NCBI RefSeq assembly: GCF_020745735.1
Contig: NC_083425.1
Location: 23,795,575-23,859,574, forward strand
Length of the DNA: 64,000 nucleotides
Reading direction: 5' to 3'
Origin: Hemiscyllium ocellatum
Lineage: Eukaryota
In this document: piece after piece, positions 1-64,000 of the stretch
Position numbering within the stretch: the first letter of the stretch is position 1
How the letters are laid out: every line of letters begins with the position of its first letter
Program-made: the position numbers and the translations under genes
The notes under the pieces: generated by a model
Databases searched by the model: none
What the model was told of the DNA's origin: nothing
The model's input: only the letters and a program-made list of their open reading frames with translations

Positions 1-159
1 GGGGAAACTAAGATTGAATAGCTAAATAGATATGTGTATGGTGGCAATTAAACAATGGGAAACAATTCGAAATTTTCAGCAAAAATGCATCCCTGAAAAA
101 GAAAAGCTCAGCAAGGATGATGCACCCCTGGCTCAAGACTCATCCAGTTCACTCAAGAA

Positions 160-1155
160 GTTTAATTTAGATAAATGTGAAGTGCTGCATTTTTGGTAGG
201 CAAATCAGGGCAGGACTTACACAATTAATGGTAAGGTCCTGGGGAGTGTTGCTGAACAAAGAGACCTTGGAGTGCAGGTTCATAGTTCCTTAAAAGTGGA
301 GGCTCAGGTTTATAGGATAGTGAAGGAGGCATTTAGTAGGCTGTTTCTTTATTGGTCTGAGCATTGAGTACAAGAATTGGGATGTCATGTTGGGGCTGTA
401 CAGGACATTGGGTAGGCAACTTTTGGAATGTGTTGTGTGCAATTCTGGTCTACCTCCTATAGGAAGGATGTTTAGATTAGACTTACAGTGTGGAAACAGG
501 CCCTTCGGCCCAACAAGTCCACACCGACCCGCCGAAGCGCAACCCACCCATACCCTTACCTAACACTACGGGCAATTTAGCATGGCCAATTCACCTGACC
601 CGCACATCTTTGTGACTGTGGGAGGAAACCGGAGCACCCGGAGGAAACCCACGCAGACACGGGGAGAAAGTGCAGATGTTGTGAAACTTGAATGGGTTCA
701 GAAAAGATTTACAAGGATGTTACCATGGTTAGAGGGCTTGAACTATAAGGAGAGGCTGAATAGGCTGGGGTTGTTTTCCCTGGAGCGTCGGAGGCTGAGG
801 GGTGACCTTATGGAGGTTTATAAATCATGAAGGGATAGGGTAAAAAGTCAAGGTCTTTTTCCTGATTGGGGGAGTCCAGAACTAAGAGGGCATAGGTTTA
901 GGGTGAGAGGGGAAAGATTTTAAAAGGAACTAAGGGGCAACATTTTCACGCAAAGGAATGAGCTGCCAGAGAAAGTGGAGGAGGCTGGTGCAATTGCAAC
1001 ATTTAAAAGGCATCTGGATGGGTACATGAATAGGAAAGGTTGAGAGGGATGTGGGCCAAGTGCTGGCAATTGGGGCCAGATTAACAGGATACTGGTCAGC
1101 GTGGATGAGTTGGACCAAAAGGACTGTTTCCATGTTGTATATCTCTATGACTCCA
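160..1155 (+). mobile_element. HER1/CR1 LINE 3' fragment, decayed
   Basis: Translates to VQKRFTRMLP...ERLNRLGLFSLERRRLRGDL and ends in the HER1-type tail (ctctatgact). Confidence 0.9.
473..674 (-). mobile_element. 5'-truncated HE1-like SINE inserted in the CR1
   Basis: SINE core flanked by a GATGTT duplication (467-472 and 675-680). The CR1 sequence resumes after it. Confidence 0.88.
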
Positions 1156-1199
1156 GCTTATGCATAGCTTTAGATCAAAAGAGGCTTATAATGTTGCAA

Positions 1200-3225
1200 A
1201 AAACTGTACAGTACAGAACAATTCTGAGGTTTGGAGTGTTTTAGAAACCAGAAAAGTGTCACCCAAAGTATGATAAAGGCCTTCATACCCTTGCTATTTT
1301 TCTCTTTAAAGTATTTAAAAAGCAATTAAAATAAATATTGTTCCCTGAAACAAGTTGAATACCAGAATGAGGGCATCTTAAGAGAAAAAAATAATGAGAA
1401 AATTAATGATTATTATCAGCAGGAAAAATACTGGAGGGACTAAAATCTAATAAATCTCTGCGAACAGATACTCTACCCAATAGAACTGTTTTTAATAAAA
1501 AGATTATGCAGCAGAGCTGGTATATGCGTTATTATAACTTTCCAACATTCTTCAGATTTAGGATAGTCCAATCAGATTGGAAGTTGGTTGTTCTAAAGCT
1601 GTATTTTCAAAAACAAGAAAAGTGAACTACAGGCCAATTAGCTAAATATTGGTATTTGGGAAAATGCTGGAATGTAATCTGCCCGAAACGTCAACTCTCC
1701 TGCTCCTCGGATGCTACCTGACCTCCTGTGCTTTTCCAGCACCACACTCTTGATTCTGATCTCCAGCATCTGCAGTCCTCACTTTCTCCCACTTGGAAAA
1801 GTATAGCATGATTAGAAGTTTTGTTTGACAAATTTATGAGATCCTTGTGGATAAAGGAGAATAAAATGTATTTAGATTAGATTACTTACAGTTTGGAAAC
1901 AGGCCCTTCGGTCCAACAAGTCCACACTGACCCACATAAGTGCAACCACCCATACCCGTAACACTACGGGCAATTTAGCATGGCCAATTCACCTGACCTG
2001 CACATCTTTGGACTGTGGGAGGAAACCGGAGCACCCGGAGGAAATCCACCTAGACACAGGGAGAATGTGCAAACTCCACACAGTCGCCTGAGGCGGGAAT
2101 TGAACCCGGGTCTCTGGCGCTGTAAGGCAGCAGTGCTAACCACCATGCCGCCCACAGTTTGGTAAGTTTCCACACAAGTTTAATAAAAGGCTTGTATTTG
2201 GGGGATGATACATCAATACAGAAGATTAGTTAATCGTGAAAGTCAATTGGCATACTCACGGTATTTTTAAGTCAACAGGCTGAGACTAGTGGTGTGTCGT
2301 AGGGATCGGTGTTGGGGCGTCAGCTATTTAAATATAAAAGACAGATAAAGAGACAGAATAATGTATCTTCAGTTTGCTGATGATCCAAAGCTAAGCGAAA
2401 AGGTCAGCTATGGGACAGAGTCTGTCAAGGGAGGTAACCACATTAATTGAATGGGCAATAAAATGGTAGAAGGAATATAATATAGAAAAATGCAAAACTT
2501 ATTCATTTTAGTTGTAAAACTACAATTCAGTACTTTTTGAAAGCTGTGTAACTTTGAAGTGTTGCTGTCAAAAATATTTGGATGTTCTCATGCAAGGAAC
2601 ATAGCAAGTTAGCATGGAGGTGCAAGAAGCATTTAGGAAAATATATGACATGTCTTTATTGCAAACTTTGGAATACAAGAATAAAAACAAATCTTGCTAC
2701 ACTTATACATAGTACCAACACTATGTCCAGTTTGACTCCATATTTAAGGAAGGGTATGTGTACATTACAAAATGTGGTAGTACAAAAAAGCTTGCTAAGT
2801 TGGTTCCTAGGTTGAAGGATTTGTCCTGATTAGAAGCTCACTAAATTAAGCCTGTGTTTTCTGGAGTTCTCTGAAAGATTAGGAAAACTACCAATGGGGT
2901 AAATGCTGAGATTATTTTCGCTGGTCATAGAATCTACATGATGGGGAAAGTCTCAGGATAAGGAAGCGATCACACAGGACTGAACGGAGGAGAAATTACT
3001 TGACTCAACATGTTAAGTGTGATTGGAATTTCCAACAAGAGGTTTGTGAGTGCTTCGTCGTTCAAAACGTTTAAGGCTGGGATGGCCAGACCTTTGGTGT
3101 CTTAGTACCAAGTGATGTTTGGAGAGAGTGGGAGAGTGAAGTTGAAGCCCAAGGTCAGCCATGATCATATTGAATGGTAGAGTATGGACAGAGCATGTGG
3201 TATAATCTTACTCCTATTTGTTATG
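1200..3225 (+). mobile_element. Old, strongly decayed CR1-type LINE, interrupted by a Penelope terminus (about 1679-1790) and a SINE
   Basis: Remnants of NYRPISL, SGVPQGSVLG and FADDTK coding segments, plus a CR1 3' tail. Confidence 0.7.
1872..2156 (-). mobile_element. HE1-like tRNA-derived SINE
   Basis: A box, B box (GGTTCAATTCCC) and a LINE-derived tail on the minus strand. Confidence 0.9.
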
Positions 3226-4438
3226 TGAATTAAATTGTTTATTTTGACAGAATTCTGATATCCATACTCTAAACATACCAAGACTCATTTACTCATGTGC
3301 TGGGGGTTTGCTAATATTAAAATAGGAATGGAAACAGACAGTGCTGCTTTGGTAGAAATAGTTGATTTGGATGCTACGAAGTGGAGTTTGAGGTGAAGGG
3401 AGAGATGGATGTTGGCCTGTCGGAAGGTTTGGTGGCAGAAGTGTCATGGTACAGGAGGCCATTGGCCCACTGTCTGCACTTGCTCTCTGAGCACTGATTT
3501 AGTGACTTATCAGAAGGATTCTCTCATTTGAGAGAGACTAGTGCTGGTTTAACCTGAAAGGCATCCTGCCTCAGGTGAGATTGAGAGCCTAGGGTGGGAA
3601 ATGAACCCATGCTGTTGGTATCATGCTGCGTCGCAAACCAGCTGTCGAGCCAAATGAACTAACCAATGCCCAACACATTGGTACAAAGAAAGTGGAGACA
3701 GTCTATCACCTCACGCTTCTTTGCATTGAACTCCATCAGCCACCTATCCATTCCACTCTAACTTTATCACTTTTTCAACATAAAATTTACAGTTCCATGT
3801 TTCCAGTGGATTTGCAGGGAAATACTGTAACAATGATCAGAATCTTCTTTGAGATATTGAGGCAACCAGTAACTATGAAAGCCAGCCCCTATCTACTACT
3901 CACAGCAAAGGATAGGACATCGACTTTTTGGAGTCATTTAGAATCAAAGGTAGCATACTGTTATAACATGGGGTACAACCCTCTGCTAATTTAAACCAGA
4001 CACAGAGAAACTCGCCTTGTGTCACAATCTGTTAAATTTTGAGAGTCAAAGGACTAACCCAGAGATCACTATTAAAAGAATAAAATTGCTTTTTACTTTA
4101 AAGTCCAACAGAGAATATTAAAACAACTACTATTTACAACTCTTAAACGTATCTTTTATCTCCTACTTTATAAGACTGGCCCGATAAATTCCCTCTTAAA
4201 TTTATGACAAAATCAATTTCAAACTGAAGTATGGTCTTCAGATGTCGAATTTTCTCTCTAGATTCCTCTAGGTCGATTTATAGACAGGTACCTTTCAGAG
4301 AGTTATTTGGCTAGCAGTCTGTTTGTCAGTACTCATTGCTATTCTCCCCCTAACTGCTCAAAATGTCCGGTGTTATACATCAATAATTGATGTAACCAAT
4401 CCAAGGAAACCTAAGTGTATAAATAAAAAGCAGGCCAT

Positions 4439-4613
4439 TCCCGGTGGTGGAAATTGAATAAAGATTTGTGCACCTTGTGTGTCTCACAACTACACACACA
4501 CACCATGGGTGCTGGGGAAAAAATAAGCACTACAAAAAGAAAAAAATATATAAACAGGAGAATTGCCCTTTTGATGTGAGGGGCATTGCCACTCAGGTGT
4601 TTTCCTGAAAAAA
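4439..4613 (+). mobile_element. Unclassified 175-bp A-tailed insertion with an 18-bp target-site duplication
   Basis: AAATAAAAAGCAGGCCAT at 4421-4438 and 4614-4631. The insert ends in an A run. Confidence 0.75.
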
Positions 4614-4922
4614 AAATAAAAAGCAGGCCATACCACCAGTGCTTCATCCGGAGGCTCAGTGATGATGTTACCTAGTATGGCGACAAAACGTCTGAAACCG
4701 AAACCTTCCAGCTCAGCGAGCAAATCTGCATCCAGTTTACTAATCTATCCCACTCCTCAAGGACTTGTTCATTTTTTTAACATATTTTGAGGCATGTCAA
4801 AATCCACATCCTCTGAATTTGATTCCTAACTCTCCAGGGGAGTAGCTACCATCTGTTTCTCCAGTTCTTTCTCTCTAGTATAATATGGTTTCAACATGTT
4901 CATATGACATACCCGATACTAT

Positions 4923-6520
4923 CGTCCACAAGCCTGACCACCCTGGCCAACCCATTGTCTCAGCCTGCTCTTGCCCCACTGAACTCATCTCCACCTACCT
5001 TGACACTGTCCTATCCCCCCGGTCTAGGAACTCCCCACATACGTTCGAGACACCACCCACGCCCTCCACCTCCTCCAAGACTTCAGTTTCCCTGGCACCC
5101 AATGCCTCATCTTCACCATGGATATCCAATCCCTCTACACCTCCATTCGCCATGACCAGGGTCTCCAAGCCCTTCACTTCTTCCTCTCCCAACATCCCCT
5201 TCCACTGACACTCTCATTCGTTCGACTGAACGTGTCCTCACCCTTAACAACTTTTTCTTCGAATCCTCCCACTTCCTGCAGACTAAGGGGGTAGCCATGG
5301 GTACCCGTATGAGGCCCAGCTATGCCTGTCTCTTTGTTGGCTACGTGGAGCAGTCCACCTTCCGTAGTTACACCGGCACCACTTCCCACCTCTTCCTCCG
5401 CTACATTGATGACTGCATTGGTGCCACCTCGTGCTCCCTCGAGGAGGTTGAGCAATTCATCAACTTCACCAACACATTCCACCCCGACCTTAAATTCACC
5501 TGGACCATCTCTGCCACCTCCCTCCCCTTCCTGGACATCTCCATTATTGACAATCGACTTGCCACTGACATTTTTTACAAACCTACCGGCTCCCACAGCT
5601 ACCTGGATTATACCTCTTCCCACCTTACCTCCTGCAAAAATGCCATCCTGTATTCCCAATTCCTCCGCCTCTGCCGTATCTGCTCCTAGAAGGACCAGTT
5701 CCACCACAGAACACACCAGTTGGCCTCCTTCAGAGGCCACAATTACCCTTCCCACGTGGTTAAAGATGCCCTCCAACACATCTCATCACATCTCGAACCT
5801 CCGCCCTCAGACCCCACCCCTCCGACCATAACAAGGACAGATCCCCCCCTGGTGCTCACCTTCCACCTTACCAACCTTCGCATAAACCACATCATCCGAT
5901 GACATTTCTGCCACCTCCAAACGGACCCCACCACCAGGGATATATTGCCCTCCCCACCCATTTCTGCTTTCCGCAAAGACCGTTTCCTCTGTGACTACCT
6001 AGTCAGGTCCACGACCCCCAACAACCCACCCACCCTCCCTCCCTGGCACCCTCCCCTGCCACCACAGAAATTGCAAAACCTGCACCCACACCTCCTCCCT
6101 CACCTCCATCCAAGGCCCCAAAAGGAGCCTGCTACATCCATCAAAGTTTCACCTACACATCCACCAATATCATTTATTGTATCCATTGCTCCCAATGCGG
6201 TCCCCTCTACATTGGGGAGACTGGACGCCTCCTCGCAGAGTGCTTTAGGGAACATCTCTGGGGGACACCCACACCAATCAACCCCACCACCCTGTGCCCC
6301 AACATTTCAGCTCCCCCTCCCACTCTGCCGAGGACATTGAGGTCACATCAACCCCATGGCATCAATGTGGATTTCACCAGTTTCCTCATTTCCCCTTCCC
6401 CCACCTCCAGCCTTCCAACTCAGCACTGCCCTCATAACCTGTCCTACCTGCCTATCTTCCTTTCCACCTATCCACTCCACTCTCCTCTCTGACCTATCAC
6501 CTTCATTCCCACCTCCATTC
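4923..6520 (+). mobile_element. Penelope-like retroelement (RT plus GIY-YIG endonuclease), frameshifted
   Basis: GVAMGT...YACLFVG, FLRYIDD, FHPDLKFT, LPFLD and FYKPT motifs. GIY-YIG segment IIYCIHCSQCGPLYIGETGR near 6170-6230. Confidence 0.92.
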
Positions 6521-9500
6521 AGAGAGGCCAGGGTGGGAAGTGAACCCATGCTATTGGTGTCACGCTGTGTCACAAACCAGCTGTCTAGCCAAATGAACTA
6601 ACCAATGACCAACACGTTGGTACAAAGAAAGTGGACACAGTCTATTCACCCATTGTACTCTTTGCTACCCTCCCCCACCCTCGCCTATCATTGGTAATAT
6701 TACTAACACATGATCCCCTTGGGAAAATGTCAGAATCTCAGAGCTTTTATCTGCCACCTTCTTCATTCTATACCGTGCCATCTTTTGGTGCTGTTTAGCT
6801 AACTCACATCCTCTATTTAATCTCTCCCTCACCACCGATACATAATCTAAGTGTGAGGTCTCCAACTTTGGTCCTGTCAATTTGTGTTTAATTAATTTCA
6901 AAGGGCCTCTCACTTCATGTCTAAGTATTAACTCAAAGGGAGTAAACTGTGTAGATTTGTTTGACACATCTCTAATGGCAAACAATACGAACAGGATACC
7001 TTTATTCTATTCATTCGAGTAATCCTAACAGTATGGTCTTCAGGGTCTGATGCCACCTTTCTGAAGTTCTCTGGGATTCAGGATTTAAAATGCTATATAC
7101 CTAAGCTTGTCAATGTCCTCCTTGAAAGGCCTAGCAGTAAAATTAGACCCTTGGTCCGACTGAATCTCTCTGGGTAGCTGATACCACGTGAAAAAAGCTA
7201 CTAACTCCTCTGCCAACCTTTTTGCATTGATACTCCGTAATGGAATTGCCTCCAGAAAATCTGGTGGACACGTCCATTATGGCTAACAACTAGTGGTTCC
7301 CACTTTTAGTTCTTGGGAGGGAACCTACACAATCAATGAAAGGTTCTTTGAATGCGGGAATTGGCAACAAAGGTGCTGATTTTATTACTGCTTGTGGCTT
7401 ACCTACCATTTGGCATGTATGACACGTATGGCAAAAGTTAACCACATCCTTGTGCACCCCAGGTCAATAAAAATGTTTTTGTACCTTAGCCTGAGTCTTT
7501 CTTACCTGCAGGTGACCTCTGACAGGTAGTTCATGTGCTAATCATAACACTTTCTGTCTGTATCCTCCCAGCAACACAATCTGGTGTATTTCAGCTCACT
7601 TCTCCTCTGCACTAATCTGCCGTGGTCTCCATTTTCAACTTAGGATTCTATCTTTCAGATTATAACCCTCAAGAATATCCTCTGCCTGTTTTTCCAGAGT
7701 ACGCATCCACATATTTATCATCTTGTCTTGATTTTGCAAGTACATTAGCCTTTCAGGATGAAACACTTCTGTCTGACCTTCTGCCTGTTCAGGTTTTTCC
7801 TGCATCATCACATCAAATAGGATATCTACTAACTGAACCTCAACTCCTTCATCTTTCTCTTTAGTTTTTGCTTCGTGCTGTGACTTATGTTAGTGGGATC
7901 GTGTTACTACACAGTCTGGGAAAATAACGGGATATTTCTGTTTTAACTCCTCAGTTTCTTGATCTTGCTTGGCCTTCCCCACAAGAGGTGTCACTCCCAC
8001 CTTGGACCCTGCTAAATCATTCCCAAAAACAAACTGAATTCCTGGAACTGACTCTGTCAATCACTGCCCAGTCTTGAGTTGGCACTCCAACCTGATCTTA
8101 CATAGAGGAATGCTAAATTTCTGTCCAACTATCCCACAAATTACCACACTCGCAGGTAACAGATCAGAAGGAGTACAAATTTGCTCATCCCTAACTATCA
8201 GTGACTGGTTACATCCTGTATCTCTCAAAATTATAACCTTGTCCTTCTCCCCCTGTTCTTTCAGAGTAAACTTTACCCACAGAGGCAAATTCTTTGTAGA
8301 AATCAGGTGCAAACTCCATCCCCAGCCCCTGCCTAGGCTGTGCACTCTCCTGCAGTTACTTTACCACTTGGGGTTTCCTTTACTACTTTCATTAATGCCA
8401 GTGGCTTAGCTTCTGTTACCACATCTTTTCCCTCAATGTTTTTCTTGAATGACCAGCATTGTGACTTTACATGTTCCACTTTACCACAGTGGAAACACCT
8501 GAGGCCTTTCACCGCCTTTCCACCCTCTTGGGCTTCTTTTTTATCCTGTGGTAAACACTTACCAGTGCTCCCTCCCCTTCTCCCAACTTATATCCCTCAC
8601 AGGACTAAATTCTGGCCAGAAGCTTGTCTTCTGCATCAACATGTATTCATCTGTTAATTCTGTTGCCCTTCTCATTTCCTGAACTTTCTGTTCATCTGTG
8701 TGAATTCTTACCATCTTTGGAGTTTTAAAGCTCCTCCAGCAGAATAACTTCTCTTAGAGCCTCATAAGTCTTCTCTACCTTCTAATGTCTGCATCCATCT
8801 ATCAAAATGACTATGTTTAATTCTTTCAAACTTAGCATTAGTCTGACCTGTTCCTTCTTTATATTTCTGAATCACTGTCTATACGCTTCTGGTACCAATT
8901 TACAAGCAATTAAAATAGGCTGCTTGACCTCCTCAATCTCTTGACCTCTCCCCTGAAAGTGCAGGAAATACCTCACTAGCTCTGCCTACCACTTTAGTCT
9001 GAACTAGCATTACCCATAAATCCTCAGACCACCCCATCTGCAGAGCCACTTTTTCAAATGAAATAAAGGCGGCTTCAAAATCTTTCTGATCAAAATGTGG
9101 CTAAGTTTTGACAAATTTGTTTATATCACAAATTTCTCTTTTAATCTCCATCCTGTTAACTTGACTTTGTTGACTAAGTCACAACTTCTCAAGTTCAAAT
9201 TCTCTTTTTTTGCTCAGCTAAGAAGTCTCATTCTTTTCCTCTCTTTCTCTTCCCTTTATCTTCTAACTCCATTTTTCTCAATTGTAGTTTTTCTAACTCT
9301 GCTGCACTTGCCTGTTTGTCTGACACACCCAAGTGTTTGAGTAATTTCCGTATAATTACAGCTATACTTTTGTCCTTCTATAAACCCAATTCTCACCTCT
9401 TCATTAATTCTGACAGTATGGCCCTTTTTCTTTCTAAATTTTCCAGGCAAATTTGGGAATCATCTTCAAACCCCAGAACCTCTTCAGCAATTTTAAAAAC

Positions 9501-10639
9501 CATTTCTTTCACTTTTAATTTAACCAACCACAAGTAACTGAAATTAAACAAATTGTCTCACCTACATTTTATTTAAAGATCTCAGACACTAAATGACAAG
9601 TGCTTGTATCTACTGGGCTTTTTTGTACCCCAAATCTATTGAAATTTGTCCAAATCCCAGACTCGCTCTGCCTACACATGTTCAAATCACGGCTGGGAGC
9701 CTCCAAAATTGTTACAACATGGATTACAACCCCTCTGCTAATTTAAACCGGACACCCAGAGAAGCTCACCTTTTGCCACAATCTGTTAAATTTTGAGAGG
9801 CAGAGGACTAGCCCAGAGGTCACTACTTAACAAAATTAAAATCATTAATTTTTACTTTAAGTCCAACAGAGAACATCAAAACAACAGCTATATACAACTT
9901 CTTTCTCTTAAACATATCTTTTACCTCCCACTCTAGAATACTGGTCTGATGAAATCCCTTCTTAAATTTATAGCAAAATCAGTTTCAAACTGAGTCTTTG
10001 GATGTCGAACATTCTCTGTAGATTCCTCTTGGGGTTCTGCTGCACAAATTTATTATAGACCTTTCAGAGAGTGATTCGGCTAGCAGTCTGTTTGCTGCTA
10101 GCAATGTTCTCCCCCTAACTGTAAAATGTCCAGTTCTATACCCCAAAACATTGGATTATTTCATTGGTTTGATGTCATCCCAAACAGTAAAATTCAAAAT
10201 CAATTGGATTTGGTGTCTTGGGCATAATTTAAACTGAGGCCAAATTTGAATTTGTTTTTGTACACGGCAACACATCATCAGATATTTGTGTCAACCAAAT
10301 GTTACATTTTCAAATCTTCTGTGCGACTAAGTCCATGCCAGCTACCAGCCTCTCTCAAAGATACAATTCACACCTACACCTTCATAACAATACATATCTC
10401 TAGCCACATCTAAAATGTTGTTTAATCTCAAGTTACTGCACCTGCAAAAATTTATTTTCCAATATGTCTACATTGTCTCTTTGCAACTTGGTGTTGGTTT
10501 TCCAGTTAACTATGAAAACCGCATCCACATAAATCACATCTGTATGCTTTGTTACCCCTGAAAAGAAAACACTCGTCAGCTTGACCATATTGAAACTTGC
10601 ATCCAGAAATAACAAAGCATCAGCATATTATATTTGTTA

Positions 10640-11030
10640 GCCATGGGAAATGCAGGATTTCACGGATAGGGTAAGGGGTTGGGCCTGGATGAGATGCTAT
10701 TTGGAAGGTCAGTGAAGACTACATTTCTGTGCACAATGTGAGGCAGCACTTCTGCCTCACAGCACTAGGAATCCAGGTTCAGTTCTATCCTTGGGTGGAA
10801 TTCAAATTTGCACATTCCTGCATGGGTTTCCTCTGCTGTCCAAAGATGTGCAGATTAGGTGGATTGGCTATGATATGCTGTGGTGTCAAGGGATGTGCAG
10901 GTTATGAGTGGCAGCCATGGGAAATGCAGGGTTGTAGGGATAGGGTAGGCGGATGGACCTGGGTGGGATGCTCATCAGAGGTTTGGTGCAGACATGTTGT
11001 GCTGAATGTTTTTTTTCACTATAGGGATTC
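10640..11030 (+). mobile_element. Decayed HE1-related SINE copies
   Basis: gcacttctgcctcacagc...ggttcagttc head, ccaaagatgtgcag core and a LINE-like tail. Confidence 0.75.
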
Positions 11031-11661
11031 TATATACAGGGTGATTCCATGCCCGAATCCATGGAATTGTTTACTGTGGCCCAAATATAGGGAACGTTCC
11101 AGAACCAGGGGCTGCCGGGAAGGTAAATTTCCCATTTAAATACATGGATTCACTCCTATCCATGGTTTTGGGCTTCCACAGTAGATTTAGGAATGTGTCT
11201 CCCATGGGTACAAGGGTCTCCTGTATACAAACTTTTGTTCACTATGCCAGTGATTCAAGTGTATAAATAACTTCCTTGCTATCATTTATAAATGATTTTC
11301 TTTCACCTTCCTGCTGCAAGCAAACCCCCTTCTCAATCACTCTTTTATGCCACATTAGGAACTCAGGTGCTTTCTTCCACAACACATTGTCACATAATCT
11401 GTATTTAGAGAGAGCTAACTTCAATATTAAGGAAGCATGTTAATACTCTTTGCATCAGCATTTGGTTAACAATTGTTTAAATTATATTCAAGGATTGTAG
11501 AGTATCAGAATCACTAACTGGGAAGAATAACATTTTCATAGTGTGGTGAACCAAGGCAACTCAAAACAAAGCATGTTGAAAATATGCAGCATTACAAAAT
11601 TAACAATGCTTTCAATAACTCTGAAATTAAAGACAGAGTCAGAAATTTAGGTAAAATAAAT

Positions 11662-11667
11662 TTTATT
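11662..11667 (-). terminator. Candidate FAM104A polyadenylation signal (about 2.8 kb 3' UTR)
   Basis: AATAAA on the minus strand at the end of a long, repeat-poor, AT-rich stretch after the stop codon, followed by T/GT-rich sequence. A second candidate is at 12717-12722. Confidence 0.5.
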
Positions 11668-14468
11668 TCAAAATTGTTGAAAGCAAGAAATGGATTTTCT
11701 TGAAAAAGAGACCTGAATCTCTAAGAAACAAATGCATTTTTGGCTATAACAATATGTTTGAGATCTTGAACAGCCATGATTTTTAAAATACTTTAAATGT
11801 CAAGCAAATTCATTTTTAACTCAGAACACTAAATTTGAACTCTAAACTGCAAACTCCACTATAAGTAAGTTGGTTGAAGGCAAACAAAAAAAAACCAAAC
11901 TATCCTCTCTGGTTCAAAGCTGATGGTTTCAAAAATCATAACTTGGCTGATGTAAACAAACCAGGTTAAAATGTAACCTGTGCCTTACTATCCACTAGGA
12001 ACTGTTGTCAGCAAGTAAATTCCATTTTAAAGTTGAAATGCACACGACTCATCGTATTGCCTGCTTCTTCAGCTGTGACCCTCCACATATTATACTACTG
12101 AGCTGCATCAATGACCTACCCATGTAAAATTCAGTGAGTTAGAAAGAGTATAATTTTCCTGTTTGTTCTGCTTCATAGCAAAGAAAATGGAATGTAATTT
12201 GAAAAAGATTATAACATTTCAAATACAGAAAACAATATTCTTATTTTTAGCAGTTTGCTGTGATGTTCATGGCTTCTATTTCGCAGCTACTCAGTTATAT
12301 GATTAAAAGGAACTACAGGCATAGAATTGTACTGGACTCACTGTGTGATGTAATGAATTACAGTATTTCTAAAAATACTCCTGGAAAATAAATTGGCTGC
12401 AATTTTTTGATGTCCCAGTTGTTTGTTGCAATCCGATCCTAGATGTTCATAAAGACAACTGTGAAGTGCAGATCTACCAACAGAAGAAGTTTTCACTTCC
12501 ATAAATTAAAACAACAGGTACCAAAATAGAACTTTACCTGTAGTCCAGAAGAGTAATTCCACAATTACTCATCAACACGAATTTAGTTTGGAGATAAAGT
12601 GCAGCTCAAATGTAAAGTTAATTGTTGACTGAAATTGATCAGTGATATTAAGAATAAAACTGAGTGCAATTGGACTGTAAAACCCACAAACCATAAAAAG
12701 GTTCAAATTGATGGGATTTATTTCTCAGCAAATCACTGGTCATAGGAACACACATTTAAGCAGAGCCAAGCTGCTTCCACAACCAGCCAGAAATGGACAA
12801 CTTAAGAGAAAATTGTCAGGAATCTTATCCTGTCAGTGCTCCAAACTGAATGTGATCTTCAGTGCAAGTGGTATATAAAAATTTAACAGTTGTTGCTTAG
12901 AAAAGCACATACCTTGAAGATTTTATGAAAGATTCTGTTCATGTACTATGGGCTTCCACACTGTATTCTTGATTGCATTTCAAATGATCTCATTGATTTT
13001 ACTGAACGCAAGTTACAATAATTTTAAACTCACTTCTGAAGGTTAAACTTGGTATCTTTAGGCTTACAAATAAAATATAATTTCAGACTCTAGAATAAGT
13101 TTAAAAAAATCCCTGACAAAGAACAAATTCCCAACCCCATTCCAAATCAAGAGTCAGGCATGTGCACCCTGAGGTTTGAGTAATTAGGAATGTCATTGAC
13201 TGTGTCATACCTGTTTATATTGTTATGATTGGATAAAAATTAATTAAAAATAGAAAAGTTTATCTTTCCTTTTGTGACTACTCTCACATTGTCCTAGAAG
13301 TGTTACTCCAAGGTAGGATACAGTTCCAAAGGCATCCTCTGACACATCTAGTTGTCAGCAACTAATTTGAACACAAGGATCACTGTGACTGAACCTTGTG
13401 CTGTTTTTGCCTGAATCTGTCCCCACATGGACATTTCCAATATAGATTCTCTATACGGTTGCCCCATCTGAGAAAATTAACAATGTACACCAGGGATCAC
13501 AACTGAAACCTTTATGGTCTGTGCAGCTTAGCTAGTCACTGAGGAAGCTCTTGATGGCTGAATGTCTTACACCAATCACATCTGCATGTGAAACTGGCAA
13601 AACATAAATATCTATAATCTGCTTATAACTGGAGGCATAATTTAAAGAAAACCTTTAAGCAATATTGTTCAGGGTTAGTACAAGTTAGGATTTGTATCAA
13701 ATGCAGACCCAACACAACATAAAAGAGTACGGAAACCTAGATTGACACAACCCTTTTTGACATATTTTTAGTTAAATGAATTTTGGAATGAAGACAGATT
13801 TTTTAAAAAACTCCAAATATAGAGCCTAGATCTGCAGAGGCATTCATTTTTTACTCAAATAATTATAGAAATTCCACTCCTGTATCTGCTTCGGTCTCTG
13901 AATGGCAATCCAATTTCACAATAAGTGGAAATTTTCAGCTTATAGTATTAGAGTCTCAAAGAAAAACAGGTTGTAAAATACCAAGGAAACCGTTGTAAGC
14001 CTAATACAGTTAAGATCATTTTAAAAGACAAGCTGGTCGTAATCCAGGTACACATCACTTAAAATTCAGTGGAATGCAAAAACGTTTTTGGACCAAGTTG
14101 ACCTTACTGTGTTTGAAAAGTAGCCATTTTCTTCTTGTTTCTTCAAGAACGTCTGTTGCAACATCACTGGAGGACTTTGCTTATTTGCAGATGAACTCCA
14201 TAATGAACAGATTAGTAAATTAGAATGGTGCCAAATGGGGTAAATGAAGCAATCAAGGCTACAGTTGTGCCATTATAGCCCGCACAATTTTGATATTACA
14301 TTTGTTCAAGGGCATTTAAAAAGTGAAGAGATGTTAAACTTTTAACCAAATGGAGCAAAAAAGGGAAAAGATTGTGCAATTTAAATCATCTAAGTACAAA
14401 CATCCACTCCAAAAGATTACATTTACAGTCCCTGTCCTTCATTGAAGGCACACAGTCCCACATTCTGG

Positions 14469-14684
14469 TCACGTTTGGTGTCCACGCTGATGTAAGCTAT
14501 AGAAGTGTGCCTCCCTCAGGATCTGATTGATTTGAAAGTACGGGCCTTGTGCAGACTGTTCGTTCGAATCAGAAAACGGAAGCGTAGTCGAGCTGTTGCC
14601 TGATTTAGTATTGGCTTCAGCTGGTAAGTGTCCATTCGGTCTGTCAGGACTACTGACTATACTGCTGCTGTCACTGCTTGAGGA
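14469..14684 (-). CDS. FAM104A: FAM104A/VCF1 last coding exon (SSSSDSSSIVSSPDR...GPYFQINQILREAHFYSLHQRGHQT*)
   Basis: ttctttctgcag| acceptor, phase 0. Ser-rich linker then the conserved YFxINQxLREAHFxSL helix, the VCP/p97-binding motif. TGA at 14471-14469. Joined protein is 114 aa. Confidence 0.95.
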   Translation of the reverse strand, partial: SSSSDSSSIVSSPDRPNGHLPAEANTKSGNSSTTLPFSDSNEQSAQGPYFQINQILREAHFYSLHQRGHQT

Positions 14685-15464
14685 CTGCAGAAAGAAGAGT
14701 GTGTTTAATTGGTGAGAGAAACTCTAGAATGCTACTAACAAATACAACAAACTTTACAGCACATTTCCACTTATTAGCATTTTGTACATCATATCATTGT
14801 GAAGCCAGAAACTTCCTTAACCATCATTGAATACCAATATCATCCCCATATATTTTAATAAAGAAACGGGCATTCTTTTGTGGAATTACACAATGGTTGC
14901 AGGATTCTTTCACAGGTTACCAGCTCAACTATGCAAGATGTCAGTTTGAAACGAGACAGCAGCTCAACTTTCAACACTAAGAAACTTCAGTCAAACAACA
15001 GACAAGTATCGTCTTATATAAAGAATATCAAGTTCACTAGTTTCCTAATTATACAAATTACATTGGAACAAGCAGTTTGTAAAGACAGCTTGGGGAGAAA
15101 CAGGCAGTGGTAGAGTCATCAGGAATCTGGTTCCTAAATGGACATATGCTAAATTTGACAGGCTGGGGGAAATCTTTTTTTTATTGCAGTCCATATCCAG
15201 GGAGATGGATGTACTGGGAAAGATGACAACGTCAGTCTGATTAATTGCCTAGCCTGCTCCACTATCCATTCTTGCTTGCTGCCTCACTGGTGTTTCTTAT
15301 GCTAGTTATTTCATTTTGAAGTTTCCACTTACATAGGATTGAAAAGATTGCTCCCTTGTTAGAAATACTAAAACTCAAATTAACCATATAGTGGAGTACA
15401 ATTTTCTAATTCTCCAGATTAGATAAGTTCAAAAATGTTGAAACCAACTAGCGGACGAAAAGAA

Positions 15465-15560
15465 CCAAACCAAAAATTGCTGGAAAAGCCAGCAGGTCTG
15501 GCAGCATCCGTGAAGAGAAAGTAGAGTTACCGTTTCGGGTCCAGTGACTCTTCCTCAGAG
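15465..15560 (-). mobile_element. Penelope-type terminal repeat fragment with a decayed hammerhead motif
   Basis: Minus strand reads CTGAGGA-A-GAGTC-ACTG-GACCC-GAAAC-GGT-AAC, followed by the gatgctgccagacctgctg family sequence. Confidence 0.7.
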
Positions 15561-15915
15561 AAAAAGATTTTCTAAATCTTCAGTCAAGAATTTGACAGCC
15601 AGCTAATCAGAGATTGCAGGCTTAATTTGTCTCAATCATTCAATTTGACCAAGCTGAGTTACTAATACTAAAATCAATGTGAAGTTTACAACAACGGATT
15701 GCCAGCTATACCTGAATGTGGAGGGAAAGCCAGCATTTTAGATAGCCTTTCAGTTCACCAGACAGCAACACCTTCCCTGCAGAATGCCAAAGTTAGTTAA
15801 AGATCTGCTGAACCAGAGTTCAGAAAGTATCTAACTCAGCCACTGTTGGCTAAAGAGCCTTTATGTTTCTGAAACTGCCTTCACCAGAATACATCAGCCA
15901 ATGTTTAAAAAAAAA

Positions 15916-16465
15916 TCTCAAAGGGGATCCTTTTGTAATGCAGAGGTAGTGCCCCTACCCTGGACTAGGAAGCCCAGGTTCAAGCCCCATCTACTCCAGA
16001 GGGGTGTAATAACAGCTCTGAACAAGTTGATTAGAAACGTAGGTTAAATTAAAAGTTAAAATAAAAAACCTCAATGAGGACCCTCTTGTGGTAGTATCCC
16101 TAGGGTAAGCAAAGGCCTAGTGGTATTATTGCTGGACTCAGCCCAGGGATCCAGGTGATATTCTAAGGAACTGGATTCGAATCCTAGCAGATGGTGGAAA
16201 TCAAAGTCAACTTAAAAAATCTGGAATCAAGAGCCTGTGATGGATCCGGAAGCCTGAGCTCAGATCCCACCTGCTCCAGGAGTACATAATAACATCTCTG
16301 AACACATTGATTAGAAAAACAGATTAAATAAAATTGATTTGTTTTTAATCCTCAAAGTATTCTAATGGTAGTGTCCCTACCTCTGAGGTAGGAGACCCAA
16401 GTTCAATTTGCACCTGCTTCAGAGGGAAGTCACAACATCTCTGAAGAGGTTAATTAGAAATATTT
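15916..16465 (+). repeat. Three tandem copies of a ~110-bp tRNA-like SINE unit, the middle one interrupted by another SINE
   Basis: Repeated ctcaa...ggtagt(g/a)(c/t)ccct...ttca...aaca(g/t)ctctgaa...attagaaa. Confidence 0.75.
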
Positions 16466-16915
16466 CAAAAACCACAAAATCTAACTTTATTAATTTGGTT
16501 ACAAAAGGCAGTAGTGTTCTGATATTCATCAGAAATTGGTTTAAATATGACTTTTATCTGCTGGGAAAATGTTTTCTAATGTGCTCGTGAGATATAGACA
16601 TCACTGGTTCGAGCAGTATGTACTGTCCACCCTTAACTGTAGATGGTAGTTAAGAGTCAACCACACTACTGTGGGACTAAAGTCACATGTAAATCAGACC
16701 AGGTAAAGATGGTAGATTTCCATCCCTGAAGGACTTTAGTGACCAAATGCGTTCTCGAAACAATCAACAGTATTTGCTAGCTAGCTTTTTATTCTGGAGC
16801 ATGAGAAATCATTACAACAACCAAGTTCCCATTCACGCGGTTAACTTTCAGACAGCTTGATCGAAGGTCACAGTCCTTGGGTGACAATAGAAACAAATTA
16901 TAAAATTGTACTAAC

Positions 16916-17027
16916 CTCACAGTCCCAGCTGTCTCTTGGTAGATCCTGCAACAATGTACTGTTGCTGAGACGTTTCGGTGGTGGGACAGAATGGTTTTCT
17001 TCATTGTTACAGTTCCGTCGCCGCTTC
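16916..17027 (-). CDS. FAM104A: FAM104A/VCF1 coding exon 2 (KRRRNCNNEENHSVPPPKRLSNSTLLQDLPRDSWDCE)
   Basis: tttcag| acceptor and gag|gttagt donor, 112 nt. Has the basic RKRRR...PPPKR NLS-like segment and the DSWDxE motif typical of FAM104 proteins. Confidence 0.93.
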
Positions 17028-19014
17028 CTGAAATGGGTTGGGTTGGCAGTGGTGACAGAAAGAGTGAGAGAACAAACATTAATTAATATCCATAGACACC
17101 AATTAAAGTGTACAATTACTTCAACTTAACTACTGATTTTCACAAAAAAAAAGCCTTCAATAATGGTACATAATTTTAAAGCTGTATTCAATAATCATGC
17201 AGGTCTCGACTAGCAAGTTAGCCAAGCTCAACATTAAGTAAAATAAAAAAGGAAGTGCCCACTGTCTTGGTGTCATATAAAATTAATAATCATGAACAGT
17301 AGTGTTGAGATATCCAACCCAATACTATATGGTGTATAGCATGTTTTAGCTGCAGAGGATAGTTGGGTTATGCCCCCTCAACTCCTGCTATCATTATGAG
17401 GTCAGTTAACATAGCTTTGAGGGACTGCCTGCATCTTGCTCACCAAACTGGGGCAGTTGGCATTGTACAGTTTGCAATTTCCAACTGCATTCTATGCAAA
17501 AGTGATAGGAATTTGGAACTCTGCCAAATCTAAAGTTGAACCCTCTCTTCCTCTTTCAATCAGTAAACCAGACTTAGCTCCTGAGATTAGGGTTAGCTAT
17601 AACTAAGGAAGGAAGATGCTGAATGGTTGAAAATTACAATAATCTGTTTTCATAAGAATGGGAGCAGGAGTTTGCTCTGCCATTTAATACGATTTTCTAC
17701 CTCACTTCCAATTTCCTAAATGATCCCACAGCCCTCAATTACTTTCTTGATCATTTTGGTGACAATGTCATTGAATGGTGATAAAACATCATTGTGACAT
17801 GGATCCACAACACTGTTCCTTCACTGTTATCAGCATCAAAATCCTGGGGCTTCCTTCTTAGCCGGACTGACAGCAAATCCATTGCCTTCATCTTTAGCGC
17901 TATTTGGGATAGGGAACAAATGCTAACCTTGCCAGTAACACCCACACCTGATGATTTAAAAAGCTACAGCTGATTCTTTTGCACAATCTCTAGTTTTTTT
18001 TTGCATGTTACTTATGATAGTGTCATGCTTGAGCAGATAACTCAAATCAATATTTACTGACAATGTGCTGAACTTCGAGGTTTCCTGTCACCATTTGGAT
18101 AAACAAGGTGAGTTCTGCTCTCTTGGGTAGACATAAAAGATCCCACAGAACCATATGAAAAAGACCAAGAATGTTTTCCCCTGGTTCCTGCTGATATTCA
18201 TACTTCAACGAACACGTGAAAGAGATTATCTAATCATGATCATTTTGCTGTTTGAGAATTTGTGTGTAAATTGGTTGCCACATTTCCTTCATTACAAGTG
18301 ACATTTCAAAAGATATTTTATTGTCTATTAAGCATTTTGAGACAGAGGTTATTAAAGGCACGAGACACATGCAAACTCTTTCTTTATATCGAAGTTTGTG
18401 GCATGCTTCAACTGTGATTGATCTTGTGGTTTTAGAAGCATTTCCTTAGATAAAATAAACAAATATTCTGCATCACTTACTTGTAAAGTACAAACTGTAC
18501 CAAGTTTAAGTACTGAGCCTGGCTAGCGAACACATTTGGAATTATTTCATTTTCTCCTGTTTTTCCAATTGTAGTCTGGATTCAAGTTTTATAACTGAAC
18601 ACTTAATCTTTGTCTCTTCCTCAAGATGATGTTAAAACTCGAATGGAATCAAGTATATTTTCGATATTACTGACTCCAAATTATGTCCTTTCCAAAATAA
18701 ATTAATTTTTATTGCTGCACATCCACATAAACCTCTATAGACATTTGCCAAACTTATAATGCTGCCAAAATCTGTTCTACGTGGGACTAGTTTATATTAT
18801 GGAAATGAACCACCTACATTAACAAAATGCAGGACTGTATAATCGCACTGATTTGGTACTTCTGCATTTTTTTCCCATTTCCCACTCCAAAGTCTTTGCC
18901 CTGCAAATTGCAACAGTCCTTTAGGTAGGAACTTGTCACCAAGAGTAATCTTTAGTGTTGGGCAGTATTCTGGAAAAAGCACTGGCTTTCTTTTAGGGAA
19001 GCTTTACTAGATAA

Positions 19015-19320
19015 CACGGTGGCACAGTGGTTAGCACTGCTGCCTCACAGCGCCTGAGACCCGTGTTCAATTCCCAACTCAGGCGACTGTCTGTGTGGAG
19101 TTTGCACGTTCTCCCCGTGTCTGCGTGGGTTTCCTCCGGGTGCTCCGGTTTCCTCCCACAGTCCAAAGATGTGCGGGTCAGGTGAATTGGCCATGCTAAA
19201 TTGCCCGTAGTGTTAGGTAAGGGGTAAATGTAGGGGTATGTGTGGGTTGCGCTTCGGCGGGTCGGTGTGGACTTGTTGGGCCGAAGGGCCTGTTTCCACA
19301 CTAAGTAATCTAATAATAAG
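19015..19320 (+). mobile_element. Near full-length, CpG-rich (young) HE1-like SINE
   Basis: TGGCACAGTGG A box, GTTCAATTCCC B box, retained CpGs and a taatctaa tail. Confidence 0.92.
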
Positions 19321-19369
19321 ATAGCCTGTCCATTCCAAGTATTTATGAAGAAAAGTTTGTCAGGTTTGT

Positions 19370-19730
19370 ATCTGCTAGAGTTCTGAACAGTAAGAGGTGA
19401 CTTGAGTGAAACATAAGATCCTGAGGAATCTTGACAGGGTGAACATAAAAGGAATCTGAACTCAGGGTGACTTAAAAATTAGAGGCTATTTTTGGCTATA
19501 AGACAGAGGTAAGATTTTGTTTTCCTCAAAGGGTCACAAATCTTTGGAAATGTCTTAAGTCTTTGAATATTTTTAAGGCAGAGATAGATTATTGATAACT
19601 AAGGGAAAAGGGGTATTGGGGGAGTTGGTAATGTGGAGTAATTTGATCAGCGATGACCTTGCTGAATAGCAGAGCAGACTTAAGGGGTTAAGTAACATAT
19701 TCCTACTCCTGATTGGAATGTTTGTTCTTC
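19370..19730 (+). mobile_element. Old CR1 3' fragment
   Basis: agagtt...agaggtgacttga (RGDL) segment and a cctactcctg tail. Confidence 0.6.
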
Positions 19731-20949
19731 TAAATAAAATTGATGAATTGGCACACAAGCTCTATCACTGCTGAAAAACCATACAAAAAAGACTGTGGCA
19801 CCCTTTTGTTAGTGACTAAACTACATGTTCATCCTGTTGTAGGATGGAGTTGAGACCAAAACAGATCAATCATGATCTTATTAAATCCTGCTTCTAATTC
19901 ATATGTTAGACAATAAATTCAAGGTCTAGATCATTGACGTGAAAGCATTTCAGCAATGTTTTGTGGAAATGTAGAATTAAATAAACAATACATTGCAAAG
20001 TATTGTGGAACAATCCATGCTTCATAATCATTAGATCAGTCCTAACTAGGACACAGTTTTTAACCTCAGAATTCAAATGTCTATATTATTCATAAAATAA
20101 AGTTGTCACACTGTGACTATTTCCTGCATAATTGACCCTTCCAGCCAAGTATTGCGATTTAGCAGTGACACCTTTAGTTGCACTCCTTCTGGTATGATTT
20201 TAGAAAAAATTTGCCTGAATTGAATTGCGCATCAGTCACAAACCAACAATTCCATCTCTGGTCATTCTCCTAAAAATGTTTTTCTTCAATCTATGCAGGT
20301 TTGATCCTCCATGTGTTTTCACTCTGGATTATGCCTACACAACATTCAGTTTAGTTTCAACCATTCATTTACATCTTTCCAGTCTCAGATTGATTAGAAA
20401 GTATCTATATTAGGGATCGTCTGTGCACATACAGCAGCAGCACTATTTTTTAAATCTCATGTTTTAAGATTATCTAACAGCCATTTTACAAACGTAAAAC
20501 TTTGTTCAGGTTCTTCCATTTAAGCAGGTGAGTTCAGCATTTCCCCAAAAAGAAAGGCAAAAATATTCCATAGAGTAATAAATGCGGCAAAATACAGTCA
20601 AAAATATTTAATTTTCAGCATAACTCTTCTCACCATTACCCTAAAAGATTTAATGGAAGATTACTAGGGATAAAAGTCTTTATTTTAGTCATTTGATGAA
20701 TAATTCTTTTTGTAAAACATCATACTTTAATATGTGGAGCACATCTTTGAATACAGCATCACTTCTTAGTATAAAAATATGGTCAAAAATAGCACATTTA
20801 GCGTTTTTTCTCAATTTAAAACTAGTGACACAATGTACAAAGACTTTTACCATGTGTTCAATTATGTTGCACTTCAGCCTGATATTGGCAAAACTGGAAC
20901 AGTTTAAGTATAAAATAAAATTTGTTTTAACACTACAGTGATGAACCAG

Positions 20950-21745
20950 TGTGCCCACACCTTCCTCCTCACCTCTGTCCAAGGTCCCAAAGGATCCTTC
21001 CACATCTGACAAATTTACCTGTACTTCCACAAATATCATGTACTGTATCCATTGCACCTGATGAGGTCTCGTCTACATCAGGGATACTGGACGCCAACTT
21101 GCGGATCGTTTCAGAGAACATCTCTGGGATGCCCGCACCAATTAACTTCACCACCCTGTGGCTGAACACCAACTCCCCCTCTCACTTCATCAAGGACACG
21201 CAGGTCCTGGGCCTCCTCCATCGCCAAACCCTAACCACACAACGCCTGGAGGAAGAACGCCTCACCTTATGCCTTGGGACCCTGCAACCACACAGGATCA
21301 ATGCATGTTTCACCAGTTTCCTCATTTCCCCCCCACCCCCCACCTTATCCCAGTCCCAAGCTTCCAACTCAGCACCGTCCTCTTGACCTATCCACCCTCC
21401 TCTCCGACCTAGCATCTCCTTCCACCTATCACATTCTCAGCTACTCTCTCATTTATCTCTCAGCCTCCCCCGGCCCACAAGCCTCATTCCTGAAGGGCTC
21501 ATGCCCAAAACATCGATTCTCCTGCTCCTCGGATGCTGCCTGACCTGCTCTGCTTTTCCAGCACCTGCAGTCCCCACTTACTCCAAGTTTGGATAGCCAG
21601 GTTTGAAGTTAAGACATCTTCCAAATTGGGCTTATGCCCGAAACGTCCAATCTCCTGTTCCTTGGATGCTGCCTGACCTGCTGCGCTTTTCCAGCGACAC
21701 ATTTTCCACTCTGATCTCCAGCATCTGCAGTCCTCACTTTCTCCT
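20950..21745 (+). mobile_element. Penelope-like element 3' part (GIY-YIG) with partly tandem terminal repeats
   Basis: YCIHC...YIRDTGR, RLEEERL...LGTLQP.. IN coding remnants. Terminal unit is repeated at about 21490-21575 and 21628-21745. Confidence 0.85.
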
Positions 21746-22520
21746 CCATCTTCCAAATTCAATTGGGCAAGACATTTAAAGTGTTTTTACACATCAAATG
21801 AGTTATCAGATGCCAGACACACATCCTCTTACGTCAGAACACTCATAACTACACCAGAGACAATGTACATTTCACTATATAACTACCACTCAATTAAAAA
21901 TTTTGCTTTGGACCTGAAGCCATGAACAGGCTGGTAAATTGTTAATTATTTGATTATGAAACTTCTATTGGAGTGATAAATATGGCCATGAGGAAGAACT
22001 TGTATAGAGCTTAATGGTTATCTTTGGCAAGAATTTGCCTTTGTATACTTATCAGCAAGTGAAAGAAAATATCCACCAGGTCTCAGAAGGAAAACCCACA
22101 GGCCAACTAGAAAGGAGCACTAAAATTTCATTTCAGCATAATCATTGGAATGTTTCTTATTTTTGGAGCAATTCATGAATCTTAACGATTTAGAAGAGTA
22201 CCTACATTTTCATCTTTTTGAGGGGGGGCGGAGGAGAACGAAAACTGAGTAACATAGTCATACTCAATTTGCATAATTGATAATTTAGTATGAAAGAATT
22301 TATTGTTTGGCTGTAATCTGAATAAACGCGGCAACTCAATGATCCCAAGAACATGACTGGAGAGACTAATGGTGCTGCAAAACATTATAAAGTTACTGGC
22401 AACGAGGTAATTCTGAACATTTAAGTTTCTCAATGTATTAAAACGTCGGAGCTGCACCCACCGACGAGTACAAAGCCAAAACTGCATCACTTTCTCCCAT
22501 AGTGAAACCCAAACTCTCAC

Positions 22521-22534
22521 TGAGCTGCCACCAT
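22521..22534 (-). CDS. FAM104A: Candidate alternative first coding exon of FAM104A (MVAA-Q)
   Basis: caatATGG strong Kozak context, then ATG GTG GCA GCT CA|gtgaga. Phase 2, compatible with exon 2. At the edge of the CpG island. Confidence 0.45.
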
Positions 22535-22539
22535 ATTGG

Positions 22540-22564
22540 AGAGGAGGAGGAGGAGGAGGAGGAG
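22540..22564 (+). repeat. (GAG)n microsatellite
   Basis: About eight GAG units. Confidence 0.9.
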
Positions 22565-23090
22565 TGAAGACTCAAAGACAATACAGCCCCGGCCGGGGAA
22601 GGGGGGGCGTCCCTTTAAATACCTCCACCCGAGGTGACAGTAAGGGCAGGAAAAGGGGAGAATGATCCGAGCTGATGGATCACTCTGGGCCCTCCCTCAG
22701 TCACAAGGCCTGCAGACCCCGGATTTACAGGCAGCCGCCTGCCTGCGCCATCGGGGCCTCAGCCTTAATACAGCCCCGTTCTTTTCCTCCTTTAGCCCGG
22801 AGCTCCATCGGACAAGGCGGCTGCTCCTGCCCACCCCGTGCCCCACCGCAGGGCTCAGACGGCCCCGGAGCTGTGGAGATGCCCAGCGTCACTGAGCGGC
22901 CAACGGGCCTCGGACCCACTCCAGGCCGCCCGCTGTGAGCCGCCTGCACGTCATCTGCCCGGCTTCACAGCCGCCACCCCCCGCCCCGTCCCTCAGTCTC
23001 CCCTCGGGGAGTTCTGCGCCCGGGGGGAGGGGAGAGCGGGTTGTAGGCGCGGTACAAGGGGGTAATGGAATGAGCCGAGCTACCGCTCAC

Positions 23091-23107
23091 CTGCCGTCAG
23101 ATAACAT
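23091..23107 (-). CDS. FAM104A: FAM104A/VCF1 coding exon 1 (MLSDG-R)
   Basis: ATG at 23107-23105, directly after an in-frame TAG, inside the CpG island. Reads ATG TTA TCT GAC GGC AG|gtgagc. The phase-2 donor joins exon 2 to make AGG (R). Confidence 0.85.
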
Positions 23108-23639
23108 CTAACCCCGGCTGCTGCTGCTCGCTGTCTGAGAGTCCCTGGGCCGGGGGGGCGGGGCCAAGATGAAGGGGCGGGACATGCACGATGACGCGCT
23201 AATAGTGACGCCACGTAGTCCACCGACTGCGCGGGCGCAGCAAACACTCGCCATCGGTGCCAGGAAAGGGGCGGGGCTATGGCCACAGATGGGCGGGGTT
23301 GCGGGTAAACGGTCCGACCGGGTAAGGCAGAGCTTATGACAGATGGAGGCGGGGCCAGGGAATAATAAAGCGGAGCCGGCACAATGGGACTACACGGCAA
23401 GCCCAGAGGGGGCGGGGCTAAGGGGGGAAAGTGGGTGGAGGGGGCGTGGCGTTGGCCCAGTTTGGCGTCATGGTATGTGGGCGTGACCAGCGTTTGGAGG
23501 CGAGGTCAGAAGGGGGGTGTTTGGGCGGAGCGTGGTCATGGTCAGGGAAGGGGGCGGGGCGTGGTCAGTGGAGGGGCGGGACAAAGCGATTTGGGGCGTG
23601 ACCGATGTAAACCAAGCTCCAAACAGCCCGTCATAACAA

Positions 23640-23840
23640 AACCAAAACCAAACAACTGCGGGATGCTGCTGGAAATAAAAAAATACTGGAGAAACTCAGC
23701 AGGTCAGGCAGCATCTGTGGAGAGAGAGAGAGGAACAGAGTTAATGTTTTGAGTCTTGTGACCCTTTCTCAGAACACAGAATCTGAAGTTAATATTGTTT
23801 TTCTCTCTGCACAGATGTTGAATTTCCGTTTTTGTTTTAT
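23640..23840 (-). mobile_element. Penelope-derived short inverted-repeat element inside the bidirectional promoter region
   Basis: gcatctgtggagagag ... ctctctgcacagatg inverted arms around a decayed hammerhead core. Confidence 0.65.
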
Positions 23841-23879
23841 TTACTAAAAGCCTGTAGTGTGGCTGCTTGTTCCTCCCCA

Positions 23880-24095
23880 ACATCTCTCTCCCTCTCACAA
23901 ACGCACTCTGTCACTTTCTCCTTCCGGACACTGTTCAACCTCTTCGCGCAGATGCCCCGTTCCTCCTCAGCCGGGACCTTAAAGCAGACGGACCGGATGT
24001 TCGCTCCCCGTACCGGAAGGTGTCCCACTGGATTGAGTCCGCTGTGTCTGAGAAACATTGTGCAGATGAACAAAACAGAGGTGCAGTTACTTTCC
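23880..24095 (+). other. C17orf80: Probable first exon of C17orf80 (start approximate; may be coding)
   Basis: CpG-containing segment ending at a consensus donor tcc|gtgagt (24096). In frame with the 29613 acceptor. Confidence 0.55.
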
Positions 24096-24624
24096 GTGAG
24101 TTTTAAAACGAGAGGAAGGAATGATGAATATGGTATTCAGGCCCTAAGCAGGCGGTTGCATAGAGTTTTAAGAAAATGCAAGAGTCAAATTTTTGAAATA
24201 TTTATTGCCATGATGTAACAATGTTAATAATTTTGACTTTAACACGTGAGGTTGGGAGTCAGGCTGGAGATACAATAAAAGAAGCACTGTAAGTATCTTT
24301 AAGTAGAACCATCAATGTGGTGATGTTGGATGCAGGAAAGATGTGGTCGGTGGCAGGGCTTGGGATTTGTGAGTGGATTGGGGAAAATCCCTCAACTTTT
24401 CTGGAAGAAAAAGTCGAGAAGAGACTTTCGGTGTTCAAACTCGTGGATCTGGACACACAAATAAATAGAAACTCCTTTTGGCAGAAGGTTTGGGCGAATT
24501 ATAGAACAAAAGCAAGGGAAGAAAATGTTTTTAACAGGATTAGTGGCTTGGATTTGGAACGCATTGCTTGAGTGAAGATAGATTTAATTATGGCTTTCAA
24601 TAGGTAATGGATAATTGTGAATTA

Positions 24625-24916
24625 TAGAATCCCTACAGTGTGGAAACAGGCCATTTGGCCCATCGAGTCTGCACCGACACTCGGAAGAGCATCCCACCCA
24701 GACTCACCCCACTATCCTATCCCTGTAACCTGACATTTTTCATGGTCAAGCCACCTAAACACATTTTAAAACTGTGGAAGGAAACAGGAGCATCCAGAGG
24801 AAACCCACGCAGACACGGAGAATGTGCAAACTCCATATGGAGTCGCCTGAAGGTGGAATCACACGCAAGTCCCTGGTGCTATGAGGCAACAGTGCTAACC
24901 ACTGAGCCACTATACC
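24625..24916 (-). mobile_element. HE1-like SINE
   Basis: Same family as 1872-2156. Confidence 0.85.
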
Positions 24917-25969
24917 AAAAAAAAATTGAAAATATTTGCAAAACTACAGAAAGAGATAGTAGAGGAGTCTGATTAAGTTGCTCTTCGAGAGATCTTGCAC
25001 AGATTTGACTGGCTGAAAGGTCTCCTTTTGTGCTGTAACAATTCTATCATTCTAAGAATGATGTCTTTGCATTTGTATAATTCCCCAGATTCCTCCAGTA
25101 GCCTAATTATACTATCCTGAGTATTTCAGTTTGCCTTTAATCATTGCTCATATTTACAGTCATGTATCCTTTTTGGGGCATGTGTAAGATAATTGACCAA
25201 ATGAAGTACCTGCATTGAAGCATTGGGAAATGTGAGATCCCCATTTTTGACTATAGCTACATAAATCTCACCTCTTTAATGTAGTAAAACATCCTAAGGT
25301 TATACCATGGGGTATAACAATTTAGAGCTGAGCAGCTAAAGCTCTGAGGGTAGCAGGATAATTTAAAATGTGGGATGTGTAAGTGACCAAAGTTGGAGTA
25401 AAATATATTTTCATAAAGTTATGGTGGTGATATGTTAAGAACTTCGAAAATTATTGTGAGAATTTGAAAATAAGACTTGGCACTCATTCAAACAATGCAG
25501 GTTTGAAAATACGTGGATAGATGAACGGGTTTGTCGCAAGCCAAGACAGTAGATTTTAGATTACCTCAAGTTTACAGCGTGTGGACTAATTGAGAGAAGC
25601 GAGGAATGTAAAGGAATAGTTGAGTACAGACATTACAGTGGAATGAGTGAGAAAATCATCAGCAGATGTACTGTAAAAAGGTAAAGTCAAGTGACATTAC
25701 AGAGGTGGACTAGGGGGTTTTAGTAATGGCACAAATATGTGGTTGGATGCCTCTCTTGGGTGAACTATGGTAGGATTAGTCTCCAACTGTTGCCAGGGGA
25801 GAGGAATGGCATTGGTAGTTCAGGAATGGAGTTTGAAACAGGGACAAAAAGCAAGACTTCAGTCTTTCCAATATTTAACTGAAGGAACTTTCTGCTTATT
25901 CAGTTTTGGCTGTCATATATAAAGTTTGATTATGTAGCAACAATAGAGAAGTTGTGAATGGTGTCCATA

Positions 25970-26495
25970 ATGTGGAGGTGCCCGTGTTGGACTAGGGTAG
26001 ACAAAGTTACAACTCTCTCAATACCAGGTTATAGTCCAACAAGTTTATTTGAAAGTACAAGTTTTGGAGCACTGCTGTTTTGTCAGGCAACTAGTGGGGC
26101 AAGATCATAGGACACAATTTGTAGTAAAAGATCAAAGTGTCATACAGCTGATGCATTATATTGACCAAACCTAAATTGCTGTTAAGTATTTAATCACTTA
26201 AATTTGGAATGGAATGGAGATGCACATTTCGATTGATTAATATGTAAATCCCAGAACTTCTTTCAAGTTGTAGTCCAGTGACAAGAAAGGCAACATCTCA
26301 GCTCAGACAAATCAATGAAGATGTGAGGTTAGAGTCTGTTTGTATTCCAACATTGAATCAGACTGGATCTGCTTCCAAAGTAGGAATTTATAAGAGCTGC
26401 CTACAGATTGTGTGTGGTTTTTGAACACAATAGAATGTATCTGCAAATACAAATTCACCACGTAGATCTGTGTGTATCTCATGCGTTTACATGTG
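25970..26495 (-). mobile_element. Penelope-type terminal or non-autonomous repeat, second family (shared with 63380-63560)
   Basis: accaggttatagtccaacaagtttattt shared with 63400-63430. Decayed hammerhead CTGACAA...GCTCC-AAAAC on the minus strand. Confidence 0.6.
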
Positions 26496-27194
26496 AAAAC
26501 TAATGCTCTTTTGGATGATGTAATTGAAGGACAATATATCAATTGGAAATAGGTTAGATCCTTGAGGGGTCACCAAAGGTAATGGTGTGGGAGAAGGAAA
26601 ATACGCCAATACCAGCGATACTTTGGCTATGATTAAATAGATATAGAATGGAACTGAGGTAAAGCAGTCTCGCACAGCTAGATGACAGAGAGATATATTG
26701 GAGGGGGTTTGTGTGTCAAATATTGCAGACCAGTTGAGTAGAAACGAGGACGGATAGTTTTCCCTTACCCAGTTGCATTAGATGTCAGTTGTAACCTTTG
26801 ACACTATGGCAGCAATGATTGGAGAATTTCCAACATGAAATTCTATGAAAGCTGGACATGGTTTAGGGAGGCAGAACATGTTTAAGGACTTTGAAAAGTG
26901 AGACAGGGAATGGGCAGCAGTTTAAGGACAGTGGGAAAAGGACTTTTTTGGTTTGAGGAGTGAATTGATGAGGATGATAAAAAGCGAAAGGGCTCATATG
27001 CCACGAGTCAGAGCTAAGAACACTATCAGCACCTGGGGACAAAGTGTGGAACTTGGTGGTAGCAGTTTAGTGGAAGTAGGGTTGAGGATAGAAAGGTAAG
27101 AGATAAGAAAAGCCTAGCCAAAAGTGCTCCTTCCAACAAGCTAAGGTACTTGGCTGAGCTATGGACTGTACATATTTTTTAATCAACCTGCTCA

Positions 27195-27385
27195 GAGATA
27201 TGCTGGAAAAGCTGAACAGGTCTGGCAGCATCTGTGGAGAAAAATGAGTTAATGTTTCGAGTTGAGTCACCCTTCCTCAGAACCTGACCCCATCAGTTAA
27301 TTCTGATTTCTCCACAGATGCTGCCAGATCTGCTGAGTTTTTCTAGCAGTCTCTATTTTGTTTCTGATTTACAGCATCCACAGTT
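27195..27385. mobile_element. Penelope-derived inverted-repeat element with a hammerhead-like core
   Basis: Arms tgctggaaaagctgaacaggtctggcagcatctgtggaga and tctccacagatgctgccagatctgctgagtttttctagca. Minus-strand core CTGAGGA-AGGGTGACTCAACTC-GAAAC-ATT-AAC. Confidence 0.75.
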
Positions 27386-29618
27386 TTTTTTTATTTTTAT
27401 TTTGCTTAGAGATGAATTATATATCTCACAAGCAAGTTAGACTTGAACCTAGGCTTCTGGTCCAGAGGTCGGGCTCTACCATTGTGCCACAAGAGCCTCT
27501 GAGCTATAGATTGTTCCTCAATCACCCAGGCCTTGATTCTAAAACTTCCTATTTCTTGCCAGTGGACGATTTTCCAAATTCTCCCATCGTGGGTGTTGCA
27601 GTCATTAGTTAGGATTTGAGCTTACTACTGCTCAAGATAGAGAAGCAATCTTAAATCATTTGAGAAAGATAAAATTAGTTTAGAGAAAAGAACTAGCTGA
27701 TTATAAAATCTCCACCTGCTAGGTTGCTACAACTTTCATCCAGGATCTTAAGAACAGAACCACACAATATCTTTCCATTTTGGTAAGAATCATGTAAGTT
27801 GCCTGCTTCAATATCTTGCATACACTTCAGAAATCTACTAACCTTTGTGTAAATAAAATTGTCCAATTTCCTTTCTTGACTTACTAATTTTTTGTGTTCT
27901 CCTTCCCCATCTACTGCTGAGAGTTTGAGTTGTTTATTTTTCTCTAAATCATGCCCAAGTGTATTCCAGTTCCATGATTCGCCAATAATCTGCATTTAAC
28001 TGGTGCCTGCAAAAAAGATACAAATTCTATGCTGTTAGTTTTTTTTTATTGTTTGTTTCCTGTTTCAGTAGGCATGAAGAAAAAGAAAATCTTGCATTTA
28101 TATAGAACCTATATGAATACACTCACTATCCCAAAGCACTTAACAGGAAATTAAATCTTACTGAAATATTGTCCCTGTTGTAGTGTTGGAATTGCAGTAT
28201 TCAAATTATCTTTCAAATAGCAATGTTCATAATGACTTGATAACCACTTTTTTGATGTCAATTGAGAAATAAATATTGGTTGGGATTTGGGATAACTCCT
28301 GTAAACTTATTTGAAATAGCATGGGGAATCTGTTGCATCCTGCTGAAGACAGACTAGGTCTCAGTTTATTGTGTCATTTGGCAGGCAGCATCTTTGACAG
28401 TGCAGCACCTACAGCACAGCGCTGGAGTGTCAGCTTAGACTTTGTGTGAATATTTGAACCCCCAATTTTCAGAATCAGAATAAAGATGCCAACCAAACTT
28501 ACCTGTGCTGTCAAAGACCTGAAAGTTCCACGCTGGCTGTTCACAAATTGTCCTTTTTGAGATGCTGCAGTTGTGCAACCATGCAATAATGTTGTATTTG
28601 GAACTGTACATTCAGTTGAACAGACCATACACAACAAGAAAAATTAGAAGGAATATTTCTTCCACCTGAGCCATGGCTGGTATTAATGAAGGTATTGTTT
28701 TCAGTTTTGTTTTAATCCTGTCTTGGGTCAAGCATTTCTTCACCCTTTGTGGCATTTGAGAACTAAAATTGAATTGCATTAGAAGAGAAACGGTCCTAAA
28801 GTACAAAGTCTTGTACAAAATGACAAAGCCAGGCTCTTGATAAATTTTAGTTCCTGATCTGGATTAGCTGATTTTGTACCTGCAATATTAAAAATCTCAT
28901 CCTTGTTTAAAATCCTACCGTGGGCTTGTCTCTTCCTCATTATTTGTGATCTTCTTCAACTCTGCAACACTGCTGCAATGTTTGTGTCTATCTAATTCTG
29001 GCATTTTGTTCACCCTCCTTGACCAAGTGTTTGACTATGTGCTCTAATTTCTCCTTTATGTAATTTGGTGCCATATTTTATTTTAAAAATGCCTTTTAAA
29101 ACCTTGAACATGCTGCCCAAATATAAACTGTTAAACGGGTTTCATTGTAGCTGTGAAGAAAGTGATTCTTGCTTGAAATCTCACCAAGATGCTTGGCATT
29201 TGTATTGCCTGTTTGTAAAAGAGTCCGGGTATGTAAAATGATAGTGAAACGGTCTGGAAAAAGTATGACACGTGGCTTTGAACTGTGACCCAGTTATCAT
29301 GACCTATTCATTGATATATTTTTCTGTTTTAATGGAAAACATTTAATCTTCAGGGGAGGAACTAATTCTAAGATGGTCATATTGTGATGAAGAAATAGTA
29401 GATGAACAAGTCATTCGTTAAATTTTGATTACATTACTGAAAGCTCCAAGGAAAAGGACAGAATCCGGAGTTGTAGCAATAATGTTGAAACATTTATGAT
29501 GTTGGGAAACTTGGTTTTTAAACATTACAAACGTGCCAACAGCTTCAACCAATCATGACGGGTTTACACACTTTGCGCTTTTAGTTTAAGACTACACTGT
29601 CTTTCTCTCCAGTCTAAA

Positions 29619-31101
29619 ATGGAACATATTTCACCAGGAATGCAAGTGTGTCCATTTTGTGGTAAAGCTTTTAAGCGACTGAAAACACATCTTCCTCACT
29701 GTAAGGTGGCCAGAATTGTGAACAGTAAATCTAATTCTAAAGAGACAGAGCAACCTATTGCAATTCCACAGCAAAAATTAAGTTGCAAATCTGTTAGCTC
29801 TCCAGCATCATCTAACAAGAAGACAAAAGTTAAAGCAAACTCAGCAAAGACTTTAACACAGAAGGAAGAAGCAGCATCACCAAAAAAGAGCAATCATTCA
29901 ATAGGTTTAGGAAATGAATTGTGTACTTCTGTACAAAGTGTTTGGAACAAAGATATGAATGAGCCACAATCAGGTCAAGAAGATTTGATGAACAGGAGAG
30001 AGCAAATCAGAAAAAAAAGTCAACAGTCTGTTAGTCAGACAACTAAAGGACAATCTAAATGGGCAAAGAAAGAAACGGTCTTAAAATCAAAGTCAAATGA
30101 ACATTTTTTAACACTGGATGAGGATAAGGTAGATGCACAGTTAAAAGGTGCTGCTAGAGCAAAAGTGAAGAGTTCTCAAAAGATTGTAAATGATATATCT
30201 TTAAAGAAAAAACAAGAAAATAGTTCTTTAACGATTCCACTGAATGAAAAAGGATGCACTGACTTGGTATCAGAAAGTATATTTTGCCCAAAAGGGAAAT
30301 CAGTTCTTAATTTAGAACAAATTTATACTCGACCAGAATTTGAAAAGGAGACAACTGTGTTGGATCTGAAAGCCTATGAAATTGTACCTCAGCTATCTCG
30401 TGCTATCAAGTCAAATTCACTTCACTTTACGAGCCAAGAGAATGCAGATTCTCAAGATGGCATAAGATGTGAAGCCAGCCAGAATGAAATCACAGAACGG
30501 ATGGGCTCAAATACATCAGTATCTGAACGAACTCCAGTAAGCAACATCAAAACTAGTGTGTGGCATCACATTGAAAATAATTTGTGTAAAGCAAGGACCA
30601 GCGTAAAACAGGAATTTATGTTGAAAGTGAACGCAAGTGAGATAAAAGGTAGTTTTGGAGCTGATGTTTTAGAGACCAGTAAATGTAATTCTTCTGCGAA
30701 TAATCACATTTACAGTGGAATCATGACTTCTGAGCAAGTGAAGGATTTAAATAAAGAGAAAGGCAATCCAAGTATTGATCTTGTGGCTGTGAAGGGAATA
30801 GAACCAAGTGACTGGAACACAACTGGGGCCATAAAATCTGAATATGTGCATTTGTCCCAAAGAAAAAATGATTGGAAAGAAGACATGTTCTTATCAACAA
30901 GCTGCAGGAGAACAGTACGTTTGGATAAAAGGATTAAAGAACTTCACCCTAGTCTTTGCACAAAAACTGGAATAGGGATGGAGTGGTTTCCTGAACTGTA
31001 CCCAGGATACCATAGCATTGGACTGAGAATGCTTCCTGAACAAACTAAACAGTTTGAAACCCCAATCAGATTGTCTGCCACTTGGCTTGAAAAAATAAAA
31101 G
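29619..31101 (+). CDS. C17orf80: C17orf80/MTNAP1 large coding exon
   Basis: Acceptor ctttctctccag| at 29612. N-terminal CPFCGKAFKRLKTHLPHCK zinc-binding-like motif, long K/S/E-rich low-complexity region, conserved G(M/L)EWFPELYPGY motif. Donor aaag|gtacaa, phase 1. Synteny with FAM104A and CPSF4L. Confidence 0.93.
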
Positions 31102-31814
31102 GTACAATTAGTAGAATGTTTAAAATGTTTTTATCCTGGTTCTGCCATGTTTGATTTGTCTACTGTGACATGACTTAATTGGACATTTGTGATATTTGCT
31201 TTGGGGAAAATAATTTTCAATAATTCAAAATATAAAGTTAATTATTTAATTTCATATTTTGTCATAATCATATTTCTCTTTCTCTACCCTCTGTTTTGCT
31301 GACTGTTGTCAACTTTGCCTTATTGTGGATGTTCAGGTAGTTAAATATTTTACATTAAAAGATGTCATTTCTCTAACTTCTCAATGGCTCAGCCAAACAC
31401 AGCGCATATTTATGGAGGTTGTTGTACCATGCCAAATTGGTTTGTTTTGGTCCAGTGGGTGCAAGCACATGCTATTCCCTTTTCCATCAAGGATATATTT
31501 AAACTGTTGCTTCCTACAAATCTGCAGAAGTGAAATGTCCAAATTACTTCACAGGATTAGACAGGTAGCCTGGAAATCCAAAAATGAATTGGGTTATTGT
31601 TTGCATTGGGTAGTCACTTTTATACATCTTTCTTGATTTGTGCAACTATGTTGAACTTAAGTACTATTTCATGTAATGTTCTTTGAGATTGCGCCATATT
31701 TTTCTTGCATGCCTTGAATCTTTAACGAAGTAATATCCGCAATATTTGCACACTGACAAATGAAATTATATCAACAAAAGTCGACGTCTATTGTTGTGTA
31801 AATCACATTTTCAT

Positions 31815-31897
31815 TTAGAATAGATTACTTACAGTGTGGAAACAGGCCCTTCAGCCCAACAAGTCCACACCGACTCGCCGAAGCGCAACCCACCCAA
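31815..31897 (-). mobile_element. HE1-like SINE 3' fragment
   Basis: tagattacttacagtgtggaaacaggcccttc...gcgcaacccaccc. Confidence 0.85.
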
Positions 31898-33453
31898 TTT
31901 AATTTTGAAATTTGGTGCAGTATTCCCTTTGCTAATACTGCTATAAGTGTCTTTTGGCTTGAAGTATATCTATGTTGACCTATTTGTGTCATGTGTCTTT
32001 TGTGATCAGTTCATGTTGCTGTTATTGATCCATTTCAGCCTGCTCTCAATTTTCCTTAATTAAATCTCCCAGCATAATCCTCTATTTCCTTCTCATCTGC
32101 TTGTCTAGATTCCTCTCAAATGTACAATTTACTTTACCGACTCCCAATGATATCCAAAATTCTTTGCTTTTTCTTTTGAAGTCATTTTGATGATGTGCCT
32201 TGGATAAACTATTCTATTGGTAAAGTGAAAGCAAAATTGCATCCATTTTGCAAGTTATGTTTATGCAGTGAGTTGCTAAGTTTTTGTATGTAGACACTGT
32301 TTCAAAGGGGAGTCATTATCCAAATATGTTCTGTGTAATTTGCTTGCATTGTGACTGGAACAGAAGTAGGATGTAGTGTGGGTGTCAGTGGTTTTGTTTT
32401 GTTTTGTTTAATCAGTCATGGGATGTTGGGTATCACAGGCTGGACCAGATGCTGTGGGTCTGGTATCACATGTAGGCCAGACCCCAGGTAAGGATGGCAG
32501 ATTTCCTTTCTGAAAGGACATTAGTGAACCAGATGAGCTTTTCATTAAACTGTTATTTCCAGATTATTATTATTGAATTCAAACTCCAACATCTGCCATG
32601 GCAGGATTTGAACCCATGCCCTCTCAACATTACCTGGATCTCTGGATTAATAGTATAATGATAATACCACTAGTTCATTACCTGCCCCTTTGTTTTGTTG
32701 TTCAAATAAAGCCATTGGTCTCTTGTTGAAATAATCTCACTGTGTACATAGGTGGTGGTATAAAGTGGGAGGAATTGGATACAGTAAACTACATGTCCGT
32801 AGACTAAACAGAACACAAGATCTCAGCTTTCATATTTATTAGCACTAATGACAGACGATCCTTCAGGTGCACTCAGCCCTATGAAAACAGATTATGTAAT
32901 CCTGTTACAAAATTCCAATGAATTAATAATCTAAATTTTAATTTTTTTTTGACCTCATGATGATCCCAAATGTTTTGCAGGCAACTAATGTAGGAAATAC
33001 AGAAGCATATTTGTGTTTGAAACGCTCCTGCTAGATTAACCTCTCTTTAATAATGTCACACAGGATAAATGTTGAGCAGGACCTCACTGGGGAGAATTCC
33101 CCCACCTTTAAAATAGTGCAATGGGGTTTTTTGCATTGATTTGAAAGGCCGTGGTTTAATGGCACAGGTCTTCTGGTGCTAAGATTGACTAGGACCTGCA
33201 ACAGTACAACATTCCCTCAGTCTGTGGGTTGGAATTTGAACTTGCAATTTTCTGCCTGAAAGGGGAGAATTACAAAAGTAGTTCTGATCAAAAGCTGGCA
33301 ATCGATTGCTGATTGGCATTACATAACGAGTAACAGCCTGCTTCATAGGCGGCAAGTTTCTTCAGGGAAATGGTTAAAAATAGGAGAACATTAGAGAAGA
33401 AATGAAGTTGTCCGTAAAACAGAAGTAATATTTTTTAAACTTACTTCCTGCAG

Positions 33454-33570
33454 GTTATAATAAGTATTGCAATAAATATATGAACCCAAGGAGAAGAGGA
33501 GCTGGAGGTGTGATCGCTTTAGTTTTGGGATGTGCGCTCTTCAGCTACATTTGGAATTATGATTTGATCA
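33454..33570 (+). CDS. C17orf80: C17orf80 exon with ATP synthase subunit f-like (WRW-family) transmembrane segment (GYNKYCNKYMNPRRRGAGGVIALVLGCALFSYIWNYDLI)
   Basis: cttcctgcag| acceptor and tca|gtgagt donor, 117 nt, phase 1-1. Contains a hydrophobic helix. Confidence 0.92.
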
Positions 33571-33839
33571 GTGAGTACATCGGTGTCTTTTGACAGATGT
33601 TGGGATATCGGAGAGAAATACTGTTAATTATATTCCATTATGGTGTTAACATTATGTTTCTATTGATCTCATTAGTGTCCAAATGACCACAAACTAACAT
33701 CTGTTTTTCATGTCATCGCATCCCCACCCCTTTGTTTTAAAGAAAAGACCAAGTAGCCACTCCTGTTCAGCCTGTTAGTAAGGGAAGTTGGTGCTAAAAT
33801 CCATTAATGCTTTAACAGCTGTTGAAACCTTTGTTTTAG

Positions 33840-33868
33840 AACATGATTACAGAAGAAAATACCATTGA
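33840..33868 (+). CDS. C17orf80: C17orf80 last coding exon (KHDYRRKYH*)
   Basis: tttgttttag| acceptor, phase 1, TGA at 33866-33868. RKYH* end is the same as subunit f. Total 542 aa from ATG 29619. Confidence 0.9.
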
Positions 33869-34076
33869 GAATTTTGAGCGACGATGTTTTTCTGATTCAT
33901 TCCATTCCAGCATGAAAAAGTTGAAGACATTATGTGAAGAAAAAAGATTAAAAATTTTACATTGGATTTTAATTGTCTTTTAGTTACTCTGACTAGCATG
34001 TGTAGGAGAGAGCATGAATAAGATAAAATATACCTGAGTTGCTTTACTCTGATATTTTAAGATTTTACAAGCTGTA

Positions 34077-34082
34077 AATAAA
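34077..34082 (+). terminator. Candidate C17orf80 polyadenylation signal
   Basis: AATAAA about 210 nt after the stop, followed by GT-rich sequence (ttgtcatttgtcacttgttttgtc). Confidence 0.6.
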
Positions 34083-34964
34083 AATATTATTTGTAAGATT
34101 GTCATTTGTCACTTGTTTTGTCATTGTTTATGTAAAGTGATTTGAAAGTGCACTTTCCTAACTACTGCAGATAGAAACAGAACTTAAAATAAATGGAATT
34201 TCCAAGAAAGTATTTTGAAAAACTGACTTGTAAGTAGTTAAATAAATGGCAATAAGCAAAATAGTCTTGTTTCTAAGGTTTTTGGTATTCAACCATCAAA
34301 ATCTTATTCCAGATTTTTTTTTTGCCTAAAAAAAATCAGCATTGCGTAGGCAATATCATTTATCACTTGAGATTGCAGATTTTCTTCTATCTTAAAGCAT
34401 TTGCTCAAACAAGCAATAAATGTTTACGTTTTGAAAGACACTAATCACGATAATCTTGTGCTTTCTTCAAATTTGTATGAGGAGCTTGTCTGTATTAATT
34501 GTACATAACTTACAAATAGTAAATTTATTTGCTTTTAGAAATATGTTTTCTTGTTTTTTACAATCACTTCTGGACCAGACACTATGATACAGGGGCTTTT
34601 GCTACTGGATCTATGCAATAGCAGTGATGCTTTGTTGTTCACCTTTTGTTATCAGCCACCAAACAAATCAGCTTTTTGACAATGCCATCACATTGCTGCT
34701 GGAACTATGGCCTTGGAATTTGAAGTATTTAAAATTCTGCTAACCAATACTATATATGACTTTGACTTTGGAGTGAGAAATAGCAAAACACTGTTTTAAG
34801 ATGGGAACAGACAGCGGACATTAAGCAGGATGAGAATCTATCAGTGATTACAAACAGTTAAAATCTAATCAGCTATAATCTGCAGTAGGACTGGATTAAT
34901 GATGCTGTTCTTAACTTCACAGTTCATAGCAGAAGTATAATCACTAACATGGATTATTTTTCAG

Positions 34965-35240
34965 TTTAGGGTGAGAGGGGAAAGATATAAAAGAGACCTA
35001 AGGGGCAACTTTTTCACACAAAGGGTGGTGCATGTATGTATGAGCTGCCAGAGGAAGTAGTAGAGGCTGGTACAATTGCAACACTTGAAAGGCATCTGGA
35101 TGGGGATATGATTAGGAAAAGTTTAGAGGGATATGGGCCAAGTGCTGGCAAATGTGACTAGATTAATTTAGGATATCTGGTCAGCATGGACGAGGTGGAC
35201 CGAAGGGCCTGTTTCTATGCTGTATACCTCTATGACTCTG
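34965..35240 (+). mobile_element. HER1/CR1 LINE 3' end
   Basis: Similar to 895-1155; ends in ctctatgactct. Confidence 0.88.
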
Positions 35241-35323
35241 TGCTACAGTTTAAATGGAGTATTGCTTAAATTGCTGTTGAAGGAGACCATTCATTGAAAT
35301 ATATTTCCAAACAATGCAGTATT

Positions 35324-35482
35324 CAGAGGAAACTTGATTATCCGAAGGACACGAGCGGGGAGTATTTCGCTTGGTTAATCGAATGTCAGATAACCTACTT
35401 TACCCAAGCATCAGGATGTCGCAAACTTGCCGGATAATCTGATATTCAGATAATCTAATGCCTGATAATCGAGCTTTCTCTG
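35324..35482. mobile_element. Tigger/pogo-like MITE
   Basis: Imperfect TIRs CAGAGGAAACTTGATTATC and GATAATCGAGCTTTCTCTG, the right one followed by TA. Internal GATAATC repeats. Confidence 0.65.
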
Positions 35483-36169
35483 TATATGTAATCCTGGGTG
35501 GGAATCATATTCATTGTCATTAGAAGCTCAACTATGTTCATGGTCAGAATTTTCCTCATGGTATGTGGTTGTCATTTTCTAATTAGTATTTTCCTTACTC
35601 TTTTATGGAATATGGACATAATTTTTCACACATCCCTAATTGTCTTGAAAGTGCTGGTAAATATTTTATTATTCACTTGTGGGACATGTGCATCACTGGC
35701 TGGACATTTATTGCCTGTCCCTAGTTGCCCTCAAGAAGGTGGTGCTGAGCTTTCTCCTTGAACCACTGCAGTCCATATGCTGTGGGTTGACCCACAATGC
35801 CCTTAGGGAGGGAATTCCAGGATTTTGACACAGCAACAGTAAAGAAGTTATGATATATTTCCAATTCAGGGTGGTGAGTGGCTTCCTGGGAACTTGCAGG
35901 TCATGGTGTTCCCATGTATTTGCTGCCCTGGTCATTCTAGATGGAAGTGGACTTGACTCATCACAAGGGTAACTAGGGACAGGCAATAAATTCTGGCCAG
36001 CTATACCCATGTCCCTCAACTGAATAAAAAAAATTGCGGGTGCTCAAGCAGAATGCAAGTCAGAGGTTATGCTCAGATTGAAGACACTAAGGTCTTACGG
36101 AATTAAATGAGGTGAGAAGGTTTACCTAGAGATAGGGATCTTCAGCATAAACCTTGCCTTGGAAGCCAG

Positions 36170-36500
36170 TTTTAGATTAGAAATTATTAGATTAGATTCC
36201 CTACAGTGTAGAAACAGGCCATTTGGCCCAACAAGTCCACACCAACTCTCTGAAGAGTAACCCACCCAGACCCATTCCCCCCACATTTCACCCCTGACTA
36301 ATGCAACTAACATTATGGGCAATTTAGTATAGTCACTTCACCTGACCTACACATCTTTGGATTGTGAGAGGAAACCGAAGCACCCGGAGGAAACCCACGC
36401 AGACACGGGGAGAATGTGAAAACTCCACACAGAATCGCCCAAGGCTGGAATCAGACGTGCTGTGAGGCAGCAATGCTAACCACTGAGCCACCGTGCCACC
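36170..36500 (-). mobile_element. HE1-like SINE
   Basis: Full head-to-tail similarity with the other copies. Confidence 0.9.
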
Positions 36501-36694
36501 CTACCTTATCAGCTGGGAAAAGACGCAAGTCATCGGAGTCTGAGAGTAACTTTGAAGTGATTCCAGGAGCATGAGGTGCCTATTACAGTATAACTGGAGG
36601 GGGATTTTTAATTAGTTAAAAAAAGTTGAATTGGAAAACTTCTGAGATTTAGATTAAAAAATAAACTACAAAAACATTACAGTTGCTCAAGAAA

Positions 36695-37462
36695 ACCAAT
36701 GACAGACTGGTTAACAAGGTTAGGTCACATGGCATACAGGCAGAACTAGCCATTTGGATACAGAACTGGCTCAAAGGTAGAAGACAGAGGGTGGTGGTGG
36801 TGGAGGGTAGTTTTTCAGACTGGAGGCCTGTGACCAGTGGAGTGCCACAAGGATTGGTGCTTGTCCACTACTTTTCGTCATTTATATAAATGATTTGGAT
36901 GTGAACATAAGAGGTGTAGTTAGTAAATTTGCAGATGACACCAAAATTGGAAGTGTAGTGGATAGTGAAGAAGGTTACCTCAGATTACACCAGGATCTTG
37001 ATCAGATGGGCAAATAGGCTGAGAGTGGCAGGTGGAGTTTAATTTAGATAAATGTGAGGGAATTTGGGAAAGCAAATCTTAGCAGGACTTATACACTTAA
37101 TGGTAAGGCCTTAGGGAGTGTTCCTGAACAAAGAGACCTTGGAGTGCAGGTTCATAGCTCCTTGAAAGTGAAGTCGCAGGTAGATAGGATAGTAAAAAAG
37201 GCATTTGGTATGCTTGCCTTTATTGGTCAGAGTACTGACTGTAGGAGTTGGGCATGCAATTCTGGTCTCCTTCCTATCGGAAGGATGTTGTGAAACTTGA
37301 AAAGGTTCAGAAAAGATTACAAGAATGTTGCCAGGGTTGAAGGATTTGAGCTATAGGGAGAGGCTGAATAGGCTGAGGCTGTTTTCCCTGGAGTGTCGAA
37401 GGCTGAGGGGTGACCTCATAGAGGTTTACAAAATCAGGAGGGGCATGGATAGGGTAAATAGA
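36695..37462 (+). mobile_element. HER1/CR1 RT fragment
   Basis: WIQNWL..RRQRVVV, SGVPQG, KFADDTK and RLRGDLIEVYKI motifs, with frameshifts. Confidence 0.9.
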
Positions 37463-38370
37463 CATAAATGGGTCCAAAGGCATGAATCAGAAAATGTCAC
37501 TATACACATTCAGCAGGCAATTGAAAAGACAAATAGAATATTGTCCTTAAATTCAAAGGGAATTAAGTATATAGATAGTAAGGTCTAACTTAATCTGTAC
37601 AAGGCACTATTTAGACCACGCCCAGTACACTGAACATTTTTGGATTCATTATCTAAGGAAGCATATAATGACATCAGAGGTGGTCGAGAGAATATTCTCC
37701 GGGTTAATTCCAAGTGTGGAAAGATTGTTTTTAAGGTAATGTTATAAAGGTGTAGAGGTGTACTGTACCTTTAAGAGTTGACAAACTGAACAAACCAAGA
37801 ACATAACACTTGGTTGAAACAAATAGCTGCAGCTGAGTTGTTATGAAACAAAAACAAATTTCGAATTCAGCCAGTTTAAAATTATTCCCCAACACCAAAC
37901 TCCAATCAAAATTTGAATTTAGTATTTTCATAATATTAAAGCCAATGAAATAATCTGATGTTTTGGAGTGTACAACCAGACATTTTGAACAGCAAAGACA
38001 GCACCAACAAACAGACTGCTAGCTGAAGAGCTATCTATAAGACATTTGTGCAGCAGAACATCAAAGCTGAGCTAGAGAAAAATCTATAGTGGAAAAGCTA
38101 AAAAGGAGAATTGTCAAAGCTGATTGGTTTTTGAAAGGAGACTTTTTTGTAAATCTTAATAGGGATTTTTAAAAAAAATCAGATCAGTATTATATAGTGA
38201 GAGGTAAACAATAGGTTCAAGAGAAAGGAGTTGTAAATAATTGTTGGTTTTAATATTCTCTGTTGGCCTCTGGGATAGTTTGTTACCTTTCAAATTTTAA
38301 TAGATTACGGCACGAGGTGAGCTTTTTCTGTGTGGCTGGTTTAAATTAGCAGAGGGGTTTACCCAACTCG

Positions 38371-40593
38371 GTGACTTTTACTTTAGTGATGGAGAGGGAT
38401 AATCGTGCGCCGCAGGGCAAGAGCTATAGCTGGGGGCAGGGAAATTATGATGCAGTGAGGCATGACTTAGGTTGTGTGGATTGGAAAAACAGGCTTCAAG
38501 AGAAGAACACTAATGAGATGTGGGGATTGTTCAAGGAGCAGCTACTGCGTGTCCTCGATAGGTATGTACCAGTCAGGCATGGTGTAAAGGGCCTTGTGAG
38601 GCAGCCGTGGTTTAGTAAGGAATTGGAGTCCCTTGTGAAAGGGAAGAAGGCGGCATATGTAAAGATGAGGCGTGAAGGTTCAGTAGGGGCGATTGAGAGT
38701 TATAAGGTAGCCAGGAAGGAGCTAAAGAGGGAGCTAAGAAAAGCGAGAAGAGGACATGAAAAGTCTTTAGCTGGTAGGATTAGGGAAAACCCAAAGGCTT
38801 TCTATAGGTATGTCAAGAATAAAAGGATGACTAGGGTAGGTATCGGTCCAGTCAAGGATAGTAGTGGGAAGTTGTGTGTGGAGGCGGAGGAGATTGGAGA
38901 GACATTAAATCAGTACTTTTCATCAGTATTCACTCAGGAACAGGACACTGTTGCTGATGTGAATATGGAGTCACAAATAATTAGAATGGATGCCCTGGAA
39001 ATATGCAGGGAAGAGGTTTTGGGAATATTGGAAAGGATGAATATAGATAAGTCTCCTGGGCCTGATGGCATTTACCCCAGGATCCTATGGGAAGCTAGGG
39101 AGGAGATAGCAGAGCCATTGGCCTGGATTTTTATGTCGTCATTGTCAACGGGAATAGTACCAGAGGACTGGAGGATAGCGAATGTGGTCCCATTGTTCAA
39201 GAAAGGGAGTAGGGATAGCCCTAGTAACTATAGGCCAGTGAGTCTGACTTCAGTGGTGGGCAAAGTCTTAGAGAGAATGGTAAGGGATAAGATTTATGAA
39301 CATCTGGGTAGGAATAACGTGATCAGGGATAGCCAGCATGGTTTTGTGAAGGGCAGGTCGTGCCTCACAAACCTTATTGAGTTCTTTGAGAAGGTGACTA
39401 AGGAAGTGGATGAGGGTAAAGCAGTAGATGTTGTGTATATGGATTTTAGTAAGGCGTTCGATAAGGTTCCCCATGGTAGGCTAATGCTAAAACTTCGGAG
39501 GTATGGCATTGAGGATACATTAGAGGTTTGGATTAGGAATTGGCTGGCTGGAAGGAGACAGAGGGTAGTAGTTGATGGATTATGTTCATCTTGGAGCGCA
39601 GTTACTAGCGGTGTACCACAAGGATCTGTTTTGGGACCATTGCTTTTTGTTATCTTTATAAATGATCTAGAGGAAGGACTTGAAAGCTGGGTAAGCAAGT
39701 TTGCGGATGACACGAAAGTCGGTGGAGTTGTGGATAGTGAGGAAGGAAGTGGTAGGTTACAGCGGGATATAGATAAGTTGCAGAGCTGGGCGGAAATGTG
39801 GCAAATGGAATTCAATGTAGCTAAGTGCGAAGTCGTTCACTTTGGTAGGAATAACAAGATGATGGATTACTGGGCTAATGGTAGGCTACTTGGTAGTGTG
39901 GATGAGCAGAGGGATCTTGGTGTCTATGTACACAGATCTCTGAAAGTTGCCACCCAGGTAAATAGTGCTGTGAGGAAGGCATATGGTGTACTGGGCTTTA
40001 TTGGCAGAGGAATTGAGTTCCGGAGTCCTGAGGTCATGTTGCAGTTGTATAAGACTCTGGTGAGGCCTCATCTGGAGTATTGTGTGCAGTTTTGGTCGCC
40101 ATACTATAGGAAGGATGTGGAAGCTTTAGAACGAGTGCAGAGGAGGTTTACCAGGATGTTGCCTGGAATGGTGGGAAGATCGTATGAGGAAAGGCTGAGG
40201 CACTTGGGGCTGTTCTCATTGGAGAAGAGAAGGTTTAGGGGAGATCTGATAGAAGTGTATAAGATGATTAGGGGTTTAGATAGGGTAGATACTAAGAACC
40301 TTTTACCGCTAATGGAGTCAGGTGTTACTAGGGGACATAGCTTTAAATTAAGGGGTGGTAGGTATAGGACAGATGTTAGGGGTAGATTCTTCACACAGCG
40401 GGTTGTGAGTTCATGGAATGCCCTGCCCGTATCAGTGGTGAACTCTCCTTCTTTATGTTCATTTAAGCGGGCATTGGATAGGCATTTGAAAGTTATTGGG
40501 CTAGTATAGGTTAGGTAGGACTCGGTCGGCGCAACATCGAGGGCCGAAGGGCCTGTACTGCGCTGTATCCTTCTATGTTCTATATGTTCTATG
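38371..40593 (+). mobile_element. Young 5'-truncated CR1 LINE with an uninterrupted 712-codon ORF2 fragment (38371-40509)
   Basis: KSPGPDGI, NYRPVSL, QHGF, DFSKAFD, GVPQGSVLGP and KFADD motifs with no stop or frameshift. 3' UTR and (TTCTATG)-type tail. Inserted at the end of the gypsy 5' LTR. Confidence 0.96.
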
Positions 40594-43387
40594 TATCATG
40601 AAGATTTAGGGGCTCATCGCCAGGATTTGAACAGTTTGGGTCTTGGATTCATGGTTTGAACAGGTTTAGATAGATCCGTTCTAGATTTGGACAGATTGAA
40701 TAGATTTGGGTTCTGAAGAAAGCCTAGTAGATTTAAACACTTGCAGATTAGTCTCCTAGATCTTTAGATTAAACGTAGGTGAGACAATTTGTTTAATTTC
40801 AGTGACTTGCGGTTGGTTAAATTAGAAGTGAGAGAAATGGTTGTTAAAATTGCTAAAGAGGTTCTGGAGTTTGAAGATAATTCTCAAATTTGCCAAGGAA
40901 ATTTAGAAGGAAAGAAAAAGGACATACGTTTAGAATTAACAAATAAGTTAGATTTGGGTTCAACTAAGGACAAAAGTAAAGCTGAAATTGTAGGGGAATT
41001 GTTCAAACACTTAGATGTGTCAAAGAAACAGACAAGTGCAGTAGAGTTAGAAAAACAAATTACAATTGAGGAAAATGGAGTTAGAAGATAAACAAAGGGA
41101 GAAAGAGAAAGAGAGAGAAGAGAGGGAGGAAAAAAGAAAGAGAGGCAGTTCTTAGCTGAGCAAAAAAAGAGAATTTGAACTTGAGAAGTTGTGACTTAGT
41201 CAGCAAAGTCAAGCTAACAGGATGAAGATTAAAGGGTATACTGGGTATACAAATATGTCAAAACTCTGCTACATTTTGATGAGAAAGATGTTGACGCCTT
41301 CTTTATTTCATTTGAAAAGTTGGCTAGGCAGATGGAGTGGTCCGAGGATTTATGGGTAATGCCATTTCAGACCAAACTGGTAGGCAGAGCTAGCGAGGTA
41401 TTTGCTGTGCTGTCAGATGAGGGGTCAAGAGATTATGAAGAGGTCAAACAGACTTATGAATTGGTACCAGAAGCATATAGAAAGCGGTTCAGAAACTCAA
41501 AGGAGGAACCAGGTCGGACTTATGTTGAGTTTGAAAGAATTAAACATAGTCATTTTGATAGATGGGTGTGGGCTTTAAAGATAGATAGGATCTATGAGGC
41601 TCTAAGGGAGGTTATTTTGGTGGAGGAGTTTTAAAACTCACTTCCAAAGTTGGTAAGAATTGATGTGACAGAGTAGAAGGTTCAGGAAATGAGAAGGGCA
41701 GCAGAATTAGCAGGTGAATACATATTGGTGCATAAGGCAAGCTTCTGGCCAGAATTTCATCCTGCGAAGGATAGAAATTGGGAGATGGAGATCCTGCACT
41801 ACGAAAGAAAGAGTAGAGAGCACTGGTAAGAGTTTACCACAAGTTAAAGATGCCTAAGAGGATGGAAAGAAGGTGAAAGGCCTCAGCTGTTTTCACTGTG
41901 GTAAAGTGGGACACGTAAAGTCACAGTGTTGGTTGTTAAAGAAAGGCACTGTGGGAAAAGATGTGGTAAAAGAAACTAAGCCAGTGGCAATAGTGAAAGT
42001 AGTAAAGGAGACCCAAGAAAAGCCAAGGAATGCAGGAGTGTGTTACAGCCTGGGCAGGGGCTGGGTATGGAGTTAGTACCTGATCTCTACAAAGAATTTA
42101 TCTCCGTGGGTAAAGTTTACTCAGCAAGAACAGGGGGAGAAGGGCACAAAGTTATAATTTTGAGAGATACAGAATCTAACCAGTCACTGATAGTCAGAGA
42201 ATAGCAAATTTGCACTCCTTCTGATTTGTTATTTGAGAGTATGGCAATTTGTGGGATAGATTGACAGAAATTTAGTGTTCCCCTTTGTCAGATCAGGTTG
42301 AAGTGCCAACTCAAGACTGGGGAAATAACAGTGGGAATGATTAACAGAGTGTCAGTTCCAGGAACGATTTAGCAGGGTCCAAGGTGGGAGTGACACCCCT
42401 TATTGTGGAGAAGCCCAAGGAAGATCAAGAGACTGAGTAGTTAAAACAGAAATATCCTGGTATTTTCCCGTACTGTATAGTAACTAGATCCCACTATCGT
42501 AAGTTACAGCACTTTAAATCCAGTGTGAATCATCCTGAATCCCAGGGAGCATTAGGAAAGTGACATCAGACCTTAAAGACCATATTGAGAGCATGCAGTC
42601 AGGATTATCCAAATGATTGGGATAAAGCTATCCCATTCATTTTGTTTGTCATTGGAGATGTCCCAAATAAATCTACTCAGTTCGCTCCTTTGAGTTTAAT
42701 ATTGGAGCATAAAATAAGGGGCCCTTTGAAATTACTTAAAGAGAAATTGACAGGACCAAAGTTGAAGATCTCACACTTAATTATGTATCGGAGGTCAGAG
42801 GTCAGGGAGAGATTAAATTGTGTAGGCGAGTTAGCTAAACAGCCTTAAAGAAGGCATAGCATAGAATGAAGCAAATGACACAAAAACCCAGAGACTCGGA
42901 TGTTTTCCCTAGGGGATGACATGTTTGTACTGTTACCAGTGATAGGAGATCCCAAAGGTAGGTTTAGTGGTCTCTATCAAATTGAGAAAAAGTTGAGTCA
43001 GGTGAACTCTCTCAAAGATGCCAGATAGAAAGAAACTGTATCGGGTGTGTCAATGTGAACATATTGAAGCTGTATTATACTAGAGAGAAAGAATTGGAGA
43101 AACAGGTGTTAGTGATTGCCCCACAGAGTGAGGAACCAAATCCAAATGTTGTGGATTTTGATGTTCCTCAAAATATTTTTAAAAATGAACAAGTCCTCGG
43201 GAGTGGGATAGATTAGTAAACTATCTGTCACAAGAACAAAGAACTGCAGTATGAGGACCATATGTAAGGAATACTGCTCCAATAAAACAACACCTCTATT
43301 GGCTTAGTCCTTTCAAAGCCAGGCAGGTCCAAAAGGAGGTGGACACCATGCTCAATGAGGATATCGTCGAGCTGAGCAAGGCAGGAA

Positions 43388-43685
43388 TGGCATGGTGGCT
43401 CAGTAGGTAGCACTGCTATCTCATAGCACTAGGGTCCCGGGTTTAATTCCTGCCTTGTGTGCCTGTCTGTGTGGAGTTTGCACATTCTCCCCATAGCTGT
43501 GTGGGTTTCCTCTGGGTGCTCCCACAATCCAAAGATGTGCAGGTTAGGTGAATTGGCTATGCTGAATTGCCCATAGTGCATTAGACAGGGCTAGGGGAAT
43601 GGGTCTAGGTGAATTACTCTTTGGAGGGTCACTGTGGATTTGTTGGGCCAAAGGGCTGGTTTTCACACTGTAGGGAATTTGAATT
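43388..43685 (+). mobile_element. HE1-like SINE inserted in the gypsy RT region
   Basis: tggcatggtggctcag head through acactgtagggaat tail. RT remnants lie on both sides. Confidence 0.88.
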
Positions 43686-45839
43686 AAAAAAAAATGCAAG
43701 TGGAGTTTGCTGATCATCTTAGTTCCCAAACCAGACAGGACTCAATGGTTCTGCATGGATAATTGAAAGCTCAACAGTTACAAAATCAGACTTCTATTTG
43801 ATAGGACTGTATTGAGAATGTTAGAGAAGCCAGTTACATTACCAAGTTGGACTTACTGAGTGGTTGCTGGCAGGTACCTTTATCAGAAACAGCAAAAGAA
43901 TTTTTTTGCGTTTGTTACCCCAAATGGGCTATCAATTTAAAATGATGCCCTTGGGAAAGGAGGAGAACACACCCACCACATTCCAAAGACTCATGAACAG
44001 TCATGGCTGGGTTAACAGACTGTGCAGTCTATTCAGACAATATAGTGATCTTTAGTAAGTCCTGGAAAGATCACATGGTACAGTTGGCAGAGCTCTCTGG
44101 ATGATAGAGAAACAAAACTGGTGATAAAGTTAAACAAAAGCAAATTCGCAAAAGCAAAGGTGACGTTCTTGGGATATAACAATCGGTCATGGAAGGTTGA
44201 CCCCATGGAACGCAAAGACGAAGGCCATCAAGGAATTTCCATGATCAACCTCAAAGAAAGAGGTGCTTCGATTCTTGGGACTAAGCAAATCCTATCAGAA
44301 GTTTGTTCCAAACTTCAGCAGTGTAACACCACCATTAACTGATTGCCAATTGCTAAGTTGCCATTGTTGCTTGTGACATAGTAGTTAGAGCCACACTGCT
44401 ACGGGATGACGACGATGGCATTTTACTGCCAGTTGGTTACTTCTCAAAGAAACTCAACATTCACGATCGAAAAAGAACTATTGAGTTTGGTACTGGCCTT
44501 ACAACACATACATCTTAGTCAGTGTTGGAGATAGTTGTGTACAATGATCACAATCCTCTTATATTCTTGGATTGCTTTAAAGAAAAATGAGATTATTTTG
44601 TTGGAGTCTTATGTTATAGACTTTACAATACGTACCAAATACAAATGTAATCAGATGTGTTATCACAGATTTAACTGAAAGTATAGATAAGGTTAGCATC
44701 TATTCAATGTTTTATATAGAGATGTAGAAAGAAGTTAATGAGCTTAAAGTCTGTATATCATGGTAATGTAGTGAAGGAAGAGAAAAAAAAGGAGATGACT
44801 TCATTATGTTGGTTTCACATTTCTGGGGGTGGGGTGGTGGAGGTGTTATAAAAGTGTAAAGGTGTACTGTACCTTTAAGAGATTTGAAAAGTTAGCAAGG
44901 ACTGACAAAGCATAGAGAGTCCTGAACAAAGCAAGAATGTAACATTTGGTTGAAACAAATAGCTGCAGATAAGTTGCCATGAAACAAAAACAAATTCAAA
45001 TTCAGCCAGTTTAAATTATGCCTCAACACCAAAATCTGACCAAATTTGAATTTAGTATTTTGATAAAACTAAATGAAATGATCCAATGTTGAGGTATAAA
45101 ACCAGTTGTTTTTGAATAGCAAAAACAGCCAAGCCAGCACCAGACTATTAGCTGAAGAGCTCTCTGAATGGTATCTGTCACTAAGTAGTGTGTGCAGAAC
45201 ATTGAAGCCAACCTAGATAAAAAAATATCTACGAAGGAAAAGCTACAAAGGAGAATCGACAAAGCTGACTGGCTTTTGAAACAAGTTTTTTTTTGTAAAT
45301 CTTAAATTGGGACTTTTAAAAAAGATATTCAGACCTGGGGAAAAAATGGGTTAAAGAGAAAGGAGTTGTAAATAGTTGTTGGTTTTAATATTCTCTGTTG
45401 GATTTAAAGTAAAAATTAAATAATAAAATTGTTAAATACAGACTTCTGGAATAGTTCTTTGCCTCTTGAATTTTAAGAGATTACAACGCGAGGTGAATTG
45501 TGTGTGTGGCTGGTTTAAATTCCCCATGTAACAAGGAGGAGAGGGTGTGTACATTTGGTTGTGGTCATTGGAATTAAGAAGAATAAGGACAAGCTTATTA
45601 AACAGACAGGATTCTTAGATTTATTGGAAGCTATTCCCAATGGAATATTGAAGTCACAGTTCACATAAACCCAGCACCAACACTGCATAATGGTGTTTAA
45701 GTTCAAGAAAGAGATACGAGAATACTTTACGATGGGCAGTCAAACAGTTAATTAATTTGAGATAGTGTTTCAGCCACATAACCTATTCTGTACCATTAAA
45801 CTATTTCTTACATCTACTTCATTATAAATTATAGCCTAT

Positions 45840-46160
45840 TTTTAAAGGAGTTGACAGGTTAGATGCAGAAGGATGGTTTTCACTTGTGGAAGAGTCTAGG
45901 AGCAGAGTGTATAATCTTGGAATTAGGGATCACCAACTTAAGGCAGATGAGAAGGAATTCTCTCAGAATAGTGAATCTGTGGAATTTTGTACCAGAATGC
46001 AGTAGAAGCAGTGTCATTAAATATATTTAAGATGGACATAGGGAAGCAAGGATTATGGGAAAAAGCAGGAAAATGGATTGGAGGATTGTTAGAATCAGCC
46101 ATGATTTTATTGAATGGTAAAACAAAAAATTAGCCAGATGACCTACTTTTGCTCCATTAT
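45840..46160 (+). mobile_element. Old CR1 3' fragment
   Basis: gagtctagg...agtgaatctgtggaatt...cagccatgat...cctact tail. Confidence 0.65.
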
Positions 46161-47028
46161 CTCAGTCTTGCTGGATGCTTAAGAAAATAAAATAAATCTG
46201 AAGGAAAGTGTCCTAAAGCATAGAATGGAGTTACTAAATGGCATTAATCCCACACATCTTAGTTTAAGAGGCACCATTGTACTGAAATAGTGAACTAACG
46301 TTCCTGATGATGTGTTGCAGAACAGCATTTCAAGCATACATTTTAAAATTAGCAATAATGTCTCCTTTTCAAGAGGACTTTCTCCCACATTTAGGCTTCC
46401 TACATTTTATGTAGGTTATGTAGATTTTACAGGTCACATGGGGTTTAAAGAACAATTTGCAGCAACTTAAGTGGCTCTAAGAGTTTTAGCCTGTGTGAAT
46501 CTGACATATAGAGTCCATTGGTGGAGCAGACCAGGGTCAGCATAGTAGGGGACAGTCATAGCAATTCTAGAATGGACTAATTGGAGTTATCAGGTCAGGG
46601 AAAAAAAAATTCAGATAGGGAGATTGATCCCTGACCCATGTCCATGGTTCATGCTTTAAGTGCAGATCTGCAAATAACAACAGCAGCTTCTATTTATATA
46701 GCTCTTGAATATAATAAACCACTCCAAGATACTTTACAGGAGCATTATCCACATGTGGATAATAACCTCTTGAGTGAGCACCCTCTTGGAACTAGCCAAA
46801 CAATAAATCCAATTAGTTCGAGGAAGGAGAACAAAACTTCAGACAGAAGAGATGAAAACAGTGATTTAGTGCAATAATCTACTTTCCATTCAAACCGTTT
46901 TAAGCTCAATTTTATGTAGCTTAAGGCAAAAGAGAATAAAATTTTCATCATTTTTTGAACTTTTGCAATACTGGATAAAAGTCATTCTGCACATTAGATT
47001 GTTTGACAGTCCTGGGTTTCAGATCCAG

Positions 47029-47102
47029 TTACACAGTTGCTGTAGTTGTCAGAGTTTGACATTTGTCGTTGCTTTGGTTCAGGTGGTGTCCCTTTCCCTG
47101 CA
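47029..47102 (-). CDS. CPSF4L: CPSF4L last coding exon (VQGKGHHLNQSNDKCQTLTTTATV*)
   Basis: tttctcctctgccttcag| acceptor. KGHHLNQ aligns with CPSF4 KGHYANR. The eight exons sum to 699 nt, i.e. 232 aa plus stop. Confidence 0.65.
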
Positions 47103-48009
47103 CTGAAGGCAGAGGAGAAATTTCAAATTTGAGTTGCACAATAATTTATTTCATTTCAAGCAGCAATATTTGTTTAGCTTTTAAACTGTTATTTTCATAT
47201 TTGATCTAGGAATACATTTTTACTTCAGCTATTTTAAACAAATCAAGCTCAATTAGTTCATTTGTTAGATACAAAGAGGAAGTCCAATGTACCACAACAA
47301 TGTACAAGGACAGCTTGATCAACATAGCATGAAGCACTTTTGTATTTTTCTCCTTAAAACATACAAATTTGTTAAAAAAATTAAATTGCTCCATAATGGA
47401 AAGAACAGATGAGCGACAAACACTTGCTCAAATAAAAATTGAATTTTGTTTTGAGTCTTTATCCTCAGCCCTCCTCTTCTCCCTTCCCACCAAAATGGGT
47501 AGAATTACAAAATAGTATTGATATATAAAACCTGGAGACTTAAGAGTTTTTGATTCAAGTAACACCATTATCAAATAACTAGCATTAATATGGGGAGGAG
47601 ACAGCCCAGTGGTATTGACACTGGACTGTTAACTGAGAGACCCAGATAATGTACAGCAATGGTGGAACTTGAATTCAATAACAATCTGGAATGAAGAGTC
47701 TAATGATCACCAGGAATCTATTTGCTCATCTCCTTTGTGGGGCTGGATGTAGGAGGTGTTGGGGGTGGGGGTGGGGATGCGAAAAGTAATGCTATCCTTA
47801 CTTGGTCTGATCCATATGTGACTCTACATCCATAGCATATGTGGTTGACTCTTAACTGCCCTGTGGCAATAACGGTTAGCCTAGCCAGTGACATCCTCAT
47901 CATAATCAATTTTACAAAAAAAATGGTAAAATTTGTAATCAATTGTTAATCATTTAGGAGGTAGCAAATTTTAAATATTTATAGTTGATGTGAAATAAAT
48001 GTTCTATAC

Positions 48010-48097
48010 CTTGAAGCATTTTTGTTGACAGACTCAGCCTCCCCAGACCTGTCTCCACGGTGCTGTCCTTTGTGAAAAGTGGGATCTCAGACATTTC
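48010..48097 (-). CDS. CPSF4L: CPSF4L exon 7 (EMSEIPLFTKDSTVETGLGRLSLSTKMLQ)
   Basis: ttcttcaatag| and aag|gtatag, 88 nt, open in phase 0. The shifted frame ends KCFK, like CPSF4 VTCYK. Confidence 0.65.
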
Positions 48098-49044
48098 CTA
48101 TTGAAGAATGCAATTTTTTTTATTTAACAGCCAAGGTAAAAAAAAAATCAGTGCTATTGAGTGAAGAAAAATTTTGGAAGCCTCTTCATTCCAATATTCA
48201 ATAATTACCATAGATCTTTATATTCCAACAGCAGATTGAGAAACTTTGCCAGTCAAGGTCCTTTTAGAACATTCAACATGTAATTCTGACCTTAAGCTAA
48301 ATTTGGGAGAATATCATAACCGATTTTCCTTCATGGAAGAGGATGTATTAAACGGCTAAATTGGACCTTTGTACAGATTCTCCATGGGAAATTTATGTTA
48401 ATGTTTGCTGGAAGCTAACAGCAAAACAGTGACAATTTGGAAGTGGCCCAGGCAAAGGACATCAATAAATGCTTGCCTTCATTTGATTTTTACCATGTTA
48501 ACATAACTCATGTTTTATGCTGTTTCTCAAACCAAACATTCAACCAATGAGCTGTGTTGTGTGTTTTCCACAAATCAGTTCACAAAAATTATGTGCTGTG
48601 TGTTCAAGCTATGGCCAGTACAAGTATTTGTATATCGCTGATGCTGGTGGTCAAAATCCATTTCAAAGCCAATATCATGTTTGCTGGGGAAATAAAATCC
48701 TCAATACAGAGTTGGTGGGAAGTAATGATTTAATCATACATTTTTCAGATGTGCTGCCTTGCAATCTTACATCTGAAATTCATGCTAAGAACAATCTTAT
48801 CTTTTGATAGGGACTAATTTTCCATTTGCTCCCTGAAAGAAATCTTCACTTATGTCATTCCACTGGAGGGAAGTTTCTTCATATTTATCAATGAATTATA
48901 AAAATGCACACTTGGATTGATACTCCAAGTTAAAACTTAACAATTGATACTGTTGAAAACTAGATCAGTGAATTGATGCAAACATTAAATGGTTTCCAAA
49001 CATTCAATCCCATTGGACAGTAAACATTTTATGGCTGAAAATTA

Positions 49045-49795
49045 TTAGAGCATAACAGTGCAGTAGAGACCCTTTGACCCTTGTTGGATCCACAGGTTGG
49101 TGGAACAATCTGAAGCCCATTTAACCTACGCTACTCCATTCTCGTCCACATGCCTATCCAATGACCATTTAAATGCCCTGAAAATTGGCAAGTTTACTAC
49201 AGTTGCAGGCAGTGCATTCCATGCCCCTACTACAGAGTAAACAAACTACCTGACATCTGACCTATATCTATCACCCCTCAATTTAAAGCTATGTCCCCTC
49301 ATGCTAGCCATCGCCAGAGGATAAAGGCTCTCTGTCCATCCTATCTAACCCTCTGATTATCTTATATATCTCAATTAGTCATCTCTCAACCTCCTTCTCT
49401 AATGAAACAGCTTCAAGTCCCTCAGCCTTTCCTCGAAGACTTTCCCTCCATACCAGGTAACATCCTGGTAAATCTCCTGAACCCTTTTCAAAGCTTCCTA
49501 TAATGCAGTGACCAGAACTGCATGCAATACCCTTCACGAAACAGTATTGGCTATCCATCGACTTCTTCCCCTCCAGAGGAAGATAAACCCTCTCTTATAA
49601 CCCTTTCCACACTTTACTAGCAACCGAAGTAAGGCTCACTGGTCTATAATTTCCAAGGGGTGTCTCTACTCTTCTTAAGGGGATAAGATTTGCTATCCTT
49701 CAGTCTTCCTGCACTATTCCTGTGGACAAAGATCAGCAATCTCCTTCCTAGCTTCCCAGAGAATCCTTGGATAAATCCCATCTGGCCCAGGGGAC
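49045..49795 (-). mobile_element. CR1 LINE fragment
   Basis: Reverse strand shows NYRPVSL and RFTRMLPGMEG...RLRDL remnants and a 3' tail. Confidence 0.8.
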
Positions 49796-50654
49796 CTTAA
49801 AAAATAATTTTATCAACTTGTTCCATACATTTTTTTCAAAAAAATAAAAGTAATGGAATTTCTTCTCTTCATGGTGTTAACTCCAGTTTGACCTTTAGGA
49901 ATCCAATTTACTTTTAAGTTATTTTAGGAGTGATTAGCTCATTTAATTTATTTTTTTTTTACATTCACATTTCACTTCCATTTTTACTAAAAAAAATAGA
50001 GAAGGGATACGGTTTCTAAATGATCTTTAGGGAGTGGACAGTTTGCTACCTTCTCACTTTAAATGAAATGAAATTAATATCATGAATGCCAATCAAAATG
50101 ACTGGTGTATTTTAAAATACCAACTGAATTATGTTATCAGTCCTATTCATGTGGTAATTGAAGTGAAACATTTCTGCCCATTCAGAATTAGAATGGAGGC
50201 TTCAAATTAAAATACTTCCAACCACTTTTTAAATGTGTCTGGTAAATATGTTGAAGTAACCTGGCAGGCTAGTGAACACTACTGACTCCACTCCTTTATT
50301 TGTGTTAAAAGCTTTGCACTCTGCAAATTTAAAAAATATTTATTCACAATATATATTTTGTTTTTCTGAAGTAAAGAATATCTAGACTTGTATTTAGCCA
50401 TCAGCATCAACATAATCAACCCCAGATGCTAAATCCTGTAAATAAATGATGAAACCATTAGATTCTAAGTTGAATTGGCTGTCCTTGAATTTTTAAGGTA
50501 TCTTAAATGTATGATTTTTCTTTTGTCAATAGACCACACTATAAACATTGCTAGTTATTAAACAAACATCATTTTTGTATCAGTAACTGCACACATTCAA
50601 CAACTAGTGCTTCAGTGAAGCCTATTCAAGAGAAAATACATTCTTGAAATGTAC

Positions 50655-50694
50655 CTTTAGGTCATTGTTCCAATCAGTAAATTCATTACCTGGA
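50655..50694 (-). CDS. CPSF4L: CPSF4L exon 6 (HPGNEFTDWNNDLK)
   Basis: gtttttcag| and aag|gtacat, 40 nt, phase 2-0. Completes the ZF5 His and gives HP as in CPSF4 HPRFE. Confidence 0.7.
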
Positions 50695-50809
50695 CTGAAA
50701 AACATGGGATAAGTAATTAGTTATTAACTATTTGAATCCAGAAAAACAAAGTTCTTCCTGCATTGATACAAGTCTTTTATTCCCCTTACTGCATATTTCC
50801 TTTTGATAG

Positions 50810-51670
50810 GGGGTAGGGAAGTGACTGCACTTGACATCAAGGCAACATTCAGAAGTGAGGTAACAAGGAACCCTAGCAAAACTGAAGTCAAATGGGAATC
50901 AAGTAGAAAACCATCTGCTGGTTGGTGTCATTCCTAGAATAAGGAAAATAGTTGTGGTTGCTGGAGGCCAATCATCTCCGCTCTAGGACATCATTGTAGG
51001 AGATCCTCAAGCTAGTATGCTGGGCCCAAGCATCTTTAGCTGTTTCATTAATGCCTTCCCCACCACCATTAGGTGAGAAATGGGGCTGTTTTGATAACTG
51101 CACACTATTCCGCAACATTCATAACTCTTTAGGTACTGAAGCATTTGGTGTCCAAATGCAACAAAACATGGGTCAAAATTGAGACTTGCGCTGATAACTC
51201 CCATCTCCAAGACAGCATCCTGTAATTACTTTTTAGCATTCAAAGGCATTTCAAGCATTGATTTCCCCAATCTCTTCTTGTGGAGTTACCATTGTGTAGA
51301 AACTGAACCAATCAAGCATCATGGCTACAAGAGCAGGTCAGAGGCTGAAATCCTGTCAAGTGACTCCTATCCACTATCTAAAAAAGGCATAAATTGAGAG
51401 TGTGATGGAATAGCCTCTACATATCTGGGTGAATGCAATTACAACATCACTCGGGAAGCTTGATAACATGCAGGTCCAGAATTACAGGGAATAGTTTTAG
51501 GGAAAGGGGGTAAAGATCTAAAAGGAACCTAAGGGGCAACTTTCTCATGTAGAGGGTGAAGAGTGTATGGAATAAGCTGCCAGAGAAAAAGTGATGGAGC
51601 ATACATAGTTGCAACATGAGTTGGACCAAAGGGTCTGTTTCTGTGCTGTACATCTATGACTATGACTGTA
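50810..51670 (+). mobile_element. Decayed CR1/L2-clade LINE followed by a HER1 3' end
   Basis: LDIKATF and PQxSxLGPxIF remnants. HER1 tail at 51498-51668. Confidence 0.65.
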
Positions 51671-52227
51671 TTCTATTGGTCTGATATAACCTGTAATTAT
51701 ATATCCCTTGGCATAATAGAGCACCTCAATTGTAGTTCACTCCTGGTTAACCATCTAGTGCCATGCAGTCAGCTTGCTGGGTTGCCAACACAGCTACCAA
51801 GTTGTACCCAGCAAGATATCACAAACCACAAAAGATAGAAGTGAGCAATTGATGTCAGTTGAAGGAGAGCTCCTCAGCCTTAAAGTGCCATGGAGTCTTG
51901 TACGCAAAACAAGATCTAGAGTTTGCCCGGTAAATGCCTCATGAATTAGAGCATATCTAATGATGCTTCATTCCCTCAGTAGCTCTGACTTTACATGGAC
52001 AAGTGCTGAAGGGAGGTTTGAACCCACAACTTCCTTAGTCAGATGCAAGTGCAGTACTGACTCAACTGATTAAAAGACTCAAATGTTTGACAAAAACAGT
52101 TGAGAATGTTATTTGATATTTCAACAGATTTAATTTTAATTTAACTAATTAAAAAGTTTTGTCCAGATATCAATTGTAACAACTAGCCAAGGACAGCACT
52201 ATCTAATATAATTTGGAGAAAACTTAC

Positions 52228-52321
52228 TGTGAAAGTTTACATGCTGTTCCTTCAGGGCAGTAACCAGCCAGATAATTCTCACAGATTATCTTCCTGGTGT
52301 GTTTGTTTTTGCACAGTGGGC
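52228..52321 (-). CDS. CPSF4L: CPSF4L exon 5 (GPLCKNKHTRKIICENYLAGYCPEGTACKLS-H)
   Basis: ggcag| and ca|gtaagt, 94 nt. ZF4 and ZF5 motifs. Confidence 0.94.
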
Positions 52322-52737
52322 CTGCCACAGAAATAGATCAGTGGAGTGAATTTTGTAAACTATATTGTCAATTCACACTACTTTTGCAAAATTAAAATTT
52401 ATGCATGCACATCTTTTAAAAAATGTCAATGCATTGTCATTAGTTCCCAGTTGTTATTTTTGCAAAAAAAAAGAGTATAGAAGGTCCATCCCTACATTCA
52501 GGCTGTTCAATAATCTGATGTACTAAAGCCAAGCAATTTACAAAAGTCACACAAGGTCAGTCTAGATGCCATGACTATTGTGAGTTTAGCCCTCTGCTTA
52601 CAATTGACACAGCTCTTAGTTCCCAATATACAATTTACCAGTAATAAACATAGCAAAAGAACTATTCATTCAGCAAGTGAAACTTAATTTTGGTTTGAAG
52701 GGAAAATAAAATTACTTCAAAATGCAAAGCTGATAAT

Positions 52738-52768
<31 letters not shown>

Positions 52769-53679
52769 TCAACATTCTCAATGGATTGTAAACTGGAAAG
52801 ACTACCTGTAATAATTGAGATCAAATAAGATACCTCAAACTCTGGAAGTTTACATCTGTGTCAAAAAACATTAGTTTGCTCTTTCTATTGAACCCTTTCT
52901 GGAGGATCTGAAGTATCAACTTACATTATTGCTCTTGAAATGATGGACCTGCTGCAGAAGTAATTTCTATTTTTATATTTGAAAATGTATGAAGACAGAT
53001 TCAAGATGGGTTTGAGAAACATATGGAAACTTACTATAATAATCATAATACAAATAGAGACGACAACAAAATCAAAAATATACTAAAAAAAAAGGATAAA
53101 AGGGTTGAATACACAATTTATTAAAGATAGAGATGTGTTCTAAACTACTCTATCTTCACCTTAAGCTTCAATCAAATTGGATCAAACAGTTTAATGAAAA
53201 CTGAAAACAGTTTCTTTAGATTGTGTCTCAAGGTTTCCAATTCTCCCAATTTCATCATTAATCAGATCAGAACTATTTTCTCTTTGATGTTACTTGTTAA
53301 TGCAAGAGTTTTCAGCATTCATCAGAAATGTTGTCCACTCTACTTTGTGTTATGTACATGCTGTTTCCGATTGAGAAAACGTGGTAACCAAGCTAGCAAG
53401 ACATTTTATGCTTGTTTACAAACTATGAAATTTCCAATGATTCAGTCTGTAGAAATTGAAGCTATTTATTCCTTTGGAGGAAAGTTCATGAACTACAGGA
53501 TACTGACTTGATCTGATTGGGGTGAACAACAAAAAGGAGAACAAACCATTTTAATGCAGTGAGTGATTATAGTTTGGAAATGAGAGAGCATGGAAGAGAC
53601 AGATTCAATGGATCTTTCAAAAGAAAAAAAAATCAGAATTAACTGAAAAAGAATGAAAATTACAGGGCACCTCAGCTAT

Positions 53680-55197
53680 AGATCATCTCTGCAGGGTAGT
53701 GCCCAAGGCCCAACCATCTTCAGTTGCTCCAATGACCTTCCCTCCACCATAAGGTTAGGTCAGATGTGGGGATGTTCAACAATGATTGCACAATTTTCAG
53801 CACCATTCGCAACTTCAGATACTGAAGCAGTCCATGTTCAATATATTAGGATCTGGACAATGTCCAGGCTTGGGCTGACAAGTGGCAAGTAATACTCCCA
53901 CCACAAAAGTGCCAGGCAATGACCATCTCCCATAAGAGACAATTGAATCACTGCCCCCTGACATTCAATGGTATTACTATCACTGAACCCTCCATTATCA
54001 GCATCCTTGGGGTTATCACTGACCAGAAACTCACCACATGACAATGGCTGCAAAAGCAGGTCAGAGGAATAGGAATACGATGGTGAGTAATAGGAAAGAT
54101 ACAGAGGCTTTGGAGAGGGCGCAAAGAAGATTTACCGGGATGCTGCCTGGACTGGAGGGCTTGCTGTAAGAAAGTTTGAATAAGCTCAGACTTGTCTCTC
54201 TGGAGAGAAGAAGGAGGAAGAGAGGAAACCTGATTGAGATGTACAAAATAATGAGGAATAGATTGAGTCAATAGCCAGAGACTTTTCCCCACGGCAGGAG
54301 TGACTGGTACGAGAAGTCATAGTTTGAAGATATTAGGAAGAAGGTATAAAAGGAGTCAGAGGTAGGTTCTTTACACAGTTGTGAATGCATTGCCAGTTGA
54401 GGTGGTGGAAGTGAAGTCTTTGGGGACATATAAGCGACTGCTGGACATGCACATGGATAGCAGAGAGTTGAGGGGTGCGTAGGTTAAGTTACTATATTTT
54501 ACATTCGGATTAAGTCTCAGCACAACATAGTGGGCCAAAGGGCCTGTTCTGTGCTGTACTTTTCTATGTTCTACGTAACTCTAAATCCTGTCTACCTTCT
54601 ATAAGGCACAAATCAGGAATGTGATGGAAACCGCTCACCTGCCTGGATCAGTGTAGCTCCAACAACATTCAAAAAGCTTTAAAACAAGTATTTTCATAGA
54701 CACCACATACACAAGCATCCACTCCCTCCACTACCAATGCTCAGTAGCAGCAGTGTGTAGTATCTACAAGATGCACTGCAAAAATTCTTCAACCTCCAGA
54801 CCACAGACCACTTCCATCTAGTAGGAAGAGGGCAGCTGATACATGGGAACACCACCATCCCACATTGAATGTCAAGGGGCAGTGGTTCAATTGTCTCTTA
54901 TTGGAGATGGTCATTGCCTGGCACTTTTGTGGTGTGAATATCACTTGCCACTTGTCAACCCAAGCCTGGATATTGTCCAGATCCTAATATATTGAGGCAC
55001 TCACCATCTGGACTTGGAAATAGATAGTTCTTAATTCACTGCTGTTGGATCAAAATCCCAGAATCCCCTCCCCAAGGAGTAATGAGAGTCAACCTACAGC
55101 ACATGGACTGTAGCAGTTCATCTTCTGAAGGGCAGCTGGGGACAGGCAATAAGTGCTGGCCAGCCAGTAATGTACACAGTCCATCAGTGAATAAAAA
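53680..55197 (+). mobile_element. Decayed CR1/L2-clade LINE 3' part with a nested CR1 (about 54085-54575) and an internal inverted duplication
   Basis: QGS..GPTIFSC remnant and a gaataaaaaaaa tail. The nested copy ends in ttctatgttcta. Confidence 0.7.
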
Positions 55198-55742
55198 AAA
55201 CACTGCAGGTGAGTAGCAAACTATTTCTGTTGATAAACAGCAGGAGGATTGAACACAATAATATAGTGCTAATTGCTCTGCAGATGACCAGCATGAGTTA
55301 AAACAGTTTATTTTTAGATACTTCTATAGAAGTAAACAGCGGCAGTTAAACTCATTAATATAATATGGAATAATCCTGCAGGAGTGTAAAAATGTTTTCT
55401 AGAGAATTAAGAGGGTGCTGGTCAGAATTTGGACTGTGAAGGACATTTAAAAAGTGGTCATGAGTCGTGGACATTGCTGACATTTATTGTCCACCTCGAA
55501 TTGTCCTCAAGGGGGTAGTAGTGAGCTGACTTCTTGAATCACTGCAGTCCTTATGAAGTACCTCCCCAGTGCTGTTTGGAGAAAATTCTAGGATTTCAAC
55601 AGCAGCAGAGAGAGAACAGCAATATAGTTTGTTATAGTCAGAATGTTTGTGCTCAAAGATGAATTCACATTTGTAGCAGTAGAGAATTAGTAACAAGGCC
55701 AGTATTGAGCAAAATGAAAAATTAAAGTCTGCAGTTACTTAC

Positions 55743-55838
55743 CATATTTACAGAACCCTCGGTCATACCAGGGGCAGTCTGGAATTTGTATCCGCGAATT
55801 GATGTGTAGGAAAGGACACTCTTGCTTATTGCATTCAC
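55743..55838 (-). CDS. CPSF4L: CPSF4L exon 4 (GECNKQECPFLHINSRIQIPDCPWYDRGFCKY)
   Basis: cacag| and atg|gtaagt, 96 nt. ZF3 and ZF4 motifs. Confidence 0.95.
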
Positions 55839-56380
55839 CTGTGTCCAAAATAGGCAAGTCATGTGACTCAGTATGGCCTGTGCCCCAATATTATTATTTG
55901 TATTTAAAAGGATGGAGAAGATTTTGACTGAAATGCACCATATTGAAGATTTAAATCTTAGTAGGACTCTGGGAAGGTGTCAAGAAAAAGAAGATGCATG
56001 GATTCCCAGATATGGACAGATTGAACAAGCCCTGCTGCTTTGAAAATGGAAGAGGTTGTAACAAAATTTATTTAAATCTCCTCCCCCAATGATTCTTTTG
56101 GCCTATTCAGAATTGCTATGGATTCCTCATTCTCAATCCCTTATCATTTTAAGGGAGCAACAGTACAAGTATTGTAAGACAGGTTTATAAATGCAATTTC
56201 TTCCATATTTATTTCCTTGCCCTATGCCTGAAGGCAGCATCTCATGCTGGGGAAAAGAGCCACAAGTTACAACATTTTTTCCAGCACCTTGGTCAAGATC
56301 CTTTCAGTGTGTGTGAAATTTAAAAGCACGGCCTAGATTTTCACTATCATCCTAAGTCAAATGTTTTTCCCCTACAAGTG

Positions 56381-56510
56381 GGTAAAAACAATGACTACAG
56401 ATGCTGGAAACCAGATTCTGGATTAGTGGTGCTGGAAAAGCACAGCAGTTCAGCCAGCACCCAAGGAACAGGAAAAATTGACATTTTGGGCAAAAGCCCT
56501 TCATCATGGA
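56381..56510 (-). mobile_element. Penelope-type terminal repeat with a decayed hammerhead motif
   Basis: Minus strand ATGATGA-A-GGGC-TTTT-GCCC-AAAAT-GTC. Same family as 62972-63113. Confidence 0.75.
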
Positions 56511-57670
56511 TTCCAGGATAAGCACCAATCAAAACATCTACCAACATCTGCCCATAATTTCTGACCATTTATTTATTTGAAAAGTAAGAGAGCAAAAAAG
56601 GTCATTTTCCAATAGGTGCTCCAAGCAACAGAAACAAAATGCTGGGCAAAAAAAAAAAATCAGCAAGTCTGGAGGCATGTGGTGAGAGAAACAGAGTTAG
56701 TGCTTAGAGTCCAGCATGCCTCTTCAGAACTCCCTGCAGTTGAATCTGTGCAGCCATCCCCAATCCTAGTTTCGCTCAATCTTCATGATTATGGATAAAA
56801 CCTTAACTGATGCCTCCCATCCTCCATTGTGCCACCTTAGAGGGGCAGACCATGATGGAACTTTAAATGTTTGCAGTCTTTGCAATTTAATTCCACACCA
56901 AATGGCATTTGCCCACTAAAGTATTTGAAAACCCAAACAGTATTATCCAAGCCCTCAAAAGATGTGAACAATGGTGAATTATTTGGTAAAACATGACAGA
57001 TTGGAAATATTTGCTTATCCATTTCGATACAAAAAGTCTGACTTTGCACTAAGGGTTTGAATGGAGACATGAGAATCTTGCAAGTGAATGCAAAGGCAGA
57101 CTTGCATGTATTAACATCCTTTGTTAAAATTCAGGTCAATTATTCAAAAATGTACTTTTATGTAAAACATCAGACCAGTGATTTGCTCTTGCAATGTTGT
57201 CAGTTAGAAATTGTACCAAAAATGTAAACCAGGATTTTCCAGAAACACTAACCAACTAACTTTTCCATTTTATGTATTTCCCAGTCAGTATAAGAATCAA
57301 TGATGTACATTCAGACTTATTTTGTCAATGACCGTTTTCCAGTGTACCGATTTTAAAGTGATCTAGTTAACGGGCAGAAACTCTAGCTAAAACAGGAAAT
57401 ATTCTGATCTTCATTTGTCGGGCTCAACATTAATTGCAATTATTTCTGTAAGCTTCTATGCTTTCTACAGACCACCTCAATTCTGGAGTTCTTTCAGATC
57501 TTTCCATATTTGATGAATGACTACTTGAGACTTCAGCCCTTGGCATCACATGTCAGGCATCATTTTTTTCATGTCAAAGTTATGTATAGAAATAAATATA
57601 CTGTGATCTCATTGAGTGGCAGAGTTGAAGGGCTGAATGGTCTACATCTGCTCTTGTTTTATTGGCTTAC

Positions 57671-57823
57671 CATATTTTGAATAGAAGTAGCATCGTGGCA
57701 TCTTGGTCTCATCATACTCATGCAAAAACTCACACTGGTCTCCTTTTTTACACAGGCTTCGGAGCCAGTGTTTGCATACAACATTCTTGTCACCACACGT
57801 GTGTCGAAATGGGCACATTTGTT
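57671..57823 (-). CDS. CPSF4L: CPSF4L exon 3 (EQMCPFRH...VCKHWLRSLCKKGDQCEFLHEYDETKMPRCYFYSKY)
   Basis: ttgtag| and atg|gtaagc, 153 nt. CCCH ZF2 nearly identical to CPSF30. Confidence 0.96.
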
Positions 57824-59194
57824 CTACAATTAACAAAGACTGTTATAGTTACAAGTGGAGATTCACTGGAACAAAAGTAGTGTTATAAAGAAAGGAGAGA
57901 GATTCAGTTTGGTGATGCCTATTATGAGATGATGATATGGAAAGCTTCTCTAATGATCCTGCAATACTAGTAAGAAAACCAAGTTAACATTTACCATTAC
58001 AGCAACACAGCAAGTTTGAACATAGATATTGTAATGTGAAAACTAGTTAGCAATTATCGGTTTAGTAAATAATATCAAATATTGCCTGAATATTTGATAT
58101 AGTAATGAATTGTCAATTTACACGATAAAAAATCATTTTCGAGGTTTGTTTTAAATATTTCCATAATTTTCTAAAATTCAATTTTTGTTTTAAATCACAG
58201 GACACCATCCCAGTTACTGAAGAAATGAAGGCAACCTTATTTTGTGATCACTGCCAGGGTTTAATTGCATATGGAGATTCACTTCTATAGTAACTGGCCT
58301 CAGTTTTAGAGTTCAACTGGACATTGAATAAAAATTGTTTATTCAATGACGAAAGGTGGGCACGGGGAGACTGATTTGAAACAAACAAAGTCTCTTTGCC
58401 ACGATATCAGATTATACATAGTCAAGTATTTCCATCCAGCTCAGTTGGGGAAGTGGGAAAGTTTTACAGGCCAAGTTTTTAAAGAAGTAAATGGGGTAAA
58501 GCTGGTTAAACCCTTGAATATACTTGATTAACTATCCCCCAAGGGTTGTAACTGGGGATAAAAGTAAAAGTCTACAATTTATTTTCAATAATATATTTCT
58601 GAAAAAAAGGCTAAGCTGTAATAATTTTATTAAAATAGATACTTAATTATTGTGGACAAAACCTTAACTAAAATGTTCTTTTTCCTCCAGTGTGCCACCT
58701 TAGAGGGGCAGATTGTCATTTCATTATGGTCAAATTATTATCTCACTACTCCCTACATTGATGCTTTCACAATACTACACACCAACAATTCTATATTATA
58801 ATTATTTTGACAATACCATAGCTTTAAGAAGTGCATTTTGTCCTCCCCCTCCCAATCTATTTGACTGAATTTGCCTTTGTTAAGGGTGTGGTTATGGGAT
58901 GTTACTATATTAGAAGTGTTAATTAGTAGTACTGAATACATATTCTTTTGATAAACATTTCAGTTACAGTTAAACCATTTTTTTTATTCTTAAACCACAC
59001 AGTTAAAACACTGACAAAATAAAAATGAAGTATGTTTTTCTTAATTTGCATCTGGAATGCATTTTACCTTTAAGAGAAAAAAGGTTAGGGTTTAGGCTAT
59101 CCTAACATACTTTGAAGGGGTTTGGCCTAGTCGAATACATTTTTTTTTCCTGGAAATTCGTGAAGGAGAGAGTTATGTATTTTGTTTTACTAAA

Positions 59195-59510
59195 TCAGAA
59201 CACCTACAGTATGGAAGCAGTCCATTGGGCCCACACTAACCTTCCAAAGAGCATCTGACCCATGCTCCTACCCTATCCTTATAATCCCACATTTTCACTG
59301 GCTAATCCACCTAGCCTGCACGTCCCAGACACTTGGCAATTTAACATGGCCAATCCACTTGCACATTTTGGGCTATGGGAGGAAACTGGAGAGGAAACTC
59401 AGGCAAACATAAACAGAATGTGTAAATTCCACACAGACAGTTGCCATAGGATGCAATCAAATTCAGTCCCTGTTACTGTGAAGCAGTAATGCTAACTACT
59501 GAGCCACTGT
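59195..59510 (-). mobile_element. HE1-like SINE, decayed
   Basis: Family similarity to the other copies. Confidence 0.8.
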
Positions 59511-59828
59511 GGTGATCACCAATGAAAAGAGCAATTCTGAAAATGCAGTGGTCAAAGTGGCTGGTGATAAATGGAACTGCTTTAAAATAAATAACAATTC
59601 CACTTTGCATCAGTCACATTATAAAACAGACTTAGTGTGCAGATCAACATTTCCCTTGCCACATATTAATGACATGGTCACAGATCATTCCAAACTACAC
59701 TTGCTTAAGTTTTCATTCAAGATTCAAAATTGATTCAGCCCAATTCTATAACTGATGGCAGTTCTATTTATCAACAAGGGATTGCATCTCAATACTTGAA
59801 TGATGTTTTTGTTTCATTAGTATCTTAC

Positions 59829-59879
59829 CTTTTAAGCATTTACCTTTAATGAAAAGCTCACAAACAGCTGAACTAGATC
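59829..59879 (-). CDS. CPSF4L: CPSF4L exon 2 (RSSSAVCELFIKGKCLK, start of ZF1)
   Basis: tttctttgcag| and aag|gtaaga, 51 nt, phase 1-1. Confidence 0.93.
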
Positions 59880-60884
59880 CTGCAAAGAAAGATCACAATA
59901 TTTATAGGGAACTCAAGACTACTATTACTGGCATATATTTCACTATCCATGAGCTTTTTTATACAGCACTTTGCTTAAATGGATTTCTCACATCTTTGTT
60001 AATACACAATACTAACTTTTTTTCCCCCGCTCACACCTATTAAGAGCTAACATTTTATACCATTCGTCTAGCTGTTCCAGTTTTGTATTACAGGGACACC
60101 AACTACCTTACAAACTTAGAACAATGTCCTAGTGTACACTGAAGATGTTGAGCTTTTATTGTGCTGATACAAACCTAAGCATCTAGTATTTTAGCCATAC
60201 CTTCATCAAGATGCACTTCATAAGCAAGTGCTTAAATAATTTGCCAAAATTCATACTAGTAACAATTGCATTCACATAACTTAAATTTTCATTTTTTTAA
60301 TCTGGAGTGCACCATTTACCTTTTTATTATTAAATGCACATCTATAATCAAAGATCCAAGAGTAAAACGATAAAGTAATATCTTAAATACAAGTTGGAAT
60401 GTTTCTGGTGTCAAAGGGAGGAGAACTATCCAGTTTATTTTTAATATTTCTTGCTGCCCAACCTGCAAGGTTTGGTCATTTTCTCTTAGGGAATTAGCTA
60501 GCAGGAGTCAGTTGAAAAAAAGAAAAATCGCTCCCCATCAAGAAACCAAACTGGCTGGTGAATCATCCGGAGTGCCACAGTGTACTCTAGATTTGAGATA
60601 ATGTAAAGTTTTAGGTTGTTTACAGTCAGCCAACTCTAGGCCAATCATCCTGGAGCCTACCCAGTCCCTACTAAGAGCCTAAAGCCCAATCTCCATTTCC
60701 AACAAAGGCATTAGAATTCTCTAATTGAGATAAATACTTAAATTGCTGAATAGTTTGGAACCAAAATCATGAACTGCCATTTTGTTGTATGATGCAGTCA
60801 TTAAGTAGCATCAGGTTCTATTTATTTATTAATTAGAACTCAAGTCCTAATTAATTTAAAAACTCAAGTCACATCTGCTGAAAT

Positions 60885-61157
60885 TGATTAGTTTAGTTAC
60901 ACTGTAGAAACAGGCCCTTTGGCCCAACAAGTCCACACTGACCCACCAAAGCGCAACCCACTCACCTAACATTACAGGCAATTTAGCTTGGCCAATTCAC
61001 CTAACCTGCACATTTTTGGACTGTGGGAGGAAACCAGAGCAAACCCATGCAGACACAGGGAGAATGTGCAAACTTCACACAGTCAGTCACCCGAGGTGGG
61101 AACTGAACCAAGGTCTCTGGCACAGTGAGGCAGCAGTGCTAACGACTGTGCTGCCCA
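60885..61157 (-). mobile_element. HE1-like SINE
   Basis: Family similarity to the other copies. Confidence 0.88.
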
Positions 61158-62110
61158 TCTTTCAATCTAGTCCTCTTTCTAGAAAAAAATTCAAAACCCT
61201 CACTTTAAAAAAAAATCATGAACACTTACAAGGGCAAAATAAACATTGATACAGGGATTCAGACTTACAGGAGTTTGGCCAAGGGGAAATATCTTGTTAT
61301 TAACTTTCATGGCATCATTGAGATTGTCATCAACTTTAAGTGTTTGAAACTCCATTTCAAAGTATTGGGTGAAATTTGAACAAGTGAACAACAGGATAAT
61401 TTATTATAGGTCAAGGCATAATCTTCCTTCAACAATTTCAGATATCAGAAAATATTACCTTTAAACCTTTCCTAAAGACTGATCTCTTTCAGGCACAAAG
61501 CAGCCTGTAAAGAAAAACACACAGTCTCTCACTTGCCCAGAGAGTTCAGCTCCAACAACATTCAAGAAGATCAATATCATCCAATACAAAGAAACCCACA
61601 AATCCACTGCACATATCCATTGCAGTGCACTGATCTAGTGTACACCACCCACATGCACCATCTTACCATGACTCCTTTCACAGCACCAACTACTGCTAAA
61701 AGGACAAAGGCAGTAGGTGACTTGGGAGCACCACCACCTGCAAGTTTCCATTAGCATCTGACCCAATTCAATTTCCAAAATAGCTTTTCATTGTCCTGCA
61801 TCAACAGCCCAGAACTCCCTAATAGTGCTACAGGTTTGGCTACACCACATAGACTGCAGTAGTTCAAGAAGGCAACTCACCATTACCTTCACAGACAATT
61901 AATGCTGGCCTTACCTTGAAGGGATTAAAAGAAAAGCAAACAAGAAAAAACAAGAATATAAGAGTTGAACAGTGAAATTTGTGTCAAATACAATTACATT
62001 TTTATGACCGTGAAAACAATGGAATGCTTTCTAAATAATTAAGGCAATTATGCACAAGAATGAGTTTCTCCCCCCCAAGTTTTATTTTCAGATGACAAGG
62101 AACTCCTTAC

Positions 62111-62213
62111 TATCCATGCCAGAAAATGGCAAATCCATAATTCCTCTCTGTTGCTCCAGAACAACTTCAAAATCAAATCTCATCATCTGTAAACCAGCTA
62201 CCAACTCTTGCAT
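62111..62213 (-). CDS. CPSF4L: CPSF4L coding exon 1 (MQELVAGLQMMRFDFEVVLEQQRGIMDLPFSGMD)
   Basis: aagATG start, 103 nt, a|gtaagg donor. Resembles the CPSF4 N-terminus MQEIIASVDHIKFDLEIAVEQQLGAQPLPFPGMD. Confidence 0.92.
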
Positions 62214-62796
62214 CTTTCACTGTTACAATTTAACTTTTTTTTCTCTCTCTCTATCACTACTATCCACATTAGGGAACAAACATAGGCCTTAGCAAACTTA
62301 ATTTATAAACATATCTGTGCCCAGGGCCTCCTGGGACTTTATAAAATATTAATTCTGTTTTAAATTACTTTTTGTAATAAACTGCAGATTATAGTGTAAA
62401 TAGAGATTTGTCAATTAAAGAATTTAATTTAATGATTTTCAAGTTTAGGGTTACAATGGTCACATGACAATTCAGTACTGGGATTAGTGACTTAATTAGC
62501 TGTTCACTGAAAGCTAAGGTAAATTTTATGTGCTGAAATTTGTTGCTTCAGTGAATTGTCTGTAAATATTTGCAGAAATAATGGATTGGAAAGTAATTTT
62601 GAGTTTTGCAATTACATTGTAAGGGAAAGGCAAAAATGATTAATTTATAAGTTGAAGTGTAGTTAGAATTTGATCACAGTTACATTAGCTTCTGGCCATT
62701 CATAGCTGGGTGATCCGTTTTCTGCTGGGAAAGTGAAGAGGGAAAATCTTTCAACACTATCAACTACAAGGTAAGGGGGTCCTAGGTCCTACTAAG

Positions 62797-62965
62797 AGGA
62801 AGTGGTAGATGCAATATTTAAAAGACAATTGGACAGGAATGTGAATAGGAAAGGTTTCAAGGGATGTGGGCCAAACACAGGCAAAAGTAGTTGTTTACTT
62901 TGGGAAGTTCGGTCAGCATGGATGAGTTGGACTGAAGGGTTGGCTTCTGTGCTGTATAACTGTAC
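62797..62965 (+). mobile_element. HER1/CR1 3' end
   Basis: gaggaagtggtag...ggtcagcatggatgagttggactgaagggt. Confidence 0.8.
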
Positions 62966-62971
62966 AATCTT

Positions 62972-63113
62972 CTGGATTAGTGGTGCTGGAAAAGCACAGC
63001 AGATCAGGCAGCATCCAACGAGCTGCTCGTTGGATACTGCCTGAACTGCTGTGCTCTTCCAGCACCACTGATCCAGAATCTGGTTTCCAGCATCTGCAGT
63101 CATTGTTTTTACC
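62972..63113. mobile_element. Palindromic Penelope-terminus insertion with a 15-bp target-site duplication
   Basis: 53-bp inverted arms (62971-63023 and 63025-63077, 4 mismatches). TAACTGTACAATCTT at 62957-62971 and 63114-63128. Confidence 0.85.
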
Positions 63114-63379
63114 TAACTGTACAATCTTGTCTATTGCACACTGCTGTGTACTTTGATTGCAAGCAGTTTAAAAGGATTTCTTGCTGTTCATGTTCTTATG
63201 TAGCCCTTGGCATCAATGTTGCTGTTGATATCGAATTGTTAATGTGTGTGAGTCTAAGTTGATGCTGTAATACTATTGCCTTAACTTACAAATATATGAA
63301 CTATACATAATCAACAAAAGTAAATGCAGTTACCTTTAAAAGTATAAGTTATTTTGTTTTTATGGATGACTTCATTTGA

Positions 63380-63560
63380 GGTTAAAAAAGGTCACACAAC
63401 ACCAGGTTATAATCCAACAAGTTTATTTGGAACCTCAAGGTTTGTGCGAAGAAGTTTATTTGGAAGCATTAGCTTTTGGAGCTCTCCTCCTTCATTAGGT
63501 GGTTGTAGAGTATAAGATTGTAACAGACGGAATTTATAGCAAAAGTTCACAGTTTATGTT
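63380..63560 (-). mobile_element. Penelope-type terminal repeat, second family, with a decayed hammerhead motif
   Basis: Minus strand CTAATGA-A-GGAG-GAGAG-CTCC-AAAAG-CTA. Confidence 0.6.
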
Positions 63561-63864
63561 AGAGGACACGTGGTGTGATAAGCTGATAGAGAGAGCTATT
63601 ATAGTCTGGTGTTGGAAGAGGTAAAATCACCATATACCCAGAGAGTTGCTTTTTCATTAGGTAAAGAGAGAGATGGTGAGATAAACCTAAGGGTCACCAC
63701 ACCTCCAATGCAGGGTGAACTTGAGAACTTGGGACCTTCATGGTCACCTCAGTTGGAATTGGAATTGAGCCCACCATGTTGGGGTTATATGGAATCACAA
63801 ACAATCCATCCCATCAACTGAACCAATTAACCCCCTGTTAATGGAATAGCATGCTTCTGGTCAT

Positions 63865-64000
63865 AGACTTCCATCCGCCATGACTGGGGCCTCTATACCC
63901 TCTGTTTCTTCCTTTCCGGGTGTCTCCACCAGTACCCTTCCACTGACACTCTAAGTTGTTTGGCTGAACAAACATTAAGGCTGGTCCTCACCCTTAATAA
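63865..64000 (+). mobile_element. Penelope RT fragment running off the window edge
   Basis: cccttccactgacactct...gtcctcacccttaa matches 5197-5250. Confidence 0.7.

Follow-up and report, generated by a model that had tools for sequence, protein, structure and literature searches.

The locus analyzed here, a window of 64,000 nucleotides of DNA from the shark Hemiscyllium ocellatum, raises the question of how a gene for a mitochondrial nucleoid-associated protein came to end in a stretch resembling subunit f of ATP synthase (ATP5MF), and what part such a stretch may still play in a shark. The homology as such is already known (PMC10445727, UniRef, Pfam). The C-terminus of C17orf80 (MTNAP1) was matched to ATP5MF by HHpred at E 2.6e-15, and its orthologues were defined by a zinc finger combined with an f-like domain, being traced as far as cartilaginous fish and not into jawless vertebrates (Potter et al., 2023; PMC10445727); UniRef names many of these orthologues "ATP synthase (membrane) subunit f". 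The human protein is associated with mitochondrial nucleoids and located at the inner membrane and in the matrix (PMC10445727, PMC10484793), its nucleoid association and inner-membrane attachment being also the subject of Wu et al. (2023; PMC10484793). It resists carbonate extraction, with the C-terminus holding the protein at the inner membrane, and its incorporation into complex V was reported as negative (PMC10445727). CPSF4L, paralogues and ohnologs are unmentioned in the C17orf80/MTNAP1 literature that we searched, and no statement of an origin by duplication with a swapped exon was found in it. What the present analysis adds is evidence on the origin of the gene, from its exons and from a two-gene block, and the loss of an exon in elasmobranchs.

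The window, which is free of N, contains the following features of MTNAP1 and of its upstream neighbor:

14481..14648, minus strand: last exon of FAM104A/VCF1 (tblastx to the quail locus; Pfam FAM104, E 5.9e-12)
23928..24101, plus strand: upstream (first) exon of MTNAP1 (tblastn with residues 3-60 of a Chiloscyllium punctatum isoform, 90% identity)
29619..31101, plus strand: coding part of the large exon of MTNAP1 (open reading frame of 494 codons and the first base of Gly495)
29649..29702, plus strand: CCHC zinc finger, Cys-x2-Cys-x9-His-x3-Cys, residues 11-28 (from the translation)
30969..31037, plus strand: MTNAP1-specific motif G-I-G-M-E-W-F-P-E-L-Y-P-G-Y...M-L-P, residues 451-473 (from an alignment of 13 orthologues)
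31102..33453, plus strand: intron at the expected site of a 108-nt exon (exon and relic searches negative)
33454..33570, plus strand: 117-nt exon, phase 1 at both ends, equivalent to ATP5MF exon 3 (sequence, Pfam and PDB matches)
33498..33554, plus strand: predicted transmembrane helix, residues 510-528 (Kyte-Doolittle)
33840..33868, plus strand: last coding piece of 29 nt including TGA (26 coding bases), equivalent to ATP5MF exon 4 (acceptor TTTTAG)

The reading frame of the large exon starts at the ATG at 29619 and reaches 31101, the first base of a codon, after which the sequence continues as GTACAA (GT donor at 31102), i.e., the exon ends in phase 1. A pyrimidine tract and CAG stand before the 117-nt exon, GTGAGT comes after it, and the junction codons are restored as G + GT (Gly) and A + AA (Lys). 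All MTNAP1 junctions considered here are in phase 1, and the spliced product has 542 residues, of which the last two exons account for 48. Both the two exons proposed by the first-pass annotation (117 nt, phase 1-1, and 29 nt) and its 48-residue peptide could be reproduced, the former from splice sites and frame and the latter, in 48 of 48 residues, from the translations of 33454-33570 and 33840-33868; the junctions 31101>33454 and 33570>33840 are also used in the gene models of nine other elasmobranchs. The 117-nt exon encodes a membrane-surface stretch and the transmembrane helix, which has the highest hydrophobicity of any 19-residue segment in the protein (Kyte-Doolittle mean 1.84) and aligns with the helix of subunit f, and the 29-nt piece encodes the tail K-H-D-Y-R-R-K-Y-H. 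At the other end of the gene, the first exon falls in a stretch rich in G+C between 22 and 24 kb (GC 0.54 in 22001-24000). When the donor of the 117-nt exon is left unused, the frame continues for seven codons (S-E-Y-I-G-V-F) to a stop (33571-33594, plus strand); the whale-shark (Rhincodon) MTNAP1 model ends by such read-through, and the last exon is also missing from some models of frogs and lizards, so that an MTNAP1 isoform lacking the K-H...R-K-Y-H tail may exist.

The identity of the gene is indicated by its matches as well as by its neighborhood. The large exon is 93% identical to an MTNAP1-like protein of Chiloscyllium punctatum and 36-75% identical to other cartilaginous-fish orthologues, and 19 of its matches (E from 0 to 1e-64) are named C17orf80 homolog, mitochondrial nucleoid-associated protein 1(-like) or si:dkey-21c1.4. 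The motif near the end of this exon is conserved from shark to lizard and lies outside the f module. A Pfam search of the large exon, with a profile set that does not include PF28519 (MTNAP1_ZnF), returned nothing relevant; PF28519 is present on orthologues of the window gene, and the spacing of the zinc finger equals that described for C17orf80 (PMC10445727). FAM104A is found upstream of MTNAP1 on the opposite strand, as it is in sawfish and quail, and the window order of FAM104A, MTNAP1 and a probable CPSF4L has its counterpart in sawfish. On these grounds the gene is identified as the shark orthologue of MTNAP1/C17orf80, in line with the name that it had been given initially.

With respect to the origin of this gene, most informative is the comparison of coding exons. 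Those of ATP5MF measure 16/108/117/29 nt in tarpon, all in phase 1, and the same lengths and phase are found in frog; paddlefish MTNAP1 consists of a large exon ending in phase 1 followed by exons of 108/117/29 nt, and MTNAP1 of the window shark of a large exon ending in phase 1 followed by 117/29 nt. With a profile HMM, the 108-nt exon is also recognized in quail MTNAP1 and wheatear ATP5MF. The previously proposed equality of the 117/29-nt phase-1 pattern with that of ATP5MF thus agrees with intron positions in tarpon and frog. Based on exon lengths and phases, MTNAP1 can be described as ATP5MF in which the first short coding exon has been exchanged for an exon encoding a zinc finger and a disordered region, and the suggestion that an ATP5MF duplicate gained such a long exon, here in place of the short first one, is strongly supported by the exon comparison. 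Hence, a genomic duplicate with a swapped first exon, rather than a shuffled domain, is the strongly supported reading of these gene structures. The possibility that MTNAP1 is a retrocopy of ATP5MF was also considered and is ruled out because the introns are kept.

The second line of evidence comes from the gene on the other side of MTNAP1, the 3' end of which faces the 3' end of MTNAP1 in the window (tail-to-tail):

52236..62213, minus strand: first five coding exons of a CPSF4-family gene (similarity)
62213-62106, about 59877-59827, 57818-57666, 55839-55741 and 52322-52236, minus strand: the individual exons of this gene

Exon 3 of this gene matches human CPSF4 chains at E 5e-34 with 44 of 51 residues identical, and CCCH fingers are present. 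Its 3' exons, including the C-terminal zinc-knuckle exon, were not found by similarity in the window, and a search with the C-terminal parts of CPSF4 and CPSF4L against 45000-52300 gave no significant match. The interval between the two genes harbors an intact 712-codon reverse-transcriptase frame of a LINE-like element (38371-40509, plus strand; Pfam RVT_1, E 5e-35), with LINE-like fragments around 37250-37460, and the same element family occurs in the paddlefish and sawfish loci. G/C skew in the window takes opposite signs, about -0.3 at 4001-10000 and +0.4 at 38001-42000, the latter stretch coinciding with the LINE element.

Per exon, the CPSF4-family gene of the window is 50-82% identical to CPSF4, as compared to 94-100% for true orthologues. 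Likewise, the exons of the gene next to ATP5MF in tarpon share 94-100% identity with bird CPSF4, whereas the neighbors of MTNAP1 in paddlefish and in the window reach 50-88%. In the tree, the paddlefish neighbor falls within the clade of named CPSF4L proteins (SH-aLRT 95), and the window gene, with a long branch of 0.73-0.76 vs. 0.01-0.06 for CPSF4 orthologues, is unplaced when unconstrained; in AU tests, its placement with CPSF4L gave a slightly better likelihood (p-AU 0.62), and its placement with CPSF4 cost 5.3 lnL units (p-AU 0.053). The minus-strand neighbor is, most likely, a divergent CPSF4 paralogue, namely CPSF4L, as judged by these identities and likelihoods. Both trees put a turtle (Chelydra serpentina) protein, which UniRef calls CPSF4, together with the CPSF4L clade, and this name is probably wrong.

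The arrangement recurs at both kinds of loci. In tarpon, the tail-to-tail partner of ATP5MF is a gene for a 267-aa CCCH/CCHC protein, beyond which BUD31 is found; the wheatear locus reads PDAP1-BUD31-PTCD1-CPSF4 and then ATP5MF; and MTNAP1 faces a CCCH gene tail-to-tail in paddlefish, sawfish and the window. No neighbor gene was found in the frog ATP5MF flank, and at the mite CPSF4 locus, inspected for linkage to ATP5MF, a WRW neighbor is absent, which is uninformative on ancient linkage. The quail locus (L006, 12334-17742) has no CPSF4L called between MTNAP1 and CDC42EP4, and birds may have lost this gene. The three claims made by the first-pass annotation on the neighborhood, i.e., that ATP5MF lies tail-to-tail with CPSF4 (seen in tarpon and wheatear), that the neighbor in the window is CPSF4L (probable, since per-exon identity indicates a divergent CPSF4 paralogue and the AU tests favor CPSF4L) and that the C17orf80-CPSF4L pair mirrors the ATP5MF-CPSF4 pair (real by comparison of neighbors across loci), are supported. 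The duplication of a two-gene block, ATP5MF together with CPSF4, at the origin of MTNAP1 is well supported by these gene orders and comparisons.

As to how the block was copied, human 7q22/7p22 and 17q24-q25 have many duplicated gene pairs in common, and an origin of the MTNAP1-CPSF4L block in whole-genome duplication, making these genes ohnologs, is plausible. The competing view, according to which a local or segmental duplication, and neither of the two vertebrate whole-genome duplications, copied the ATP5MF-CPSF4 block and the paralogues are not ohnologs, draws on the fact that just two genes are shown to be common to both loci and that the other neighbors differ (BUD31/PTCD1/PDAP1 vs. FAM104A/COG1/CDC42EP4). 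It runs against the duplicated pairs shared by the two human regions and against the reported restriction of the family to jawed vertebrates, which fits the timing of genome duplication (PMC10445727), and we regard it as a minority reading, rather unlikely to be the right one.

In the layout of its coding exons, the shark gene differs from the paddlefish one by the 108-nt exon. In an alignment of 13 MTNAP1 orthologues and four ATP5MF proteins, non-elasmobranch orthologues show the conserved motif, then a short linker and then a complete f module, with the part encoded by the 108-nt exon retained in chimaera, paddlefish and quail. This exon, which covers the matrix half of f (about 37 residues), is missing from the window as well as from nine of nine elasmobranch orthologues, in all of which the large exon joins the 117-nt exon directly. 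Chimaera and shark can be aligned without gaps over the final 19 residues of the large exon, which are colinear, so the large exon ends at one place in both. Within the window intron (31102-33453), tblastn with eight exon-2 peptides produced only chance-level matches, the best of them (32569-32616, E 0.3) being a chance match inside an apparent tRNA-derived repeat, and the profile HMM of the 108-nt exon, which scores 53-64 bits at five other loci, had zero matches; its sole match in the window (0.6 bits, 21606-21653) is outside the gene. The 108-nt exon thus appears, from predicted gene models, to have been lost in frame in sharks and rays, although a cryptic exon of rare use may exist in the window species. 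The description of the shark module as a "near-canonical" subunit f does not hold in this respect: only the C-terminal half is present, and the near-canonical f module of cartilaginous fish, as far as these models tell, is that of chimaera and not that of the shark.

Several observations accompany this intron and the exon preceding it. The repeat at 32560-32660 (plus strand) was recognized as tRNA-derived by eye. In the sawfish MTNAP1 intron (L007, 12397-12432), near the expected site of the lost exon, a match of 13 residues to exon 2 of ATP5MF, interrupted by an in-frame stop (W-I-S-R-stop-F-T-A-N-G-S-I; tblastn E 0.07, unsupported by the exon HMM) may be a decayed exon relic or a chance similarity. 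Two readings of the end of the large exon were tried and rejected. Its last 60 residues, taken as subunit f, gave no match to subunit f in PDB and chance matches to antibody frameworks; as a fused exon 2, the same region is assigned by the alignment to the MTNAP1-specific motif instead.

Comparison across vertebrates reveals a graded conservation of the f module. With a full-length ATP5MF HMM, chimaera MTNAP1 scores 131 bits (positions 3-88), MTNAP1 of reptiles, birds, amphibians and ray-finned fish mostly 82-121 bits (about 3-88; one python isoform 66), mammalian MTNAP1 15-50 bits (up to about 3-86, several with the C-terminal part only) and elasmobranch MTNAP1 10-61 bits (mostly 38/40-88, a Rhincodon read-through isoform from 32), with 44 bits (positions 40-88) for the window gene. 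With an HMM restricted to the tail, the corresponding values are 110 bits for ATP5MF against itself, 91 for chimaera, 74-84 for other non-mammals (ray-finned fish, amphibians, reptiles, birds), 50 for the window, a median of 46 for elasmobranchs and 30 (range 22-42) for mammals. The shark tail is more eroded than the tails of chimaera, ray-finned fish, amphibians, reptiles and birds, and less than that of mammals; these scores bear out the earlier statement that the mammalian tail is the more diverged of the two. Over the last 84 residues, MTNAP1 of chimaera, paddlefish, frog, turtle, bird and skink shares 45-54 identities with fish and frog ATP5MF, to be compared with 54-55 of 84 between tarpon and mammalian ATP5MF. 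Anchoring alone does not easily account for a constraint of this strength on the module, kept up for more than 400 million years.

What is left of subunit f in the shark is recognizable and incomplete. The 48-residue tail matches the Pfam WRW family (PF10206) at E 6.9e-5 over profile positions 60-100 of 102, its score of 23.6 bits falling just short of the gathering score for Pfam membership (26.5) because only the last 41 of the 102 profile positions are present; precomputed Pfam assignments list WRW for MTNAP1 of chimaera, ray-finned fish, frog, reptile and bird, and for no elasmobranch or mammal. The tail also matches eight distinct solved subunit-f sequences, best of all the human chain 8h9f_R (E 5.4e-7, residues 46-93 of 93), to which it aligns end to end with coinciding C-termini. 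Both the transmembrane helix and the C-terminal tail of subunit f ending in R-K-Y-H are present in the window gene. Ungapped, 18-22 of 48 residues are identical to mammalian ATP5MF and 24-26 to frog and tarpon ATP5MF. The homology of the tail to ATP5MF claimed at the outset is accordingly well founded in the Pfam WRW and solved-chain matches, and the count of about 19 identities given with it was right. At the same time, the window gene keeps 13 of 22 near-invariant ATP5MF tail positions, as compared with 18-21 in other non-mammalian vertebrates; the nine changed positions include a Val-to-Pro replacement and a tyrosine in the helix.

Our preferred reading is that the shark tail is, most likely, an inner-membrane anchor, by analogy with the protein in human cells, and that the half-module probably does not function in ATP synthase in place of subunit f. 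Two points fit less well: the retention of the K-H...R-K-Y-H ending and of 13 of the 22 near-invariant positions goes beyond what a generic anchor would need, and the finding, reported in a 2026 preprint, that the C-terminus of human C17orf80, when tagged, lies in the matrix fits poorly with a simple membrane-spanning tail. The main competing idea, already put forward by the first-pass annotation, is that the shark tail inserts in the subunit-f site of ATP synthase, replacing ATP5MF or sitting beside it, and tethers nucleoids to the ATP synthase rows of cristae. It is favored by a tail that ends as subunit f does, with 24-26 identities out of 48 to fish and frog ATP5MF, by the closeness of the non-mammalian, non-elasmobranch modules (45-54 of 84) to the fish-mammal range of ATP5MF itself (54-55 of 84), pointing to shared constraints, and by a 2025 preprint in which knock-down of C17ORF80 caused defects of cristae and respiration and the same tether idea was raised; on the other hand, that knock-down left ATP synthase assembly unchanged on native gels, and sharks have neither the 37-residue matrix half of f nor nine of the 22 near-invariant positions, including those of the Val-to-Pro change and the helix tyrosine. 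With the matrix half gone and the tail eroded, sharks make a weak case for docking at the f site, and this claim, not supported by the present comparison, appears to us very doubtful. Finally, a chance or convergent likeness between two short hydrophobic tails, for which one could cite the mere 48 matched residues and the Pfam score below the gathering threshold, has a negligible probability in view of the end-to-end alignment with solved structures (E 5e-7), a maximum of 12 (mean 3.7) identities of 48 in 20,000 shuffles vs. 26 observed, exon lengths and phases equal to those of ATP5MF and the match of the chimaera orthologue to ATP5MF (E 1e-30, 62% identity), and is already refuted, on our reading, by the identity of intron positions and the graded series of orthologues.

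Taken together, the block-duplication and anchor reading can be laid out as a sequence of events that we consider probable as a whole. In an early jawed vertebrate, a block of ATP5MF tail-to-tail with CPSF4 would have been duplicated, the CPSF4 copy giving rise to CPSF4L. In the ATP5MF copy, a long exon that specifies a CCHC zinc finger plus a disordered region would have taken the place of the first coding exon of 16 nt, with exons 2-4 of ATP5MF (108, 117 and 29 nt, phase 1) retained. Elasmobranchs would later have dropped the 108-nt exon in frame, which would leave the shark protein with the C-terminal half of f, i.e., the membrane-surface stretch, the transmembrane helix and the nine-residue tail. 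This half-module would serve mainly as a C-terminal inner-membrane anchor, with the zinc-finger and disordered part located in the matrix near mtDNA.

Outside elasmobranchs and mammals, the strength of the module constraint keeps the idea of an alternative subunit f alive. In its full form, MTNAP1 of chimaera, ray-finned fish, amphibians, reptiles and birds would be a true alternative subunit f, inserting into ATP synthase and linking mtDNA nucleoids to cristae, the link having been relaxed independently in elasmobranchs (by exon loss) and in mammals (by sequence decay); we consider this extension unlikely, and, if true, it would explain the absent complex V interaction in human-cell experiments. 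The f module is degraded by sequence decay in mammals and by exon loss in sharks, and in fish, frogs, reptiles and birds it is still constrained much as ATP5MF is. Given where the module is weakened, the question of MTNAP1 in ATP synthase is better suited to zebrafish, Xenopus and chicken than to human cells.

A comparison with known systems places the window gene within an established family, to which it adds no new kind of system. Like human and other vertebrate MTNAP1, it has a CCHC finger, a poorly conserved long middle, the E-W-F-P-E-L-Y-P motif and an f-homologous C-terminus with a transmembrane helix, and it is flanked by FAM104A and a probable CPSF4L; unlike other MTNAP1 genes, the elasmobranch gene is devoid of the 108-nt exon that encodes the N-terminal half of f. 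The closest non-elasmobranch orthologue, that of the chimaera Callorhinchus milii (A0A4W3JPR0), shares with it 36% identity over the large exon and a colinear end of this exon, but has, unlike the shark, a complete f module with 62% identity to frog ATP5MF (E 1e-30). With ATP5MF itself (8H9F chain R) the window gene has in common the end-to-end alignment of the last 48 residues, the 117 + 29 nt exons in phase 1 and the tail-to-tail position next to a CPSF4-family gene, and it departs from ATP5MF in the length of the protein (542 vs. about 89 residues), the missing matrix half and the score below the Pfam gathering level. The minus-strand gene, in turn, is far more diverged than CPSF4 orthologues, and it shares with CPSF4 both the exon pattern and the CCCH fingers.

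What the first reader, a model, noticed from the sequence alone, without database searches (positions are those of the whole stretch)
47029..48097. Fossil zinc knuckle in CPSF4L removed by a compensating +1/-1 frameshift pair across an intron
Seen: in the open frame, exons 7-8 read ...SLSTKMLQ|VQGKGHHLNQS.... Removing one A from the A5 run (48019-48023) and adding one A to the A3 run (47093-47095) gives ...SLSTKCFK|CREKGHHLNQS. That matches CPSF4 VTCYK|CGEKGHYANRC (CX2CX4HX4C) including the phase-0 intron position. The fourth ligand is already Ser (AGC). Knowledge: the CPSF30 zinc knuckle binds U-rich RNA, and human CPSF4L lacks it. Inference: this paralog kept all eight exons and five CCCH fingers but lost the knuckle, an intermediate stage toward the truncated mammalian form. 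Both indels are in homopolymers, so assembly error is possible.
Basis: partly seen in the sequence, partly recalled or inferred. Interest (0 to 1): 0.7.

Follow-up and report, generated by a model that had tools for sequence, protein, structure and literature searches.

The report
Decayed zinc knuckle in shark CPSF4L
The last two exons of the epaulette shark's CPSF4L gene carry the wrecked remains of a zinc-knuckle domain that other sharks and rays still have; the damage is real, not an assembly error. It began in a carpet-shark ancestor, so it is an ordinary lineage-specific domain loss.

Summary
Exons 7 and 8 (48097-48010, 47102-47029, minus strand) read ...SLSTKMLQ|VQGKGHHLNQS..., and other frames hold CFK|C-RE-KGHHLNQS.

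The window is Hemiscyllium ocellatum: RefSeq protein P0340 equals the window's exon 5-to-8 translation exactly.

Intact CPSF4L orthologs encode ...VTCFK|CREKGHYANKC at the same phase-0 junction. These include basking shark, Heterodontus, catshark, Mobula, stingray and skate. So the relic is homologous.

It is not an assembly error. Independent short-read contigs of the same species match both sites with no differences.

The history is not a +1/-1 homopolymer pair:
- Exon 7 carries three deletions (2, 2 and 4 nt; 96 to 88 nt).
- One 2-nt deletion creates an in-frame TGA and is shared with the whale shark, so the knuckle was already cut off in a carpet-shark ancestor.
- Hemiscyllium then lost 2 nt more in exon 7, one G in exon 8 (GAGAAG to GAAAG), and changed the last Cys to Ser.
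- A bamboo-shark-like relative carries different lesions.

The five CCCH fingers remain under purifying selection (pN/pS 0.24).

The loss is independent of the mammalian one, not a stage towards it. The finding is ordinary and of modest interest.

The parts
62111..62213 (-). CPSF4L exon 1 (ATG at 62213)
   Evidence: tblastn and splice sites; 100% identical to P0340
59829..59879 (-). exon 2 (start of CCCH finger 1)
57671..57823 (-). exon 3 (fingers 1-3; CKHWLRSLCKKGDQCEFLH)
55743..55838 (-). exon 4 (fingers 3-4)
52228..52321 (-). exon 5 (fingers 4-5). It ends 'ca|gtaagt', and the His of finger 5 is completed by the first base of the next exon.
50655..50694 (-). exon 6 ((H)PGNEFTDWNNDLK); skipped in the RefSeq model
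48010..48097 (-). exon 7, 88 nt against 96 nt in intact orthologs. The first half is in the ancestral frame and the rest is out of frame.
   Evidence: The 7|8 junction is seen in a spliced contig of a relative (record 17).
48049..48056 (-). site of the 2-nt deletion private to Hemiscyllium (aca [aa]g gtc). Its exact place is ambiguous within these bases.
   Evidence: Rhincodon and all intact orthologs have 2 nt more here. Chiloscyllium proteins read ETKV*/ETRV*. Run X19's exon 7 is 2 nt longer.
48034..48036 (-). TGA in the ancestral frame, made by a 2-nt deletion (ggc tac aag tct to ggc tga g tct) shared with the whale shark
48019..48023 (-). A5 run: what a 4-nt deletion left (gac aaa gtt acg tgc to aac aaa aa tgc), not an A insertion
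48010..48018 (-). relic codons TGC TTC AAG (Cys1-Phe-Lys of the knuckle), out of the open frame
47071..47102 (-). relic of C-R-E-K-G-H-H-L-N-Q-(C to S). One G is missing between 47095 and 47094. AGC at 47073-47071 replaces TGC.
47029..47102 (-). exon 8 coding part in the eight-exon reading (stop taa 47031-47029)
46994..47101 (-). exon 8 as read in the RefSeq exon 5-to-8 isoform (AGKGTPPEPKQ...QTI*, stop 46996-46994)

Best explanation
The window holds the CPSF4L-like gene of the epaulette shark, Hemiscyllium ocellatum.

The ancestral elasmobranch gene ended in a CPSF30-type zinc knuckle, ...VTCFK|CREKGHYANKC. It was split by a phase-0 intron between exons 7 and 8.

In an ancestor shared by whale shark and hemiscylliid carpet sharks, a 2-nt deletion in exon 7 created an in-frame stop just upstream of the knuckle. 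From then on the knuckle-coding DNA was untranslated. It drifted at the neutral rate and collected different lesions in each lineage.

Hemiscyllium adds three changes:
- a further 2-nt deletion upstream in exon 7, which shifts the frame past the stops;
- a 1-nt deletion in exon 8;
- a Cys-to-Ser change at the last ligand.

There is also a 4-nt deletion at the A run, shared at least with a bamboo-shark-like relative. The deletions total 9 nt. An eight-exon transcript is therefore open to the ancestral stop region, but it encodes a 232-aa protein with five CCCH fingers and a scrambled, knuckle-less tail.

The working part of the protein is the five-finger core. By analogy with CPSF30, fingers 2-3 would bind RNA and fingers 4-5 would bind Fip1. 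That functional analogy is inferred, not tested here.
For: Identity:
- Exons 1-5 are 165/165 identical to P0340, and the exon 5-to-8 translation equals P0340 exactly.

Intact orthologs:
- Cetorhinus, P0328, Heterodontus, Scyliorhinus, L004 species, Mobula, Hemitrygon and Leucoraja all have CFKC(R/W)EKGHYANKC.
- These proteins hit Pfam zf-CCHC at residues 209-224 (193-208 in the N-terminally shorter Hemitrygon model). No hemiscylliid protein does.

The sequence is real:
- Contigs of run X1 (same species, another sample) cover 46800-47652 and 47840-48200 with 0 differences and 0 gaps.

Lesions:
- Orgs B and C carry the extra G, and orgs B, C and D carry TGC. Exon 8 of B and C then reads CREKGHHMNQC.
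- Rhincodon exon 8 reads CREKGHLMNKC.
- The codon alignment of exon 7 shows the three deletions and the TGA shared with Rhincodon.
- Org D's spliced contig joins 48010 to the start of exon 8. It carries its own 11-nt deletion.
- Chiloscyllium RefSeq proteins stop at ETKV*/ETRV*.

Selection:
- pN/pS is 0.24 for exons 1-3 and 6 against Rhincodon.
- The exon 7 region is about 79% identical and the exon 8 region about 74% (flanks and 3' UTR included), like introns at 71-79%. Coding exons 1-3 are 93-97% identical.
Against: - No RNA from H. ocellatum itself could be examined. Its RefSeq model skips exons 6-7.
- Chiloscyllium DNA was not retrievable, so its exon 7 state is inferred from proteins and one contig. 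The positions of that contig's two extra letters were not printed.
- Contigs of orgs B and C did not cover exon 7.
- Only two orectolobiform families were sampled.
- The whale shark alignment around the first Cys codon is ambiguous. It is not settled whether the 4-nt deletion is shared with it.
- In whale shark and bamboo sharks the exon 8 half keeps all three ligand codons. I attribute this to chance and slow shark substitution rates, but it was not tested statistically.
Confidence: 0.8

Rival explanations
1. Assembly or sequencing error. The true genome has A4 at both homopolymers, and the knuckle is in frame except for the last Cys.
Against: Independent short-read contigs of the same species (X1) match the window exactly across both sites. 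Relatives differ at the exon 8 site by a G, not an A. Exon 7 is 8 nt shorter than in intact orthologs, at three separate places.
Confidence: 0.02
2. A single +1 (A insertion) in exon 7 and a single -1 (A loss) in exon 8 removed the knuckle as a compensating pair, as a step towards the short mammalian CPSF4L.
For: The two edits do restore CFK|CREKGH arithmetically. The net effect of the real lesions is also +1/-1 modulo 3. Relative to a Chiloscyllium-like state, the two Hemiscyllium-private deletions (-2, -1) do sum to a multiple of three.
Against: The A5 run is what a 4-nt deletion left. The ancestral frame contains a TGA shared with whale shark, so the knuckle was disconnected before the Hemiscyllium changes. 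Non-mammalian bony vertebrates keep the knuckle in CPSF4L, so there is no path from sharks to the mammalian state.
Confidence: 0.05
3. In H. ocellatum exons 6-7 are not used at all. The real product is the 201-aa exon 5-to-8 isoform, so the 'open frame' through exons 7-8 is a coincidence of untranslated DNA.
For: The only RefSeq protein for the species, P0340, is exactly the exon 5-to-8 splice product. No RNA run held the locus. All C-terminal tails differ between species and isoforms.
Against: Splice sites of exons 6, 7 and 8 are intact. C. plagiosum isoforms use exon 7, and isoform X3 uses exon 6 as well. A relative's transcript-like contig joins 7 to 8. This rival changes which tail is made, not the conclusion that the knuckle is a relic.
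Confidence: 0.35
4. The two Hemiscyllium-private deletions were selected as a compensating pair, because they bypass the stops and restore the ancestral C-terminal tail frame.
For: The two sum to 3 nt. The tail NDKCQTL... lines up with NKRQTV... of intact orthologs.
Against: A multiple of three arises by chance one time in three. The last ligand is mutated and the region evolves at the intron rate. Relatives do without this tail.
Confidence: 0.08

Closest known systems
CPSF30 / CPSF4 (yeast Yth1 family)
   Same: Five tandem CCCH fingers with the same spacing and the same exon structure. The ancestral form carried a C-terminal CX2CX4HX4C knuckle split by a phase-0 intron.
   Different: The window protein is only 65-67% identical to vertebrate CPSF4 over 165 aa. 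It lies outside the CPSF4 clade, which contains the elasmobranch CPSF4 proteins. The knuckle is destroyed here.
Vertebrate CPSF4L (neighbour of MTNAP1/C17orf80)
   Same: A fast-evolving CPSF4 paralog. MTNAP1 lies next to it in Mustelus and, by an earlier scan note, in this window. NCBI names the shark orthologs CPSF4L or CPSF4-like. With an outgroup root, the shark clade groups with bony-vertebrate CPSF4L.
   Different: Support for that grouping is weak (80/41 and 56/82). Non-mammalian CPSF4L keeps the knuckle. Mammals and carpet sharks lost it independently.
Intact elasmobranch CPSF4L (for example Cetorhinus P0270, Heterodontus P0326, Hemitrygon P0306)
   Same: Orthologous exons 1-8, 85-87% identity in exons 1-5 for the sharks named here (74% for Hemitrygon), and the same Arg after the second Cys (CFKCREKGH).
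   Different: Their exon 7 is 96 nt and in frame. Their exon 8 has GAGAAG and TGC, and Pfam zf-CCHC is detected.

Membership tests
CPSF30/Yth1-type protein | Five consecutive CCCH zinc fingers | tested here: met
   All ligands are present in exons 2-5. The His of finger 5 is supplied by the first base of exon 6 or of exon 8. Pfam zf-CCCH hits P0340 at E 2.8e-14.
CPSF4L orthology group | A paralog distinct from CPSF4 in a gene tree | tested here: met
   The CPSF4 clade (98/93) holds ray CPSF4 and excludes the chondrichthyan CPSF4L-like clade (100/100).
CPSF4L orthology group | Forms one clade with bony-vertebrate CPSF4L | tested here: inconclusive
   Branch supports are only 80/41 and 56/82.
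CPSF4L orthology group | Conserved neighbourhood with MTNAP1 (C17orf80) | tested here: inconclusive
A gene carrying MTNAP1_ZnF lies tail to tail with the Mustelus ortholog. My own Pfam scan of the 511-aa ORF at 29619-31154 found nothing.
zf-CCHC zinc knuckle (PF00098) | CX2CX4HX4C in one reading frame | tested here: not met
   There is no such motif at the locus in any frame. The pieces lie in different frames and the fourth ligand is Ser. Hemiscylliid proteins give no zf-CCHC hit, whereas intact orthologs do.
zf-CCHC zinc knuckle (PF00098) | Positional homology of the relic to a functional knuckle | tested here: met
   Same exons, same phase-0 junction, and alignable DNA.

The most novel reading that the evidence does not exclude
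The two deletions private to Hemiscyllium (-2 in exon 7, -1 in exon 8) are a selected compensating pair. Under this reading they re-opened a reading frame across a domain that had been dead since the carpet-shark ancestor, giving the protein a new functional C-terminal tail built from out-of-frame relic sequence.
Probability: 0.08. Interest if true: 0.5.

Novelty: new member of a known kind. Interest (0 to 1): 0.3.

Why it matters
This is a clean, datable example of domain loss in a duplicated RNA-processing factor. The CPSF30-type knuckle of CPSF4L was lost twice, in mammals and in carpet sharks, while the five CCCH fingers stayed under constraint. That suggests the paralog's role does not need the knuckle.

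This fits published work on CPSF30. The knuckle is not essential for assembly of the core polyadenylation module (PMC5760199). It also fits mouse Cpsf4l knockouts being healthy and fertile (PMC13253961).

Practically, it explains why the shark gene models differ so much at the C-terminus. The H. ocellatum sequence should not be 'corrected'.

Tried and rejected
- One search failed on coordinate order and was resent.
- The exon 3 search of cluster representatives gave reference proteins but no sharks.
- Searching with turtle CPSF4L P0033 listed no shark CPSF4L among its 120 rows.
- The first mixed alignment, A1, misplaced the exon fragments on the wrong fingers. I tested layouts in MAFFT and used A2.
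- The look-up of encoding contigs returned no DNA for both Chiloscyllium assemblies, Cetorhinus and Mustelus, because the files were too large. Chiloscyllium exon 7 DNA was therefore never seen directly.
- Its tables hid the positions of the two extra letters in X19's exon 7. Contigs of orgs B and C did not cover exon 7.
- No run on record as RNA holds the locus in this species.
- Rhincodon locus L002 has a 400-N gap where exons 4-5 should be. I left it unfilled.
- A rescue of the knuckle frame by an internal acceptor, as in catshark isoform X1, was considered and rejected. The TGA and the later deletion lie between any such acceptor and CFK.
- One search failed on a frame containing stops.
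- The search of earlier findings by words found nothing.

Full report
**What is in the sequence**

On the minus strand the window carries an eight-exon gene:

| Exon | Coordinates |
|---|---|
| 1 | 62213-62111 |
| 2 | 59879-59829 |
| 3 | 57823-57671 |
| 4 | 55838-55743 |
| 5 | 52321-52228 |
| 6 | 50694-50655 |
| 7 | 48097-48010 |
| 8 | from 47102 |

All splice sites are canonical. Exons 1-5 encode 165 residues with five complete CCCH fingers.

Exon 7 is open in one frame only, and the eight-exon ORF ends ...SLSTKMLQ|VQGKGHHLNQSNDKCQTLTTTATV*. The codons TGC TTC AAG at 48018-48010, and TGC AGG GA.AAG GGA CAC from 47102, lie in other frames. AGC stands where the last Cys should be.

**Whose gene it is**

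- RefSeq protein P0340 (Hemiscyllium ocellatum, 'CPSF4-like', 201 aa) is identical to exons 1-5. It equals the window's exon 5-to-8 splice product exactly. The window is therefore the epaulette shark locus.
- The protein is only 65-67% identical to vertebrate CPSF4.
- In a tree, the CPSF4 clade includes ray CPSF4 (support 98/93) and excludes a chondrichthyan CPSF4L-like clade (100/100). That clade joins bony-vertebrate CPSF4L only weakly.
- The Mustelus ortholog lies tail to tail with an MTNAP1 gene. This matches the earlier scan note for this window.

**Is the relic homologous to a real knuckle?**

Yes. CPSF4L of coelacanth, bichir, sturgeon, bowfin, frogs, salamanders, caecilians, turtles and ratites ends in VTCFKCGEKGHYANKC.

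Elasmobranch orthologs carry CFKC(R/W)EKGHYANKC. These are Cetorhinus, P0328, Heterodontus, two Scyliorhinus species, the L004 species, Mobula, Hemitrygon and Leucoraja. Pfam zf-CCHC hits these proteins at residues 209-224 (193-208 in the N-terminally shorter Hemitrygon model). It finds nothing in the hemiscylliid proteins.

In Leucoraja, Pristis and L004, genomic DNA shows exon 7 ending tgc ttc aag|gt and exon 8 starting tgy (a/t)gg gag aag gg. This is the same phase-0 junction as in the window.

**Assembly error?**

No. Contigs built from short reads of another sample of the same species (X1) cover 46800-47652 and 47840-48200. They show no substitution and no gap.

**What actually happened**

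I aligned exon 7 to intact orthologs, whose sequence is ...gac tac aag tct ctc gac aaa gtt acg tgc ttc aag. The window's exon 7 is 88 nt instead of 96 and has three deletions:

1. A 2-nt deletion near 48049-48056. It is absent from whale shark and from all intact species.
   - Chiloscyllium RefSeq proteins (...DSTAETKV*/ETRV*) also imply its absence there.
   - So does a transcript-like contig of a relative, whose exon 7 is 2 nt longer and has the g-to-a change at 48043 that makes gtc TGA.
2. A 2-nt deletion turning ggc tac aag tct into ggc TGA g tct (48036-48034). The whale shark has the identical change, so it is ancestral to both families.
3. A 4-nt deletion that left the A5 run (gac aaa gtt acg tgc to aac aaa aa tgc).

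In exon 8, every other species has GAGAAG and TGC. This includes three close relatives seen in reads (orgs B, C and D) and the whale shark. The window has GAAAG and AGC.

Exon 8 of orgs B and C therefore still reads CREKGHHMNQC, and that of whale shark CREKGHLMNKC. Org D's contig has its own 11-nt deletion in exon 8. In the whale shark the first Cys codon and the exon 7 donor region are altered.

The window's deletions sum to 9 nt. That is why the open frame returns to the ancestral tail frame.

**Selection**

Against whale shark:

| Region | Result |
|---|---|
| Exons 1-3 and 6 | pS 0.16, pN 0.039, ratio 0.24 |
| Exons 1-3 | 93-97% identical |
| Exon 7 region (with flanks) | about 79% identical |
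| Exon 8 region (with 3' UTR) | about 74% identical |
| Introns | 71-79% identical |

The finger core is constrained. The knuckle region is not.

**Transcripts**

The org D contig joins 48010 directly to the first bases of exon 8, so the 7|8 junction is used in a close relative. C. plagiosum has isoforms that use or skip exon 6. For H. ocellatum, the only model skips exons 6 and 7 and reads exon 8 in a third frame. No RNA run of the species held the locus. No annotated isoform in the family encodes a knuckle.

**Context from the literature**

- CPSF30 has five fingers and a C-terminal knuckle. The knuckle is not needed to assemble the core module and is absent from yeast Yth1, but deleting it lowers cross-linking to AAUAAA RNA (PMC5760199).
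- CPSF30 was first seen to bind poly(U) (PMC11331416).
- Mouse Cpsf4l knockouts are healthy and fertile (PMC13253961).
- I found no paper on CPSF4L domain evolution among the 45 that mention the gene.

**Verdict**

This is a real fossil of a zinc knuckle.

- The decay is multi-step. It began with a nonsense-creating deletion in a carpet-shark ancestor.
- Hemiscyllium later added private deletions of 2 nt and 1 nt and a Cys-to-Ser change.
- The loss is convergent with the mammalian one, not a stage towards it.
- It is an ordinary kind of event, a lineage-specific domain loss, and of modest interest.

Noticed in passing
window 47599-47739 and 47834-47880 (intron 7): Very high-copy repeat, with contig depths in the thousands to tens of thousands in all four runs. 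Its flanks look tRNA-like (GGGACCTGGGTTCGAATCC...), so it is probably a tRNA-derived SINE shared by the related shark species.
   Followed up: no
window 38371-40509 (+): A 712-aa ORF with a reverse-transcriptase domain (RVT_1, E 5e-35), so a retroelement lies between CPSF4L and its neighbour. Strong G-over-C skew marks 38-42 kb, and the mirror skew marks 4-10 kb.
   Followed up: partly
window 41888-41929 (+) and 8497-8456 (-): Two intact CX2CX4HX4C knuckles, CFHCGKVGHVKSQC and CFHCGKVEHVKSQC, in opposite orientation. They are probably gag-like parts of two copies of one retroelement family and are unrelated to CPSF4L.
   Followed up: no
window 49100-49800 (intron 6, minus strand): Broken LINE-like reverse-transcriptase fragments in several frames (for example NYRPVSLTSVASKV).
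   Followed up: no
L002 (Rhincodon typus NC_063354.1), between 14920 and 17430: Exons 4 and 5 of the whale shark ortholog are not found, and the locus holds a 400-N gap. The RefSeq model P0336 (134 aa) runs into intron 3, so it is probably an artefact of the assembly gap. The gap was not filled.
   Followed up: partly
Scyliorhinus proteins P0330 and P0331: Catshark isoforms seem to read one stretch of exon 7 in two frames. The full exon gives EVSEISLFVTGSSTEATLF*. An internal acceptor gives AAAPRQPFFEGHKSIDKVTCFK plus the knuckle. This would be a splice-dependent switch between a form with the knuckle and a form without it.
   Followed up: no
window 50655-50694 compared with L002 and L004: Exon 6 of Hemiscyllium (and, from the proteins, of Chiloscyllium) is 3 nt shorter than in whale shark and the L004 species (DLK against DLNE/DLNK). 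This is an in-frame deletion.
   Followed up: partly
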